Shown: positions 1-64,000 of the stretch, in pieces
How positions within the stretch are numbered: the stretch's first letter is position 1
How the letters are laid out: every line of letters starts with the position of its first letter
Assembly (NCBI GenBank): GCA_964016885.1
Contig: OZ024742.1
Coordinates: forward strand, 130,138,001-130,202,000
Direction of reading: 5' to 3'
DNA from: Eledone cirrhosa
Lineage: Eukaryota
DNA length: 64,000 nt
Made by a program: the position numbers and the translations under genes
The notes under the pieces: model-generated
What the model was told of the DNA's origin: nothing
The model's input: the letters and a program-made list of their open reading frames with translations, nothing else
The model's database searches: none

Positions 1-1460
1 AGTGGTGGTAATGGTAGTGGTGGTAATGGTGGTAGTGGTAGTGGTGGTAGTGGTGGTAGTGGTAGTGGTAGTAGTGGTAGTGGTGGTAGTGGTGGTAGTG
101 GTGGTAGTGGTGGTAATGGTAGTGGTGGTAGTGGTAGTGGTGGTGGTAGTGGTGGTGGTGGTAGTATGGTGGTAGTGGTAGTGGTAGTAGTGGTAGTGGT
201 GGTAGTGGTGGTAGTGGTGGTGGTGGTAGTGGTAGTGGTGGTAATGGTAGTGGTGGTAGTGGTAGTGGTGGTAGTGGTAGTGGTGGTAGTGGTAGTGGTG
301 GTAGTGGTAGTGGTGGTAATGGTAGTGGTGGTAGTGGTAGTGGTGGTAGAGGTAGTGGTGGTAGTGGTAGTGGTAGTGGTAATGGTAGTGGTGGTGGTGG
401 TAGTGGTGGTGATTTTAAATCACTATGATATGATAACCACTGGAATTATTATATTGATAGGGAAAAGATACAGAAGACAATATCAATAATGGCAGTGATG
501 GTGATGATGGTATTGAAGATAATGGTATTGGTGCTGATGATGATGATGGTGATAGTATTGAAGATAATGGTATTGGTGCTGATGATGATGATGGTGATAG
601 TATTGAAGATAATGGTATTGGTGCTGATGATGATGATGGTGATAGTATTGAAGATAATGGTATTGGTGCTGATGATGATGATGGTGGTGAGGAGGAGGAT
701 AGTAATGAAGATAATGATGATGATGATGATTATGAATGATGGTGATGATTATGATGATTATGAATGATGGTGATGATGATGATGATAATGGTGGTGATGA
801 TGATGATGGTGATGATGATAATGGTGGTGATGATGATGATGATAATGGTGGTGATAATGATAATGGTGGTGATGATGATGATGATAATGGTGGTGATGAT
901 AATGGTGGTGATGATAATGGTGATGATGATAATGGTGGTGATGATGATAATGGTGGTGATGATGATAATGGTGGTGATGATAATGGTGATGATGATAATG
1001 GTGGTGATGATGATAATGGTGGTGATGATGATAATGGTGGTGATGATAATGGTGATGATGATAATGGTGGTGATGATGATAATGGTGGTGATGATGATGA
1101 TGGTGGTGGTGATGATGATGATAATGGTGGTGATGATAATGGTGGTAATGATGATGATGATGATAATGGTGGTGATGATAATGGTGGTGGTGATGATGAT
1201 GATGATAATGGTGGTGATGATAATGGTGGTGATGATGATGATAATGGTGGTGATGATGATGATAATGGTGGTGATGATGATGATAATGGTGGTGATGATA
1301 ATGGTGGTGATGATATGATGGTGAATGATGATGATGATAATGGTGATGGTGGTGTTAATTAGGTCGATGATGATGGTGATGATGATGATGATGGTAATGA
1401 AGATGATGATGATGGTGACGGTGATAATGGTAGTGATGATAATGATGGTGATGATGATGA
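1..1460. repeat. GTG/GTA then GAT/GGT trinucleotide-based low-complexity repeats
   Basis: Directly visible (GTGGTA)n and (GATGAT/GGTGGT)n arrays. The ORFs here are poly-V/M/D/G. Confidence 0.95.
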
Positions 1461-1594
1461 TCTAGCAATAAGTTAGTGTAAGCAAGTGATGGTGAAACCT
1501 ACACTATTCTTAACTGTCAATTCTAACAGGGATGAGAATTATGTTTCCATGGTGACTGAACACAAATGCATCAGCCAACCTGAATATTCCTTCC

Positions 1595-2980
1595 ACCACC
1601 CCCACATCCATACCACCCCCACATCATACCACCACCACCACATCAATACCACCACAAGCACATCAATACCACCACCACCACATCCATACCACCACCACCA
1701 CATCAATACCACCACCACCACATCAATACCACCACCATTATTACCAGTACCACCACCACATCCATACCACTACCATCGCTACTACCACAACCACATCAAT
1801 ATCACCACCACTACCACCACCACATCAATACCACCACCATTATTACCAGTACCACCACCACATCCATACCACTACCATCGCTACTACCACAACCACATCA
1901 ATATCACCACCACTACCACCACCACATCAATACCACCACCATTATTACCAGTACCACCACCACATCCATACCACTACCATCGCTACTACCACAACCACAT
2001 CAATATCACCACCACTACCACCACCACATCAATACCACCACCATTATTACCAGTACCACCACCACATCCATACCATCACCATCGCTACTACCACAACCAC
2101 ATCAATATCACCACCACTACCACCACCACATCAATACCACCACCATTATTACCAGTACCACCACCACATCCATACCATCACCATCACCATTGCTACTACC
2201 ACCCCCACTATGATCATACCAGATCAATACCACCACCACATCCATACCATCACCATCAATACCACTACCATCGCTATTATCATCATCATTATTACCACAA
2301 CCACCACCACCATCACCATCAATAACACCACTACCATCACCACCACAGTCACGACGACCACCACCACAGCCACCACAACACCACCACCGCCACTACCACA
2401 GCCACCACTACCATCAACACTACTAAGGCAATCACCACCACCACAACCACCACCACAGCAGCCACCACTATACCACCACCACCACCACCACCACCACACC
2501 ACCACAACACCACCAACACCACAGCCACCACCACCACCACCATCACCACCAACACCACAGCCACCACTACCATCAACACTACTACAGCAATCACCACCAC
2601 CAGCACCACCACCACCACCACAACACCACCACCACCAACACCACCACAGCCACCACAACAACACCACCACCACCACCACCACAACACCACCACAACCACC
2701 ACCACAGCAGCCACCACTATACCACCACCACCACCACCACCACACCACCACAACACCACCAACACCACAGCCACCACCACCACCACCATCACCACAGCCA
2801 CCACCAACACCACAGCCACCACTACCATCAACACTACTACAGAAATCACCACCACCAGCACCACCACCACCACAGCCACCACAGCCACCACAACACCACC
2901 ACCACCACCACCACCACAACCACCACAACAACACCACCACCACCACCACCACCATAGCCACCACAACCACCATCAACACC
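1595..2980. repeat. CAC-rich low-complexity region including a 102-bp tandem repeat (~4.5 copies, ~1715-2180)
   Basis: A 34-codon unit (SIPPPLLPVPPPHPYHYHRYYHNHINITTTTTTT) repeats in the ORF track. The rest is (CAC/CAA)n. Confidence 0.9.
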
Positions 2981-3204
2981 TCAGTGCAATATTCACTAGT
3001 AGTACACAAATAGTATATTGAAAGAATTCAAAACAAAAAATAAAAAATAGAGAAGAAAAAAAACAAAAACAAAAAGCCAAATCAAAAATCAAAGAAATTG
3101 AACCTGTTACAAGAGGAAACTACATAGAAATTTCCATTAATATCTTATTGAAATTGGTAGGTTTAATAATCTACATGAAACTGGTAAAAATCTTTGGAAA
3201 AGTT

Positions 3205-3224
3205 ATATATATCATACATAGATT

Positions 3225-3309
<85 letters not shown>

Positions 3310-3420
3310 ATATATATATGTGTGTGTGTGTGTGCGTGTGTGTGTATATATATGTGTGTGTATGTATACATATATATATATAGGCGTATGTGTATATATA
3401 TATATATGTGAGAGTGTGTG

Positions 3421-3460
<40 letters not shown>

Positions 3461-3571
3461 TATGTGTATGTATATATATATATGTGCATGTATGTATGTA
3501 TATATATATATATATGTGTATGTGTATGTATATATATATGTGTGTGTATGCATATATATAACATGTGTGTG

Positions 3572-3604
<33 letters not shown>

Positions 3605-3660
3605 ATATATGTATATATATATATATTTGTGTGTGTATGTATAAATATATATATATGTGT
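3205..3660. repeat. TA/TG dinucleotide microsatellite
   Basis: Directly visible. Confidence 0.95.
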
Positions 3661-3725
3661 GTTGCAGGTTCAATCTGAGGTAACCACAGTAAGTAAAGTA
3701 CTCAATACATAAGTAGAGTATATAG

Positions 3726-3849
3726 AAAATTTAATATAGAAATGGCTTTTACGGGACTAGAACTGTTTCATTCGAAGGAAATCATCATGAGGATTTCCTT
3801 CGAATGAAACAGTTCTAGTCCAGTAGAAACCATTTCTATATTAAATTTT
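3726..3849. repeat. Long fold-back palindrome (~62-bp arms); a degenerate second copy lies at ~3975-4073
   Basis: AAAATTTAATATAGAAATGG...GACTAGAACTGTTTCATTCGAAGGAAATC pairs with GATTTCCTTCGAATGAAACAGTTCTAGTC...CCATTTCTATATTAAATTTT, centred on TCATGA. Confidence 0.85.
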
Positions 3850-4073
3850 ATGTGTGTGAGTGTATATATATATATATATATATAATTATGGATGAATTTC
3901 TGATGATTATTGGGAGGTGACCACAGTTAAAATAGTACTCAATACATTAGTAGAGTATAGACATCTTTATTTTATATAGAAATTACTTCTACAAGGCTAG
4001 AACTGCTTCATTTATTTGATACTGATGATTTCATACATATGAAACAGTTCTAGTCCTGTAGAAGTCATTTCTA

Positions 4074-5587
4074 TCTTTATATATATATAAGCGAGGATGT
4101 GTGTGTGTCTGTGTACAACTTTGCATACTTAAGGCTTTTACAATTAACAACTGAATTTGACCACATTTTCTGTGCACGTTGCACAGGTCGCTAAGATTGT
4201 CACATCACAAACATTTTTCAAATCGACCCACGTTGAGCAATAAAAAATCGATATCAAAATTATCGGTAGAAAAATTGATGTTAGGGAGATAACAAACTTT
4301 ATTGACAATCCTTATAAAAAAAGGCAGATAACCAACTTTTCAGAAATATAAACATCACATTCATTTGAAGATAAATCACTAATATTATCATTTGTTTCTT
4401 GTTTATTCTTTGTTGCACTTTCAAAGTTAAAAAAACACGTTGTTTTAACTTGTTTCACTATATTAAGTGTTAATTTTCGCGTTAAGGGCCTAATCTCGCA
4501 GCAGTCTCGAATTGACGAGATTTTGATGATGGTTTGTTTATTTTTAGAACAATCGTTATGGGACTTTCCATTCAAACCATTGGGACCTACAACTTTTACA
4601 TTTTTAAAACTTTCATAAGCCATGTTGATACAAAAAAACAATTTGTTGCACTTTCAAAGTTAACTGTAACGCTTCAATTCATACATTTTGACTTTACAAC
4701 TTTTCACTACATATGCCCCGTAAAAGAAAGTATGCACATATTGGCTATTGGTCGAAGAAAACAATGCATGTAAATGACGCTCCGCTGATAACCGAAAATA
4801 GACAATCACTAAATGCGGTGAGTACAGTTATTGCAACATCTTTGTCCGCCGCTGAACATCAGTTAGTCGGCGAACCAATAATGCTAAAGCAACTGCTGCA
4901 GCACAAGCTGCAGAGACTACAGAGCAACGTGAAACACGCCTTGCTATGGATGCTACAGATACTGCTGCAGCAAGATCTGCAGAGACAGTACAAAAATATG
5001 AAAGACGCCGTGCGCGTAATGCTTCAGCTAATGTTGCAGCAAGAGCAATTGAGACTGAGCAAGAACGTCAAAGTCGGCATTTGAGAAATGCTTCAGCTAC
5101 TGCTACGGCACGAGCTGTAGAGACTGTAACAAGTCGAGCTATTCGGCTGGAGGGTAACGCTCAACGTAGAGCTTTATCGCGGGGTATTTCAAAGGCATCA
5201 CGCTCACAATGGTACCTGAAGGCAGTTAATTATGACCCTAATGTAAACTATCAAATCCATCCTGATATTCAAATATATGCCATGTCAAATACTTGCCAAC
5301 ATTATAAAGCTAAAAAGTGGGGGGAGAATCAGCTGGAATGTGCTGCTCCAATGGTAAGGTTAATTTGCCTACCCTTAGGAAATCACCGCAACCTCTCCAG
5401 ATGCTTCTAACAGGTAAGCATTCACAATCACGTGATTTTCTGAAGCATATCCGACAGTACAACATTGCGTTTCAAATGACCTCTTTCGGTGCAAAACGTC
5501 TGCTCACGAGTTGGCAGTCGAGATAATCTCTTTGCGTTTGTTCCGAAAAGAAAAACAAAGAATATCATCTATCCTGAAGTGCTTTAG
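4074..5587 (+). mobile_element. Internally deleted Helitron (Rep/Hel N-terminus fused to the extreme Pif1-helicase C-terminus)
   Basis: 5' end A|TC...TATATATAA-GAGGATGTGTGTGTGTCTG. Peptide GESAGMCCSNGKVNLP...FLKHIRQYNIAFQMTSFGA (Helitron N-terminal region) is joined at ~5500 to CSRVGSRDNLFAFVPKRKTKNIIYPEVL* (Helitron helicase C-terminus). No 3' CTAG end was found. Confidence 0.8.
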
Positions 5588-5809
5588 TGTTAACAAAAAA
5601 ACTTATTACAGCTCTGCCTTAAATTCACCGTACTCATTACATAACATACCAATGAATATGTCATGCAGGATATTTTAGATTATAAGTTAAAAATTTAACC
5701 ATACACAGCAAAGGATGCTCTCAAAGAATAGATTTTCTCTTATTCTACTCTCATTGTTTTTTTGTTTGTATACAACTCTGCTTTCATTACAACTTTTTGT
5801 TGATATACA

Positions 5810-6107
5810 AATGTTGGTATCACAAAAACATCCAGCCCACACTGTAAAGTGGCCGTGTGGGTGTCATGACAAAAAATGTGCCCAGTCAACACTTTAAAGT
5901 GGTTGTATAAGAGACACGGCAAAAAGCACCTAGCACACACTGTAAATGTGGTTGGCATTAGGAAGGACATCCAGCCATAGAAATCTAGCCAGAAACAGTC
6001 CTATATGAGCAAGACACGGCCACTCGACCCAACTTGCCTCTAATGGACAAACCGGTCTAACCCATGCTAGCATGGAAAATAGACGCCAAATAATGATGAT
6101 GATGACG
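5810..6107 (+). mobile_element. RTE-LINE 3'-UTR fragment or derived SINE tail
   Basis: Similar to the 3' UTRs at 16350-16647 and 51375-51659 (GGTTGGCATTAGGAAGGACATCCAGCC...CCCATGCTAGCATGGAA) and ends in (GAT)n. Confidence 0.75.
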
Positions 6108-6589
6108 ATATATAAAAGGGGAGGGAGAGAACTCTTCAGCTGTGTCAAAGACATGACAACCAAGTACACTCTGTAAAGTAGTTGGTGATAGGAAGAGCAT
6201 CTAGGTGTGTCAAAGTCATGACAACCACCCTAGTACTGATGGCATGATAAATGCACTAGGTTGAGTGTGGGAATGTTTTAAAAGAGAGAAGCTGGCTCCC
6301 TTTCCTACCTAGTCTATAGGAAGATAAGTAAACAAAATATATATATAATTAGTGATGCTTCTTCAGGTGCTTATATGAGTTTTGTAAGTGCCTGAAGAAG
6401 GGTCACCAAATTTGATGCCTCTTGTATTCTGGAGGTATGGTCAAATTTGGGCCTTGAAATCTTGGGTAGCACCTTTATTCCATGTATGAACATAAATAAA
6501 TAATATAAAGGACCGAGATCTCTGGTGGTATGCAATAATACAGAAGACTTGACTTCCCACGGGCACGGGCCAAAGATGAAGCATATGTA

Positions 6590-7130
6590 TAATTGTTGAT
6601 CTGGAAAAAGCGTTTGACAGAATCCCCGTAATGGGCTCTTAGAAAACTAGGAGTAGATGAGTTGCTTGTGAAGGCTGTACAAGCCATGTATAGAAGAGCA
6701 GTCAGCAAAGTTAGGATTTACAACAACTATAGCAAGGAATTTAGCTTGCAGGTTGGCATCCACCAGGGCTTTGTTCTTAGCCCTCTCCTGTTTATTATCA
6801 TTCTGAAGGCTATGACAGGGAAGTTTAAGACTGGATGCCCATGGAAACTCCTGTATGCAAATGATCTTGCTCTCATAACTGAATCTATGGCAGAATTAGA
6901 GAAGAAATTCCAAACCTAGAATTAAAGGGTCTTATAGTCAACCTGACAAACACTAAGGTCCTAGTAAGTAGAAGGTAAAACAGAGCCTTGATCCCCTTGG
7001 GGAAATAGTTTGGCTCAGTGAGTATGAAAGGTGTAGTTAGAAATTCCATCCTTTGTCTCAAATGCAAACTATGGATACACAAGAGATGTAGTGGGATCTC
7101 AGGTAGTTTAGCTAAGAATGTAGGTTTGAA
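6590..7130 (+). mobile_element. Degraded RTE-clade LINE reverse transcriptase fragment
   Basis: VDLEKAFDR..., GIHQGFVLSPLLF, CPWKLLYANDL. Homologous to 49950-50620. Confidence 0.85.
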
Positions 7131-7801
7131 CACACTCTAGGAAGCCTGAATAGAGTTGAGGGATGAGTCACATTTTGCAGAAAGTTCCAGCTGCCTATCA
7201 GTGGATCTCAAAGTACCCACATCAACCTTGGGTGAGATAGGTGGATTTTGAAGACAACTTTTGTTGGGAAGATTGAACGAAACCTGTGTGTGTGGAAGAG
7301 AGGGAGAGAGAGAGAGGGTGAGAGAGAGAGAGAGAGAGAGGGGGAGAGAGAGAGGGGGGAGAGAGAGAGAGAGAGCATGTATATATATGAGTAATTCAAA
7401 GAATTCTTTGAAGTCTCTCTTTCCAAAATGAATGGAGAAAATTCAAAACCTAAAACAGAACAAAGCAAAAAAAAAATGGAGTGTGGAGGAATACCTTCAT
7501 ACCAACCAATGCACAAAACCTATTCCTCATTGAGTTAATAATGTACAAAAATTATAATAAATAAATATATAGATTTAAATTGAAAATTATATCTTTTGTT
7601 CACACATGGCAAAATTTTGAGGAAAGAGACGATGCAAAATAAAAAAAAATTGAAAAAGAAAAACATACTAGGAACTAAATAAGACAAATTGCATCTAAAT
7701 GACATCCAAGATCTTGGAAGTTCACAAGAATTATAGTTATATAACAACAGATGAGCATTATTTTATAGAAATATAAGGATGATAATATAGAAATATGAGG
7801 A

Positions 7802-7854
<53 letters not shown>

Positions 7855-7861
<7 letters not shown>

Positions 7862-8301
7862 TAAGTATGTATACATACATACATATATGTATACAGACGT
7901 ACAGTAGTATGTATATATATATATATATATATACATACATGCACACACATATATATGTACGTATGGATTCACCGAACATTTATTATAATGCTCGGTGTGA
8001 GGAAAGTATATACTTTCAGACGTTCAATCATCTGGCAGGAAGGTATACGTTGCTGACGATAGCTAATAAGCTTGAAACTAGTACAGTGTTCCTTTGTCAG
8101 TGTTGAACAAACAAGCAACGATGGTTGCTAGACACTACGGCTTAATACGGGATGTTTTTTTACAAACACACCGAGCATTATAATAAATGTTCAGTGAATC
8201 CATATGTACATATATATGTGTGTGCATGTATGTATATATATATATACATACTACTGTACGTCTGTATACATATATGTATGTACGTATACATACTTATATT
8301 T
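7855..8301. repeat. Inverted repeat (~140-bp arms, 7855-7998 / 8168-8301) enclosing a hammerhead-like motif
   Basis: ATGGATTCACCGAACATTTATTATAATGCTCGGTGTG is the reverse complement (1 mismatch) of CACACCGAGCATTATAATAAATGTTCAGTGAATCCAT. The flanking microsatellite-like arms also mirror each other. Confidence 0.85.
8048..8088 (+). ncRNA. Minimal type I hammerhead ribozyme-like motif (Penelope-type)
   Basis: CGTTG-CTGACGA-T-AGCT(aata)AGCT-T-GAAAC-TA-GT-A-CAGTG. It has the CUGANGA and GAAA cores, helix II, a palindromic helix III (ACTAGT), a GUA cleavage triplet, and helix I with two G-U pairs. Confidence 0.6.
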
Positions 8302-8372
8302 AAGTAACAGCCGTACTAAGAGTGGGAAATGAAATTTTGTTTCATTTTTTCCGTTTATATATATATATATAT

Positions 8373-8711
8373 GCTTAGTGGTTAGAGCATTGGCCTTGCA
8401 ATCGAAAGGTTGTGAGTTCAATTTTCAGACCGGGTGATGTGTTGCTTCCTTGAGCAAGACACTTTATTTCACATTGCTCCAGTTTACTCAGCTGTAGAAA
8501 TGAGATGATAAGGACTGGGATCCCTATCATTCCACTCTAAAGTGGTTGCGGAGGTGCCATGGCAAAAAAGCACCCACCACTCACTGTAAATGAGGTTGGT
8601 GTTAGGAAGGGCATCCAGCTGTAGAAATCAAGCCAGAATCAGTTTCCGTCCCACCCTTGCAAGCAAGGAAAAGTGGACGTAAAATGATGATGATGATGAT
8701 GATGATGATGA
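8373..8711 (+). mobile_element. tRNA-derived SINE with RTE-like 3' tail
   Basis: Head GCTTAGTGGTTAGAGC...GTGAGTTCAA (A/B-box-like), tail shared with RTE 3' UTRs, (GAT)n end. Near-identical copy at 41427-41767. Confidence 0.85.
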
Positions 8712-9091
8712 TATATATATATACATATATATATACAAAGCTGGGACGAAGCTGGCGCGATGTGTGTATTTGTATTAAATGCAACATGTGCTAATAGTTA
8801 GTCACAGATTTGAATTTGATGTGTAAACACAGATAGTTAAGTCTTCTTCCTTGTTGAAAATCCAGGATTTGGCTACTGTCGTTTACCAATCGATTAATTG
8901 GTGAAATATATTTCTTTAATGAAATAAATACAAGGAAGATTAATCAATTTATAAGGTATCTATTTTTGAAGTTCTAGTTAAACTTTAATTAGTTACCCAC
9001 ATAGCTGTGTGTGCTTACACACTTTTACAGATTATCCCCCGTGATAGTTTCATGTTTATTTTAGATATATATATGTCAGTCAATTTCTAGT

Positions 9092-9133
<42 letters not shown>

Positions 9134-9909
9134 GTGTATGAGAGAGAGAGAGAGAGGGGGGAGAAAGAACTAGCTGAGCTAGCACAAAAAGAACCATTTT
9201 TATTTAAAGTTAGAGTGTGGGAACTGAAGTTGAAATAAATATTATTGGATATTATATGCGATTTTGAATTCAGATACAAAAATATGAACATGGGTGCTTA
9301 TATATGTCATCATAATCATCATCATTTTACATTTGCCTTCGATACTGGCATGGGTTGGATGGATCCTCATTGATGGAGTCAATTATTATTCAGAGCTACT
9401 ACCCACCCCTGATATTGTGGACAACCACATCTTGCTCATATGTTCCATTTGGGGCATGGGTTCTACAGCTGGTTGCTGTTTCTAACACAAAACACTGTAC
9501 AAAGCGTACTGTGTACATTTTATCATAGCAGTAATACTAGAGAGATCGTTATGTCCTCAGCAGAACTAAATGTAAAGTATAGCTAGTGTATCTACCAGTT
9601 TTAAAAAACACTAACAATTGACTGTTATCAATGAAATCTCTATATAAACCAGATTAATCAATGTGGCAAAGACAATGTGTAGTGACAATGGATATTTGCT
9701 GTATTTTCCACCGTGTGTAAATAAACTGGGTATGTGGTCTTTGAGGAATCCATTTTGGGCATGGCTTCTATAACTGGTGGCCCTTCTTAACACCAACCAC
9801 TGTATAGAGAGTATTGGGTGTAATTTATCATAGCAGCAATGCTAGAAAGGTGATTATGTCCTTGGTATGACTAAAGGCCCCTTTCAACCCTGCAAAAGAA
9901 TACTCGCAG

Positions 9910-12900
9910 GGTGGCCGTGGTGGTAGGGTGTTGTGGAAGAGAGACAGTGGTGGCAGTGGTGGTAGGGTGTTGTGGAAGAGAGACAGTGGTGGTAGGGTGT
10001 TGTGGAAGAGAGACAGTCGTGGTAGGGTGTAATGGAAGAGAGACAGTCGTGGTAGGGTGTTGTGGAAGAGAGACAGTGATGGTAGGGTGTAATGGAAGAG
10101 AGACAGGGGTGGTAGGGTGTTGTGGAAGAGAGACAGTGGTGGTAGGGTGGTGTGGAAGAGAGACAGTGGTGGTAGGGTGGTGTGGAAGAGAGACAGTGGT
10201 GGTAGGGTGTTGTGGAAGAGAGACAGAGGTGGTAGGGTGTTGTGGAAGAGAGACAGTGGTGGTAGGGTGGTGTGGAAGAGAGACAGTGGTGGTAGGGTGT
10301 TGTGGAAGAGAGACAGGGGTGGTAGGGTGTTGTGGAAGAGAGACAGTGGTGGTAGGGTGGTGTGGGGGAGAGAAAGTGGTGGTAGGGTGTTGTGGAAGAG
10401 AGACAGGGGTGGTAGGGTGGTGTGGAAGAGAGACATTAATGGTAGGGTGGTGTGGGGAAGAGACAGTGGTGGTAGGGTGTTGTGGAAGAGAGACAGGGGT
10501 GGTAGGGTAGTGTGGGGGAGAGACAGTGGTGGTAGGGTGGTGTGGGGTAGAGACAGTGGTGGTAGGGTGGTGTGGAAGAGAGACAGTGGTGGTAGGGTGG
10601 TGTGGAAGAGAGACAGTGGTGGTAGGGTGGTGTGGGGGAGAGACAGTGGTGGTAGGATGGTGTGGAACAGAGACAATGGTGGTAGGGTGGTGTGGTAGAG
10701 AGACAGTGGTGGTAGGGTGGTGTGGAAGAGACAGTGGTGGTAGGGTGGTGTGGGGGAGAGACAGTGGTGGTAGGGTGTTGTGGGGGAGAGACAGTGGTGG
10801 TAGGGTGTAGTGGAAGAGAGACAGTGGTGGTAGGGTGTTGTGGAAGAGAGACAGTGGTGGTAGGGTGTTGTGGAAGAGAGACAGTGGTGGTAGGGTGTTG
10901 TGGAAGAGAGACAGTGGAGGTAGGGTGCTGTGGAAGAGAGACAGGGGTGGTAGGGTGTAATGGAAGAGAGGCAGTGGTGGCAGGGTGTTGTGGAAGAGAG
11001 ACAGGGGTGGTAGGGTGTTGTGGAGGAGAGACAGTGGTGATAGGGTGTAGTGGAAGAGAGACAGTGGTGGTAGGGTGTAGTGGAAGAGAGACAGTGGTGG
11101 TAGGGTGTTGTGGAAGAGAGACAGTGGTGGTAGGGTGTTGTGGAAGAGAGACAGTGGTGGTAGGGTGTTGTGGAAGAGAGACAGGGGTGATAGGGGTGTG
11201 TGGAAGAGAGACAGTGGTGATAGGGTATAGTGGAAGAGAGACAGTGGTGGTAGGGTGTAGTGGAAGAGAGACAGTGGTGGTAGGGTGTTGTGGAAGAGAG
11301 ACAGTGGTGGTAGGGTGTTGTGGAAGAGAGACAGTGGTGATAGGGTGTTGTGGAAGAGAGACAGGGGTGATAGGGGTGTGTGGAAGAGAGACAGTGGTGG
11401 TAGGGTGTTGTGGGGGAGAGACAGTGGTGGCAGTGGTGGCAGGGTGGTGTGGAAGAGAGTCAGTGGTGGTAGGGTGTTGTGGAAGAGAGACAGTGGTGGT
11501 AGGGTGTTGTGGAAGAGAGACAGTGGTGGTAGGGTGTTGTGGAAGAGAGACAGTGGTGGTATGGTGTTCTGGACGAGACAGGGGTGGTAGGGTGGTGTGG
11601 AAGAGAGACAGTGGTGGTAGGGTGTTGTGGAAGAGAGACAGTGGTGGTAGGGTGGTGTGGGGGAGAGACAGTGGTGGTAGGGTGATGTGGGGGAGAGACA
11701 GTGGTGGTAGGGTGTTGTGGGGGAGAGACAGTGGTGGTAGGGTGTTGTGGAAGAGAGACGGTGGTGGTAGGGTGTTGTGGAAGAGAGACAGTGGTAGTAG
11801 GGTGTTGTGGAAGTGACAGTGGTGGTAGGGTGGTGTGGGGGAGAGACAGTGGTGGTAGGGTGTTGTGGAAGAGAGACAGTGGTGGCAGGGTGTTGTGGAG
11901 GAGAGACAGTGGTAGGGTGTTGTGGAACTGAGACAGTGGTGGCAGGGTGGTGTGGGGGAGAGACAGTGGTGGTAGGGTGTTGTGGGGGAGAGACAGTGGT
12001 GGTAGGGTGTAGTGGAAGAGAGACAGTGGTGGTAGGGTGTTGTGGAACAGAGACAGTGGTGGTAGGGTGGTGTGGTAGAGAGACAGTGGTGGTAGGGTGG
12101 TGGAAGAGACAGTGGTGGTAGGGTGGTGTGGTGGAGAGACAGTGGTGGTAGGGTGTTGTGGGGGAGAGACAGTGGTGGCAGGGTGTTGTGGAAGAGAGAC
12201 AGTGGTGGAAGGGTGTAATGGAAGAGAGGCAGTGGTGGCAGGGTGTTGTGGAAGAGAGACAGTGGTGGCAGGGTGTTGTGGAAGAGAGACAGTGGTGGTA
12301 GAGTGGTGTGGAAGAGAGACAGTGGTGGTAGGGTGTAATGGAAGAGAGACAGTGATGGTAGGGTGTTGTGGGGAAGAGACATTGGTGGTAGGGTGGTGTG
12401 GAAGAGAGACAGTGGTGGTAGGGCGTTGTGGGGAAGAGACATTGGTGGTAGGGTGGTGTGGAAGAGAGACAGTGGTGGTAGGGTGTTGTGGAAGAGAGAC
12501 ATTGGTGGTTGGGTGGTGTGGAAGAGAGACAGTGGTGGTAGGGTGTTGTGGAAGAGAGACAGTGGTGGTAGGGTGTTGTGGGGGAGAGACAGTGGTGGAA
12601 GGGTGGTGTGGGGGAGAGACAGTGGTGGTAGGGTGTTGTGGAAGAGAGACAGTGGTGGCAGGGTGGTGTGGGGGAGAGACAGTGGTGGTAGGGTGTTGTG
12701 GAAGAGAGACAGTGGTGGTAGGGTGTTGTGGGGAAGAGACAGTGGTGGCAGGGTGTTGTGGAAGAGAGACAGTGGTGGTAGGGTGTTGTGGAAGAGAGAC
12801 ATTGGTGGTAGGGTGGTGTGGAAGAGAGACAGTGGTGGTAGGGTGTTGTGGAAGAGAGACAGTGGTGGTAGGGTGTTGTGGGGGAGAGACAGTGGTGGCA

Positions 12901-15393
12901 GGGTGGTGTGGGGGAGAGACAGTGGTGGTAGGGTGTTGTGGGGGAGAGACAGTGGTGGTAGGGTGTAGTGGAAGAGAGACAGTGGTGGTAGGGTGTTGTG
13001 GAACAGAGACAGTGGTGGTAGGGTGGTGTGGTAGAGAGACAGTGGTGGTAGGGTGGTGGAAGAGACAGTGGTGGTAGGGTGGTGTGGGGGAGAGACAGTG
13101 GTGGTAGGGTGTTGTGGGGGAGAGACAGTGGTGGCAGGGTGTTGTGGAAGAGAGACAGTGGTGGAAGGGTGTAATGGAAGAGAGGCAGTGGTGGCAGGGT
13201 GTTGTGGAAGAGAGACAGTGGTGGCAGGGTGTTGTGGAAGAGAGAGTGGTGGTAGAGTGGTGTGGAAGAGAGACAGTGGTGGTAGGGTGTAATGGAAGAG
13301 AGACAGTGATGGTAGGGTGTTGTGGGGAAGAGACATTGGTGGTAGGGTGGTGTGGAAGAGAGACAGTGGTGGTAGGGTGTTGTGGGGAAGAGACATTGGT
13401 GGTAGGGTGGTGTGGAAGAGAGACAGTGGTGGTAGGGTGTTGTGGAAGAGAGACATTGGTGGTAGGGTGGTGTGGGAGAGAGACAGTGGTGGTAGGGTGT
13501 TGTGGAAGAGAGACAGTGGTGGTAGGGTGTTGTGGGGGAGAGACAGTGGTGGCAGGGTGGTGTGGGGGATAGACAGTGGTGGTAGGGTGTTGTGGAAGAG
13601 AGACAGTGGTGGCAGGGTGGTGTGGGGGAGAGACAGTGGTGGTAGGGTGTTGTGGAAGAGAGACAGTGGTGGCAGGGTGGTGTGGGGGAGAGACAGTGGT
13701 GGTAGGGTGTTGTGGAAGAGAGACATTGGTGGTAGGGTGGTGTGGAAGAGAGACAGTGGTGGTAGGGTGGTGTGGAAGAGAGACAGTGGTGGTAGGGTGT
13801 TGTGGAAGAGAGACAGTGGTGGTAGGGTGTTGTGGGGGAGAGACAGTGGTGGCAGGGTGGTGTGGGGGAGAGACAGTGGTGGTAGGGTGTTGTGGAAGAG
13901 AGACAGTGGTGGCAGGGTGGTGTGGGGGAGAGACAGTGGTGGTAGGGTGTTGTGGAAGAGAGACATTGGTGGTAGGGTGGTGTGGAAGAGAGACATTGGT
14001 GGTAGGGTGGTGTGGAAGAGAGACAGTGGTGGTAGGGTGGTGGAAGAGACAGTGGTGGTAGGGTGTTGTGGAAGAGAGACAGTGGTGGTAGGGTGTTGTG
14101 GGGGAGAGACAGTGGTGGCAGGGTGGTGTGGGGGATAGACAGTGGTGGTAGGGTGTTGTGGAAGAGAGACAGTGGTGGCAGGGTGGTGTGGGGGAGAGAC
14201 AGTGGTGGTAGGGTGTTGTGGAAGAGAGACAGTGGTGGCAGGGTGGTGTGGGGGAGAGACAGTGGTGGTAGGGTGTTGTGGAAGAGAGACATTGGTGGTA
14301 GGGTGGTGTGGAAGAGAGACAGTGGTGGTAGGGTGGTGTGGAAGAGAGACAGTGGTGGTAGGGTGTTGTGGAAGAGAGACAGTGGTGGTAGGGTGTTGTG
14401 GGGGAGAGACAGTGGTGGCAGGGTGGTGTGGGGGAGAGACAGTGGTGGTAGGGTGTTGTGGAAGAGAGACAGTGGTGGCAGGGTGGTGTGGGGGAGAGAC
14501 AGTGGTGGTAGGGTGTTGTGGAAGAGAGACGGTGGTGGTAGGGTGTTATGGGGAAGAGACAGTGGTGGCAGGGTGTTGTGGAAGAGAGACAGGGGTGGTA
14601 AGGTGTTGTGGAAGAGAGACAGTGGTGGTAGGGTAGTGTAGAAGAGAGACAGGGGTGGTAGGGTGGTGTGGAAGAGAGACAGTGGTGGTAGGGTGTTGTG
14701 GAGGAGAGACAGTGGTGGTAGGGTAGTGTAGAATAGAGACAGGGGTGGTAGGGTGGTGTGGAAGAGAGACAGTGGTGGTAGGGTGTTGTGGAAGAGAGAC
14801 ATTGGTGGTAGGGTGGTGTGGAAGAGAGACAGTGGTGGTAGGGTGTTGTGGAAGAGAGACAGTGGTGGTAGGGTGTTGTGGGGGAGAGACAGTGGTGGTA
14901 GGGTGTTGTAGAAGAGAGACAGTGGTGGTAGGGTGTTGTAGAAGAGAGACAGTGGTGGTAGGGTGTTGTGGGGGAGAGACAGTGGTGGCAGGGTGGTGTG
15001 ATGGAGGGACAGGGGTGGTAGGGTGGTGTGGGGGAGAGACAGTGGTGGTAGGGTGTTGTGGAAGAGAGACAGTGGTGGCAGGGTGGTGTGGGGGAGAGAC
15101 AATGGTAGTAGGGTGTTGTGGGGGAGAGACAGTGGTGGTAGAGTGTTGTGGAAGAGAGACAGTGGTGGCAGGGTGGTGTGGGGGAGAGACAATGGTAGTA
15201 GGGTGTTGTGGGGGAGAGACAGTGGTGGTAGAGTGTTGTGGAAGAGAGACAGTGGTGGCAGGGTGGTGTGGGGGAGAGACAGTGGTGGTAGGGTGTAATG
15301 GAAGAGAGACAGTGGAGGCAGGGTGGTGTGGAAGAGAGACAGTGGTGGCAGGGTGGTGTAGGAGACAGTGGTGGTTGGGTGGTGTGGAAGAGA
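9910..15393. repeat. 30-bp G-rich minisatellite, ~180 copies (GGTAGGGTGTTGTGGAAGAGAGACAGTGGT)
   Basis: A 30-nt period is visible in the aligned rows. The long ORFs are its translation. Confidence 0.97.
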
Positions 15394-15834
15394 GAAAATG
15401 AATAAGATAGAAAGGAACCATCGATGATAACAGAAAAGGTGATGGTAGGGTATATTAAATTCTTTTATATCCTCATTTATAATTATCACGATGGGAGAAG
15501 AGAAGCAGAGTTATTAGGATGATAATAGGGAGGATTGAGTACAGACTGTCCCAATGTCATCCTTCATTACAGAAGTTACATGGTGTTGTTAATAGAGGAG
15601 TGAATGGGTGTCAGAGACATGAGTGGCTCAAACAGATCTGATACCATCCATATTTACATGGGCAGTATCTTCATGTTTAGATTATTGCCATCATATTCCG
15701 ATGATTGTTTACATAGTTAGATGGTTATTTTTAATTTTTAATGGTTGTTTTCAAATTCAAATGTGTGTTGCCAAATTTTTAAGTTATTTTTATATTTAGA
15801 TGGCAGCTTTCATTTATATAATTATTTCATATTT

Positions 15835-16647
15835 ATGTTACATGGCAGTGAGACATGGGCATTGTGTGCAGAAGAGCTGCACAGACTAGAAAGGAACAAA
15901 GCATGCATGCTCCGTTGGATGTGTAATAGTAATATACATGAACAGCAAAACATAAGTGAACTAGGTGAGAAATTAGGAATAAGAGGGATCAGATGCTGTT
16001 TACTCGAGAGAAGACTACGTTCATATGGTCACATGATGCGCATGAAAGACGACAACTGTATAAAAAAGTGCAGGGCACTCAAAATTGATTGATGTTACGG
16101 AGTAGGTAGACCCAGAAAAACCTGGGATGATCTGATAAATTCCGACCTTACACACTTGCACCTCTCTAAGACAATGTCACTGGACCAAGATCTTTGGTGC
16201 CACGCAGTAATACAGAAGACCCGGCTTGCCTATGTACAAAGCGAAACCTACAGTCAGTAGGCACTTCTTAACCAAATATACACCCCAACCTACTACCCCT
16301 ACTCCATCCTCCCACTCCCACCAACACCACCCTTTCTCTGTAAAATTATGTTGGTACCACAACATCCAGTCCAAACTAATGAGGTCATGTAGGTGTCACA
16401 ACAAAAAAAACATACAGTCCACACTATAAGGTGGTTGTGTAGGTAACACGGTAAAAAGCTCCCAGTCCACACTGTAAATGTGGTTGGTGTTAGGAAGGGT
16501 ATCCAGCCGTAGAAAACCTGCCAGATAGTCCTATACGAGTGAGACACAGTCACCCGACCAATCTTGCCTCAAGTGGGACAATTCCCGTCTAACCCATGCT
16601 AGCGTGGAAGATAGACGTTAAACGATGATGATGACAATGATGATGAT
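15835..16647 (+). mobile_element. 5'-truncated RTE LINE (C-terminus, 3' UTR and GAT tail)
   Basis: MLHGSETWAL...ERRLRSYGHMMR...GRPRKTW. Homologous to 50885-51659. Confidence 0.9.
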
Positions 16648-17239
16648 GGTTGTTTTCAAATCTACATAATTGTCATCATATTTAGATGGCTTCTTTTATA
16701 TTAAGATGGTTGTTTATGTATTAAGTTGGTTGTTTATATATTTAGATGATTGTCTTCATATTTAGATAGTTATTTACATATTTAAATGGTTACTTTCATA
16801 GATAGTTATTCTGAATAGTTGTTCCAAATTTTGACAGTTAATGGTTGGCTCCATGAAGTAAACTCACCATAACTCACCATATAGTGTATCAGTGACTAAA
16901 TTCTGAATTTACTATGAAAAATATCAATACACAACATTTTATGCTTGTTTTTCATGTTAGTATGGGTTGGACATGTCTTCTCCAACACACTATCCTTCCA
17001 TTTGTTTTGTTCCTTTGTTATCTTCTCTGAGATTCAATGTTTTGAGACCCACTCTCACCACTTCTGCCCAAGTCTTCCTCTACCACAGCTACCTTCCACT
17101 GGGAACTCCTGGCACTTCTTCATCCAATGATCAACATTTATACACATCACATGTATATCCAGTGCATTTAATAATAATAATAATAATGAAATTATTGTGT
17201 ACAGTGCTCAGGTACACTACAACTCATCAAAGGTGCATA

Positions 17240-17690
17240 TATAGTACATAGAATAATATACAAATGTCAGGGAAGTGAATAGTGTATGAGTCATGATATA
17301 CATGTGTGCGTGTGTATGGAGGGGGTATATTAGGTGTAGTGTTGGCGAATCTCAGGAAGCATGGAGGTTTTAAAGGATGCAGTGTCTCGGCAGCTAACAA
17401 CTGATGCAGGTAGTTCGTTCCATGCTTCAGCAACTCTGAGCATGAAAAAATGTTTCCGAAAGTCATGGGAGCTGTGCTGTGTTCTGACTTTGTTGGCATG
17501 GCCACATGTGTTAGACACATGGAAATCAAAAAGGTACTCAGGGTTGTTGTTGGCAAGATGGTTAATAATTTTGTGGGTGTTTACCAAATTAGTTGCCAGA
17601 TGTCGGAGCTTCAATGTATCCATGCCCAGGGAAGCAAGGCATTCAGAGTATGGGAGATGCCTGATGGAGGGTATTCACTTGGGTGCATGT
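17240..17690 (-). mobile_element. CR1/L2-group LINE 3' fragment
   Basis: The minus-strand peptide TCGHANKV...RKHFFMLRVAEAWNELPASVV...ASFK is typical of the CR1-like ORF2 C-terminus. Confidence 0.75.
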
Positions 17691-17924
17691 CTCTCCTCCT
17701 GTACACAGTTTTTCTCTCAGCTCATCCATACTTTATCATCACACATCCATCATTAATATAAAAGAAGCCATCTAAATTAACATCACACATCCATCAAAGC
17801 ATGTTCATTTCATTTCTCACCAGTTTTCACACATCCTCTGCATTTACTGCAGCCATATTTCACAACATGGCACTTTTCCCACATGTATCATACATCTGAC
17901 TTTTCATTCCTAGAGAGAAAGAAA

Positions 17925-18207
17925 TGTTGGTACCACAACATCCAGTTCAAACTAATGAGGCCGTGTAGGTGTCACAACAAAAAACACACAGTCCACGCTG
18001 TAATGTGGCTGCGTTGGTAACAGTAAAAAGTTCTCAGTCCACACTGTAAATGTGGTTGGTGTTAGGAAGGGCATCCAGCCATAGAAAACCTGCCAGACAG
18101 TCCTATACGAGCGAGACACAGTCACCAATCAATCTTGCCTCAAGTGGGACAACTCCCATCTAAACCATGCTAGTGTGGAAGATAGATGTTAAACGATGAT
18201 AATGATG
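17925..18207 (+). mobile_element. RTE 3'-UTR fragment
   Basis: Matches 16347-16630. Confidence 0.8.
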
Positions 18208-18887
18208 AAACTTTTTGTTGTCAACAGAGGTAGAAGCAACTTGAACTGTTTCCATCCTGGTCTTCTTATTCCATCTACTATAGTAGAATAAGAACAGGAT
18301 GGATAAAATCCAACAAATAAAATATATGTGAATCTAAGAATGTAGGATTTCATCATCATCATTTAATATCATATGGGCTGGGTGGGCAGTTTACATACCT
18401 TCTTGTACTCTGCAGAGTGTACCTGGTGCATTTTCTCCTGGCACCAATACTAAGGCAGTCATTGTGTGTTTGACACAACTATCTACTCTTTGTTTGACAG
18501 GTTTTCTATGGCTGGATGCCATTCTTACCATTAACCACTTTACAGAGTATACAGGGCACATTTTATCATGTGAGCAATATTAGATAGGTTGTTGTGTCTT
18601 TGAGACAACTGAAGCATGCTCTCAACCCTGGGTGGGGAGGGGTCAAGTGTTTAAGTGGTCAACATAAAATTCCCCACAATGGAACTTCTTCGAGATGCTC
18701 TGCACACACACACACCCTCTCTCTCAGATTTAACCACTTACCAAGCATGTGTAGAAGAAAGGAACGCAGTAATACTGCCATTCCAATATGAGTTAATGCC
18801 ATGAGTTAATGCTCAATAAGTATTACATAACATTAGTAAAAACAGGCTGCTTCTATCTACATTTATTTGACAGCAGTGCATTTATAC

Positions 18888-19251
18888 AATAACAACAACA
18901 GTAACAACAATAACAGCAATAACAACAATAGCAATAACAACAACAATAGCAACAACAACAATAATAACAATAGCAATAATAACAATAACAACAGCAATAA
19001 CAATAACAACAACAGTAACAGCAATAGCAATAGCAACAATAACAATAACAACAGCAACAATAACAACAACAACAATAAAAATAACAATAGCAACAACAAC
19101 AACAACAACAATAGCAATAACAACAACAATAACAACAACAACAGCAATAACAACAACAACAACAACAATAATAGCAATAACAAAACAACAACAGCAATAA
19201 TTTTTAACAGTGGTGCAATGCCACAAGAATAAAATAGTGGCATTCATGATG

Positions 19252-19287
<36 letters not shown>

Positions 19288-19304
19288 GTGGTGGTAGTAG
19301 TAGT

Positions 19305-19357
<53 letters not shown>

Positions 19358-19429
19358 CTGTAGTAGTAGTAGTAGTAGTAGTGGTGGTAGTGGTAGTAGT
19401 AGTAGTATTGTAGTAGTAGTAGTAGTATT

Positions 19430-19481
<52 letters not shown>

Positions 19482-19517
19482 TGCTGTAGTAGTAGTAGTA
19501 GTAGTATTAGTAGTAGT

Positions 19518-19571
<54 letters not shown>

Positions 19572-19605
19572 CTGTGGTAGTAGTAGTAGTAGTAGTAGTA
19601 GTGCT

Positions 19606-19656
<51 letters not shown>

Positions 19657-20550
19657 CTAACGATAATGATGATGATGGTGATAATAGTTAAGAGTCTTTA
19701 TAATGGAGAGTTGTTACATGCACCATCAGATTTTTCACAAACTGATTGATTGAAAGATTGAGGGGGGGGGGGGGGTTTCTTTGGGAAGATAGTTTTTTAC
19801 ATAGATTACTGCTGGATATTGTGATGATGGTGATGGTGGTGGTGGTGGTGGTGGTGGTGGTGGTGGTGGCAGTGATGGTGGTGGTGATGGTGATGGTGGA
19901 GGTGGGGACGATAGAGATGATGATAATGATAATAGTGGTGGTGATGGTGATGGTGGTGATGGGTGGTGGTGGTGATGGTGGTGGTGGTGGTGGTGATGGG
20001 TGATGGTGGTGATGGTGGTGGTGATGGTGGAGGTGGAGACGATAGAGATGATGATAATGATAATAGTGGTGGTGGTGGAGGTGGAGGTGGAGGTGGAGAC
20101 GATAGAGATGATGATAATGATGGTGGTGATGGTGATGGTGGTGATGGGTGGTGGTGGTGATGGTGGTGGTGATGGTGGTGGTGGTGATGGGTGGTGGTGA
20201 TGGTGGTGGTGATGGGTAGTGGTGATGGGTAGTGGTGATGGTGGTTGTAATAGTGGTGATGGGTGGTGGTGATGGTGGTGGTGATGGGTGGTGATGATGG
20301 GTGGGTGGTGGTGATGGGTAGTGGTGATGGTGGTTGTAATAGTGGTGGTTGTAATAGTGGTGATGGGTGGTGGTGATGGGTGGTGGTGATGGGTGGTGGT
20401 GATGGGTAGTGGTGGTGATGGGTGGTGGTGATGGGTGGTAGTGATGGGTGGTGGTGATGGGTGGTGGTGATGGGTAGTGGTGGTGATGGGTGGTGGTGAT
20501 GGGTGGTGGTGATGGGTAGTGGTGATGGTGGGTATAATAGTGGTGGTGGT
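18888..20550. repeat. AAC/AAT, TAG and GGT/GAT microsatellite cluster
   Basis: Directly visible. Confidence 0.95.
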
Positions 20551-20864
20551 AATGTTGGTGGCAGTGTTTAGTATTCCTTATAATGGATATTATGTTACAT
20601 TTCCCATCTATCACATACAGGCTTGAATTGGCCTCCGAGTTAAACACACATCATTATTGACAACAGATATTTACAAAGAGAAAGAAAAATGAATTCATAA
20701 CCAACACCTCCCCCACCACCGGGCGGGAGTGGTACTGTGAGGGGGGTGGGGACTCCTTGTAGGATAAGATTGAGGTAAAAGGAAGACATATAATTAGATG
20801 TTATAGACAGGTAGAGGTGAAAGATATAGGGGGTAGGCGAAAGAAGGAAAGATAAGTGAGTGAG

Positions 20865-21708
20865 ATAGAGAAGTATAGAAGATATAGAGAGGTATAGAAA
20901 ATATAGAGAAGATAGAGAGATATAGAGAGGTATAGAGAGGTATAGAGAGGTATAGAGAAGATAGAGAGGTATAGAAGATATAGAGAGGTATAGAGAAGAT
21001 AGAGAAGATAGAGAGATATAGAGAGGTATAGAGAAGATAGAGAGGTATAGAAGATATAGAGAGGTATAGAGAGGTATAGAGAAGATAGAGAGGTATAGAA
21101 GAGATATAGAGAGGTATAGAAGAGATATAGAGAGGTATAGAAGAGATATAGAGAGGTATAGAAAGGTAGAGAAGATAGAGAGGTAGAGAAGATAGAGAGG
21201 TATAGAAGAGATATAGAGAGGTATAGAGAAGTATAGAGAAGATAGAGAGGTATAGAAGAGATATAGAGAGGTATAGAAGAGATATAGAGAGGTATAGAAA
21301 AGTAGAGAAGATAGAGAGGTAGAGAAGATAGAGAGGTATAGAAGAGATATAGAGAGGTATAGAAGAGATATAGAGAGGTATAGAGAAGATAGAGAGGTAT
21401 AGAGAGGTATAGAAGAGATATAGAGAGGTATAGAAGAGATATAGAGAGGTATAGAAGGTATAGAGAGGTATAGAAGAGATATAGAGAGGTATAGAGAGGT
21501 ATAGAAGAGATATAGACATGTATAGAAGGTATAGAGAGGTATAGAAGGTATAGAGAGGTATAGAGAGGTATAGAAGAGATATAGAGAAGTATAGAGAGGT
21601 ATAGAAGAGGTATAGAGGTATAGAAGAGATATAGAGAGGCATAGAAGAGATATAGAGATGTATAGAAGGTATGGAGAGGTATAGAAGAGATATAGAGAGG
21701 TATAGAGG
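20865..21708. repeat. Purine-rich AGAGGTATAG/AGAGATATAG satellite, left half
   Basis: The same satellite resumes at 35870, so it is interrupted by the LTR composite. Confidence 0.93.
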
Positions 21709-21975
21709 TAAAGAAAAATAATATATCGTCCAGGTGTATGAACGATATCTCATCTCTCTAAGATTATTAATTAAAACAGAAGGGCTTTACGATAACAAGG
21801 CTAATCTTTTTATTAAATGATACATTTAATAAAACACAACATAATAATTACATTCACAGGACATACCCTGCAAGCTAAACGGCAATGGCTTAATTCTTAC
21901 ATTCAAGAAGAGATATGAAAATCTCTTGGTCAAAAACAGGCGTTTTCCCAAAGTACGTCCACGTGGCAGGACAAA
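21709..21975 (-). repeat. LTR type B, left copy (truncated and fused to viral sequence)
   Basis: 21731-21975 matches 35466-35709. Its start TAAAGAAAAATAAT resembles the PBS-adjacent LTR end at 35180 (TAAAGGAAAATAAT). Confidence 0.75.
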
Positions 21976-24900
21976 ATGACTCCTTGTGAAACATAAGCTT
22001 ATAAAACTATTGAAGATATATTTCACAAGGAGTCATTTTCTTTGAATCCTTGGTTGGAAGATTTCGAAATCATTTCACCGGATGATGGAGAGAAGATTGT
22101 ACCAGTGTCTGCTGACTATAATTTGAACTCCCCACTCCTATTAGATGAAATGGAGGCTATATATACCTTCTGCATAATTGGAAGATTGGAAGAGCGATTT
22201 CTTCATAGGCCGAATATTACATTCACTTCAAATCGTCTATACATCTCAAAAAATACAGTTGACTTCAAAAATCCCATTAACAATCATTCCTGGTTGTCTC
22301 AATTCATTTACAATCCCGATAAGTTTACAACCACTGAAACTCCTGCATACGTCATGAGAGAGACAAAAAAATGGAGTGAGATATGCGGAGGGCTTGTAAG
22401 CACTTACTTCACTCACATAACAGGAACTCTGTTCCCCTGTCATAATCCTCACAGATTTGCCTGGCTCGATTATCCTAAAACTATAAGACGAGACATAAAT
22501 CACTACTACACAATGTTTTTCGAAATATACAGAATAATACTGATTATGAACACTGCAAGTCATGATGAGCTTGTCAACTTAAAAAACAAACATCTATTCA
22601 AAATTGAAATCTCCAGCTATAATTCTGAGACAAAAATGTTTCACAGCTTATTCACCACAGATCTCTTAGGAATTGTGGATATTTTCCCGGGTTACTGCTT
22701 TTTCCAGTTTTATGGAGTTTTATTAGACCGTAACATGATATTAATGGCTAAAGATACTCTTTTGGCCAGATTCACCTCGACATGGTGTGCACTAAATTCT
22801 AAAGAATTTGGATCTCATGAGCATTACAGGAAATTGTGTGAATTTTATAAGTCAGGTGATGCATTAATCACAAATCACGGAAATGCAGCATATAAGGGTT
22901 TGAAATTGTGGGAATCGCACTGTGTAGATTCCAAGGAAAAATTGGCTTCTGAAGTTGTTCCAGAAATCCCACCATTTGGGAAGTTCAATGATCACCTAAT
23001 AAAATCAAGAGAGAAGCTGACCAGCTTATATGGACAACAATTTATGATTTTCTTTGAGCCTTTGACTTACGTGAAAGTCCCTAGATTTCTGGCATTTTTG
23101 AGAGGGATCTTTAGACACTGGGCACATCCTTAAATTGATTACAAGGCAGGCCTTGAAAAGCTACATCATTATGTATCAGTCGACAAACGAACTGATGTGT
23201 ACTATGCAGCATCTAAAGCCAGTGAATTAACCTTTATAGTACTAGAGGCTCAATTTAAAATAAAAAAGAAATGGTTCATAGATGAACAAAGACTGCCACC
23301 CAATCACATCCTCAGACTGTATATTACTGATCAGAAATGGCCCAATGCCAGAGTATTGAAACAGTTGGAAGGAACTTGGCACACACTACCTCTAGTCCCT
23401 TGTTTTGAAATCCCTGCCCAAGTGGACATGAGCACTCTATACTCTGATAAGAGCTTCAGCATGACCAGATCAGAGATCATAAACTACATGAAAATACATC
23501 CCCACAGACCGATACCAACCAAGAAAGTGCTGGCGGAAGCTCTTTCCAAGCCGCAGCTCCATGTTAAGGATTTTCTTGAAAAGATAGAAACCGAAGGTAT
23601 AGATGAAGATCATTTAATTATAGGTCTAAAACCGAAAGAGAGGGAACTCAAAATAGAAGGGAGATATTTCGCTCTAATGAGTTGGCAATTACGAACATAT
23701 TTTGTATTAACAGAGTATCTTATGAAGGAGTTTTACCTTCCTTTGTTTTCAGAGATTACTATGAGAGACGATCTGATTAAACTGATAGGAAAGATGCAGA
23801 ACGTTTCTGGAGGACAGGGATCTAGAAACTATGAAACCATTACCATAACCAATCAGTTTGATTATGAAAAGTGGAACAATAATCAGCGTTTGGAATCCAA
23901 TGGACCTGTATTTCGTGTTATGGGGCAATTTTGGGTTTATCCTACTCTGATTTACAAGACTCATTTGTTTCTCCAACAATCACTTATCTATTTCAATTAC
24001 AGAGGAGATAAGCTTACAACAGATGGGGTCAACATTTTGTGTAGAGAAAACCACTGTTGCTGGTCTGATCAAAAAGGTGGTTTGGAAGGAATTAGACAAA
24101 AGGGATGGACCATCCTTTGTATCTTGATGATTTACGTTGAAAGCAGAATAAGAAATACTCATTCTAGTGCCTTAGGAGCTGGAGACAATCAGATAGTTAA
24201 TAATCATTATAAGTTGGAGAAAGGTTTATCCAGAGAGGAGCGTCTTACAGAAATCAATCATATTATTCAAAATAATGAAGCCATTTGTACGGCAATCAGA
24301 TCTGGAGCAGAAAAATTGGGGCTGCCTATAAATGATGACGAGACAGTCCAGAGTTCTCAATACTTGGAATATGGGAAAACTATTATTCAGAGGAAAAATG
24401 ATTCCCTCCCCCAGAAAAGTATACTCAAGGATATCGTGTTTATCTAATGATCAAATTACGAGCTTAGGGAATCTAATGTCATCACTGTCGACTGGAATTA
24501 TAACTCTCTGTCAGCATTCAGACACCATAAAAGACCCATTGTCCTGGTTTGTGATCTACGCCCCATGGATAATTGTTTTACTTTCGATTCATCACCCTCT
24601 ATTGCGGGATTCCTTCTTTGGTTGGCGTTTGAAGCAACTCAAATCGATCAGCAAGTCAAGAAATTACATGAATAAAGCTGAGATTTATGAAGACTCAAAG
24701 ATGTTTGGTCAAAGTCTTAGATTTATGATTAGAGGAATTTTTTTGGCTCCCTCTTTGGGTGGAGTTTGTGGAATGGCCCCCTCCAGACTTTTAATACGTG
24801 GATTTCCCCATCCTGTGACAGAGTCATTACACTTTTGGAAAGTGATCCATGACAGTCACCCGGACCCTTTAATTAAAAAAATAGCCTTAGACTGAGGAAA

Positions 24901-26884
24901 CCCATCTATCGGTGGACCAGAAAGTCGAGATATCCTTCTTTTAATAGAACAGCCAACATCTCTCAATCTGAGAAGAGGGGTCAGTTCTGAAAGCATTTTG
25001 AGAAAGACAGTTCATAAAGGTCTTGTGGAGAATCTAGATAAAATTAAGAATGAGCTTTTTAGAGAAGCACTCATTGCAGACACAGCAGATGGGTCTTTTG
25101 TAACTAACTTTCTATCATCCATAAAACCGATTTTCCCAAAGTTTTTATCCGAGATGTTTAATGCTACTTTTCCGGGATTAATGACGTCTTTTGTTAAAAT
25201 GTATGAGAATTCTCGATCAATTAGACAACATTTCTCGTCTAAAGTGAGCAAAGAACTAGCTAGAAAATTCACCGATGCAGAGGGGGCCAGCCCCTTGAAT
25301 CTCAATAAATTTATAACACCCGGGAGCATATGGAACTGCTCCTCAATCTACGTACAAAGATTGAGAGAAAGATCATGGGGAGAAATTGTCGGAACAACAG
25401 TACCATTTCCAGGAGAAATGTTCAATGCACCTTCTGAGGCTACCAAAGATCATAAAGACTGCAACGAGCATGTCCCTGACACATTTATAACTGTGGTGAC
25501 CCCTCAAGGACTCGACACAGAATATGAAAAAGCAGGTAACAAGGCCGCCTATTTAGGATCCAAAACCACCGAGTGCACTGGAATTTATCAACCATGGGAA
25601 AAGACAACAGAAGTTTCTTTCCTCCAACGAGCTTCCAAGTTACGAGACACTATCAACTGGTTTGTTCACAAAGATTCTATGTTAGCCAAAGCGATTTTTG
25701 AGATCTTGAAATCCCTAACAGGAGGAAACTGGACTGAAAGCTTCCCATGTTTTGAGCTCAAACCCTTCTTTTCAGATGGCTCTGAATCATCCGAACTATA
25801 TCAGGTTGATAAGAACTCAACCTCACAGGGTACCTCCATCTTACCCTCCTACAGATCTTGAACAGGCTAAAATATTATTCGCTTACATGATGAAATCATG
25901 GATATCAGGAAAAAGCAAGGCCCATAAACTGTCGAACAAAGATCTGTGGGTATTTTCAGACTTTGACACCATTGAAGTTGTAAGTAATTTTTTGATCTTA
26001 AAGCAAATGTATGATTTACTGATAACTCAAAAGACAGGACCCTCTATTAAAAAGAAAATCAGAGAATTAAAACAATTGCATATAAGCATAGACAATCGAA
26101 AGCAAAGCACAGAATTGAATTCTTTTAAGAAAGCTATGTTTTCTTTGACCAGACTAAAACATAATTCTTATATCAAAAGAGTGGACAAAGAGATCAGATT
26201 TTCGGCTAAACAAATGCCTGTTCTTCCACCCCTGAATCCAGTATCCCTCAACAAGTGGGGTGAGGAAATAACATTCCCTATAGAGTCCAGTGATTTCATT
26301 TTCCACTCAGTCCTATGACATCGAGTAAAGGATTCACCAGTGCTGTAGAAAAGTATATAACCCCTCCGTATCTGGAACCAGATTGGCCCAATTAGCAACA
26401 GGATCTCATTATAAATTAAGATCAATTATGGTCAGTAAAAGCATCACATTCTCTGGAGCGATATTCGCCGCTGATGGTTCTGGAGGGGGGTGCGCTGCAG
26501 GCCTCAGACATCAGTCGGAGGCTTCTGTTGTTTTCAATAGCTTTCTCGATTTATCTAATACAACCCTTAAGGGTAGCAAGCTGCCACCTCCCATGGCGAT
26601 AGTGGACATGAGCACTCTATACTCTGATAAGAGCTTCAGCATGACCAGATCAGAGATCATAAACTACATGAAAAAACATCCCCACAGACCGATACCAACC
26701 AAGAAAGTGCTGGCGGAAGCTCTTTCCAAGCCGCAGCTCCATGTTAAGGATTTTCTTGAAAAGATAGAAACCGAAGGTATAGATGAAGATCATTTAATTA
26801 TAGGTCTAAAACATCTAAAGCCAGTGAATTAACCTTTATAGTACTAGAGGCTCAATTTAAAATAAAAAAGAAATGGTTCATAGA
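21976..26884 (+). pseudogene. L: Endogenous rhabdovirus-like (Mononegavirales) L protein gene: RdRp, partial PRNTase, connector and partial MTase; disrupted
   Basis: Collinear motifs matching VSV-like L as I recall it: ADYNLNSPL, FRHWAHP, IIGLKPKERELKIEGRYFALMSW, DYEKWNNNQR (motif A), GGLEGIRQKGWT (B), GDNQ (C), GTTVP, AYLGSKT (GxxT), PHRVPPSYP, QLATGSHYKLRSI and ADGSGG. In-frame stops at 23131, 24893 and 26316, frameshifts near 24378 and 26320-26350, and a deletion near 25756. Confidence 0.95.
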
Positions 26885-27094
26885 GGAACCAGAAGTTGTA
26901 AATTGGTGCAAGAAAAATTCCTGTAATATATAACAATGAAGCCAAAGCCTTACAAGGTACTCTTTACAAGTTGTTGAAACCGGTTTCAAAACGAACAATA
27001 TAGAGGTGAAATAGGTTAATGCATGCAAGCATTACACAAAAAATATACAACAAATGCAATAATTATACACATGCAGCAATAAATGCAAAAAGCA

Positions 27095-27350
27095 TTAAAA
27101 ATACGATAGGCATTGAAAATGCCATAGGCAGTAAGGTTACAAAATGCAATGAAAAATTATAATATGCCTTAAAAATACGATAGGCATTGAAAATGCCATA
27201 GGCAGTAAGGTTACAAAATGCAATGAAAAATTATAATATGCCTTAAAAATACGATAGGCATTGAAAATGCCATAGGCAGTAAGGTTACAAAATTCAATGA
27301 AAAATTATAATATGCCTTAAAAATACCAAAGGCAGTCAGGGTACAAAATG
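27095..27350. repeat. 74-bp tandem repeat, ~3.4 copies, between Gypsy pol and the viral insert
   Basis: TTAAAAATACGATAGGCATTGAAAATGCCATAGG... starts at 27095, 27169 and 27243, with a partial copy at 27317. Confidence 0.9.
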
Positions 27351-27408
27351 CAACAACAAATTCAATATACAGTAAAAATAGCTGCAAGAAAAAAGAATAC
27401 AATTCAGT

Positions 27409-30010
27409 TTATATTACTGCATAGCATACGGGGCCAATGCACCCTTCGCCCAGAACGGGTCGTAGTTCTGTGTGTTGATGTGGGAGGGGGAGAAGAAATA
27501 GGCGTATGTGGCAAAGAAAAGAAGGGGGCATTTGAGTTTCAAGTGTCATTGTGTCATTGTCCAGGTTTGCTAGTTTGAGACGATCAACGGAAACCGTTTC
27601 CCTGGAACCCCGAATGTCCAGTGTGAAATGTTTGTCTGTGTGAGCAAGCACACGATAGGGTCCAGAGTACGGCCGTTGAAGAGGGTGTCTCACGGCGTCG
27701 TCTCTAACGAACACATGTGTCCACAAGGCAATATCACTTGGGACGGCAGTTTTTACAGTTTGCTTCCTAGTGCCCATCGGTGGTAGCTCTTTGAAGTAAG
27801 AGTGGAGCCGGGACACGTAGGAAGCGGGGTCCTGCGAAGTGAGGTCAAAAGGGGCCAGCATTTGCCCCGGTAACGTCAGAGGAGTACCATAAACTAATTC
27901 GGCAGAGGAGAACCCAAGGTCCACCTTTACCGTCGACCGGATGCCTAGCAACACCACAGGCAGGTACTCGCTCCAACGTGATGAGTCCATGGAAGCCCTT
28001 GAGGAGGCTTTGAGCTGTCTGTGGAATCTTTCCACCATTCCGTTCGAGGCTGGGTGGTAAGCCGTGGTTCTTATTCGAGTAGCCCCCATGATTTGGGCTA
28101 ATTCTCGGAAGAGTTTAGACTCGAATTGACGACCACGATCCGTTGTGATGGTGGTTGGTACACCGAAGCGCGCGATCCATGAAGATACTAGAGTACGAGC
28201 TGTGGTTTCAGCGGTGATATCTGTTATAGGAACGGCTTCAAGCCAACGCGAAAAACGATCGACGATCGTCAAAAGACACGAAAAACCACGACTAACCGGC
28301 CACGGGCCGACGATGTCCACGTGAATGTGTTGAAATCTTGCATCCGGGCAGGTGAAGGTTCCGAGAGGAGCCTTAACATGTTTATGAATTTTCGCTTGTT
28401 GGCAAGCGACACAGGACCGACACGAAGCAGTAATGTCACGTCTCACATCCGGCCAGAAAAATCTGGCTGTTATGAGTTTTACTGAGGCTGATACTCCTGG
28501 GTGAGAAATACCATGTAAAGCGAGAAAAACAGTTCGTCGGTGTTCCACTGGGACTAGGGGCCGTGGTGAGTCCAATGAAACATCACGCAGTATTTGTCCA
28601 TCTGCCGTTGAGATCGGAATGTACTTCAATGTACAATTTTTAAACTCCGGCGATGCAACATCCAACAATTCGAGAGTGGGTTGAGCAGCCGCCATTCGAT
28701 GTAAATCTATCTCCTCGGAAGACGAAATCGATGCTATCGGGAGGCGAGACAGCGCGTCGGCCGCTGTATTCGAAGAACCCGGAATATGTTGGATGTTGCT
28801 CGTGAACTGTGATATGTAGTCCAGGTGTCGCGTCTCTCTGGGCGAGTATTTGTCTGCTTTAGTTCGAAGAGCAAACGTCAAGGGTTTATGATCAGTGAAA
28901 ATGGTGAACGTTCTACCTTCAAGTACATGAGCAAAGTGTTTCACTGATAAATAGATTGCTAATAGCTCCCTTCCGAAGGTGCTATAGCGGGTTTCGGCAG
29001 GCTTTAACTTTCTCGAAAAGAACTCGAGTGGTTGCAGTAACCCATCACACTTCTGTTGTAAAATTGCGCCTACCGCGCAATCGGAAGCCTCAACACAGAG
29101 CGACAGCCCGGCGTTGGGCTTGGGGTGGGCGAGTAAAGAAGCAGTCGCCAATGCTTTTTTTACTTTCTCAAAATCCGCCAGTTGCATTGGACTTAATGAA
29201 ATGTTCATATTCTTCCGTCGGCATTTTTTAAAAATTTCTGTCAACGAGGACAGTAAGCTGGAACAATTAGGCACGAATCGCCTATAAAAATTCACAAGGC
29301 CTAAGAATTGCCGTAATTGTCGAAGCGAACCTGGTGGAGGCAAATCCGAAATTGCCATAACTTTCTCCGGAAGTGGCCGAATACCATCTGCATCAATAAG
29401 ATGGCCCAAAAATGTTAGTGATGTTGAGCCGAAAATGCACTTAGAAGCATTAATACGAACACTGTATTTCTGTAAACGGCGAAATAGGGTATCCAGATGT
29501 TTGGAATGTTCGGGAGAAGAACTAGCAATCAGTACATCATCGATATAAGTGTAGACAAAATCGAGACCACGAGTGACATCATCCATGAATCGTTGGAAGG
29601 TACTTGCAGCATTTCTAAGTCCGAAAGGCATAGTGAGGAACTCGAATGCTCCGAAAGGAGTGGCAATAGCAGTCTTAGGAATATCGTCCTTGTTAACCGG
29701 GATTTGATTATAAGCGCGGACCAAATCAAGCTTCGAAAAGATCTCGCACCCCTGCAATGACGATGCGAAATCCTGCAAATGCGGGATTGGGTAACGGTCG
29801 GGCACAGTAATTGCGTTTAGACGCCGGTAATCGCCCGTCGGTCTCCAATCACCCGAATGTTTGCGTACCATATGCAGAGGGGACGCCCAAGGGCTTGTGG
29901 AACGCCGGATTATTCCCAAGTCCAGCATGTGGTCGAACTCGGACCGTGCAGCCCTTAACTTCTCAGTAGATAATCGTCGAGGACGTGAAACAACGGGTGG
30001 TCCTGTAGTC
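27409..30010 (-). CDS. pol: Ty3/Gypsy pol (RT, RNase H, integrase); open frame interrupted upstream by the hAT insertion
   Basis: [39 protein letters not shown], RNase H RELLAIY/TDHKPL, HHCC zinc finger (H..SHPG...CVACQ), integrase [16 protein letters not shown], and terminal [11 protein letters not shown] in an adjacent frame. Confidence 0.95.
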
Positions 30011-33000
30011 CAGTGGTCGCCAACCTTTCTAAAACCGAGGAACCCTCTAAATATTTTGAATTCTTCACGAAACCTATACAATACAAAACTTTTCAAAAAA
30101 AAATAATAAAGTATTTATTTATTTTAGTGTTTCATGCGTGTGTATGTAATCGAACACAATGAACTAGTGGCTTTTCTGCTGTTGCCCCTCATCAGTGAGT
30201 TTAGAAAATCGAGGGTCAACACTAGTTAATGCCAGTCTCATACACTCGTCAATTGCTGACAGTTTATTCATCTTCTTTGTGCTGATTTCTACCAACTGCG
30301 AAAACCCTTTTTCGCACAAGTAGCTAGATGGGAATAAAGTCAAATATTTCAATGCAAGTTGGCTGATTTCATTAAACTACCCAATCAAGAATAAGTCGAT
30401 CCATAGTTCTTTCTTTCTGCTTTCGAATATCACTTTCAGGTCTTCGTTTGAATTCAAATCCATCAACTGATGTAAGCATTGTGCAGGTAGTAAATTTTTA
30501 CAATTTCCAGCGTCATTTTCTGACATTAACTGCTCGATTTCGGTGAACGGGTTTTTATCCATAAATTTCCGCTAACAATATTTTTTTCCATCAAGTCAAA
30601 ATAATCTGAAAAACTCGTGGAAAGCACATTTAAATGAGAAAGAATAATCTTCTTTAGATTGTTGGAGTCAAAATCTTCTCTCTTTTTAAGCTCTATTTCA
30701 AGGTTTGAAAGTAATGAGTAATTGTCCGATTCAATTCTTTGTATAAAGATGTTTAATTTTGATTGAAAATATGTAATAAAATTGATTGAAGTAAAAAATC
30801 TGCATTGTTACCCTGAAACACTTATTTAGTTTGTTCAGTTCACCAAAAATGTCTACTAAATAGGTTTCTAATACACTTGCTCTTTCATCATTCTGTTTTT
30901 TTTTAGAAAAACTATTATTTCTTCTCTCAGTTCAAAATCTCTCTTCATAGCATCCCCAAAAGACAGCCAACACACATCATTGTTCAATAACAATCTATTA
31001 TAATTACTTCCAGAAGATTCACAAATAGATTCAAACATTCTAGAATTTTTTGCTCTTGCATGGATCAAATTGATAATTTTGACAATCTTTCAGCTGGTCA
31101 TTTAATATTTGAGCATCTCAGTCTTTGAATTTTTTTGAACACAAAACCTCTCGATGAATCATACAATGATTTGAAATACAATTTGGGGTCTGTTCTTTAA
31201 TTTTTGCATTCAAACCAGAATTTTTACCAGTCATTGCAGCTGCTCCATCTGTTGTTATTGAAGCCAACTTGCTCCAAGATACACCATTTTTTAAAAAATA
31301 CTCTTCAATTTTATTGAATATATCTTGACCTTTAGTTGTGATGTCTAATGCCAGACAAAACAAATACTCTTCTACTAATTCTTTTTTATCAAGGTCTACA
31401 AACCGTACATAGCAAATTAATTGATCCTTGTTATTAATATCCGTAGTTTCGTCCACTTGCAGACCAAAACATGTGCTTTTCTTTAGTGCGCAGTTAGTAT
31501 CTTATTTTCTATATCAGAAGAAATATCAATTATCCTTCTTTTTACGGTATTTGCTGACAATGGTAACTGGCTTAATTTTTCTTTGTCCTTAATACTGCAG
31601 CTTTCAAAAAGATTCTCTGTAGCAATTTTTATACTTGGCAGAATTAACTGTTCTCCTAATGTAAATGGTTTCTTGTTTTTACCAACCAAATGTGAAATTT
31701 CAAAAGATGTTCTTGTTAAAGCTTTATTTCTATCTGACTTTTTACAAAACAAGTCATACATATTAGCTTGTGATTTTTTGATGTTGTTTGATGTAAAGTA
31801 TTCCAGTGACTTGTTTTTATCATTGGTGTGATTAGTATCAAGGTGTCTTTTAAGTTTTGCAGGATTTAAACAGCTATTTGATAGAACTTTTGAACATAGC
31901 AAATACATGGGCTGATCTGGTGTATCTTTTTTAGTGTCAGCTTTTTGAAATCCATATCTAACATAATCATCACACCACTGTCTAACCTTACTGCTGGTAT
32001 CTAACTTCAGCTTCTTTGCAGTAGACATCATATCAATGTTATTTATCTACAGTTAACATTTTTAATATGACATTAATAAACAAGAGAAATTAAGTTTTTT
32101 TTTATTACAAAAAGTACTTAAATTAACTTTAATTTTAGATATTTGGAAAAACTTAACTAGTTAAAAAAAAATTTTAATTTTAAAAAATTGAAATTTCTCC
32201 ATTTTAGGATGGCAAACATATTATTTAAAGTCTTATAATAATATTAAAATATTAGGGGTTACTGAAAAAGGTGCAAATTTATAAACAACTAGAAGAAATT
32301 TTTTTCAGAGTCCAGCACTTCCTGCATATACTACTTTAGGGTCGTATTAAATATTATTGGTAATATAAATATATTTAAATATCCGCCATACTAAAAGGTG
32401 CAAAAAATGAAAATCAGCTGTTAGTGTAGAAAATGTGACGATGGTATTGGAAATTAATTCAGATATCTTCTATCTATTTTGACTCAAAGTTAGATATAAT
32501 ATAAGAAGGCTTTAGGCTGCGTTAAACATATTAGATTGGAACAAATAAAGTTTAGTCAAATGTTTGTGAACATATATATTTATTATATAAAGTAATTTCT
32601 CAATTGTGAATGCAGATGTCATCAAATGAATACATAATTGTGTGGCAAAGTTTATAGTGTATGCATGGAATACAAAATTACCTTTGTTAGTAGTCGAAAC
32701 TTTACAGGCGTTATATTTTCTGTGCAAAGTACAACAGAATGTAACGTATTCTTATTTAGAATTGTCTGTGGAACTGGATGCATGTTGAAAACGACTAGTA
32801 AGCGAGTTCACTCTGAGGAAACTTTAGGCGACTTTAAAGCTTTTGTGAGGACAGCAGATTAAAACGTGTTCTCTATTGAAAACATTCTACTGAACTTACG
32901 TTGTGAGAACAGCGAACTGATCCTGTCTCTCGGCTGAAAGACCTCGCTGAACTGAAGTTTTCAGTTTAAAGTTATGCTGTCATCGACCAACATTTACTTG

Positions 33001-33335
33001 TTCGTGATTGGTCAATTTCTAAGTTCAATTAGTAGTAGTCAAATTCTCGGAATTCAGAAAACTATGTCTTTCCAAGAATTGATGTGAAATTGAAAGTATT
33101 CAATTTCCACGAATCTCAGAACAGTGTTTTTCTGCTAATTCAAGTGAGAAACTGAAAGTAGTGTTTTCCACGAATTGGAGTGGAGAACCTGTGTACAATA
33201 GTACTCGTTCATTTATACATTTGGCATTTTCTTTGCACCTTTTTCAGAAAACCCAAAATATTAATGGTAATGTAAATATTTATTTTTTTAAGGAACCCGG
33301 AGTTTGTTTTACGGAACCCATGTTGGCGACCACTG
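30011..33335 (-). mobile_element. hAT (Buster/Charlie-type) DNA transposon with both termini, nested in Gypsy pol
   Basis: 14-bp perfect TIRs CAGTGGTCGCCAAC (30011-30024 / 33322-33335) and an 8-bp TSD CTGTAGTC (30003-30010 / 33336-33343) with central TA. Confidence 0.97.
30164..32031 (-). pseudogene. hAT/Buster transposase (ZBED5/SCAND3-like), frameshifted
   Basis: YVRYGF...CSKVLSNSCLNPAKLKRHL, KKPFTLGEQLILP, LSANTVKRRI, DETTD, TTDGAAAMTG, HCMIHRE and FPSSYLCEKGFS, spread across broken ORFs. Confidence 0.92.
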
Positions 33336-34800
33336 CTGTAGTCGATATGAAGTGTTCAATCGCATGTTCCGGGCTAGTAATTCGTAACTTTCCCTGCGTC
33401 AACTGAGGGAATGAATGTAACAGGCTTTGATACTGGTTGCCCACTTCAGCCAAGAAAAAGGAAGGGCTGACAGTGGCGACCTCCGGCTCTGAACCCTCGA
33501 AAAAAAGGCCTGTTTCAGCATCAAAAAGGCGTTGTCTGCGGATGTCCACCGACAAGGAAAAATGGTGTAGAAAATCCGCTCCCAAAATGGCGTATGGCAA
33601 GTCGGCGATAGTAAACGTCCACTTCAATTCACGACGCAAATTTTTTAACCGAAGAGGAAGCAAAACTTGCCCGTACGTTCGAATGGCCGTGTGGTTGACT
33701 GCTCGTTAATTTATATTTGATTCAGATGGGTTTTTTTTTTTAAATAACTGACTGGCCAAATACTCAGCGACGCGCCAGTATCGACAAGGAAACATTTTTT
33801 CGACCGCAGGTCGTATACGAAAAGATGGCGGTTCGGTCGATTTTCCCAGAGTTCACTAACCGCCCCTAGTGGCTCTGCTTTGCATTTTCCGATCTCTTGT
33901 AATTACAGGGCGTGCGACAACGTTGTGCCCTACTGCCGAAGTTAGCATGATACCAACAAAACGAAGAATTATTGTTGTCTGCGTTGTAGTGCTAGCGATG
34001 AATATAAGACGGCGGCGAACGGTACTCGTAGCGGTTTCAAGGAATAGCAGACGGAGGCGAACGGTACTCGTAGCGGTTTCAAGGAATAGCAGACGGAGGC
34101 GAACGGTACCTCAAACGTTGAGAAGCCTCTCTGTGTTGTACGGTCAAATCCTCTCCACTTTTTGGGTGAGCGCTTCGATCATCTCCAACAGTTTGCTGTC
34201 GGCCACAGAAGAAGAAGCCACACAAGGATTATGCCGACTGCTGTTAGAGTCCACCTCTAGTATTCTATCCGCGGATGCGGCAAGTTGATCTAACGATTCC
34301 CTCTCCAAATTATTGACCAAGACCATCTGCGCACTTGGCGGTAAACGAGAGAAAAATAGTTGTTTGAGGAATGGGGTGTCCATCCCCTGGGAGTCGCTCA
34401 ATTCCCGCAGATGTCGCAAATAGGAGCTTGGCGTCCTGTCACCCATTTGCGCATCATCTAACAATTCCCGAAAACGACTTTCCGCTGACTTGGTATTCCT
34501 CCGAATAATTTCCCCTTTCAACGAGCCATTAGTCTGCGGCTAAATTGGTTACCACATCCTTCACGGAATATGCCAACGACACAGGCAAGCCACTAACTAG
34601 TACCTTCAGTTTATGCTGTTCTTTGGTTTTGGTTAAATCAAAATAGCATTCAAGCTGCAAAAACCATAACTTGATGTCGCCTGCGAAGGACGGCAAATGA
34701 TGAGATTCATGATTGCCGAAGAATCTCCCAGGACGAACTATGTCTTTGAAGCAGCCACTCGACCAAAAGTCCACACTGGAACTCCGAAATCCGTTCACGC
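33336..34800 (-). pseudogene. gag: Ty3/Gypsy gag and protease (frameshifted)
   Basis: LPSFAGDIKLWFLQLECYF, MGDRTPSSYLRHL, Cys/His knuckle CWYHANFGSRAQRCRTPC (~33900-33958), protease FLVDTGASLS (~33762-33792) and ILGADFL. Rejoins pol as HFISTT|[11 protein letters not shown] once the hAT is removed. Confidence 0.9.
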
Positions 34801-35149
34801 GAATTCAATCGAAATCAGTAGAAGAGTCCAAGGAATAAAAAAAAAAAAAAATGCTTTTTGGTGAAGACGCCGTCACGTGGCACGATGCAGCCAATCAGAT
34901 TGCTTGGATTGAAGGAGATACACTGTGCGCGGGAAAACCGCACAAGGAAGAAGACACGCAGAATAGCGGGAAAATGTCGGCCATTTAAAAAATTATCATG
35001 AGGAAATGACGGTGAAAATTCAGGAAAGAAAAAAATGTTTACAGTGTGAACAGCGAACAGAGTTTAGAAATCATCTAATTTTTTTGGGGGGGAAAGGTTT
35101 GGATTTAAACCAAAGAGAAAAGAAAAAAAATTTTTTTCTTTTAGTGTCC

Positions 35150-35178
35150 GCGTATTGGAATCACGTCGTCGGTCACCA
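35150..35178 (-). promoter_or_regulatory. Primer-binding site, tRNA-Trp type
   Basis: Minus strand TGGTGACCGACGACGTGATTCC lies one base from the LTR end. The plus strand ATCACGTCGTCGGTCACCA resembles the animal tRNA-Trp 3' end ATCACGTCGGGGTCACCA. Confidence 0.8.
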
Positions 35179-35179
35179 A

Positions 35180-35467
35180 TAAAGGAAAATAATGTTTGTC
35201 GGTGAATGGACAATTCATCGTTTCTCTTTGTATGAATAAATGACTCCAGAAAGGGGGTGAACAATCAAAAATTAACGATCCTTTATTAAGAAAAAGCGTA
35301 ATATATTCTCCGGTGCAGGAATAAGCGAATCCTTTATCGTCTGTTCGTGTTCGCGGTTCGTGAGAAAGATCCTGGTGAGTGACCGGATGTATCTTGCCCC
35401 GCGCTCTCTGAAAAATCATTCAGGGGAGGCAACTGCTAGTTGCTAAGCGACCATCTCAGTCACTACA
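35180..35467 (-). repeat. LTR type A (5' LTR of the gag-pol element; no partner copy in the window)
   Basis: The minus strand begins TGTAGTGACTG and ends ...CCTTTA directly before the PBS. Confidence 0.7.
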
Positions 35468-35869
35468 GGTGTATGAACGATATCTCATCTCTCTAAGATT
35501 ATTAATTAAAACAGAAGGGCTTTACGATAACAAGGCTAATCTTTTTATTAAATGATACATTTAATAAAACACAACATAATAATTACATTCACAGGACATA
35601 CCTGCAAGCTAAACGGCAATGGCTTAATTCTTACATTCAAGAAGAGATATGAAAATCTCTTGGTCAAAAACAGGCGTTTTCACAAAGTACGTCCACGTGG
35701 CAGGACAAAGGCGACTGGAATGAAAAACCAAATCTCTTGAGTTTTACATTGGCGTCTCTTCTTTTAGAGAACGCCGAGATAAGGGAAGTGATTCGCTATT
35801 TTTTGGTGTTACCCACAGGTGGCGACACTGCGTTGCTATAGTCAACACACTATCGCCATAGTTACTACA
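35466..35869 (-). repeat. LTR type B, right copy
   Basis: The minus strand begins TGTAGTAACT. 35466-35709 is duplicated at 21731-21975, and the copy is followed by GAGG and satellite. Confidence 0.75.
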
Positions 35870-37575
35870 GAGGTATAGAAAAGTATAGAAGAGATATAGA
35901 GAGGTATAGAAGAGATATAGAGAGGTATAGAAGAGGTATAGAGAGGTATAGAAGAGGTATAGAGAGGTATAGAGATGTATAGAAGAGATATAGAGAGGTA
36001 TAGAAGAGATATAGAGAGGTATAGAAGAAACAGAGAGGTATAGAAGATATAGAGAGGTATAGAAGAGATATAAAAGGTATAGAAGAGATATAGAGGAGTA
36101 TAGAAGAGATATAGAGAAGTATAGAGAGGTATAGAAGAGATATAGAGAGGTATAGAAGGTTTAGAGAGGTATAGAAGGTATAGAGAGGTATAGAAGAGAT
36201 ATAGAGAGGTATAGAAGAGATATAGAGAGGTATAGAAGATATATAGAGAGGTATAAAAGAGATATAGAGAGGTATAGAAGAGATATAGAGAGGTATAGAA
36301 GAGATATAGAGGTATAGAGAGGTATAGAAGAGATATAGAGGTATAGAAAAGTATAGAAGAGATATAGAGAGGTATAGAAGAGATAGAGTGGTATAGGAGA
36401 TATAGAGAGGGGATATACAAATGAAGGGAGCAAATATATAGTAAAAGAGAGAATGGGGATAAGAGAGGAGAGGGGGCATAGAATATAGATAAATGAAAGA
36501 GAGAGGGTGTGAGAAAGATAAAGTAAGAGAAAGTGTAGGAGAGATAGGGGAAGAGTGTAGAATATAGATGGGAAAAGATAAAGTAAGAGAAAGAGTAAAA
36601 GAAAAATAGAGAGAGGCGAGATAAAGAAATTAAAGGGAGCAGAGGGGGGAGAGACAGAGAGAGAGAGAGAGACAGAGAGAGTGAGAGACAGGGAGAGAGA
36701 GAGGGGGAGACAGACAGAGAGACAGACAGACAGGCAGACAGAGAGAGAGCGAGAGATGGAGACAGACAGAGAGAGAGAGAGATGCAGAAATGGGGGGGGG
36801 AGAAGAAAGCAACAAAAAAAGTAAAGAAAAATAGAATGAGGTAGTGGTGCAAGTGAAAGAGGGGGGGGGGGGGCAAAAAAGCTGAAAAGAGAGTGGGTTG
36901 TAGAAATGGAAAGGAACAGAATGTAGATAGAGTGAGAGGGGGAGAGTCCAAAGGAAGATAAGAGTGGGAGACAAAGGGGAGTGAAATAGGAAAAAAAAAC
37001 AAAGAGAGATGCAGAGAGAGAGGAAGTAGAAGAGAGAGAGAGAGAGGGGGAGAGAGAGAACGAGGAAGTAGAAGAGAGATGTAGAGAGAGATGACGGGGG
37101 TAGGGTGAGAGAAAGAGAGGGTAGAAAAGAGATGCAGAGAGAGAGGGGAGAGAGAGAGAGAGGGGGAGAGGTAGACAGCATAAAAATTGAGTTAAATAGA
37201 CAATAGAGAAAATAAAGAAAAAATGATGTGAAGAGTGAAGAAAGGAAGAGAGAGGGAGCAAGGGAGATATATGATGAGAGGAAAGGAGAGGTAGAGGAAA
37301 GGAGAGATAGAGGAAAGGAGAGGTAGAGGAAAGGAGAGGTAGAGGAAAGGAGAAGTAGAGGAAAGGAGAGGTAGAGGAAAGGAGGGGTAGAGGAAAGGAG
37401 AGATAGAGGAAAGGAGAGGTAGAGGAAAGGAGGGGTAGAGGAAAGGAGGGGTAGCGGAAAGGAGGGATAGAGGAAAGGAGAGGTAGAGGAAAGGAGGGGT
37501 AGAGGGATAGAGGAAACGAGAGGTAGAGGAAGGGAGGGGTAGAGGAAAAGAGGGATAGAGGAAAGAGAAAAGAAA
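35870..37575. repeat. Purine-rich satellite (right half), then GA-rich low-complexity sequence
   Basis: AGAGGTATAG units, then (GA)n and GGAAAGGAGAGGTAGA units. Confidence 0.93.
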
Positions 37576-37749
37576 GCATGAAATTGCAACAATTAAAAAT
37601 AATAAATTGTTTCTACTTTTGGCACAAGGCCAGCAAATACCCAGTGTATTACTGGTACTTTAATTAAGGACAAAATAACAGATAATCAAAGATTAAAGAG
37701 TAGAGTGAAAGAAATGTGACAGATAGAAGAGATTATATATATATATATA

Positions 37750-38448
37750 TATTGTTATACTTTGGGAGGGTCATGTTGCCAATAAGAAACACACGGACCA
37801 GTTGCTTTCACTCCAATTTATTATAAATTAAATTTATAAATTTAAGAATTTATAAATTTCCGATTGGTTGGTTCCACAACCGGACGGTTGTTCATATATT
37901 GTCAAAGTTCTTTCATCACACATTCTGTGACCTCTTCAGTGACTGGGGATTCTTTTCTTTGTTTTGTGCCTCTCCTTTGTTCTGTCCTACGCCATCTTGT
38001 TTTTGTGCGTGTTGTGTGCTTAGTTTGCGCATGTGTTACATCCGGGTGTCTGTGTGTATTTTTATTTGTTTATTTATTTGTTTATTTACATGTTACTGGT
38101 TGGTTGTTTGTTCTATGTGTGTGTGTGTGTGTTTTCATTTTGTCCTTAATTGTAAGTTGTGATGTTGCTATTCCATTCATGTTTTCGATTTAATTTTGGT
38201 TGGAGTTCATTTATGTTTATTGCCTCTGTGATTTGTCTAAACATTGCGTCTTTTCTGTGTGTAGATTCTATTTTTATTTCTATGTTCTCTAATTTGCCCT
38301 TATGTTCTATTTTAGCATGTTGGTGGAGTACAGATGATTCTTTTTTTATCTTGAAGCTCTCGTCAGTGTTCATTTAACCGTTCTCCTATACTACGAGCTG
38401 TCTCACCTATGTACACTAGATAAGAATATAGTGTACATAGGTGAGACA
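37750..38448 (-). mobile_element. Penelope-like element 3' fragment (GIY-YIG endonuclease end) with a fold-back at its truncation point
   Basis: Minus strand VYIGETARSIGERLNEH* followed by SSVLHQHA...RQITEAININELQPKLNRKHEW. Perfect 20-bp inverted repeat at 38399-38418 / 38429-38448. Degenerate CTGAAGA...GAAA motif near 37903-37943 (minus). The left boundary is approximate. Confidence 0.75.
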
Positions 38449-38668
38449 CAAGGAAGGCAAAACTCACCCTCTTCCAGGGAAAAACCTTCTCTATTCTGTC
38501 TGCTGGAGCCACGGGACAGCCAGTGCGTGGGGACCCCATTTGCTTATAATAGTGAGAGATGGAGAAAACAAGAGAAACGGAGGCTGTGACAATGGGAATT
38601 GGATTCTTTTATGTTCAGTCCTTGTTAGGAAATTTTTGTTTCAGTGTATATGTAGATGCAACCACATG

Positions 38669-38704
<36 letters not shown>

Positions 38705-38715
38705 CACACGTGCGT

Positions 38716-38801
<86 letters not shown>

Positions 38802-39427
38802 CAGTGATCACTTTAATCATTTGATGTTTAATATTTATTGATATATTTCATTTTGTTTTTTTATGATTTAATTTTTAAAAGCTTCAAATTGTATACACTG
38901 GACTTTGATATATTGTTAAACAATATGTGAGAGAGAGAGAGAGAGAGAGAGTGTGTGTGTGTGCAAAAGGTAAACAAAAACAACAAAGCAAACCACACAA
39001 TACAATGTAGAAATATATTAGTTTAATGCTTGATAAAGCAGGAAAGGAGTCTATATGTTATGGACACTAGTCCTTCTTCAGAAGATAGAATGAGAAATAA
39101 AAGATGAAATAGAAAGATAGACAATGAGAAGTGGAAGGAACAGAAAAAATATTTGAGAAAAAGCATGAGTGTATTCAGTCAGCAATATATAAATCATGTT
39201 TAATGCAATAAAGTTTCACTTAAATCGTTTGCTGGATTATTGACTGTTACATAGGTCTTGCAGATGCTTGGCTCAAAGTCCATATAGATGTTTTAAACCC
39301 AACTCCAGTATCAATCTCCTCATCAGCAGTATCTGGGAAATATATGTAATGGTCCATAAACAAACAGAACATTTAAGTGAAACTTCTTCATGTTAAACTT
39401 AATATAATCACTCTGCTTTAGCATAGA

Positions 39428-40856
39428 CTAGCAGTGGTACCCGGCGTTGCACGGGATAAGGTATTGTGAAATATATAAGTACTCAGAAAGTACAATAACT
39501 AGGGTAAGAACGGGATGGAAGAAGTTTAGGGAACTACTACCACTGCTAGCTGCAAAAGGCTTCTCCCTCAGAATGAAAGGCAGACTGTATGATGCGTTGT
39601 TGCATGGTAGTGAGACCTGGGCGCTGAAGGTGGAAGACTTACGTAGATTAGAGAGAAACGAAGCCTGCATGCTCCGATGGATGTGTAACAGTAATATACG
39701 TGAACGACAAAGCATAAAGGAATTGAGAGAGAGACTGAGCATAAGAGGAATCAAATGCTGCGTGCAGGAGAGGCGGTTACGCTGGTATGGACATGTGATG
39801 CGTATGAAGGATGACAGCTGCATAAAAAGGTGCAGAGCACTAGAAGTTGATGGAAACCGCGGAGTGGGGAGACCCAAGATGACTTGGGATGAGGTGATAA
39901 AAGCCGACCTTACCCAACTACACCTCTCAAAGTCAATGACACACGACCGTGACTTCTGGCGTCACGCAGTAATACAGGGTACCCAACCTCCCATGGGTAC
40001 ATGCTGAAGCATATAAACAATATGCCCCCCCCCCCACCCCCCACCGCAAGGTGGTCGTGGAGGTGCCACGGCAAAAAAGCACCCAGCCCACACTGTAAAG
40101 TGGACGTGTAGGCGCCACGAAAAAGCACCCAGCACTCACTGTAAATGAGGTTGGTGTTAGGAAGGGCATCCAGCTGTAGAAATCAAGCCAGATCAGTTCC
40201 TGTATGAGCAAGGCATAGTCAGCCGACCAGACACTGCCCACAACAGGACAACCCGTCTAACCCATGCTAGCGTGGAAGAACGGACGTAAAACGGTGATGA
40301 TGATGATGATGACAACCGCCTTAGCTAAGCTTAGTATTGCCACAACCACGGCTGGCAAAGAAGTAAGTGTCTGGTGGTACATAAGTAAGCAACACTGTGG
40401 CTTAAAACGTGAGGAAGAAGTTGTGTGCACTTACCAACTGTTTGGGGAATGAGTGTGAGATTTGTCTTGAGCAAGAGTGGCAGAATAACCGGATGCAGCA
40501 GACAGCCAGACATACAGACAGATATTATAAGGGCGCGTTTTGGACGCAGAGCGAATTGTAGGAAGTGACGTAATGCAGACAGCCAGACATACAGACAGAT
40601 ATTATAAGGGCGCAACGTTATATGTATGTATATATCTAAAAAGAGGAAGACTAAGAATTATAGAAAGAGATCGCTAAATCGCCTAATACGGTCCCTAGGG
40701 CATTGAAAATTTGAAATTGTTTTTGCTCAGAACACTCCCTGAAACATAAGTATTACATATGTAAAGGTTGAAAACAGTCAGTTGGGTGCTTCTCTAGTTT
40801 TAGGGATTCAAACTCACACACACACAGACAGACATCCTCAGTGTTATATATAGAGA
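39428..40856 (-). mobile_element. Non-autonomous Helitron with a nested RTE fragment
   Basis: Minus strand 5' A|TCTCTATATATAAC-CTGAGGATGTCTGTCTGTG (similar to 4074). 3' hairpin CCCGTGCAACGCCGGG followed by CTAG|T. Confidence 0.8.
39480..40313 (+). mobile_element. 5'-truncated RTE LINE inside the Helitron
   Basis: RVRTGWKKFRELLPLL...LHGSETW...RLRWYGHVMR...GRPKMTW, then 3' UTR and (GAT)n. Confidence 0.9.
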
Positions 40857-40944
40857 TTATTCATATTGGTTCCACCTCCAGTAATCCACAAAATGACAGA
40901 ATATTTTCTTATTCGCCCACTTCTTCCCGAGAAGGTCGTGGGGG

Positions 40945-41330
40945 CAGAGTCCTCAAACACCCCTTCCAGTGGGTCCTGTCAGAAGCAACCATCTCCAGTT
41001 GATCCCCCTGGATCTCCTGATAGTTGGTTTTGCCTGTAAAATCTGTCCAGTGATTCTTTCTTGAGACATTCTAACCACATACCCATAATATCGGAGCTGT
41101 GATCTCTCAATTCTGAGAAGTAGTGGCTCTACCTGGAGTGACTCTCTGATCTCTGAGCTACACATTCTATCAAGTAATGTTACTCCGAAAACCCTTCAGA
41201 GGAACCCCATTTCGACCACTTGTATTCACGATCCTATTCTTTCAGTCATTACCCAGGATTCATGACCATAGGTAAGGGTTGGCATGAATACCAAATTGAA
41301 AACACAAGTTTGGCTTTTACGCCGACCTCC
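40945..41330 (-). mobile_element. Fragment of a second RTE-clade LINE family
   Basis: PTLTYGHESWVMTERI, VEPLLLRIERSQLRYYGYVVRMSQER. Confidence 0.75.
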
Positions 41331-41426
41331 CTTCTGATTATATCGACACATATGTATACACACACAAATGCAAATATATGTATGCCCAAATATATATACA
41401 CATATATTTATACACATGGAAGCACA

Positions 41427-41767
41427 TGGCTTAGTGGTTAGAGCATTGGCCTTGCAATCGAAAGGTTGTGAGTTCAATTCTCAGACCGGGTGATGTGTTG
41501 TTTCCTTGAGCAAGAGACTTTATTTCACATTGCTCCAGTTTACTCAGCTGTAGAAATGAGATGATAGGGACTGGGGTCCATATCATTCCACTGCAAAGTG
41601 GTCGTGGAGGTGCCATGGCAAAAAAGCACCCAGCACTCACTGTAAATGAGGTTGGTGTTAGGAAGGGCATCCAGCTGTAGAAATCAAGCCAGAATCAGTT
41701 CCTGTCCCACCCTTGCAAGCAGGATACGTGGACGTAAAATGATGATGATGATGATGATGATGATGAT
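41427..41767 (+). mobile_element. tRNA-derived SINE with RTE-like tail (copy of 8373-8711)
   Basis: High identity to 8373-8711. Confidence 0.85.
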
Positions 41768-41853
41768 CCATATATATATATATATGTATATATACACATA
41801 TGCATATATAAATACACACATGTACATATATGTATAAATACACATATATACAC

Positions 41854-41912
<59 letters not shown>

Positions 41913-42770
41913 TACACACACACACATATATATATATACATAGACAACCAGCCATATATATATATACATATATATATATATACATATATATATATATGTG
42001 TGTGTGTGTTCACATATGTGTACATAAACATGTACATACACACACACACACACAGATATATGTATACATACAGAGGTCCCCATACACAGATATAACCATA
42101 TATGTAAGGGTATACATTCATACACATCTGTACATATCCATGTACATCTCCCCATATAGCTACACACATATACATAGATACATATATACATACACACGTA
42201 GACATGCATAGACATTTATATGCATAGATTGATACGTATATTCATGCAGACACATACTCAGGTGCACATACACATACATATAAGCACTTGTACATCTCCA
42301 TATATATATATAGAGAGAGAGAGAGAAAGGAAAGAGGGATATACACATATACACACAAATATAAATATAAAAAATGAAAACAAAAACAAATACTGTATAT
42401 ATATATTTACTTAGTGAGATAAGTACTTCCTTTCTCATGTAACACACCTATAGATAGACCCCTATATATACTTTGATATATATAGACATACACGTGTGTA
42501 TACATAGATGTACACATAAATGTATTCATATAAATGTTCTCATACCCATACACATATATACATATTGGGTAATGAAGACCACACTAATGTGTATATAAAC
42601 ATATACAGCTTCAAGTATACATACATTCCCATATATATCTGTATATAGATATATATACATAAACACACCCACAGCCTTACCAACCCTCAAAATAAACATA
42701 ATTTCACAGGTAGACATGAGTATGTGCATGTATGCACATATACAGATATGTAGATTTATATATTTAATAT
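41768..42770. repeat. TA/CA low-complexity region
   Basis: Directly visible. Confidence 0.85.
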
Positions 42771-43477
42771 TAATTAATCAATTACTGGTTAATTGTTTCC
42801 TCAGCTACAGAAAAAATTCATATAAATTATGAAAGTTAGAAAATTGTATAATTGATAAAATTAATAAAGAAATCCATCAGAAAATATGAATTTCCCTGTA
42901 AATTGGAAAAATAACTAATCGATTTTCAGGCCTAATTGGGCTTTCATCAGAAGGCGTGTATGTCATCCAAACAACTACAAGGAAACATGTATTTGATGAG
43001 CTTATATACCCATCCTCTCTTTGTATTATTCTGAAATGGATGTACTAATTTTTATATAATTAGCGCTTATGTTGGTAATTAATTAGTGTGCTCACAGCCT
43101 AAGTGTATGATAAAGTTATATCTGTCTAAATATAAAATGTGTAACCAAGACTGCAATATGTATGTAAATATGTATGTAAATATACACACTATTAATATGC
43201 AGACATGTAAACATGCCAGAAAATACGAATTTCCTTGTAAATTGAAAGAAATGATATACATATACTCTATATTATCAGTATTGAGCCCTGTCTCCTTGTG
43301 AACAACCAATATCTCTAGATCGCACACACACGTGTATGTGTGTGTGTGTGAGTGTGTTGTTATTTCTGTTTACCTTTTACATACATATATATATATATTC
43401 CCAGTCCAAACCCATGCAAGCGTGGAACATGGACGTTAAACGTTGATGATGATGATGATGATATATATATATATATA

Positions 43478-44755
43478 CAGGGTGTGGACGATATTTGTTC
43501 GCAATTTTCAACTGCTAATTTTATGCAAATTTTTTTTACTTCCGTTGTAACTCTTGTCTTCATAAAAACAGTGACTATATTTCCATTATTTATTTTCAGA
43601 ATAATTGATTATGAATAATTTTGAACCTCCAAATTTGTGGAAGAGACACAGAGTTCTTCTTGGAATCCAAGCCAGGAGGACAAATAAGGAAATTTCAGAC
43701 TTTCTCAGTGTCAGCAGGAGAATGGTGGAAAAGGTCAGAAAGGAATTGAAAGATTCAGGATTCGACTACGAAGCAACATCAGAGAGGAAAACACATGATC
43801 GACGATCTGACGCCTTCAGAACGCCCGACTTCGTCGCTGAAGTTCAGGATATCATCAATAATGAACCTAGCAAGTCGATGCATGCCATTGCAAGGGAGAA
43901 AGGCGTGGATGAAAAGCTCATTAGGCTGGTGGTACATGAAGACATTCGCTACGTTTCATACAAGATGAAGAAAGGACAATTTCTGTCAAAGGCGATGCAA
44001 GAAAAGCGACTGAAGCACGCAAAGGAGCTGATCAACAAGTTGAAACACCCACTAGAGTCAGACATGCTGTGGTTTTTCTCCGACGAGAAAAACTTCTGCC
44101 AAGACCAAAAGATCAACTCCCAGAACAACAGGTGGCTCACTGTCTCATCCAAAGATGTTCCCAGAGTCATGCGGACAAAGTTTCCAGCAACAACATTGGT
44201 CTTAGGTGTCGTCAGCAGTCAAGGTGACGTCATACCACTTCACTTCTTCCCTGAGGGCCTCAAGCTGAACACCGATGGCTACATCCACGTTCTGAGCGAG
44301 GTAGTAAAGCCCAGGTAGCTGTAGGTAGGCTGTACGTGTAGCAGCAAGACTCAGCGCCCTGCATACCAGCCGAAAGACCCAAGCCTGGCTGTCAGAGAAC
44401 TTCGTCGACCACACTTCACTTGACATCTGGCCTCCCAGCTCGCCTGACTGCAACCCCCTCGACTTCTTTGTGTGGGGCGCAGTGGAACGAGACACCAACA
44501 GATCTAGCTGCAATACGAAAGACGATCTGAAGGGCACGATCACAAGTTGGGGGACAGTGACGAAGACCTGTAGCCGGTTCCGAGGCCGACTTGAGGCCGT
44601 CATCAAAACCAATGGCGGGTTTATCGAGTGAGATCGAAAGAACAAGTCATGAAGACAAATTGACCCAAGTTTGATAAATATATCTTAAAAAATAAAAGTA
44701 GTGTGTTATTTTTTCCTAGACAGTAATCTTGCAAACAAATATCGTCCGCACCCTG
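43478..44755 (+). mobile_element. Tc1/mariner superfamily, maT (DD37D) transposon with a defective transposase
   Basis: 27-bp TIRs CAGGGTG(T/C)GGACGATATTTGTT(C/T)GCAA flanked by TA. WFFSDEKNF, then QQD-(37 aa counted)-D in WPPSSPDCNPLDFFVWG. Stops and a frameshift near 44316-44341. Confidence 0.93.
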
Positions 44756-44838
44756 TATATATAACGAAGGAGTTGTAGTAAGGAACCAGATGGACCATAA
44801 AGAGTACTCGATACTTAAAGTAGTAGAGTGGGTAATAG

Positions 44839-44942
44839 GAAAATGTATGACCCCGACGGCAGAGCTCAATCCGTTTCAACGGCACTTTCAGTCCAGAAAT
44901 AGCCGTCGAAATAGCTTGAGCTCTGCCGTCGGGACCATACAT

Positions 44943-44946
<4 letters not shown>
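44839..44946. repeat. Hairpin element (31-bp arms, 2 mismatches)
   Basis: GAAAATGTATGACCCCGACGGCAGAGCTCAA pairs with TTGAGCTCTGCCGTCGGGACCATACATTTTC. Confidence 0.85.
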
Positions 44947-44998
<52 letters not shown>

Positions 44999-45119
44999 CA
45001 AAATGTTAACAAATGAAAAATATTCGCATAATCAAAATATATACTTTATTATATATATTTCAAAGGTACTGCATTGTTTCGGTACAGTATATGGAAGGGA
45101 TATATTAGGTTAACACTTG

Positions 45120-45168
<49 letters not shown>

Positions 45169-48100
45169 AGGCAAATTGGCAGAGTTGTTAGAAACTCAGA
45201 TAAAATTATTTATAGTATTCGTTCCAGCTCTCTGCTCCCTGAGTTCAAATCCCGCTGAAATCAACTTTGCCTTTCATCCTTTCGTGGTCAATAAAAAAAA
45301 AAGTACCAGTCTACTACTGGGGTTGATTCTTCCTCTAATAGTACCAGTCTAGTACTGGGGTTGATTCTTCCTCTAATAGTACCAGTCTAGTACTGGGGTT
45401 GGTTCTTCTTCTATATCTCTTTCTCATTTCTTCTCTCTCACTTTCTATCTTTCTCTGGAAGAAATCTGCTGTACTCAGGCCTGGAGAGGGATGGGCTCTG
45501 CCAGGCTTAAAATGCCCAAGAAACACCGTATGTCAATGCAGCGCCTCTACAACTCTATCAGGAGTTACATAATCGTATATACATACATATATATATGCAT
45601 TGTGATCATCATCATTTGGCATAGGTTGGATGGGATGTCACATTCAAACACTAAATGAGTTGGAGAACCACATCTTGCTCATATGTTCCAAATTTTGACA
45701 GGATGTCCTTGGCTGGATGCCCTTCCTAATGCTAACTATAGAGTGTACTCACAATCATCTTAACCCCAATACCTAGCTCCCCTCAATATATTTTGTTTTA
45801 CAAAAGCTATAGTGTACCATGGATATCACAAACAACACTACACCTAAATCCTACATTTAATTGAATACACATTTAAATCCAATTTCTACCAGTATACCCA
45901 TTCTTTCAGAACAATAATAGAAAAGCAGACACTCATCATCATTATCATCATCATCATCAACATCTATTTTCCATTGTTTTACCCAAATACATATGGTCTC
46001 TGAAAATACAGTGAAGCACTGATATTTTTTACTTTTTAATCAAGAAGGAAATGGCAGTATCTATAACCCTTTTCAATTCCTCCAAAACTGAAGGAGAAAG
46101 TCTTCACATAGTTGATGCTCCAAGTTATCTTTATCTTTATCATTTTTCATCCATTTCTACATGTTGTATGATGTCTATCCATTTGCTTTTATTTTTCCTT
46201 TGTGAGATTCACCATTCTGAGATTTGTTCTTACATGTTCCCCAATTTTCCCCAAGCCAACCCTATAATATTTTTCGATTTTTCTCCGACTATCATCATCC
46301 ATGCTCATTATATGTCAATACCAACTCAATCTTCTCTCTTGTACACAACATTTGATTAGTTTTTTTGTTTTTGTTTTGTTTTTTTTACTCATCTGACTTT
46401 GTCATTCATACTATATGTCAACATGTACATGTATGCCTATGAGAGGATGTACATGTCTGTGTTAACATATTTAATGCTGCATGCATTAAATATATTAACA
46501 TTTACCTATTTAGCTATGTATTGGGTGACCTTAGAAATTACACCCAAAAAATCACTTACATGAAAGGAAATATGAAAAATGAAATGCCATAGCATACTGA
46601 TTAAATGAACATCTAAAATGTTACATAAATACATTCACACACAACTCTATAGCAACACAATTTCATTGAAATACTGGTGGATATAATAGTCAGCTCATTA
46701 GAACTTTAGATAGAATGCTTCAAAGTATTTGTTCCACCACTTGGCATTCTGGGTTCAAATCCCATCAAGGTCAACTTTGCTATTCATCCTTTCTAAAAAT
46801 TTAAAGTCTGTCTTGAGCCCAGAAGTTCATCAGGCTGGTGCTTATCCTAGTTTCTGTGATGTTAAACGACTGAGAGTACAAAACTCCCCCCTGAACAGGA
46901 CACCAGTCCATCACAGTATTAAACCCTCAGCTACTGCTGGTGCTTATTTTCAGCTGAGTATACTTGAGCAACATGAAATGAAGTGTTTTGCTCAAGAATA
47001 CATACAAGACACAACCCAATCCAGGAATCAAACCCATGACATTATGATACTAAGTCCAACACCCTTGCCACAAGGTCAATAAATAAAGTATCAGTTAAAT
47101 ATTGGGGTGGGTTCTGCCTCTATCTTTTTTCTGACTTTCTATTGCTCGGCCTTATTCAAACCTGGAGATAGATGACCTTCTCTAGGTTTGATTGCCCAAA
47201 ACATTCCATATCATGTCAGCATCCCTTCAATTTCATCAGGAGTTCACGGCCCATGTCATACATGTATGTCATGTATAATAGTCAGCAGTACAAAATATAT
47301 TCTAATATGATGAGCCAACAAACAAGCCTCTGTGCCAGGCATGAGCAGCCTTTTTCAAGTATAGGATGTGGTTGATCATAAGGCAGGCCACACTACTAAC
47401 AAATTCAAGGCAATTGTCAGCAGCCCATTTGAGGAAGGAGTTGATCCATGAGGCATATGGTTTTATAGTGGCATTTGAAAGAAAATTGCAATTATAGGAA
47501 TTCCGGCTTAGGAAAGGAAATTGCAGATATTTTCCACACTTTTCCAAAAAGTAAAACACAGAATCCAGAAATTTTTATGAATATAATCCAAGATTTTAAA
47601 AGAAATGGAGTTTATATCAGATTTTGTTATGTTTACATCCCATTTTTGCTTCCTTGTAAAGATACATGGCTTAGTGGTTAGAGAATTGGATTTACAATAT
47701 GATGCTTTATGTCCTTGAGCAAGACACTTTATTTCACATTGCTCATTCTGTCAAGAGTTGTAACCAGTAGATAGTATCAGCATAGAAACATTGTTTTCTA
47801 GTTCCAATTTAATGAGCGCCACCCAACTCGGTAAGTGAATGAGATCTGGAATCTTGTCCTTTGCTTCCTTGCAGTTCAAGTTGGTTACTACACCGTTTGT
47901 TATGGAAATGAACACTGCATCAGAAATAATCAAAAGAGAATTGACAAAAAGCAAAGTTATCCCTGGAGGTATTTGAACTTAGAATATAAAAAGCCAGAAT
48001 AAATACTGCAAAACATTTTGACTGATACTTTAACAATTCAGCAAATCCATAGCAATAACAACACTTGAGCCAATTGGTATAATGACAAAAAAAATTGAAA

Positions 48101-49776
48101 TTTTAAATGTGATCATTAGTTAAGATTTTAAAAGTTTTGGTTTCGATAGAATTGCAACATGAGAATTGCAAACACACAGATACACACATAAAAACACAAT
48201 CATACATGCACATAAAAATTCATACAACATACACACAACTACACACACAACATATACAGACACGATCATACATTCACATAAATATACATACAACATACAT
48301 ACACACACAACATATACAGAGACACGATCATACATTCACATAAATATACATCCAACATATACACACACACATACAGACACAATCATACATACTACATACA
48401 TACAAATGAACACACGCATACACACACAACCATATATAGAAACACAATCATTTGCAACCTTCTCCATTTCCATGAGGATTAGCACATAATGTAAGAGATA
48501 GTGTGTACTCAATGTTGACCAATCAGATTTCACCATTGGTAAGGTCAGTAGCTCCACTAAATCTACCAAAGCATTCATCTGACTAGATCCTCTTTAATTT
48601 GGGAAATGTATGTCTTTCACAAAGCTTCTCCAACACGACAAGGCCAGGCAATATAGTTCTAGGTTTATGATTTTAAAAACATAACTATTGGTGTATTTGG
48701 ATTTCTGAAAGTCTGTTCAAACATAATTAACTCTTCATAACAAACCATCTGAAACTGCTTCTGGTTCTATAATATTTCTTCCTTTCCTTTTTCCTGTAAC
48801 TCCTAAAAGAGTCGTAGTAACATCATATTGACATACAGCGTTTCAGAGCATCTGCTCTCTAGGTCTGGGTACAACAAATTTCTCCCAGAGAAGGATAAAG
48901 AGTGAGAGAATGGAAGTAACAAAGAGATACAGAGGAAGAATCAACCCCAGTATTAGACTGATACTTTTTTTATTGACTTTGAATGAAAGGTAAAGTTGAC
49001 CTCAGTAAGATTAGAACTCAGGTAGTAGAGAGCCAAAACAAATACCACAAGGCATACTATCCACTATTCTAACAATTCTGCCAATCACCACAATGTTTAC
49101 ATACCTACATATCAAATATGTGTAAATTTATATACACAATGCAGTCTTGGTTACCCACTTTGTATGTATACAGATATAACTTCATTGTACACTTTGGCTG
49201 CTAGCGCACTTCTTAATATATATATCCTAATTAATTGATTGCTAACTTGTATCTGCAAATTTATATGTGTGTGTGTGTGTGTGTATCCAAAGATGGAATG
49301 GGAGAGCACTCAATCTGGGATATGAGTTGGGAATATATGAATTTATTAAAATATTCTAAATATACTGTTAGCTTTTTTAATCTAAAAACTAAAGACTAAA
49401 TTGTATGCCATGAAACAGCTGTTGTGACTGTGCCATATTTATATATATACATATATATATGTGTGTGTGTGTGTGCATATGTATGTGTGTGTGTATGCGT
49501 AATATATATATATAATGTGTATATATATATATAATATAATATATATATAAATATATAATATATATATAAATATATAATATATATATATAATATATATATA
49601 TAATTATATATATAGCCCCATGCTAGCGTGGAAAATGGACGTTAAACGATGATGAATATATATATATAATTATATATATAATATATTTATAATTATATAT
49701 ATAATTATATTTATAATTATATATATAATTATATATAATTATATATATAATATATATATATAATATATATAATATA

Positions 49777-49819
<43 letters not shown>

Positions 49820-49821
<2 letters not shown>

Positions 49822-51659
49822 CTGCTACAAGGGTAAAGGAGATGCCCTAGATAGGGGTAACTATAGAGGCATTAAATTAATGGACCAGGTCATGAAGGGC
49901 ACAGAAAAAGTAATAGCGAACTAATCAGAGAGCGAATTGATCAAGATGAAATGCAGTTCGGGTTTGTGTCAGGTAAAAGTACCACAGACGCTCTTTTCAT
50001 TGTACGACAACTACAGGAGAAGTACCTAGCTAAAAGTAAACCCCTATACTTAGCTTTTGTCGACTTGGAGAAAGCCTTTGACAGAGTCCCCCGTTCCATT
50101 ATCTGGTGGGCTCTTAGAAAACTAGGTGTTGACGAATGGCTTGTGAGAGCTATACAAGCCATGTATAAAGATACAGTCAGTAAGGTTAGAATTAACAACG
50201 AATATAGTGAAGAGTTTAGCGTAAAAGTTGGTGTTCATCAGGGCTCCGTTCTTAGCCCCCTACTATTTATTATTGCCCTTCAGGCTATAACAGAGGAGTT
50301 CAAGTCCGGCTGCCCATGGGAACTCCTATACGCAGATGATATAACGCTCATAGCTGAATCAATGGCTGAACTAGAGAAGAAATTTTGAACATGGAAGCAT
50401 GGCCTAGAATCAAAAGGCCTTAAAATTAACCTGTCTAAGACTAAAGTTCTAGTCTGTAGGAAGGAAAATAGGGCACCGATTCCATCCGGGAAATGGCCAT
50501 GCTCAGTAGGTAGGAAAGGAGTAGGCAGAAACTCCGTTTTATGTCCCAAATGCAAAGTATGGGTGCATAAAAGATGTAGTGGGATCACAGGTAAGCTAAC
50601 TAAGAATATAGATTTTATATGTGGACGGTGCTCTGGTGCAATAAGTAGCAGCAAGTGCCCACTGAATACTAGCTCATTCCATTGCACAGATGGTTCTATA
50701 GAAATAGTGGACACCTTCCGTTACTTGGGTGACAAAATCAGCAGTGGTGCAGGGTGCTCTGAAAGTACAGTAGCTAGAGTCAGAACTGGATGGAAAAAGT
50801 TCAGAGAGCTTATACCACTATTAGCCGCTAAAGGGTTTTCTCTAAAAATGAAAGGCAGGCTGTATGATGCCTGCATACGAACAGCAATGTTACATGGCAG
50901 TGAGACCTGGGCATTGTGTGCAGAGGATATACGCAGACTGGAGAGGAACGAAGCTTGCATGCTCCGCCGGATGTGTAATAGTAATATACGTGAACGGCAA
51001 AGCATAAACGAACTAAGGGAAAAATTAGAAATAAGAGGAATCAGATGTTGTTTACTCGAGAGAAGACTACGTTGGTACGGTCACGTGATGCACATGAAAG
51101 ATGACAGCTGTATAAAAAAGTGCAGGGCAATAAAAATAGACGGTAGCCACGGAGTAGGCAGACCCAGAAAAACCTGGGACAACTTGATAAATTCTGACCT
51201 CACACACTTACACCTCTCCAAGACAATGTCACTGGACCGAGATCTTTGGCACTACACAGTAATACAGAAGACCCGCCTTGCCTAAGTACAAAGTGAAACC
51301 TACTACAGTCAGTAGGCACCTAACAAAAATACACCCCAGTCCCACATCCACACCACCCCTTTCAATGTAAAGTTATGTTGGTACCACAACATCCAGTCCG
51401 AAACAAATGAGGTCGTGTAGGTGTCACAACAAAAAAAACATACAGTCCACACTATAAGGTGGTTGTGTAAGTAACACGGTAAAAAGCTCCCAGTCCACAC
51501 TGTAAATGTTGTTGGTGTTAGGAAGGGTATCCAGCCATAGAAAACCCGCCAGACAGTCCTATGCGAGCAAGACAACCACTCTTGCCTCAAGTGGGAAAAC
51601 TCCCGTCCAAACCCATGCAAGTGTGGAAGATGGACGTTAAACGATGATGATGATGATGA
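49820..51659 (+). mobile_element. RTE-clade LINE, 5'-truncated, with most of the RT domain and the 3' UTR
   Basis: CYKGKGD...NYRGIKL, QFGF...STTDA, FVDLEKAFDRVPR, GVHQGSVLSPLLF, LYADD, FRYLG, HGSETW and a (GAT)n tail. Stop at 50386. Confidence 0.95.
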
Positions 51660-51825
51660 GTGTGTGTGTGTGTATATGTGTGTGTGTGTAATATATATAT
51701 AATATATATATAAATATATAATATATATATAATATATATATAATTATATATATAGACCCATGCTAGCGTGGAAAATGGACGTTAAAGGATGATGATGAAT
51801 ATATATATATATAATTATATATAAT

Positions 51826-51997
51826 TGTTTCTACTTTTGGCACAAGGCCAGCAATTATCCCAGTGCATTACTGGTACTTTATTTTATCGACCCCGTAAGG
51901 ATGAAAGGCAAAGTTAACCTCGGCGGGATTTGAACTCAGACCATAAAAGGCCGTAACTCTATGCATGGCGTCCGACCCTCTACCGATACTGCCAATC
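51826..51997 (-). mobile_element. tRNA-derived SINE of a second family (GCCTTTCATCCT...GGGGTCGATAAAATAAAGTACCAG core)
   Basis: Reverse complement of 53797-54007. Related copies at ~45170-45340, ~48940-49085 and ~53640-53785. Confidence 0.75.
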
Positions 51998-52094
51998 CAT
52001 ATGTATATAATATATATATGATATAATTGTTTCTACTATTGGCACAAGGTCAGCAATTATCCCAGTGCATTACTGGTACAATATATAATATATC

Positions 52095-52565
52095 ATTATC
52101 ATCATCGTTAACGTCTATCTTCCACGCTAGCATGGGTTAGACAGGATTGTCCCACTTGAGGCAAGATTGATCGGGTGACCATGTCTCGCTCGTATAGAAC
52201 TGTATCTGGCAGGGTTTTCTATGGCTGGATGCCCTTCCTAACACCAACCACATTTACAGTGTGGGACTGGGAGGTTTTTACCGTGTCTCCTACAGGATTA
52301 CTTTACAGCGTGGACTGGGTGCTTTTGGTCACGACACCTACACGACCACTTTAGTGTAGACTGGATATTCTGTGGTACCAACATAACTTTACAGAGAAAG
52401 GGTGGTGTGGGTGGAAGTGGGAGGATGGAGTGGGGGTAGTGGGTTGGGGTGTATAATTGGTTAAGAAGTGCCTACTGACTGTAGATTTAACTTTGTACAT
52501 AAAGGAAGGCAAGTCTTCTGTATTACTGCGTAGCGCCAAAGGTCTCAATCCAGTGACATTGTCTT
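52095..52565 (-). mobile_element. RTE 3'-end fragment, minus strand
   Basis: Reverse complement of the 16165-16640 type sequence. Confidence 0.85.
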
Positions 52566-52981
52566 AGTGACATTGGCATCCAATATATTATATAATATAT
52601 ATATAGAGAGAGAGAGAGATCACTCTTGCTTAATATGTTTCTTATGTATTTCTACACGTTGAATCTTATGTGTTTTCCGAATTTCTCTACCATCTATGGT
52701 TTTATTACACCAAAACAATTATGGCCGATTATCAAAACTGATTAGTCAGCAAAAAAATTCAATACTGATTAATCAGTAATATGGCCAATATGGCTGATAC
52801 CAATTATCTTCCGATTAATCATTGCAATTCTATTTCTAAATTCCTCTGAATTCTTGGTTATTTTCATAAGAATTTGAAAATCATAAACATTGTCTTTCAT
52901 TAGAAATATGGTAACAAAAGGGTTAAATATTACAAGCAAAATATTATTACAAATAAATATATATTTAAAATGAAACAAAAC

Positions 52982-53229
52982 CTGTCATCATTTATCTTAA
53001 TGAGATTGTCAGCTGTCAGTGGATTTTGTTCAATTGCTCGAGAAAATTCCTTTGTGTTCCTCCCAAGTTCTCTAGCTATTTTGTGGAAGTTGGTCACTTC
53101 TGCTTGTGAGGAAGGGTAGAATGAGTGTCTTTCCTTCTGCAGTCGTTGCTTCTGTTCTAGTGCAACTTTATATCTCTCTTTGACATCATGTTGTTGGTCA
53201 ACAGCTTCTTTCATCACATCTTCAACAAT
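52982..53229 (-). CDS. Internal coding exon (248 bp) of a host gene, tentatively dynein regulatory complex subunit 9 / IQCG-like
   Basis: Acceptor cttttttttttttag|ATT and donor GACAG|gtttgt, with an open frame IVEDVMKEAVDQQHDVKERY...ELGRNTKEFSRAIEQNPLTADNLIKINDDR. The end resembles the NPLT.DNL.K...DR(QF) segment I recall from IQCG/DRC9; this is unverified. Confidence 0.6.
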
Positions 53230-53796
53230 CTAAAAAAAAAAAGTAGAAAAAAGTGAAAAAGAAGGGAGATGATGTACGAAGGAGAAAAAGAAGAGAAGGT
53301 GAAGTAAATGAGGCTGAAGAAGAAGTAAAAGGAAGAGAAGAAGAAATAAAAGGAAGAGAAGAAGAAAGAAGACAAGACGAGTTTACTCAATAAAAAAAGA
53401 ATGAATTTCATCAGTTTTTAAAAAAATAATGAGTTCAATGTCAGCTTTTTGAGAAAAAAGAATAACAATACTGTTACAAATGTTGTCATTGCTATCATAA
53501 ACATTGTCAATGACGATGATGATGATCATCATCATCAATGTCATCATCATCACCACCACCACCATCAGCATCATTGTCATCATCAGTGCTATCATTGCTA
53601 AAATTGTCATCTTCATCAATGTTGTAAACATGCAATGCTGTCCAGCATAGTTACGTCCCTTTATGGTTTGAGTTCAAATTCCGTCGAAGTTAACTTTGCT
53701 TTTCATCCTAACAGGGTCGATAAAATAAAGTACCAGTAATGTACTGGGTAACTGCTGGCCTTGTACCAAAAGTAGCAACAATTATTATTATTATGG

Positions 53797-54007
53797 ATTG
53801 GCAGTGTCAGTAGAGGGTCGGACGCCATGCTTTGCAGCATAGAGTTACGGCCCTTTATGGTCTGAGTTCAAATCCTGCCAAAGTTAACTTTGCCTTTCAT
53901 CCTTATGGCGTCGACAAAATAAAGTACCAGTCACGCACTGGGGTCGATTTAATCGACTTTCCCCTCCCCCCAAATTGCTGGCCTTGTGCCTATATAAGAA
54001 ACAATTA
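53797..54007 (+). mobile_element. tRNA-derived SINE (second family)
   Basis: GGATTGGCAG...GAGTTCAAATCC...GCCTTTCATCCTTATGGCGTCGACAAAATAAAGTACCAG. Confidence 0.75.
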
Positions 54008-54339
54008 TTACCACTGTTATTGTTATTATCAACATTGTCATCATTATGATTATTGCCATCAATATTGCTGTCATTATCTTCATTATCATAATTCCTATCT
54101 CGTCAATGAAAGATATTTTGGGAACAGTCTATTTAGAAAAATATTATGGCATTTTGGTTGAGTCATATATACTATTTGTTGAACATATGCACTGTTATTA
54201 TTTGCCATTCCCTTCCATTTTATACTTGGGGATGCAGTCAGAACAACTGGAGATGGTTGCTTCTGACAGGAACCGCTGGAAGGAGTATGTGAGGTATCTT
54301 CCCCCACATCCCTCCCAAGAAGGAGGGAAAGAAAGAAGA

Positions 54340-54503
<164 letters not shown>

Positions 54504-55366
54504 ATCTTTTTCTATGATTGGTTTAAGGGATATTTGTCAGCTATTTCCATCATGTTAAATAGTAACAGAGAAATTCCTTCATAGGCTTAAAGCTATGTTA
54601 AACAGGCTAGCCTATCGGGTCTACTACTCAAATATTATTACTTTTTTGCTGTCCTAACATTTACCCCAGCTTTAGTGTAGAATACACATTCATAAATATT
54701 GATGTGACTGAGATGTTATTCCATTTGATCCAATGATCCATCTGATATTAGAGTCCTACCACCCTTAGCTGGGTTCCTAAGGTCAATTAGAAGGGCCGTC
54801 CAACCCAATACACTCTATAAAATGGTTGGTGATAGGAAGGACATTCAACCAAAGAAAATTTGCCATACAAAGGGTTAAAAGGATTCTTCAGTTGTGTCAA
54901 GGACATGACAACCTCTCTAGTGCTTGTGTCACATTAATGAAACCAGGAAACACTGTAATGTGTAAATGTATGTAAATGAGGTGAAGGCCCCCAGCCTATC
55001 TGTGAGGTCAGTAGCATTTATTTATTAAGTAATGACTAGGTCTGTGGTGACATTCAATCCTTGCTAGCAGGGATAACAGACATTATATGAGGATACTTTC
55101 TAACATAGGCTACAAGGTCTAACATAGGCTAAAAGGTCACAAATTTGAGGATATGCATGTTGTAAGTCAATCATATTAAGCCCATCATTTGTCTGGTTCC
55201 ATTTTATCAATTTTGTGAGAAAGCAGAATTTGAACTCTAAATGTAAAGGGATGTTACAAAATGCTTCCATGGTATTGTTTAATGCTCTACCAATTCTACT
55301 AATCCACCACTTTCCAGTCAATATATCCGTTGCTCTACTCATTTTCCCAATCCAGTAATTTGAAGC

Positions 55367-58300
55367 TATTATGTCCAGTGCTCCACCAGTTATAATTCTC
55401 CCTCTCTATCACCTTCAAGGTATTATGTCCAGTGCTCCACCAGTTCTAATTCTCCCTCTCTATCACCATCAATGTATTATGTCCAGTGCTCCACCAGTTC
55501 TAATTCTCTCTCTCTATCACCTTCAAGGTATTATGTCCAGTGCTCCACCAGTTCTAATCCTCCCTCTCTATCACCTTCAACATATTATGTCCAGTGCTCC
55601 ACCAGTTCTAATCCTCCCTCTCTATCACCTTCCAGGTATTATGTCCAGTGCTCCACCAGTTCTAATTCTCCCTCTCTATCACCTTCAAGGTATTATGTCC
55701 AGTGCTCCACCAGTTCTAATCCTCCCTCTCTATCACCTTCAAGGTATTATGTCCAGTGCTCCACCAGTTCTAATTCTCCCTCTCTATCAGCTACAAGGTA
55801 TTATGTCCAGTGCTCCACCAGTTCTAATTCTGTCTCTCTATCACCTTCCAGGTATTATGTCCAGTGCTCCACCAGTTCTAATCCTCCCTCTCTATCACCT
55901 TCAAGGTATTATGTCCAGTGCTCCACCAGTTCTAATCCTCCCTCTCTATCACCTTCAAGGTATTATGTCCAGTGCTCCACCAGTTCTAATCCTCCCTCTA
56001 TATCACCTTCAAGATATTATGTCCAGTGCTCCACCAGTTCTAATTCTCCCTCTCTATCACCATCAACATATTATGTCCAGTGCTCCACCAGTTCTAATCA
56101 TCCCTCTCTATCACCTTCAAGGTATTATGTCCAGTGCTCCACCAGTTCTAATCCTCCCTCTCTATCACCTTCAAGGTATTATGTCCAGTGCTCCACCAGT
56201 TCTAATCCTCCCTCTATATCACCTTCAAGATATTATGTCCAGTGCTCCACCAGTTCTAATTCTCCCTCTCTATCACCATCAACATATTATGTCCAGTGCT
56301 CCACCAGTTCTAATCCTCCCTCTCTATCACCTTCAAGGTATTATGTCCAGTGCTCCACCAGTTCTAGTCCTCCCTCTCTATCACCTTCAAGGTATTATGT
56401 CCAGTGCTCCACCAGTTCTAATTCTCCCTCTCTATCACCTTCAAGGTATTATGTCCAGTGCTCCACCAGTTCTAATTCTCCCTCTCTATCACCTTCAAGG
56501 TATTATGTCCAGTGCTCCACCAGTTCTAATCCTCCCTCTCTATCACCTTCAAGGTATTATGTCCAGTGCTCCACCAGTTCTAATTCTCCCTCTCTATCAC
56601 CTTCAAGGTATTATGTCCAGTGCTCCACCAGTTCTAATCCTCCCTCTCTATCACCTTCAAGGTATTATGTCCAGTGCTCCACCAGTTCTAATTCTCCCTC
56701 TCTATCACCTTCAAGGTATTATGTCCAGTGCTCCACCAGTTCTAATTCTCCCTCTCTATCACCTTCAAGGTATTATGTCCAGTGCTCCACCAGTTCTAAT
56801 TCTCCCTCTCTATCACCTTCAAGGTATTATGTCCAGTGCTCCACCAGTTCTAATTCTCCCTCTCTATCACCTTCAAGGTATTATGTCCAGTGCTCCACCA
56901 GTTCTAATCCTCCCTCTCTATCACCTTCAAGGTATTATGTCCAGTGCTCCACCAGTTCTAATTCTCCCTCTCTATCACCTTCAAGGTATTATGTCCAGTG
57001 CTCCACCAGTTCTAATTCTCCCTCTCTATCACCTTCAACATATTATGTCCAGTGCTCCACCAGTTCTAATTCTCCCTCTCTATCACCTTCAACATATTAT
57101 GTCCAGTGCTCCACCAGTTCTAATCCTCCCTCTCTATCACCTTCAAGGTATTATGTCCAGTGCTCCACCAGTTCTAATTCTCCCTCTCTATCACCTTCAA
57201 GGTATTATGTCCAGTGCTCCACCAGTTCTAATCCTCCCTCTCTATCACCTTCAAGGTATTATGTCCAGTGCTCCACCAGTTCTAATCCTCCCTCTCTATC
57301 ACCTTCAAGGTATTATGTCCAGTGCTCCACCAGTTCTAATCCTCCCTCTCTATCACCTTCAAGGTATTATGTCCAGTGCTCCACCAGTTCTAATCCTCCC
57401 TCTCTATCACCTTCAAGGTATTATGTCCAGTGCTCCACCAGTTCTAATTCTCCCTCTCTATCACCTTCAAGGTATTATGTCCAGTGCTCCACCAGTTCTA
57501 ATTCTCCCTCTCTATCAGCTACAAGGTATTATGTCCAGTGCTCCACCAGTTCTAATTCTGTCTCTCTATCACCTTCAAGGTATTATGTCCAGTGCTCCAC
57601 CAGTTCTAACCCTCCCTCTCTATCACCTTCAAGGTATTATGTCCAGTGCTCCACCAGTTCTAATCCTCCCTCTCTATCACCTTCAAGGTATTATGTCCAG
57701 TGCTCCACCAGTTCTAATCCTCCCTCTCTATCACCTTCAAGGTATTATGTCCAGTGCTCCACCAGTTCTAATTCTCCCTCTCTATCACCTTCAACATATT
57801 ATGTCCAGTGCTCCACCAGTTCTAATCCTCCCTCTCTATCACCTTCAAGGTATTATGTCCAGTGCTCCACCAGTTCTAATCCTCCCTCTCTATCACCTTC
57901 AAGGTATTATGTCCAGTGCTCCACCAGTTCTAATTCTGTCTCTCTATCACCTTCAAGGTATTATGTCCAGTGCTCCACCAGTTCTAATCCTCCCTCTCTA
58001 TCACCTTCAAGGTATTATGTCCAGTGCTCCACCAGTTCTAATTCTGTCTCTCTATCACCTTCAAGGTATTATGTCCAGTGCTCCACCAGTTCTAATCCTC
58101 CCTCTCTATCACCTTCAAGGTATTATGTCCAGTGCTCCACCAGTTCTAATTCTGTCTCTCTATCACCTTCAAGGTATTATGTCCAGTGCTCCACCAGTTC
58201 TAATTCTGTCTCTCTATCACCTTCAAGGTATTATGTCCAGTGCTCCACCAGTTCTAATCCTCCCTCTCTATCACCTTCAAGGTATTATGTCCAGTGCTCC

Positions 58301-61300
58301 ACCAGTTCTAATTCTCCCTCTCTATCACCTTCAAGGTATTATGTCCAGTGCTCCACCAGTTCTAATCCTCCCTCTCTATCACCTTCAAGGTATTATGTCC
58401 AGTGCTCCACCAGTTCTAATTCTGTCTCTCTATCACCTTCAAGGTATTATGTCCAGTGCTCCACCAGTTCTAATCCTCCCTCTCTATCACCTTCAAGGTA
58501 TTATGTCCAGTGCTCCACCAGTTCTAATCCTCCCTCTCTATCACCTTCAAGGTATTATGTCCAGTGCTCCACCAGTTCTAATCCTCCCTCTCTATCACCT
58601 TCAAGGTATTATGTCCAGTGCTCCACCAGTTCTAATCCTCCCTCTCTATCACCTTCAAGGTATTATGTCCAGTGCTCCACCAGTTCTAATCCTCCCTCTC
58701 TATCACCTTCAAGGTATTATGTCCAGTGCTCCACCAGTTCTAATCCTCCCTCTCTATCACCTTCAAGGTATTATGTCCAGTGCTCCACCAGTTCTAATCC
58801 TCCCTCTCTATCACCATCAACATATCATGTCCAGTGCTCCACCAGTTCTAATCCTCCCTCTCTATCACCTTCAAGGTATTATGTCCAGTGCTCCACCAGT
58901 TCTAATCCTCCCTCTCTATCACCTTCAAGGTATTATGTCCAATGCTCCACCAGTTCTAATTCTGTCTCTCTATCACCTTCAAGGTATTATGTCCAGTGCT
59001 CCACCAGTTCTAATCCTCCCTCTATATCACCTTCAAGGTATTATGTCCAGTGCTCCACCAGTTCTAATCCTCCCTCTATATCACCTTCAATGTATTATGT
59101 CCAGTGCTCTAGCAGTTCTAATCCTCCCTCGCTATCACCTTCAAGGTATTATGTCCAGTGCTCCACCAGTTCTAATCCTCCCTCTCTATCACCTTCAAGA
59201 TATTATGTCCAGTGCTCCACCAGTTCTAATCCTCCCTCTCTATCACCTTCAAGATATTATGTCCAGTGCTCCACCAGTTCTAATTCTGTCTCTCTATCAC
59301 CTTCAAGGTATTATGTCCAGTGCACCACCAGTTCTAATCCTCTCTCTCTATCACCTTCAAGATATTATGTCCAGTGCTCCACCAGTTCTAATCCTCCCTC
59401 TCTATCACCTTCAAGGTATTATGTCCAGTGCTCCACCAGTTCTAATTCTCCCTCGCTATCACCTTCAAGGTATTATGTCCAGTGCTCCACCAGTTCTAAT
59501 CCTCCCTCTCTATCACCTTCAAGGTATTATGTCCAGTGCTCCACCAGTTCTAATCCTCCCTCTCTATCACCTTCAAGGTATTATGTCCAGTGCTCCACCA
59601 GTTCTAATCCTCCCTCTCTATCACCTTCAAGATATTATGTCCAGTGCTCCACCAGTTCTAATTCTCCCTCTCTATCACCTTCAAGGTATTATGTCCAGTG
59701 CTCCACCAGTTCTAATCCTCCCTCTCTATCACCTTCAACATATTATGTCCAGTGCTCCACCAGTTCTAATTCTCCCTCTCTATCACCTTCAAGATATTAT
59801 GTCCAGTGCTCCACCAGTTCTAATTCTCCCTCTCTATCACCTTCAAGATATTATGTCCAGTGCTCCACCAGTTCTAATCCTCCCTCTCTATCACCTTCAA
59901 GATATTATGTCCAGTGCTCCACCAGTTCTAATCCTCCCTCTCTATCACCTTCAAGGTATTATGTCCAGTGCTCCACCAGTTCTAATTCTCCCTCTCTATC
60001 ACCTTCAACATATTATGTCCAGTGCTCCACCAGTTCTAATTCTCCCTCTCTATCACCTTCAAGGTATTATGTCCAGTGCTCCACCAGTTCTAATCCTCCC
60101 TCTCTATCACCTTCAAGGTATCATGTCCAGTGCTCCACCAGTTCTAATCCGTCCTCTATATCACCTTCAAGATAATATGTCCAGTGCTCCACCAGTTCTA
60201 ATCCTCCCTCTCTATCTCCTTCAAGGTATTATGTCCAGTGCTCCACCAGTTCTAATCCTCCCTCTCTATCACCTTCAAGGTATTATGTCCAGTGCTCCAC
60301 CAGTTCTAATCCTCCCTCTCTATCACCTTCAAGGTATTATGTCCAGTGCTCCACCAGTTCTAATCCTCCCTCTCTATCTCCTTCAAGGTATTATGTCCAG
60401 TGCTCCACCAGTTCTAATCCTCCCTCTCTATCACCTTCAAGGTATTATGTCCAGTGCTCCACCAGTTCTAATCCTCCCTCTCTATCACCTTCAAGGTATT
60501 ATGTCCAGTGCTCCACCAGTTCTAATCCTCCCTCTCTATCACCTTCAAGGTATTATGTCCAGTGCTCCACCAGTTCTAATCCTCCCTCTCTATCACCTTC
60601 AAGGTATTATGTCCAGTGCTCCACCAGTTCTAATCCTCCCTCTCTATCACCTTCAAGATATTATGTCCAGTGCTCCACCAGTTCTAATTCTCCCTCTCTA
60701 TCACCTTCAAGATATTATGTCCAGTGCTCCACCAGTTCTAATTCTCCCTCTCTATCACCTTCAAGGTATTATGTCCAGTGCTCCACCAGTTCTAATCCTC
60801 CCTCTCTATCACCTTCAAGGTATTATGTCCAGTGCTCCACCAGTTCTAATTCTCCCTCTCTATCACCTTCAAGGTATTATGTCCAGTGCTCCACCAGTTC
60901 TAATTCTCCCTCTCTATCACCATCAACATATTATGTCCAGTGCTCCACCAGTTCTAATTCTCCCTCTCTATCTCCTTCAAGGTATTATGTCCAGTGTTCC
61001 ACCAGTTCTAATTCTCCCTCTCTATCACCTTCAAGATATTATGTCCAGTGCTCCACCAGTTCTAATCCTCCCTCTCTATCACCTTCAAGGTATTATGTCC
61101 AGTGCTCCACCAGTTCTAATTCTCCCTCTATCACCTTCAAGGTATTATGTCCAGTGCTCCACCAGTTCTAATCCTCCCTCTCTATCACCTTCAAGATATT
61201 ATGTCCAGTGCTCCACCAGTTCTAATTCTCCCTCTATCACCTTCAAGGTATTATGTCCAGTGCTCCACCAGTTCTAATCCTCCCTCTCTATCACCTTCAA

Positions 61301-64000
61301 GATATTATGTCCAGTGCTCCACCAGTTCTAATTCTCCCTCTCTATCACCTTCAAGGTATTATGTCCAGTGCTCCACCAGTTCTAATCCTCCCTCTCTATC
61401 ACCTTCAAGATATTATGTCCAGTGCTCCACCAGTTCTAATTCTCCCTCTATCACCTTCAAGGTATTATGTCCAGTGCTCCACCAGTTCTAATCCTCCCTC
61501 TCTATCACCTTCAAGATATTATGTCCAGTGCTCCACCAGTTCTAATTCTCCCTCTCTATCACCTTCAAGGTATTATGTCCAGTGCTCCACCAGTTCTAAT
61601 TCTCCCTCTCTATCACCTTCAAGGTATTATGTCCAGTGCTCCACCAGTTCTAATTCTCCCTCTCTATCACCTTCAAGGTATTATGTCCAGTGCTCCACCA
61701 GTTCTAATCCTCCCTCTCTATCACCTTCAAGATATTATGTCCAGTGCTCCACCAGTTCTAATCCTCCCTCTCTATCACCTTCAAGGTATTATGTCCAGTG
61801 CTCCACCAGTTCTAATTCTCCCTCTCTATCACCTTCAAGGTATTATGTCCAGTGCTCCACCAGTTCTAATCCTCCCTCTCTATCACCTTCAAGATATTAT
61901 GTCCAGTGCTCCACCAGTTCTAATTCTCCCTCTCTATCACCTTCAAGGTATTATGTCCAGTGCTCCTCAAGTTCTAATTCTCCCTCTCTATCACCTTCAA
62001 GGTATTATGTCCAGTGCTCCACCAGTTCTAATCCTCCCTCTCTATCACCTTCAAGGTATTATGTCCAGTGCTCCACCAGTTCTAATCCTCCCTCTCTATC
62101 ACCTTCAAGGTATTATGTCCAGTGCTCCACCAGTTCTAATCCTCCCTCTCTATCACCTTCAAGATATTATGTCCAGTGCTCCACCAGTTCTAATTCTCCC
62201 TCTCTATCACCTTCAAGATATTATGTCCAGTGCTCCACCAGTTCTAATTCTCCCTCTCTATCACCTTCAAGGTATTATGTCCAGTGCTCCACCAGTTCTA
62301 ATCCTCCCTCTCTATCACCTTCAAGATATTATGTCCAGTGCTCCACCAGTTCTAATCCTCCCTCTCTATCACCTTCAAGATATTATGTCCAGTGCTCCAC
62401 CAGTTCTAATTCTCCCTCTCTATCACCTTCAAGGTATTATGTCCAGTGCTCCACCAGTTCTAATCCGTCCTCTATATCACCTTCAAGATAATATGTCCAG
62501 TGCTCCACCAGTTCTAATCCTCCCTCTCTATCACCTTCAAGGTATTATGTCCAGTGCTCCTCAAGTTCTAATTCTCCCTCTCTATCACCTTCAAGGTATT
62601 ATGTCCAGTGCTCCACCAGTTCTAATCCTCCCTCTCTATCACCTTCAAGGTATTATGTCCAGTGCTCCACCAGTTCTAATCCTCCCTCTCTATCACCTTC
62701 AAGATATTATGTCCAGTGCTCCACCAGTTCTAATTCTCCCTCTCTATCACCTTCAAGGTATTATGTCCAGTGCTCCACCAGTTCTAATTCTCCCTCTCTA
62801 TCACCTTCAAGGTATTATGTCCAGTGCTCCACCAGTTCTAATTCTCCCTCTCTATCACCTTCAAGGTATTATGTCCAGTGCTCCACCAGTTCTAATCCTC
62901 CCTCTCTATCACCTTCAAGATATTATGTCCAGTGCTCCACCAGTTCTAATCCTCCCTCTCTATCACCTTCAAGGTATTATGTCCAGTGCTCCACCAGTTC
63001 TAATTCTCCCTCTCTATCACCTTCAAGGTATTATGTCCAGTGCTCCACCAGTTCTAATCCTCCCTCTCTATCACCTTCAAGATATTATGTCCAGTGCTCC
63101 ACCAGTTCTAATTCTCCCTCTCTATCACCTTCAAGGTATTATGTCCAGTGCTCCTCAAGTTCTAATTCTCCCTCTCTATCACCTTCAAGGTATTATGTCC
63201 AGTGCTCCACCAGTTCTAATCCTCCCTCTCTATCACCTTCAAGGTATTATGTCCAGTGCTCCACCAGTTCTAATCCTCCCTCTCTATCACCTTCAAGGTA
63301 TTATGTCCAGTGCTCCACCAGTTCTAATCCTCCCTCTCTATCACCTTCAAGATATTATGTCCAGTGCTCCACCAGTTCTAATTCTCCCTCTCTATCACCT
63401 TCAAGATATTATGTCCAGTGCTCCACCAGTTCTAATTCTCCCTCTCTATCACCTTCAAGGTATTATGTCCAGTGCTCCACCAGTTCTAATCCTCCCTCTC
63501 TATCACCTTCAAGATATTATGTCCAGTGCTCCACCAGTTCTAATCCTCCCTCTCTATCACCTTCAAGATATTATGTCCAGTGCTCCACCAGTTCTAATTC
63601 TCCCTCTCTATCACCTTCAAGGTATTATGTCCAGTGCTCCACCAGTTCTAATCCGTCCTCTATATCACCTTCAAGATAATATGTCCAGTGCTCCACCAGT
63701 TCTAATTCTCCCTCTCTATCACCTTCAAGGTATTATGTCCAGTGCTCCTCAAGTTCTAATTCTCCCTCTCTATCACCTTCAAGGTATTATGTCCAGTGCT
63801 CCACCAGTTCTAATCCTCCCTCTCTATCACCTTCAAGGTATTATGTCCAGTGCTCCACCAGTTCTAATCCTCCCTCTCTATCACCTTCAAGGTATTATGT
63901 CCAGTGCTCCACCAGTTCTAATCCTCCCTGTCTATCACCTTCAAGATATTATGTCCAGTGCTCCACCAGTTCTAATCCTCCCTCTCTATCACCTTCAAGG
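55367..64000. repeat. 54-bp minisatellite, ~160 copies, running off the window end
   Basis: Unit ATGTCCAGTGCTCCACCAGTTCTAATCCTCCCTCTCTATCACCTTCAAGGTATT, highly homogeneous. Confidence 0.97.

Follow-up and report, generated by a model that had tools for sequence, protein, structure and literature searches.

Rhabdovirus polymerase gene fragment inside a Ty3/Gypsy LTR element of the octopus Eledone cirrhosa: a probable germline record of capture by template switching

Endogenous viral elements (EVEs) derived from RNA viruses often adjoin LTR elements, and chimeric cDNA of the two has been seen in infected cells. To our knowledge, insertion of such chimeras into the germline by the integrase of the element has mostly been assumed. 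The recombinant LCMV-IAP cDNA of mouse (Geuking et al. 2009, as summarised in PMC3205384) resembles the locus described here in that, in that summary, a non-retroviral RNA virus lacking reverse transcriptase (RT) became linked to an LTR element and entered the genome with it. The virus-LTR viral DNA (vDNA) of Drosophila and Aedes, as far as it is covered in the available text of PMC5857290 and PMC6797480, is similar in its short-overlap junctions of copy-choice type, its discontinuous viral sequence resembling defective genomes, and the opposite orientation of virus and element. Here the PPT, the U3/R boundary and the target duplication of the element serve as landmarks for the junctions, at up to seven loci with five LTR types in one genome. 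With readable junctions at multiple loci, the question of insertion by integrase becomes directly testable.

The window analysed in this study is a stretch of 64,000 nucleotides of Eledone cirrhosa (assembly GCA_964016885.1, contig OZ024742.1, positions 130,138,001 to 130,202,000 of the forward strand), and its features are collected in Table 1. On sequence evidence, a cephalopod host is indicated by hemocyanin; the window contains no host gene informative for taxonomy, and an Atlas search gave a weak hint of Mollusca. The original prediction was that about 4.9 kb of rhabdovirus-type L lies between the end of a Gypsy pol and an LTR segment, fused base-to-base to the LTR at 21975/21976. The viral part was confirmed, as profiles of Mononegavirales L families matched in the correct order in a six-frame search between 21997 and 26832 (PF00946, up to 406 bits; PF14318; PF21080; PF14314). 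The top match to a solved structure was VSV L with 460 bits, followed by one with 364 bits, and the remaining 31 did not exceed 44. The order RdRp, capping, connector and methyltransferase expected of a Rhabdoviridae L was present, a GDN motif was visible in the alignment, and the named matches among the best 120 were rhabdoviruses or unclassified mononegaviruses. Identity to relatives was 45-53% in the core, with none above 53%, and about 24-37% at the N-terminus among full-length relatives. Protein database searches found no close viral relative, no related L was found in viral_contigs, and in a quick tree of 62 rows the sequence formed a long branch outside every starred (supported) group. 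Together with the other loci described below, it records an unclassified rhabdovirus lineage that repeatedly reached a mollusc germline.

Table 1. Features of the chimeric unit and its flanks (window coordinates; strand as given for each feature).
Feature	Coordinates	Strand	Remarks
GA-rich satellite, left half	20865..21708	.	3' end is target duplication GAGG (21705-21708)
3' LTR remnant, family B: LTR positions 161 to end, predicted R+U5 only	21709..21975	-	
Fold-back: 19-nt perfect inverted copy of 22021-22039	21973..21991	.	first 3 nt common to LTR
Rhabdovirus L, antisense to element	21990..26600	+	starts at candidate gene-start AACAT
Second copy of L 23421-23632	26601..26812	+	1 difference in 212
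Second copy of L 23210-23287	26812..26889	+	26879-26889 is an 11-nt patch common to the element's 3' UTR
3' UTR, B type, with 74-bp tandem repeat	26890..27408	-	B-like to A-like change near 27380
pol: RT, RNase H, integrase, one open frame	27409..30010	-	nearest copies are A/C families
hAT-type DNA transposon within pol (putative)	30011..33335	-	terminal inverted repeats and 8-bp duplication (30003-30010, 33336-33343); DUF4371
Protease (DTG motif) and broken gag with CHCC knuckle	33336..34900	-	
Primer-binding site, tRNA-Trp type	35159..35178	-	
Family A short LTR, complete	35180..35467	-	exact 5' end joined into LTR-B; no second A/B joint found in the assembly
Family B 5' LTR, full U3, without last ~22 bp	35466..35869	-	
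Target duplication GAGG (35870-35873) and right satellite half	35870..36410	.	

This L is an endogenous fragment and not a virus. It carries stops at 23131 and 24893 and frame changes near 24390 and in 26220-26350, and it has lost about 230 internal residues near 25745 as well as the last ~400 residues; a complete gene within an N-P-M-G-L genome is not what is found here, as L is broken and truncated and the other viral genes are absent at the locus. The glycoprotein family PF00974 had no match in this genome, and none in the controls either, so that this result does not demonstrate its absence. Two inner pieces of L were copied a second time and make up the final 289 bp of the insert. These pieces differ from their originals at 1 position in 281 and the LTR pair shows 1 substitution in 244, so that both have similarly low divergence, and the two stops fit the age of the LTR pair (P = 0.07 at the point estimate, 0.48 at the upper bound). 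At the other end, the candidate gene-start AACAT lies 41 codons upstream of the first conserved motif, and the median in relatives is 42 residues (111 of 120). AACAU is given as the mRNA start in lyssavirus in the part of PMC6631705 that is available. One further sequencing run (X4, type not on record) yielded a single 166-nt contig inside L at a depth of 5.3, strand not given, with no depth on the multi-copy LTR; this may mean transcription, but as a single contig it is given no weight here. No RNA record was listed for the stretch, which says nothing about expression either way.

By its sequence features the host element is a CsRn1-type Ty3/Gypsy element and an A/B mosaic. The order PR-RT-RH-IN without env, the 4-bp target duplication and the gag knuckle CX2HX9CX3C (CHCC), which the window copy shares with 20 of 32 sister loci, all agree with that clade. 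A primer-binding site (PBS) pattern derived from one sister element falls in host tRNA-Trp(CCA) genes (11 of the 12 tRNAs called in two clusters), and three further matches to the pattern are without a tRNA; the PBS of the window copy has a short change relative to this pattern. Among named proteins, those most similar come from flatworms, a pseudoscorpion, Octopus sinensis and a sea cucumber, and no clade label is attached to any of them. The original prediction of a Ty3/Gypsy element needs to be corrected in its details: the coding part belongs to a second LTR family, other than that of the two matching LTRs, the 5' end is a composite of B and A LTRs, and pol is interrupted by a 3.3-kb element with at least 40 relatives, which is putatively labelled hAT from its terminal inverted repeats and 8-bp duplication. 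Approximately 520 bp of 3' UTR separate pol from L.

The outer limits of the unit are consistent with integration. The predicted GAGG duplications and the interruption of one satellite were both borne out: GAGG stands at either end, 0 of 1379 positions in the satellite have an adjacent 4-mer repeat, and the joint predicted with one GAGG removed occurs 3 times in the satellite, whereas the alternative joint does not occur. Intact sister elements also have 4-bp duplications, readable at most sisters with both LTRs (two with one mismatch), and the GAGG repeat conforms to the 4-bp target duplication of the family. The predicted ~99% identity of the LTR segments was measured as 99.2% (21731-21975 against 35466-35709; one substitution and one 1-bp indel). 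It should be noted that the GAGG duplication and the LTR identity date the element and not the capture, and that later repair would look identical.

Since L is on the plus strand and the element on the minus strand, L is antisense. Compared with 10 intact sister elements, the insert substitutes for 207 bp, namely the first 160 bp of the 3' LTR and 47 bp containing the PPT, which is where the original prediction had expected the PPT and the start of the 3' LTR. The L/LTR fusion is exact at the predicted position. In 10 of 10 sister LTRs of family B, position 122 has a TATA-like word and an initiator-like word follows whose A is at 154, with AATAAA near 322, and some sister LTRs have a second TATA-like word at 186. 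LTR family F, which is otherwise unalike LTR-B, has both words too, 34 nt apart compared with 32 in B; such a pair arose in 10 of 200 shuffles. The left junction would therefore lie about 7 nt past the transcription start predicted from these motifs, at the predicted U3/R boundary, so that the retained LTR piece would have the length of strong-stop cDNA. Next to it, the fold-back forms a hairpin (z = -8.4; 0 of 200 shuffles equally stable). The right junction has no sharp point but is an 11-nt patch. At least 9 of 11 letters of the element's 11-mer match L at only 1 of 4615 places, and this place is the junction source, which suggests a homology-guided junction. Short-overlap junctions and discontinuous viral sequence, as in chimeric cDNA of LTR retrotransposons and viruses, are thus both found in the window. 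Independent insertion of L by a LINE-type mechanism, giving a processed pseudogene of the bornavirus type, was rejected: the segment 21976-26889 contains neither a run of 8 or more A nor a gene-end motif, and in place of a target duplication of its own the flanks show the 207-bp deletion.

The possibility that these junctions are an artefact of assembly, or arose when contaminating viral sequence was attached to a repeat, was considered. A 1323-nt contig from run X1 covers 21917-23239 with zero differences and bridges 21975 with 59 nt of LTR, depth about doubles across the duplicated L pieces, and RAD reads from two other individuals of a second study fall in L, occupying 7 of 26 bins for X5 and 1 of 26 for X6. 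L is also disrupted by stops, and rhabdoviruses have no DNA stage. On the other side, the assembly may itself derive from run X1, the right junction at 26889 is absent among the contigs listed, and among the matches listed no X5 or X6 read spans a junction. The left junction is bridged by contigs, contrary to a misassembly there, and an artefact is considered extremely unlikely overall. No second copy of the L fusion was found in the assembly, where L is single-copy, and intact elements without L were found (the 10 sisters).

A different view of the locus comes from the rhabdovirus loci of this genome taken together. Twelve were examined here (4 L and 8 N), and 7 of them lie antisense inside related LTR elements (the window, L109, L110, L111, L113, L115 and L116). 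This clustering has P = 5e-5 even were such elements 10% of the genome. Four of the seven have 4-bp duplications (the window, L109, L111 and L116). In L109, L111 and L116 the entire gag-pol region is replaced while the outer ends and duplications are intact, and in L116 an A-run of the LTR merges with the viral gene-end A-run. The antisense bias among independent cases (6 of 7, P = 0.06) is weak by itself. Five of the 12 loci depart from this pattern: L114, which is in sense orientation, C27, which has a LINE-like partner, and L067, L068 and L112, with none or no clear partner. L110 has a 102-bp flanking repeat and no 4-bp one, and covers a viral gene junction with the start AACTC, suggesting that at least one capture was from a template that was not monocistronic, perhaps without integrase.

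These loci bear on an explanation by repair after integration, in which a normal B element was inserted and a later double-strand break near the PPT was patched with viral sequence at the loss of 207 bp, either through reverse transcription of viral RNA primed by the broken end or through end-joining of viral cDNA pieces. Such repair accounts for the intact 5' LTR with no extra steps. Fold-backs and short overlaps are typical of end-joining too, so the fold-back, the overlaps of 1-3 nt and the templated duplications are compatible with it; C27 is likewise scrambled without an LTR partner, and L110 has its long flanking duplication. However, repair gives no reason for a deletion to take the PPT and stop about 7 nt past the predicted start, for 7 of 12 loci to lie in one element clade, or for whole gag-pol regions to be replaced at three loci with their outer ends and duplications preserved. 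Repair is therefore regarded as unlikely.

The locus is probably the product of RT template switching onto viral RNA followed by insertion by integrase, and junction position together with recurrence suggests that the chimera depended on the RT of the element. The switch onto viral RNA and integrase insertion that the original prediction proposed for a cephalopod host is thus the best-supported reading, given the U3/R junction, the homology-guided right junction and the sister chimeras, although the mechanism is inferential and one simple switch is insufficient. A single minus-strand switch on one RNA was rejected, as the 5' U3 is then unaccounted for: a 5' LTR with complete U3 requires either a switch on the plus strand or another copy of the RNA. 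As regards the order of events, the enzymes and the template, we infer that chimeric cDNA would have formed in a CsRn1-type LTR retrotransposon particle in a rhabdovirus-infected germ cell, of which the locus would be a germline fossil. Plus-strand synthesis would have run from the normal 5' LTR toward the PPT, stalled 47 nt before the 3' LTR, and jumped via the 11-nt patch onto co-packaged L RNA. Three further skips within that RNA (two re-copied pieces and one deletion) and run-off at the mRNA start would be followed by a self fold-back of ~17-19 nt and joining, with a 3-nt overlap, to the free end of minus-strand strong-stop DNA (R+U5). Alternatively, strong-stop DNA may have switched to a defective viral genome of the copy-back type and from there, at the patch, back to the RNA of the element; U3 would then stem from the second RNA in the particle, and the product would be the same. 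The plus-strand path is slightly preferred. Because both outer ends would be normal on either path, integrase could place the unit, and it would have inserted it into the satellite, generating the 4-bp duplication. Nested insertion and recombination near the end of pol, or more switching, may have brought in the A-family LTR, gag and pol. The need for these additional events to form the mosaic counts against this reading. The hAT insertion would be the last.

The crossover near 27380, where A-like gives way to B-like sequence, also fits an explanation in which RT-made chimeric cDNA (UTR-L-R-U5) recombined homologously into a resident element and took the place of its 3' end, so that GAGG comes from the older element and integrase was uninvolved. 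Long homology arms lie on either side, RT-type junctions would be retained, and the A/B mosaic could arise too. Among the copies compared (35 rows, ~27 distinct copies), however, the two LTR-B pieces are mutually nearest, at 2 changes with one private to each, and the nearest other copies are at least 3 away. A donor at another locus would usually be 7-13 away, although the closest subfamily is separated by a small margin only. Recombination is considered very unlikely, and template switching followed by integration is retained.

The window copy is dead and inert. It had been proposed as a possible mobile vehicle for viral sequence, which is contradicted by its single copy, the absence of the PPT and 3' U3, the broken gag and the hAT element in pol. 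Mobility is hinted at solely for a different, N-carrying chimera: the LTR-D + N hybrid at L109 and L111 has two identical junctions with different 4-bp duplications, and its N differences are skewed to third positions. It could be speculated that CsRn1-type elements here form a recurring system of rhabdovirus capture and archiving, in which several LTR families copy viral RNA antisense behind their own U3/promoter, integrase files the hybrids in the germline, the LTR-D + N hybrid spread as a unit with its viral part constrained or refreshed from circulating virus, and the cassettes give antisense small RNAs. This is doubtful at present, but if true it would be heritable antiviral memory outside arthropods.

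Compared with the described systems, the hybrids reported here are germline, aged enough for decay and bounded by target duplications, whereas LCMV-IAP is somatic and experimental and, according to the summary in PMC3205384, no endogenous LCMV element is known. Insect vDNA is described in the available text of PMC5857290 and PMC6797480 as episomal or circular DNA in infected cells, while the unit described here is linear, is integrated in a mollusc genome and has both ends of the element. The CFAV EVE of the Aag2 genome is likewise an RNA-virus piece flanked by a Ty3/gypsy LTR and gag; it lies in a piRNA cluster, whereas the loci here are dispersed, and the portion of PMC6797480 available describes it without a target duplication or a junction position relative to PPT or R. 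Anakin, a Pao element with a chuvirus glycoprotein, also holds a negative-strand RNA virus gene within LTR bounds, but in the accessible part of PMC7642597 it is a putatively functional envelope capture with hundreds of copies. Envelope-type capture of that kind (intact, sense, amplified) does not describe the window, where the PPT is lost and L is a single, broken copy in antisense. CsRn1, PwRn1 and AgCR share with this element the tRNA-Trp PBS, CHCC knuckle, 4-bp duplication, PR-RT-RH-IN order and length of 5-6 kb (PMC2582038, available in part), and are described there without viral cargo; the window copy differs in being an A/B mosaic with a hAT insertion. The viral part has the domain order, GDN motif and core identity of Alpharhabdovirinae L (sigma-, vesiculo-, ledante- and spriviviruses) but, unlike these, sits on a long branch without a supported genus. 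A literature search, with most subscription papers outside its reach, yielded no account of a rhabdovirus EVE lying within an LTR element in a cephalopod. The mechanism is already known from mouse and insects, and what is new within the literature searched is a repeated, base-resolved germline record in a mollusc. The recurrence of virus-in-retrotransposon hybrids points to the copying step of the jumping gene as the route of RNA viruses into this germline.

The unit at 21709-35869 splits a single GA-rich satellite, and the retroelement in it lies on the minus strand. As the original prediction had it, GAGG stands at both ends of the unit and the LTR-B pieces are nearly identical, with 1 substitution and one 1-bp indel between them over 245 bp. 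Sister elements carry 4-bp duplications as well, and neighbouring 4-mer repeats occur at 0/1379 positions of the satellite. Because 7% of random satellite 4-mer pairs agree by chance, the GAGG duplication taken alone is credible but not overwhelming. All four features tested (a tRNA-Trp PBS, the CHCC knuckle, the 4-bp duplication and the domain order) agree with the CsRn1 clade as defined in PMC2582038. Genes for tRNA-Trp(CCA), which these elements use as primer type, abound in large tandem clusters at G000:C4:277.40-277.44M and 353.39-353.49M. Compared with 10 intact B elements of the same genome, the insert site lacks 160 bp of LTR as well as 47 bp containing the PPT. The suggestion that the chimera could be a mobile vehicle did not hold, because without PPT, 3' U3 and intact gag the window copy is inert, and its L occurs once in the assembly.

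The insert consists of a rhabdovirus L gene, which reads on the plus strand and lies in antisense to the element. Its assignment as a rhabdovirus polymerase was confirmed by the RdRp, capping, connector and methyltransferase Pfam families, found in that order, and by VSV L as the top solved match. Among 221 full-length matches, the top ones are 50-52% identical and belong to sigma-, vesiculo- and ledanteviruses, and a quick tree of 62 rows gave the window L a long branch and no supported group. The gene has 2 stops and 2 frame changes, has lost ~230 residues inside and lacks the C-terminal ~400 residues, and the final 289 bp of the insert are repeat copies of two inner L pieces. Neither a poly(A) tail nor a duplication of its own was found for L at the insert, which rules out a LINE-made pseudogene. 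An origin through repair of a resident element is unlikely.

The proposed base-to-base fusion of LTR and L at 21975/21976 is bridged by a 1323-nt contig of sequencing run X1 with zero differences, and a second X1 contig passes 26600 by 30 nt. Read depth in this run is ~2x over the duplicated L pieces. Run X1 may be the source of the assembly, read evidence comes from 4 of the 7 runs on record, and junction 26889 is absent from the 10 contig pieces listed of 28. An artefact is hardly credible. In two other samples, which come from a second study, RAD reads lie within L (7/26 and 1/26 bins), and therefore the viral sequence is common to several individuals; none of the listed reads of those samples crosses a junction.

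Capture of the rhabdovirus sequence during reverse transcription, followed by integrase insertion, is the likely origin of the chimera, so the core of the original prediction was borne out, though its single switch was not. In standard LTR reverse transcription, the U3 of both LTRs derives from the PPT-primed strand. A minus strand leaving before U3 and the PPT gives no intact 5' U3, and one simple minus-strand switch onto the virus is thus excluded by the intact 5' U3 of the window element. In one possible path, plus-strand synthesis would switch onto L mRNA and end on strong-stop DNA. In another, it would be the minus strand that switches, to a copy-back defective genome, and the particle's second RNA would supply U3. 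The geometry of the fold-back and the boundary at the gene start favour the first path, while the second is kept alive by a junction-spanning N locus (L110) and by the defective-genome data in PMC5857290.

At the left junction, the retained part of the LTR begins at position 161. In 10/10 sisters the LTR has a TATA-like word at 122 and an initiator-like one whose A is at 154, with AATAAA near 322, and some sisters have a further TATA-like word at 186. The otherwise dissimilar LTR family F has the same two words at a spacing of 34 vs 32 nt (10/200 shuffles gave such a pair). These motifs predict a transcription start at 154, in which case the retained piece would be R+U5 minus 7 nt and would equal minus-strand strong-stop DNA in length. 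Past the LTR come a 3-nt overlap, a 19-nt inverted copy of 22021-22039 and then AACAT. The inverted copy belongs to a hairpin that 0/200 shuffles matched; a perfect 10-bp palindrome (21993-22002) lies in its loop. According to PMC6631705, AACAB starts all lyssavirus mRNAs, and the distance from AACAT to the first conserved L motif is 41 codons (median of 42 residues in 111/120 relatives). However, the sole viral gene junction preserved elsewhere in the genome, that of L110, begins AACTC. At the right junction, virus and UTR have an 11-nt patch in common. Of 4615 places in L, one agrees with the element version in at least 9 of its 11 letters, and this place is exactly the junction.

The strongest new evidence for capture by LTR elements is its recurrence. 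Family searches of the genome found at least 4 L and at least 8 N loci, and all 12 were examined. Seven (the window, L116, L109, L111, L110, L113 and L115) are antisense inside LTR elements, all with the TGTAG start and PPT type of the window element's clade; if LTR elements of this kind are assumed to occupy 10% of the genome, P is still 5e-5. The antisense bias alone is weak (6/7 independent cases, P = 0.06), L114 being the sole exception. L116, L109 and L111 have the order complete 3' LTR, PPT, UTR, N and last a 5' LTR reduced to its U3 side; all three are bounded by 4-bp duplications. In L116, which has no gag-pol and is flanked by AGCG, the N gene-end A-run fuses with an A-run of the 5' LTR, which is represented there by a 181-bp piece from the U3 side. 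Both junctions are identical in L109 and L111, while flanks and duplications differ (TATA, low-complexity; GTTC). Their N sequences differ at 35/1072 sites; 23 of the differences fall on third positions (P 9e-5), 16 are synonymous (P 0.006), and the pair may be a twin capture or one hybrid that spread. The insert of L110 crosses a viral gene junction and enters the following gene, and the locus is flanked by a 102-bp direct repeat instead of a 4-bp one. L039 holds L pieces of a related virus at ~77% DNA identity, with differences mainly at third positions, and these pieces adjoin what looks like the 5'-truncated end of an RTE LINE that has an (ATG)n tail. Examination of L067, L068 and L112 gave no clear LTR link.

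Features of the window element and rhabdovirus loci of the host assembly (G000)
Feature	Position	Strand	Description
5' LTR-B	35869-35466	-	U3 complete; last ~22 bp absent
LTR-A	35467-35180	-	short LTR of second family, complete
PBS, gag, protease	in this order after LTR-A	-	gag broken, with CHCC knuckle
hAT-type insertion	between protease and RT-RNase H-integrase frame		3.3 kb, 8-bp duplication
RT-RNase H-integrase		-	open frame; then B-type 3' UTR, viral insert, final 267 bp of LTR-B
L116/L063	C2:55886117-55888321		second chimera, LTR-A; most of N, antisense
L109	C4:337.138M		LTR-D/N hybrid
L111	C5:74.853M		LTR-D/N hybrid
L110	C2:47.050M		LTR-E, PPT-like tract, UTR, antisense N
L113	C2:46.934M		antisense N fragment, non-autonomous F-type element; outer end severed by another insertion
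L115	C28:117.485M		antisense N fragment, non-autonomous element with D-type interior; tandem duplication, nested C-family element
L114	C5:61.194M		N with gene-end A-run, sense to upstream PBS and D-type internal piece
L039	C27:16.994-16.998M		scrambled L pieces of related virus, both orientations, between inverted tandem arrays
L067	C23:16.22M		older, more decayed L or N fragment; no LTR link
L068	C3:37.50M		older, more decayed L or N fragment; LTR remnants 2-3 kb off
L112	C1:314.57M		older, more decayed L or N fragment; no LTR link

The window element is itself a mosaic, with A/C-like gag and pol, a B-like UTR and a transition near 27380. Its A/B LTR joint occurs once in the assembly, and the mosaic may have arisen via nested insertion and recombination or via further switching. 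At the end of pol (27380-27451), the A-to-B crossover of the window element comes to within ~70 nt of where L116 has its UTR/N junction, and this region may be a hot spot for switching. Gag and pol segments of the LTR families are mixed in sisters L027-L036, L057-L066 and L082-L093, which indicates that recombination between families is common; some B-LTR copies have a gag 95-100% like that of the window element. As the origin of the insert, cDNA recombination is quite improbable. Co-born pairs (re-copied L and LTR-B pieces) differ at 2/525 sites, giving an age of 0.4-1.9 Myr (bounds 0.05-7) at an assumed 1-5e-9 per site per year, with which the two stops in L are compatible.

The host genome contains molluscan hemocyanin, one unit of which matches chains 4yd9_C (650 bits) and 1js8_A (639 bits), presumably squid and octopus hemocyanin; against the next single unit it scores 453 bits. 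Several multi-unit hemocyanin loci were seen (G000:C1:173.7-173.9M, C26:21.9-22.0M, C27:0.06M). The window also holds long satellites of a 30-bp unit (~183 copies, 9917-15395) and a 54-bp unit (~160 copies at 96%, 55363-64000); the extended open frames in them are artefacts of the repeats. At 49876-51285 a non-LTR RT fragment precedes a PHD-finger frame, and at 43605-44318 there is a weak Tc1-like transposase remnant.

The literature searched listed no EVE of a rhabdovirus lying within an LTR element in a cephalopod, though Whitfield 2017 and Geuking 2009 may already describe comparable junctions. A 2023 study reportedly concerned rhabdoviruses in cephalopod transcriptomes. It is doubtful that these loci serve as an archive of antisense viral sequence that is inherited, and in which at least one hybrid has spread. 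The window locus works like the LCMV-IAP recombinants (PMC3205384) and the virus-LTR vDNA of insects (PMC5857290, PMC6797480), resembles the CFAV EVE inside Ty3/gypsy sequence (PMC6797480), and differs from functional capture of the Anakin type (PMC7642597).

Follow-up and report, generated by a model that had tools for sequence, protein, structure and literature searches.

Introduction

Rhabdovirus-derived endogenous viral elements (EVEs) captured by Ty3/Gypsy retrotransposons are already known from Aedes, where copy-choice capture of rhabdovirus RNA was proposed (10.1101/127498). As described there for Aedes aegypti, rhabdovirus sequences adjoin Ty3/Gypsy LTRs and N is commoner than L; the pieces measure 50-2,520 bp, L contributes few of them, and the nearest LTR has the polarity of the EVE in 543 of 614 cases. 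In contrast, the octopod genome studied here holds a 4.6-kb L piece in a single element whose two ends can both be read, and four of its five independent LTR-internal captures are antisense. An earlier-described mollusc EVE is likewise rhabdovirus-derived DNA, and a source of negative-sense 5'U small RNAs, but it consists of N only, lies near lyssaviruses and has no genomic context. A study by Rey-Campos et al. (2023) reportedly concerns, by its title, rhabdovirus sequences in cephalopod transcriptomes. No paper describing rhabdovirus EVEs of octopuses was found in the literature covered, mainly openly accessible main texts; supplementary tables of EVE screens may contain such loci. The virus lineage, the host group and the mostly antisense architecture look new.

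The window analysed here is a stretch of 64,000 nucleotides of Eledone cirrhosa (contig OZ024742.1), in which an initial annotation, made from the letters alone, had recognised the fossil of a probably uncharacterised rhabdovirus lineage in a likely mollusc host. The features are listed in Table 1.

Table 1. Features of the captured L fragment and the surrounding element (positions in the window)
Feature	Position	Strand	Remarks
AG-rich satellite, left flank	20865..21708	.	ends in 4-bp target duplication GAGG (21705-21708)
3' LTR of the 428-bp family A, reduced to nt 161-428	21709..21975	-	nt 1-160 and polypurine tract replaced by virus; AAA microhomology at junction
Perfect 19-bp inverted repeat (21973-21991 / 22021-22039)	21973..22039	.	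LTR-virus junction; fold-back-like templated copy
Rhabdovirus L gene fragment, pseudogene	21976..26600	+	RdRp, part of capping, part of connector, MTase start; antisense to retrotransposon
Internal deletion junction	25738..25752	+	equivalent of VSV L residues 1215-1442 missing; HR motif lost
Second copy of L stretch 23421-23632	26601..26812	+	212 bp, 1 difference; read depth about twofold in run X1
Second copy of L stretch 23210-23287	26812..26889	+	joined to retrotransposon 3' UTR via short GAAC microhomology
Retrotransposon 3' UTR, 74-bp tandem repeats	26879..27408	-	ends about 50 nt short of LTR start
Ty3/Gypsy pol: RT, RNase H, integrase	27409..30010	-	single open frame
hAT-type DNA transposon within pol	30011..33335	-	terminal inverted repeats, perfect 8-bp target duplication
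gag/protease region with stops	33336..34815	-	95-98% like family-B copy (300-nt bins); no Pfam match
Primer-binding site	35161..35178	-	begins TGG
LTR of second family (B)	35180..35467	-	own 5' end fused to LTR-A
5' LTR, family A, nt 1-404, U3 intact	35466..35869	-	99.2% identity to 3' LTR remnant over 245 bp
Identical satellite type, right flank	35870..36410	.	begins with GAGG (35870-35873)

Structure of the L fragment

The motifs had been described as collinear with L from DYNLNSPL to the MTase, and their positions and order were as claimed: DYNLNSPL at 22114, GDN in the context ALGAGDNQ at 24181, LGSKT at 25553, HYK at 26407 and DGSGG at 26473, the whole fragment being the collinear counterpart of VSV L residues 23-1721. 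The Pfam domains Mononeg_RNA_pol (E 4e-121, 23134-24444), mRNA cap, connector and MTase followed in order. A 437-aa frame scored 432 bits against VSV L and the top of 100 shuffles only 24.6, so the match was not due to chance; among PDB entries, VSV reached 460 bits, 6ueb 364 and the next match 44. The fragment thus carried the ordered RdRp, capping, connector and MTase regions and the GDN of a rhabdovirus L, with the HR region deleted and the C-terminal domain absent.

Five breaks were counted, in agreement with the approximately five disablements of the initial annotation. Stop codons interrupt the frame at 23131 and 24893, it shifts near 24390 and again near 26315, and a further change of frame lies near 25745. 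This last break is a deletion of about 228 codons, which takes out the HR capping motif (VSV 1227), and the gene breaks off within the MTase domain, lacking about 390 residues up to the C-terminus. Of the roughly 1500 codons held to be reconstructible, about 1470 L-equivalent codons were present, but they do not form one continuous gene. The viral DNA extends to 26889 through two re-copied internal L pieces. The region 26890-27420 was rejected as additional viral sequence: it had no L match and belongs to the retrotransposon 3' UTR. The L piece cannot encode a working polymerase; its putative function, if any, would be that of an antisense RNA transcribed from the LTR.

Phylogenetic position of the virus

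In the RdRp phylogeny that the initial annotation had proposed, the fragment fell within Rhabdoviridae on a long branch inside Alpharhabdovirinae, and domains, motifs and trees together bore out its rhabdovirus identity. Lyssavirus, Vesiculovirus, Sigmavirus and other animal genera belong to this subfamily. The window L fell within the sister clade of rabies L (P0165, an end-to-end match to PDB 6ueb) with support of 100/99, the bootstrap being not fully settled, and with SH-aLRT of 100 in another tree. As sister of rabies L it was rejected (AU p 0.007), whereas the earlier mollusc N was placed near lyssaviruses. The L proteins of Drosophila immigrans sigmavirus, vesiculoviruses, Barur ledantevirus and perhabdoviruses shared its domain order and motifs, were 45-52% identical over the 437-aa core, and nested with it to the exclusion of rabies L; compared with them, the window gene is broken and partial, its identity over 760 columns does not exceed 41%, and its terminal branch measures 1.5-1.75 changes per column. 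None of three trees gave it a sister with support, nor did any of 124 other rows qualify as one, the rows covering part of the genera and including many unnamed ones, and the window L was monophyletic with no sampled genus of Alpharhabdovirinae. The aquatic alpharhabdoviruses Killamcar virus 1, from a freshwater mussel, and Scophthalmus maximus (turbot) rhabdovirus showed 48% identity in the core; they grouped with the EVE in no tree, and a group of the window L with the mussel, turbot and brine-shrimp viruses was neither recovered nor rejected (AU p 0.156). The EVE nests between rabies and VSV and was not placed in Gammarhabdovirinae, in trees without a named member of that subfamily, whose hosts are fish and mollusc (PMC13249128).

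The closest L relatives in three database searches reached 52% identity over the RdRp core, consistent with the lineage having been called uncharacterised. Protein homologue searches including 1.84 billion representatives gave no L relative above 53%, and none was found among viral contigs in a search sensitive to close relatives only. Judged from these comparisons, the window L comes from an alpharhabdovirus lineage without a sampled member. The suspected novelty therefore stands for the lineage, which has no close relative, but a cephalopod rhabdovirus as such is less new, going by the title of the 2023 paper. Rhabdoviridae are defined by their virion, a negative-sense RNA genome of 10-16 kb and its replication (PMC13249128), and here only DNA fossils are known.

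Host retrotransposon and read support

The L fragment lies antisense within a young Ty3/Gypsy element (21709-35869), where viral DNA takes the place of the polypurine tract and the first 160 nt of the 3' LTR. The element showed the order RT-RNase H-integrase, an LTR pair, a primer-binding site and a target duplication; the polypurine tract is present in five sister copies and lost from the window copy. Its two LTRs were 99.2% alike, and the best other copy, at 98.8%, was barely further away. The right LTR consists of two LTR families joined, rather than of one long repeat. The transposon inserted in pol matched DUF4371 and, weakly, zf-BED; we take it to be hAT partly from its TIR/TSD pattern. 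Sequences that were identical at capture now differ by about 0.4%, in keeping with the fairly recent germline entry claimed at the outset.

A contig from run X1 spanned the LTR-virus junction without difference, and the depth in this run was 7-11 in unique parts, about double in re-copied parts and 200-700 in the LTR. Runs X1-X3 represent one sample and gave the only strong matches, and X1 may be the assembly's own sample. Virus-only bins were matched at ≥95% by few reads in all three other individuals (RAD runs of one study; bin depth ≤1.5, no junction among them). None of the matching runs listed was an RNA run, which speaks neither for nor against expression. No second near-identical L copy was found in the assembly. 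The viral sequence adjoins host DNA and has a depth close to that of a single copy; the locus is almost certainly a genuine rhabdovirus EVE.

Further captures in the genome

A genome search for other EVEs, also advised by the initial annotation, yielded about 10 N loci, further pieces of L and a junction between the N and P genes. Several of these captures are LTR-flanked, and at five other loci N genes lay within LTR pairs. At four N loci the 5' LTR was truncated after nt 130-180, once at the N gene-end A-run, and breakpoints 130-180 nt into U3 and near the polypurine tract recurred at independent loci in three LTR families. Antisense orientation was found in four of the five independent LTR-internal captures, a count made without L038, L042/L079, L044, L046, L047, L068 and L069, where the virus is not clearly enclosed by a pair of LTRs; invariably antisense capture is contradicted by L067, which is in sense orientation.

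Between the window L and the L of C27, pS was 0.78 and pN 0.12 over 426 codons, so their divergence arose while they were viruses, and each was captured on its own. The N types that differed to synonymous saturation or nearly so number at least five, and this saturation among captured loci indicates that several related viruses were captured separately; on these sequences, rhabdoviruses apparently entered the octopod germ line repeatedly. Rhabdoviruses have the gene order N-P-M-G-L with gene-end and gene-start signals. At L042 and L079, N is followed by an A9 run, CT, AAC and an ORF in P position without Pfam match, and no locus ties the window L to a given N. The glycoprotein profile PF00974 matched nowhere, but neither did its control, so absence of G is not implied. 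The sole database homologue of the N EVEs was P0131 (UniRef), an automatically annotated rhabdovirus N-domain protein of another species, Octopus bimaculoides, 39-52% identical to seven of eight N frames compared; this homologue and molluscan haemocyanin genes in the same assembly agree with the mollusc host suggested initially.

Discussion

From the L piece, its place and orientation in the element, its junction sequences and the other captures, we infer that RT switching made the locus and did so before integration; a non-retroviral EVE formed by RT template switching onto viral RNA is the likely origin. An alpharhabdovirus of an unsampled lineage would have replicated in octopod germ-line cells, where its RNA would have served as template for a Ty3/Gypsy reverse transcriptase. 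The RT may have departed from its own template next to the polypurine tract and jumped three times to another site on the viral L RNA through microhomologies of 1-5 nt, leaving two short re-copied pieces and one long deletion, and returned to its own template in U3, after which the chimeric DNA would have been integrated into the satellite array. Since the 5' LTR has a whole U3 and the 3' LTR lost it, the switch would have occurred in plus-strand synthesis, or in minus-strand synthesis with a second packaged RNA. A plus-strand switch onto viral plus-sense RNA is favoured because of the four truncated 5' LTRs of the N loci, one cut at the gene-end A-run; alternatively, a minus-strand switch onto genomic RNA may have been completed with a plus-strand primer from the second packaged RNA.

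The LTR family with primer-binding site, polypurine tract and 4-bp target duplications and the junction microhomologies speak for RT switching, and the same satellite on both flanks for integration of the element. Several observations count against it. The hAT insertion and the fusion of LTR-A with LTR-B remodelled the locus, so that viral entry could also have followed integration; in a satellite rich in GAGG, a GAGG duplication carries little weight; the LTR pair is barely closer than the best other copy; one capture, L067, is sense-oriented; for 0.4% divergence, two stops plus two frameshifts is a rather high number; and X1 is possibly the assembly's own sample, the reads of other individuals being few and from one study. 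End-joining repair, too, typically leaves fold-backs and short templated copies. Free viral cDNA may have been patched into a double-strand break of an integrated Gypsy copy by microhomology-mediated end joining, with removal of about 200 bp around the polypurine tract. The 19-bp fold-back at one junction, the short templated duplicates, the 1-5 nt microhomologies and the other post-insertion changes of the locus fit such a repair, for which the intact 5' LTR needs no special account; it nevertheless seems unlikely, because repair would not target the U3 and near-tract breakpoints that recur across independent loci and three LTR families, and the hops follow one viral gene in one orientation.

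It is very unlikely that the EVE, though real, stems from a virus of a parasite or prey, the octopod itself being uninfected. Capture by a host LTR element requires viral RNA in host germ cells, and both the N types at or near synonymous saturation and the related N of another octopus species argue against it, although no live relative appeared in the databases searched and rhabdoviruses of flatworm parasites are reported (PMC9241645). An assembly artefact or contamination, the assembler having attached viral sequence to host repeats, can hardly be credited: the region is repeat-rich and the strong matches come from one sample, possibly the assembly's source, but the locus sits on a 379-Mb scaffold, the fragment is broken by stops, frameshifts and a deletion, one contig spans the LTR-virus junction, DNA reads of other individuals match, and an RNA virus has no DNA stage.

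Under the template-switching origin preferred here, a wider scenario can be sketched, although it is doubtful as a whole. Octopods might have their own genus-level alpharhabdovirus clade and be infected repeatedly in the germ line, with mainly antisense Gypsy capture by the plus-strand route, unlike the same-polarity captures of mosquitoes; the LTR-driven antisense cassettes, some copied to new sites, might act as a putative heritable small-RNA defence and account for some of the rhabdovirus signal seen in cephalopod transcriptomes. With this locus, an animal rhabdovirus branch of which no living member has been sampled gains a polymerase sequence and a tie to octopods. Because element ends are intact and junctions can be read to the base at several loci, the long-proposed mechanism of retrotransposon capture becomes open to study beyond insects and mice, including the strand copied. 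The antisense layout behind an LTR means that EVE-based immunity in a mollusc can be tested directly through small RNAs. The host genome may also be the source of rhabdovirus reads in RNA data from cephalopods. The LTR retrotransposon setting, the large deletion and the membership of the fragment in a series of many captures had escaped the initial annotation.

Identity and damage of the L fragment

The feature is a genuine, young, non-coding endogenous viral element (EVE) of an unsampled alpharhabdovirus lineage, located in a Gypsy element of an octopod genome. Long plus-strand frames were displayed in the six-frame listing at 21997-23133, 23134-24447, 24332-24895, 24896-25861, 25719-26318 and 26329-26832, and the Pfam order over them was mononegaviral polymerase, capping, connector and methyltransferase. 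Against solved structures, a 437-aa core scored 460 bits with VSV L and 364 bits with 6ueb (rabies L), and at most 44 bits with any other; the real frame reached 432 bits compared with 24.6 bits for the best of 100 shuffles. Together with the tree position, the domain order and VSV L score confirmed the rhabdovirus origin proposed in the initial annotation. VSV L residues 23-783, 775-1214, 1443-1551 and 1630-1721 were mapped on the window by tblastn. The proposed collinearity with VSV L held, interrupted by one large deletion, which, with two stops and two frameshifts, made up the roughly five disablements counted earlier. The C-terminal 390 residues of L were absent, as was an ATG upstream of DYNLNSPL in the first L frame. 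A working polymerase cannot be produced from this piece.

Features of the window and of other rhabdovirus-derived loci in the assembly
Feature	Position	Strand or orientation	Description
Window element	21709-35869	-	LTR-A nt 1-404, LTR-B, primer-binding site (PBS), gag/protease, hAT, RT-RNase H-integrase, 3' UTR, antisense virus, LTR-A nt 161-428
Stops, L fragment	23131 and 24893	+	
Frameshifts, L fragment	near 24390 and near 26315	+	
Deletion, L fragment	near 25745	+	about 228 codons, HR motif lost (tblastn with VSV L)
L038 (C27)	6107-9710	both	scrambled short L pieces of a virus related to the window's
L040, L043 (C4 and C5)	5189-6724, 4434-6003		LTR-N-LTR cassette; differing flanks, 92% alike
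L067	G000:C2:336015000-336024900, 5671-9294	N in sense	complete family-B element in which N replaces pol; polypurine tract (PPT) and both LTRs present
L042, L079	4061-6457, 6082-9900		N-P junction: A9 run, CT, AAC; gene-end and gene-start-like signals
L047 (C28)	1-4970		1.8-kb unit with 5' part of N, at least three tandem repeats, 99% alike; upstream of Gypsy 5' LTR

Virus lineage and host

The best of 221 matches (proteins of 766-2185 residues) was Drosophila immigrans sigmavirus at 52% identity, shorter proteins gave 10 matches at 42-53%, and a profile-free scan of 1.84 billion representatives left this ceiling unchanged, in agreement with the uncharacterised lineage suggested earlier. Trees were built from the N-terminal 799 codons of the EVE, with X at the single stop, and with references picked for genus coverage from the 221 full-length proteins: 124 (FastTree), 43 (IQ-TREE mixture, quick tree) and 22 (LG+G4). 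In all three the EVE nested inside the alpharhabdoviruses, within the clade sister to rabies L, and in none did it have a supported sister. Its end branch was 1.5-1.75, placement of such long rows is of little certainty, and the bootstrap of the 22-reference tree was unsettled. The EVE as sister of rabies L was rejected (p 0.007); a sister position to the mussel/turbot/brine-shrimp group was not (p 0.156). The source was an alpharhabdovirus, probably distinct at genus level.

The likely mollusc host was borne out by 39 domain matches to molluscan haemocyanin in the same 3.0 Gb assembly. Its haemocyanin genes on scaffold C1 had seven units each, which is the octopod pattern. For the N of locus L042, the single homologue among 1654 candidates scored was an Octopus bimaculoides protein, 41% identical.

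Retrotransposon setting, occurrence among individuals and age

The 245 bp preceding the virus reappeared at 35466-35709, differing by one mismatch and one indel, and proved to be an LTR of which at least 40 genome copies were scored. Five full copies carried a 428-bp LTR, a PBS, a purine-rich tract ahead of the 3' LTR and short target duplications. In the window element, 4.9 kb of virus stood in place of about 200 bp containing the PPT and U3 start, and a 3.3-kb hAT insertion was bounded by an 8-bp duplication. GAGG flanked both ends of the element, and the surroundings were a single AG-rich satellite. Downstream of 26600, repeat copies of 23421-23632 and then 23210-23287 were found; 1-5 nt were common to both sides at the junctions, and the LTR junction carried a perfect 19-bp inverted repeat. 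At 35180-35869, the two LTR families, LTR-A and LTR-B, were fused, with the inner LTR beginning exactly at its 5' TG, which reflects either a nested insertion that later recombined or switching from one packaged cDNA to another.

The stretch was recovered in three sequencing runs of one sample, which may be the assembly source. In one run a contig crossed from LTR into virus with zero differences, and depth was 7-11 over unique parts, 14-18 over re-copied parts and hundreds over the LTR. Virus-only bins received a few reads at ≥95% identity in each of three RAD runs from other individuals of one other study (depth ≤1.5). No second copy above 77% was found in the assembly outside the window locus. 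These results favoured presence of the EVE in the population, short of showing fixation.

Stretches identical at capture (LTR overlap of 245 bp, duplicates of 212 and 73 bp; one indel and one mismatch within a junction excluded) differed by 2 substitutions in 530 nt, that is 0.38% (95% range 0.05-1.4%), which upheld the proposed recent germline entry. The octopus neutral rate is about 0.0036 per site per million years, and with this assumed rate the capture was roughly 0.5 million years ago (range 0.06-2). The four small disablements fit better with the upper end of this range, or with a defective RNA template.

Other captures in the genome

The suggested genome search for N yielded eight loci by PF00945 and two more at L067 and L079. 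PF00946 revealed more L pieces, located on C23, on C27 and at other places on C3, a tally that is a floor, the first look having been stricter. L of C27 was 68-81% identical to that of the window, with pS 0.78 and pN 0.12 over 426 codons. Among 15 pairs of six N frames, 12 were synonymous-saturated with pN 0.13-0.26, two had dS of about 0.7, and the L040/L043 pair had dS 0.075. Saturated synonymous sites with low pN indicated that the copies had accumulated their differences as viruses under selection and were captured in separate events. At L044, N was just 20-25% like the N of the other loci, which points to entry of a second and distant rhabdovirus lineage into the genome. Further decayed N and L pieces were observed at L044 (C1:314.57 Mb), L068 (C23:16.22 Mb) and L069 (C3:37.50 Mb).

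A common layout was shared by L040, L043, L041 and L045: a 5' LTR retained only up to nt 130-180, antisense N, PPT and a full 3' LTR. L041 had a clean 4-bp target duplication and a junction at the N gene-end A-run. L040 and L043, on different chromosomes, share the LTR-to-N junction and were thus counted once; their differences by codon position (6/6/16) showed a third-position excess over what is expected of neutral copies, even though L043 was frameshifted. Antisense orientation was found in four of five independent LTR-internal captures, with seven further loci not scorable. L067 is possibly a non-autonomous carrier of a viral gene; its gag region was 95-98% like the window's. The N-P junction was kept in L042 and L079, so one or more of the templates exceeded a single mRNA in length. 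These two loci, 96% alike, may represent either haplotypes or paralogues, and unplaced contig C219 covered more of the P-position ORF.

Mechanism of capture and relation to known systems

Most likely, the reverse transcriptase of the window element copied viral RNA via template switches. In normal reverse transcription U3 is copied once and serves both LTRs, so the whole 5' U3 and cut 3' U3 need one of two switch routes. Plus-strand synthesis may have switched onto viral plus-sense RNA, or minus-strand synthesis may have switched, a second RNA then supplying the plus-strand primer. For the early-cut 5' LTRs at the N loci, a stalled plus-strand primer fit best. That the virus was instead brought in when an already integrated element copy broke and was repaired was judged unlikely. 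A putative LTR-driven transcript would carry antisense L RNA.

Rhabdovirus in cephalopod metatranscriptomes is reportedly the subject of a 2023 paper. No description of octopus rhabdovirus EVEs was found in the part of the literature searched. The ICTV 2026 profile names mollusc hosts only under Gammarhabdovirinae (PMC13249128), and molluscs and cephalopods are unmentioned in the accessible part of PMC10956553. In Aedes, Ty3/Gypsy elements capture rhabdovirus RNA, the EVEs being short and few of them L-derived, and EVE polarity is mostly that of the nearest LTR (10.1101/127498). The contrast with the antisense captures here is suggestive only, as the Aedes count concerns nearest-neighbour LTRs. 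EVE-derived antisense piRNAs restrict a cognate virus in Aedes (PMC7522710), and in the dog whelk antisense 5'U small RNAs accompany an EVE that probably derives from a rhabdovirus N gene (PMC6085071).

Other features of the window

Frames at 4692-5500 contained an Ala/Arg/Glu-rich repeat without Pfam match, together with motifs reminiscent of the N-terminal part of Helitron Rep. The intervals 43605-44318, 39432-40007 and 49876-51285 contained a remnant of a Tc1/mariner-like transposase, with weak HTH matches, and RT remnants of LINE type, one of which included a PHD finger. Large minisatellites of 30-bp and 54-bp units (183 and at least 160 copies) occupied 9917-15395 and 55363-64000 and gave rise to long spurious open frames there.

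Follow-up and report, generated by a model that had tools for sequence, protein, structure and literature searches.

A rhabdovirus L gene fragment in host DNA

The analyzed stretch of the Eledone cirrhosa genome, 64,000 nucleotides long and referred to here as the window, contains a broken rhabdovirus L gene on the plus strand at positions 21976 to 26600, as defined with Pfam, the PDB and tblastn using four natural L proteins. Six plus-strand reading-frame pieces between 21997 and 26829 matched the Mononegavirales L families PF00946, PF14318, PF21080 and PF14314 in Pfam. The insert corresponds to residues ~1 to 1215 and ~1443 to 1712 of the 2109 residues of VSV L, with the 3' end missing. Its reading frame is broken by in-frame stops, at 23131 and at 24893; it shifts near 24380 and again somewhere from 26280 to 26350, and ~690 nt are deleted near 25745. 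The closest solved structure in the PDB search was VSV L, and VSV and rabies L ranked ahead of other families by more than 300 bits. The named top matches were rhabdoviruses, the closest having ~52 to 53% protein identity, a figure to be read with the thin sampling of known viruses of this host group in mind. In a quick tree the insert formed a long branch that was placed in no genus. With homology spanning the L domains, the insert is identified from its sequence as a non-retroviral EVE from the Rhabdoviridae.

The region from 26601 to 26884 was considered as further L but was found to consist of two back-copied L fragments. Fragment 1 (26601 to 26812, plus strand) is a copy of 23421 to 23632, and fragment 2 (26812 to 26884, plus strand) is a copy of 23210 to 23282. 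The L insert is host chromosomal DNA, as indicated by the 379-Mb contig, the host flanks, and the stops and frame changes. The junction between LTR and L was bridged without differences by contigs of runs X1 and X2, which may derive from the assembly's own sample and are therefore not independent; a contig over 26600/26601 was left out of this count, as it extended just 30 letters past the junction in one direction. In the RAD runs of other samples, all from one study, a few reads fell on L in three of three (depth at most 0.6 per bin). Since L lacks a recognition site for the enzyme apparently used, these runs (X4 to X6) are unfit to genotype the insert. A search of sequencing runs for L listed no RNA run carrying it, a result with no bearing on expression.

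The L insert replaces part of a Ty3/gypsy element

The insert is flanked by a minus-strand gypsy element. On its left is the remaining 3' LTR of family A (21709 to 21975, minus strand), which is 267 bp long with an AATAAA at 21809, the first 160 bp of the ~427-bp LTR being gone. This remnant had 40 scored matches in the genome (94 to 100%), with paired LTRs in full elements. It differs from the 5' LTR at 2 positions in 245 bp which, with the 1 mismatch in 212 of back-copied fragment 1, makes the L insert look young. On its right are gypsy pol and the 3' UTR (26885 to 30010, minus strand), assigned by Pfam and by sliding identity against 11 copies, with RT, RNase H and integrase matched in Pfam within 27412 to 30114 on the minus strand. 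The integrase region is 92 to 96% like family B, and the 3' UTR is up to 96 to 98% like family A.

A hAT-type DNA transposon (30011 to 33335, minus strand), recognized by its 14-bp terminal inverted repeats, 8-bp target duplication and DUF4371 match, interrupts the gypsy reading frame and contributes seven minus-strand AATAAA signals. It was missing from all nine family-A copies spanning the site. The broken gag/protease region (33336 to 34815, minus strand) matched family copies at the nucleotide level, gave no Pfam match and is labeled by position only. A PBS-like TGG motif (35178 to 35161, minus strand) stands next to the LTR in family copies as well, and this primer-binding site (35161 to 35178) would be of the tRNA-Trp type; a tRNA gene search of the window returned none. 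An internally deleted LTR of family B (35180 to 35468, minus strand) is nested at the inner end of the family-A 5' LTR (35466 to 35869, minus strand), the outer end of which is intact. The 4-bp target duplication (21705 to 21708 and 35870 to 35873) lies inside a minisatellite and is hence weak evidence; such a duplication was present in six of the eight family copies shown. The element is a dead Ty3/gypsy chimera that combines two gypsy subfamilies and is interrupted by the hAT transposon.

The viral insert stands in place of the polypurine tract and of 160 bp of 3' LTR sequence. As expected for captured RNA, the replaced part lies between two same-family LTRs with intact outer ends. The first-strand layout, in which both LTRs, the primer site and the polypurine tract are kept, was not found here and among the sister loci was found only at L067.

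The element lies in an intron of DRC9/IQCG

The host exon at 52982 to 53229 (minus strand) has AG/GT ends and a protein match to DRC9/IQCG, a cilium and sperm-tail gene. The flanking exons were located at window-equivalent positions 80292 to 80161 and −51193 to −51324, giving a downstream intron of 104,173 bp. The whole gypsy element sits in this intron of a complete minus-strand gene, downstream of the exon. The sequence-only reading had placed L on the plus strand and pol, the PBS and the host exon on the minus strand, which Pfam, the TGG motif and the exon ends confirmed, and had asked whether the locus lay in an intron of the exon's gene, as it does. It had further proposed that any read-through transcript, intronic or LTR driven, would be complementary to L mRNA. 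The intronic geometry holds, since with DRC9 on the minus strand and L on the plus strand the full host pre-mRNA is complementary to L mRNA. The LTR-driven part is doubtful because nine AATAAA signals lie between the 5' LTR and L.

The gypsy element is in sense to DRC9, which is opposite to a flamenco-type locus. Coding transposon pieces in the intron, found with seven query proteins and mostly LINEs, were split into nine on the plus and six on the minus strand (p = 0.61). The intron is therefore not cluster-like, having no strand bias and not forming a one-directional, LTR-dense array. The orientation of a single insert is a 1-in-2 event and is uninformative alone.

Junctions of the L insert

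A perfect 19-bp inverted repeat (21973 to 21991 and 22021 to 22039), probably a fold-back scar, was observed exactly at the LTR/L junction. The next longest arm in the insert was 9 bp, and the longest arms in 30 simulated sequences were 8 to 12 bp. If the outer arm was self-templated, this would be possible only on a strand growing from right to left. Short overlaps were present at both switch points, again as expected for captured RNA: the LTR and L overlap by 3 nt on the left, and back-copied fragment 2 is joined to the gypsy 3' UTR by an imperfect overlap (10 of 13 positions) on the right. The same 3' UTR flank was found at this position in 10 of the 12 family copies examined.

The motif DYxLNxPL lies ~41 codons from the left border. 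Among 120 L relatives with a complete N-terminus, 106 have this motif, at a median residue of 44 (quartiles 38 to 49), and this agreement places the start of the insert at the L start. AACA at 21990 was considered as the L gene start and dropped, since sister loci carry another gene-start motif; that motif, shared by L067, L099 and L103, is not present at the border of this insert.

Sister rhabdovirus loci in the genome

The genome contains 15 rhabdovirus loci representing 13 events, including five tandem N units on C28 and the twin loci L097/L100 and L099/L129. The only methyltransferase match in the genome is that of the window. A genome search for a glycoprotein gave no match, but neither did its controls, and this result is no sign of absence. 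At least 8 of the 13 events lie in gypsy elements. The LTRs at L097, L099, L100 and L102 to L104 were missed by the family A/B screen and were identified by motifs and repeats, and families C, D and E were oriented by LTR-end, tract and primer-site motifs rather than by pol frames. L106 was dropped as a sense capture, its L piece being >1 kb beyond the nearby element. The eight gypsy-borne events comprised six antisense and two sense, an excess that was not significant (p = 0.29). Direct joining to LTR sequence was seen in five of six antisense events versus neither of the two sense events (p = 0.008 at an assumed chance rate of 28%, in a post hoc comparison).

At L098, the 5' LTR is cut and antisense N ends at the N gene end, fused to an LTR T-run, while the tract and 3' LTR are intact and a 4-bp target duplication is present. 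At L129, the A-run after P is joined to a T-run of the element, with a 48-nt back-jump. The L099/L129 insert crosses the N-P gene junction. L067, a sense locus, conforms to the textbook layout of first-strand capture described in PMC5131818. In several events, among them L098 and L067, the hybrid is bordered by integrase-type ends and 4-bp duplications. The A-run is nine long at all three N gene ends; it was dropped as proof of a poly(A) tail, since one such run precedes a next gene start. Together the loci are a record of repeated germ-line infection of a mollusc by a deep, unsampled rhabdovirus lineage.

Capture route and alternative explanations

We favor, at a probability of roughly 0.55, the reading that this broken antisense L was captured by the now dead element from viral mRNA during second (plus) strand synthesis, so that its orientation is a by-product and the locus a passenger rather than an evolved immune locus. 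Plus-strand synthesis would have stalled ~50 nt short of the polypurine tract and switched onto L RNA via the imperfect homology. The two short L fragments would have been copied first, followed by a 4.6-kb run to the mRNA 5' end, after which the strand would have folded back by 19 nt and rejoined the LTR through the 3-nt overlap, and the product would have been integrated. Because a positive-sense RNA is copied while the element's sense strand is being made, such an insert would always be antisense. The second-strand step is favored since first-strand capture needs the tract and rebuilds both LTRs from the 3' end, whereas this element has lost the tract and is cut in its 3' LTR only. Capture of mRNA at this step is also supported by the border at the L start, by a fold-back that is far above chance and fits a right-to-left strand, by the L098 and L129 junctions at gene ends or an A-run with T-runs, and by the contrast in LTR joining between antisense and sense events. 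VSV cDNA found in cells was complementary to mRNA, according to PMC4038843. Against mRNA capture, the N-P span of L099/L129 needs a genome, antigenome or read-through mRNA. The case is weakened further by the ambiguous 9-A runs, the gene-start motif missing at the window's border, the nonsignificant antisense excess (6 of 8), the motif-based orientation of families C, D and E and the target duplication in a minisatellite.

The sequence-only reading had taken the orientation to imply that the genomic (negative) strand was the template, which our data do not support, given the border at the L start, the fold-back and the antisense sisters that end at gene ends fused to T-runs. The same antisense product would result from such a route: first-strand (minus) synthesis would leave the LTR for the viral genomic strand, proceed rightward through L, jump back twice and resume on element RNA, with a second molecule supplying the intact 5' LTR. 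First-strand switching is the documented route of mRNA capture in PMC5131818, and the gene junction crossed at L099/L129 is what a genome template would give. The switch would however have to land at the L start by chance, with two extra switches for the fold-back and an intermolecular second jump, on a genomic RNA that in rhabdoviruses is coated by nucleoprotein, and we regard this route as very improbable. Less improbable, though still unlikely, is a patch made after integration, in which microhomology-mediated end joining used viral cDNA to close a DNA break beside the 3' LTR, with the orientation a coin toss. Fold-backs and short templated inserts are typical of end-joining repair too, the overlaps of 1 to 3 nt would fit, and the locus underwent other later changes (the nested family-B LTR, the A/B recombination and the hAT insertion). 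Against this, capture in the particle is indicated by the concentration of viral events in gypsy elements and by the integrase-type ends and duplications that several of them show.

We consider it rather unlikely that the locus works as an antisense piRNA source, with 5'U RNAs against L mRNA arising from DRC9 pre-mRNA or from an LTR transcript and conferring heritable protection against the cognate rhabdovirus. That reading is kept alive by the molluscan precedent described below and by a likely germ-line host gene: the insert lies antisense in the intron, and expression of Iqcg during mouse spermatogenesis is high (PMC4029791). The genome has four Piwi-domain loci (a count that does not distinguish Argonaute from PIWI), piRNAs of both soma and germ line and clusters rich in gypsy elements occur in molluscs (PMC6128900), the insert is young, and a few reads of other samples fell on L. 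Against it are the missing strand bias, the poly(A) signals upstream of L, the sense orientation of the gypsy element to the host gene, and the fact that capture mechanics alone can explain the orientation. Protection is described as requiring near identity, ~96% (PMC7522710), yet against the C27 copy (75% identity) only 35 of 1,085 28-mers had three or fewer mismatches. The passenger reading is further supported by the 9-to-6 transposon split, the nine AATAAA signals and the lack of any known virus closer than 52 to 53% protein identity. On the passenger reading, DRC9 transcription, likely in the testis, would incidentally produce antisense L RNA, most of which would be degraded as spliced intron.

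Comparison with known systems

The sequence-only reading had drawn on EVEs of mosquito piRNA clusters. In Aedes, non-retroviral EVEs lie beside Ty3/gypsy elements in piRNA clusters (10.1101/127498, PMC6797480, PMC7522710, 10.1101/2022.08.22.504762, PMC8048955). The Eledone locus resembles them as rhabdovirus sequence joined to Ty3/gypsy and as a composite of nonadjacent viral pieces, and antisense reading through host-gene transcription is conceivable. The analogy is inexact: as reported in 10.1101/127498, Aedes EVEs are enriched in the orientation of the nearest Ty3/gypsy element, with the cluster read antisense to both. They occupy one-directional clusters that are transcribed by read-through of an upstream gene, whereas Eledone L is opposite to its gypsy element, intronic, in a region free of strand bias, and lacks a known cognate virus.

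Antisense piRNAs from an EVE have been published for a mollusc before: in the dog whelk, a probable rhabdovirus N EVE gave only negative-strand, 5'U RNAs of 26 to 30 nt (PMC6085071). Both cases are rhabdovirus-derived host sequences in molluscs, and the dog-whelk one demonstrates that sequences of this kind are able to give rise to such RNAs. In that account small RNAs were measured, the genomic context was unknown and an antiviral effect was not demonstrated, whereas here the context is resolved and antisense small RNAs are a prediction. LTR-mediated retroposition as described in PMC5131818 shares the replacement of an internal element part by captured RNA, short switch overlaps, multiple switches and retained outer ends. 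Its first-strand model places the insert between intact LTRs, whereas the antisense insert and cut LTR found here point to the second-strand step. The LCMV-IAP recombinant cDNA and VSV cDNA in mammalian cells, summarized in PMC4038843, likewise represent negative-strand virus RNA copied by a retroelement enzyme; those cases are somatic and experimental, and the present ones are germ-line fossils over several gypsy families.

Implications

In the usual scheme, a template switch during first-strand synthesis leaves the viral gene reading in the same direction as the element. This genome exhibits both outcomes, sense and antisense, with readable junctions, and the antisense ones resemble a second route at the plus-strand step. 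Our search, covering mainly open-access literature, returned no publication on such elements in cephalopods and none on second-strand antisense capture of viral RNA. A speculative and improbable extension is that second-strand capture, often primed on the poly(A) end, builds antisense cassettes, some of them amplified, which together with the intronic L would make up an antiviral small-RNA memory that is dispersed, independent of clusters and directed at an unsampled rhabdovirus lineage. In such a cassette the reversed viral gene would directly follow an LTR promoter and be followed by a poly(A) site, its orientation being set by capture chemistry rather than by piRNA-cluster selection. If the favored reading is correct, antisense viral cassettes form mechanically and need no piRNA cluster to acquire the right orientation, and neither immunity nor a genomic template could be deduced from orientation by itself.

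A rhabdovirus polymerase fragment within a young gypsy element

Six plus-strand reading-frame pieces at 21997-26829 of the window matched the Mononegavirales L families of Pfam. Comparison with solved structures in the PDB gave VSV L as the closest relative and rabies L as the next, with other families far behind, and in tblastn the insert corresponded to VSV residues ~1-1215 and ~1443-1712 of 2109. The reading frame changes twice, is interrupted by stops at 23131 and 24893, and has lost ~690 nt to a deletion; the final 284 bp of the insert are two back-copied L fragments. The top identity, in the polymerase core, was 52% (best of 206 protein hits), and a quick tree of 50 rows placed the sequence on a long branch outside all supported groups. 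On sequence grounds, we assign the insert to the rhabdovirus-derived EVEs and its source to an unsampled rhabdovirus lineage.

The 267 bp flanking L on the left belong to an LTR family for which at least 40 copies were counted in the genome, and complete elements of this carrier family are ~5.9 kb long. The window element, a minus-strand mixture of two Ty3/gypsy subfamilies, comprises a 5' LTR whose outer end is intact, a nested LTR of the sister family, a primer-binding site, gag, a hAT transposon (3.3 kb, flanked by an 8-bp target duplication), pol, and the 3' UTR. Compared with full elements, L occupies the place of 51 nt that include the polypurine tract, together with the first 160 bp of the 3' LTR. 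Because the LTR copies differ at only 2/245 positions and the longer internal duplicate of the insert at 1/212, the locus is considered young. The element is unable to move by itself. The LTR/L junction was bridged, with zero differences, by contigs assembled from two sequencing runs. A few reads fell on L in three RAD runs, all from other samples, a weak hint that other animals carry the insert.

Template strand of the capture

The sequence-only reading took the antisense orientation of L to mean that the genomic (negative) strand had been the template. This holds for a first-strand template switch alone, and three junction features oppose it here. The DYxLNxPL motif lies ~41 codons inside the insert border, and in 106 of 120 L relatives with a full N terminus it lies at residue 44 (quartiles, 38 to 49); since these distances match, the border was assigned to the start of L. 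A perfect inverted repeat of 19 bp coincides with the LTR/L junction; in 30 simulations the longest arm was 8 to 12 bp. Only a strand that grew from right to left, and so on positive-sense RNA, could have templated the outer arm of this repeat on itself. Capture during first-strand synthesis is also disfavored by the loss of the polypurine tract, without which the intact 5' LTR could not have been restored from the same molecule. The right insert junction is ~50 nt ahead of the tract, in the part of the element in which, during LTR replication, the growing plus strand runs into the primed strand. As described for LTR-mediated RNA capture (PMC6797480, PMC8048955, PMC12810003), the window insert appears to work similarly, but it departs from the first-strand layout outlined for LTR-mediated retroposition (PMC5131818). 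Against second-strand priming, the gene-start motif of this rhabdovirus lineage is absent at the insert border.

Rhabdovirus loci elsewhere in the genome

Family and protein searches of the genome, whose counts are lower bounds, gave at least 15 rhabdovirus loci, all 15 of which were inspected; merging two pairs with common junctions left 13 events. Eight lie inside gypsy-type elements, six antisense (window, L098, L097/L100, L099/L129, L102, and L104) and two sense (L067 and L103), an antisense excess that is not significant (6/8 events, p=0.29). Orientation in three carrier families was set by motifs rather than pol frames, which counts against the second-strand reading. Five of the six antisense inserts, but neither of the two sense inserts, abut LTR sequence with nothing in between; in most cases this is a 5' LTR truncated after 28 to 180 nt.

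The sense insert L067 (C2:336.02 Mb) is a capture of N from its gene start that retains both LTRs, the primer site, and the tract, the layout of the first-strand model as given in PMC5131818. L103 (C5:61.19 Mb) is likewise a sense capture of N. In the antisense locus L098 (G000:C2:55886117-55888321), N stands in place of gag-pol of a family-B gypsy, the 5' LTR is broken at its own T-run immediately before the poly(A) signal, and N stops at its gene end, at the site identical in L103, joined to the LTR T-run; a 4-bp target duplication brackets the hybrid. Of all the loci, it offers the clearest candidate case of an antisense cassette driven by an LTR. L099 (C2:47.05 Mb) and L129 (C219:63.1-66.7 kb), one capture in two places that are 96% alike, supply the gene-end and gene-start signals of this rhabdovirus lineage, and L129 may be an unplaced haplotype. 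In L129, the terminal A-run after P is joined to an element T-run, and the insert also shows a back-jump of 48 nt. Junctions like those of L098 and L129 are what would be expected if second-strand DNA had primed on viral mRNA. However, L099/L129 covers N, the N-P junction, and P, and a 9-A run is present at an internal viral gene junction too, both of which count against such priming.

L097 (C4:337.14 Mb) and L100 (C5:74.85 Mb), 92% alike, represent one N capture, and the L097 frame runs for 393 codons without a stop despite lying antisense to the LTR. L104/L131 (G000:C28:117475400-117485000) is a tandem array of five 1.8-kb units. In each unit, most of the U3-R of an LTR is replaced by 700 bp of antisense N; the array terminates in one normal LTR and is interrupted by a later family-B insertion. 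Five events lack any LTR element in the surrounding ~4.5 kb: the L and N remnants L105 (C23:16.22 Mb), L106 (C3:37.50 Mb), L101 (C1:314.57 Mb), and L130 (C25:7.91 Mb), and L036 (C27:16994652-16997230), a scrambled mosaic of L fragments, 74 to 77% alike to the window L, that is fused to the 3' end of a LINE and lies between long inverted repeats.

Host gene

The best relative of the host exon, protein P0002, is DRC9/IQCG, with an E value of 1e-66 to PDB DRC9. Residues 13-56, 56-137, and 137-180 of P0002 each mapped to one exon; the three exons follow one another on the minus strand and have canonical splice sites. The intron separating the last two of them, 104,173 bp long, contains the gypsy element. 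Seven of nine DRC9 matches span residues 13-398 on a single strand of contig C3, and the remaining two are a weaker paralogue on C5. The gene (G000:C3:129890066-130218292) takes at least 328 kb for ~400 codons. Host exon, intron, and element are on the minus strand and L is on the plus strand, so that a full DRC9 pre-mRNA would by gene structure be complementary to L mRNA; the antisense geometry first noted is therefore borne out, and the insert is intronic with its flanking exons mapped. Mouse Iqcg is described as highly expressed in spermatogenesis (PMC4029791). Judged from gene structure, an antisense DRC9 pre-mRNA across L would probably be made in testis. The element (21709-35869), sense to DRC9, adds 11 AATAAA signals to the intron and could shorten DRC9 transcripts.

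Elsewhere in the window, two tandem arrays give rise to long spurious open frames, one with a 54-bp repeat (55363-64000; 160 copies, 96% matches) and the other with a 30-bp repeat (9917-15395; 183 copies). The frame at 43605-44315 may be that of a Tc1/mariner-like transposase.

Small RNAs and the meaning of the insert

It had also been proposed that the insert may be a source of antiviral piRNA or siRNA. The intron geometry, with L antisense to the DRC9 transcription unit, and four Piwi-domain loci in the genome favor this. So do the piRNAs reported from both somatic and germ-line tissue of molluscs (PMC6128900) and, in the dog whelk, a probable EVE of rhabdovirus N origin whose small RNAs are reported to be solely negative-strand, 5'U, and 26-30 nt long (PMC6085071); from the latter account, the idea of EVE-derived antisense piRNAs in a mollusc is already known. 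The gypsy element, however, is sense to the host gene, an LTR transcript would meet nine AATAAA signals ahead of L and one within it, and the coding transposon pieces of the intron are split 9 to 6 by strand. Targeting is described as needing near identity, ~96% in the single proven case (PMC7522710), and at 75% identity just 35 of 1085 28-mers have three or fewer mismatches. Mosquito EVEs are reported to be enriched in the orientation of the nearest Ty3/gypsy element, within clusters transcribed antisense to both (10.1101/127498) by read-through from upstream genes (10.1101/2022.08.22.504762). The window L differs from this mosquito model in being opposite to its gypsy carrier; unlike mosquito piRNA-cluster EVEs, the window locus did not have the character of a cluster. 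We consider it doubtful that the locus yields measurable antisense piRNAs, and quite unlikely that it is an antisense piRNA source with a real antiviral function.

A search of main texts, mostly open access, found no paper on cephalopod rhabdovirus EVEs, although genome-wide EVE tables may list these loci, and, in such texts, no account of viral RNA being captured antisense at the second-strand step. Overall, the antisense observation is confirmed and its interpretation partly supported. The value of the locus lies less in its single orientation than in a set of junctions pointing to a second way in which virus sequence is captured, together with a clear small-RNA test.
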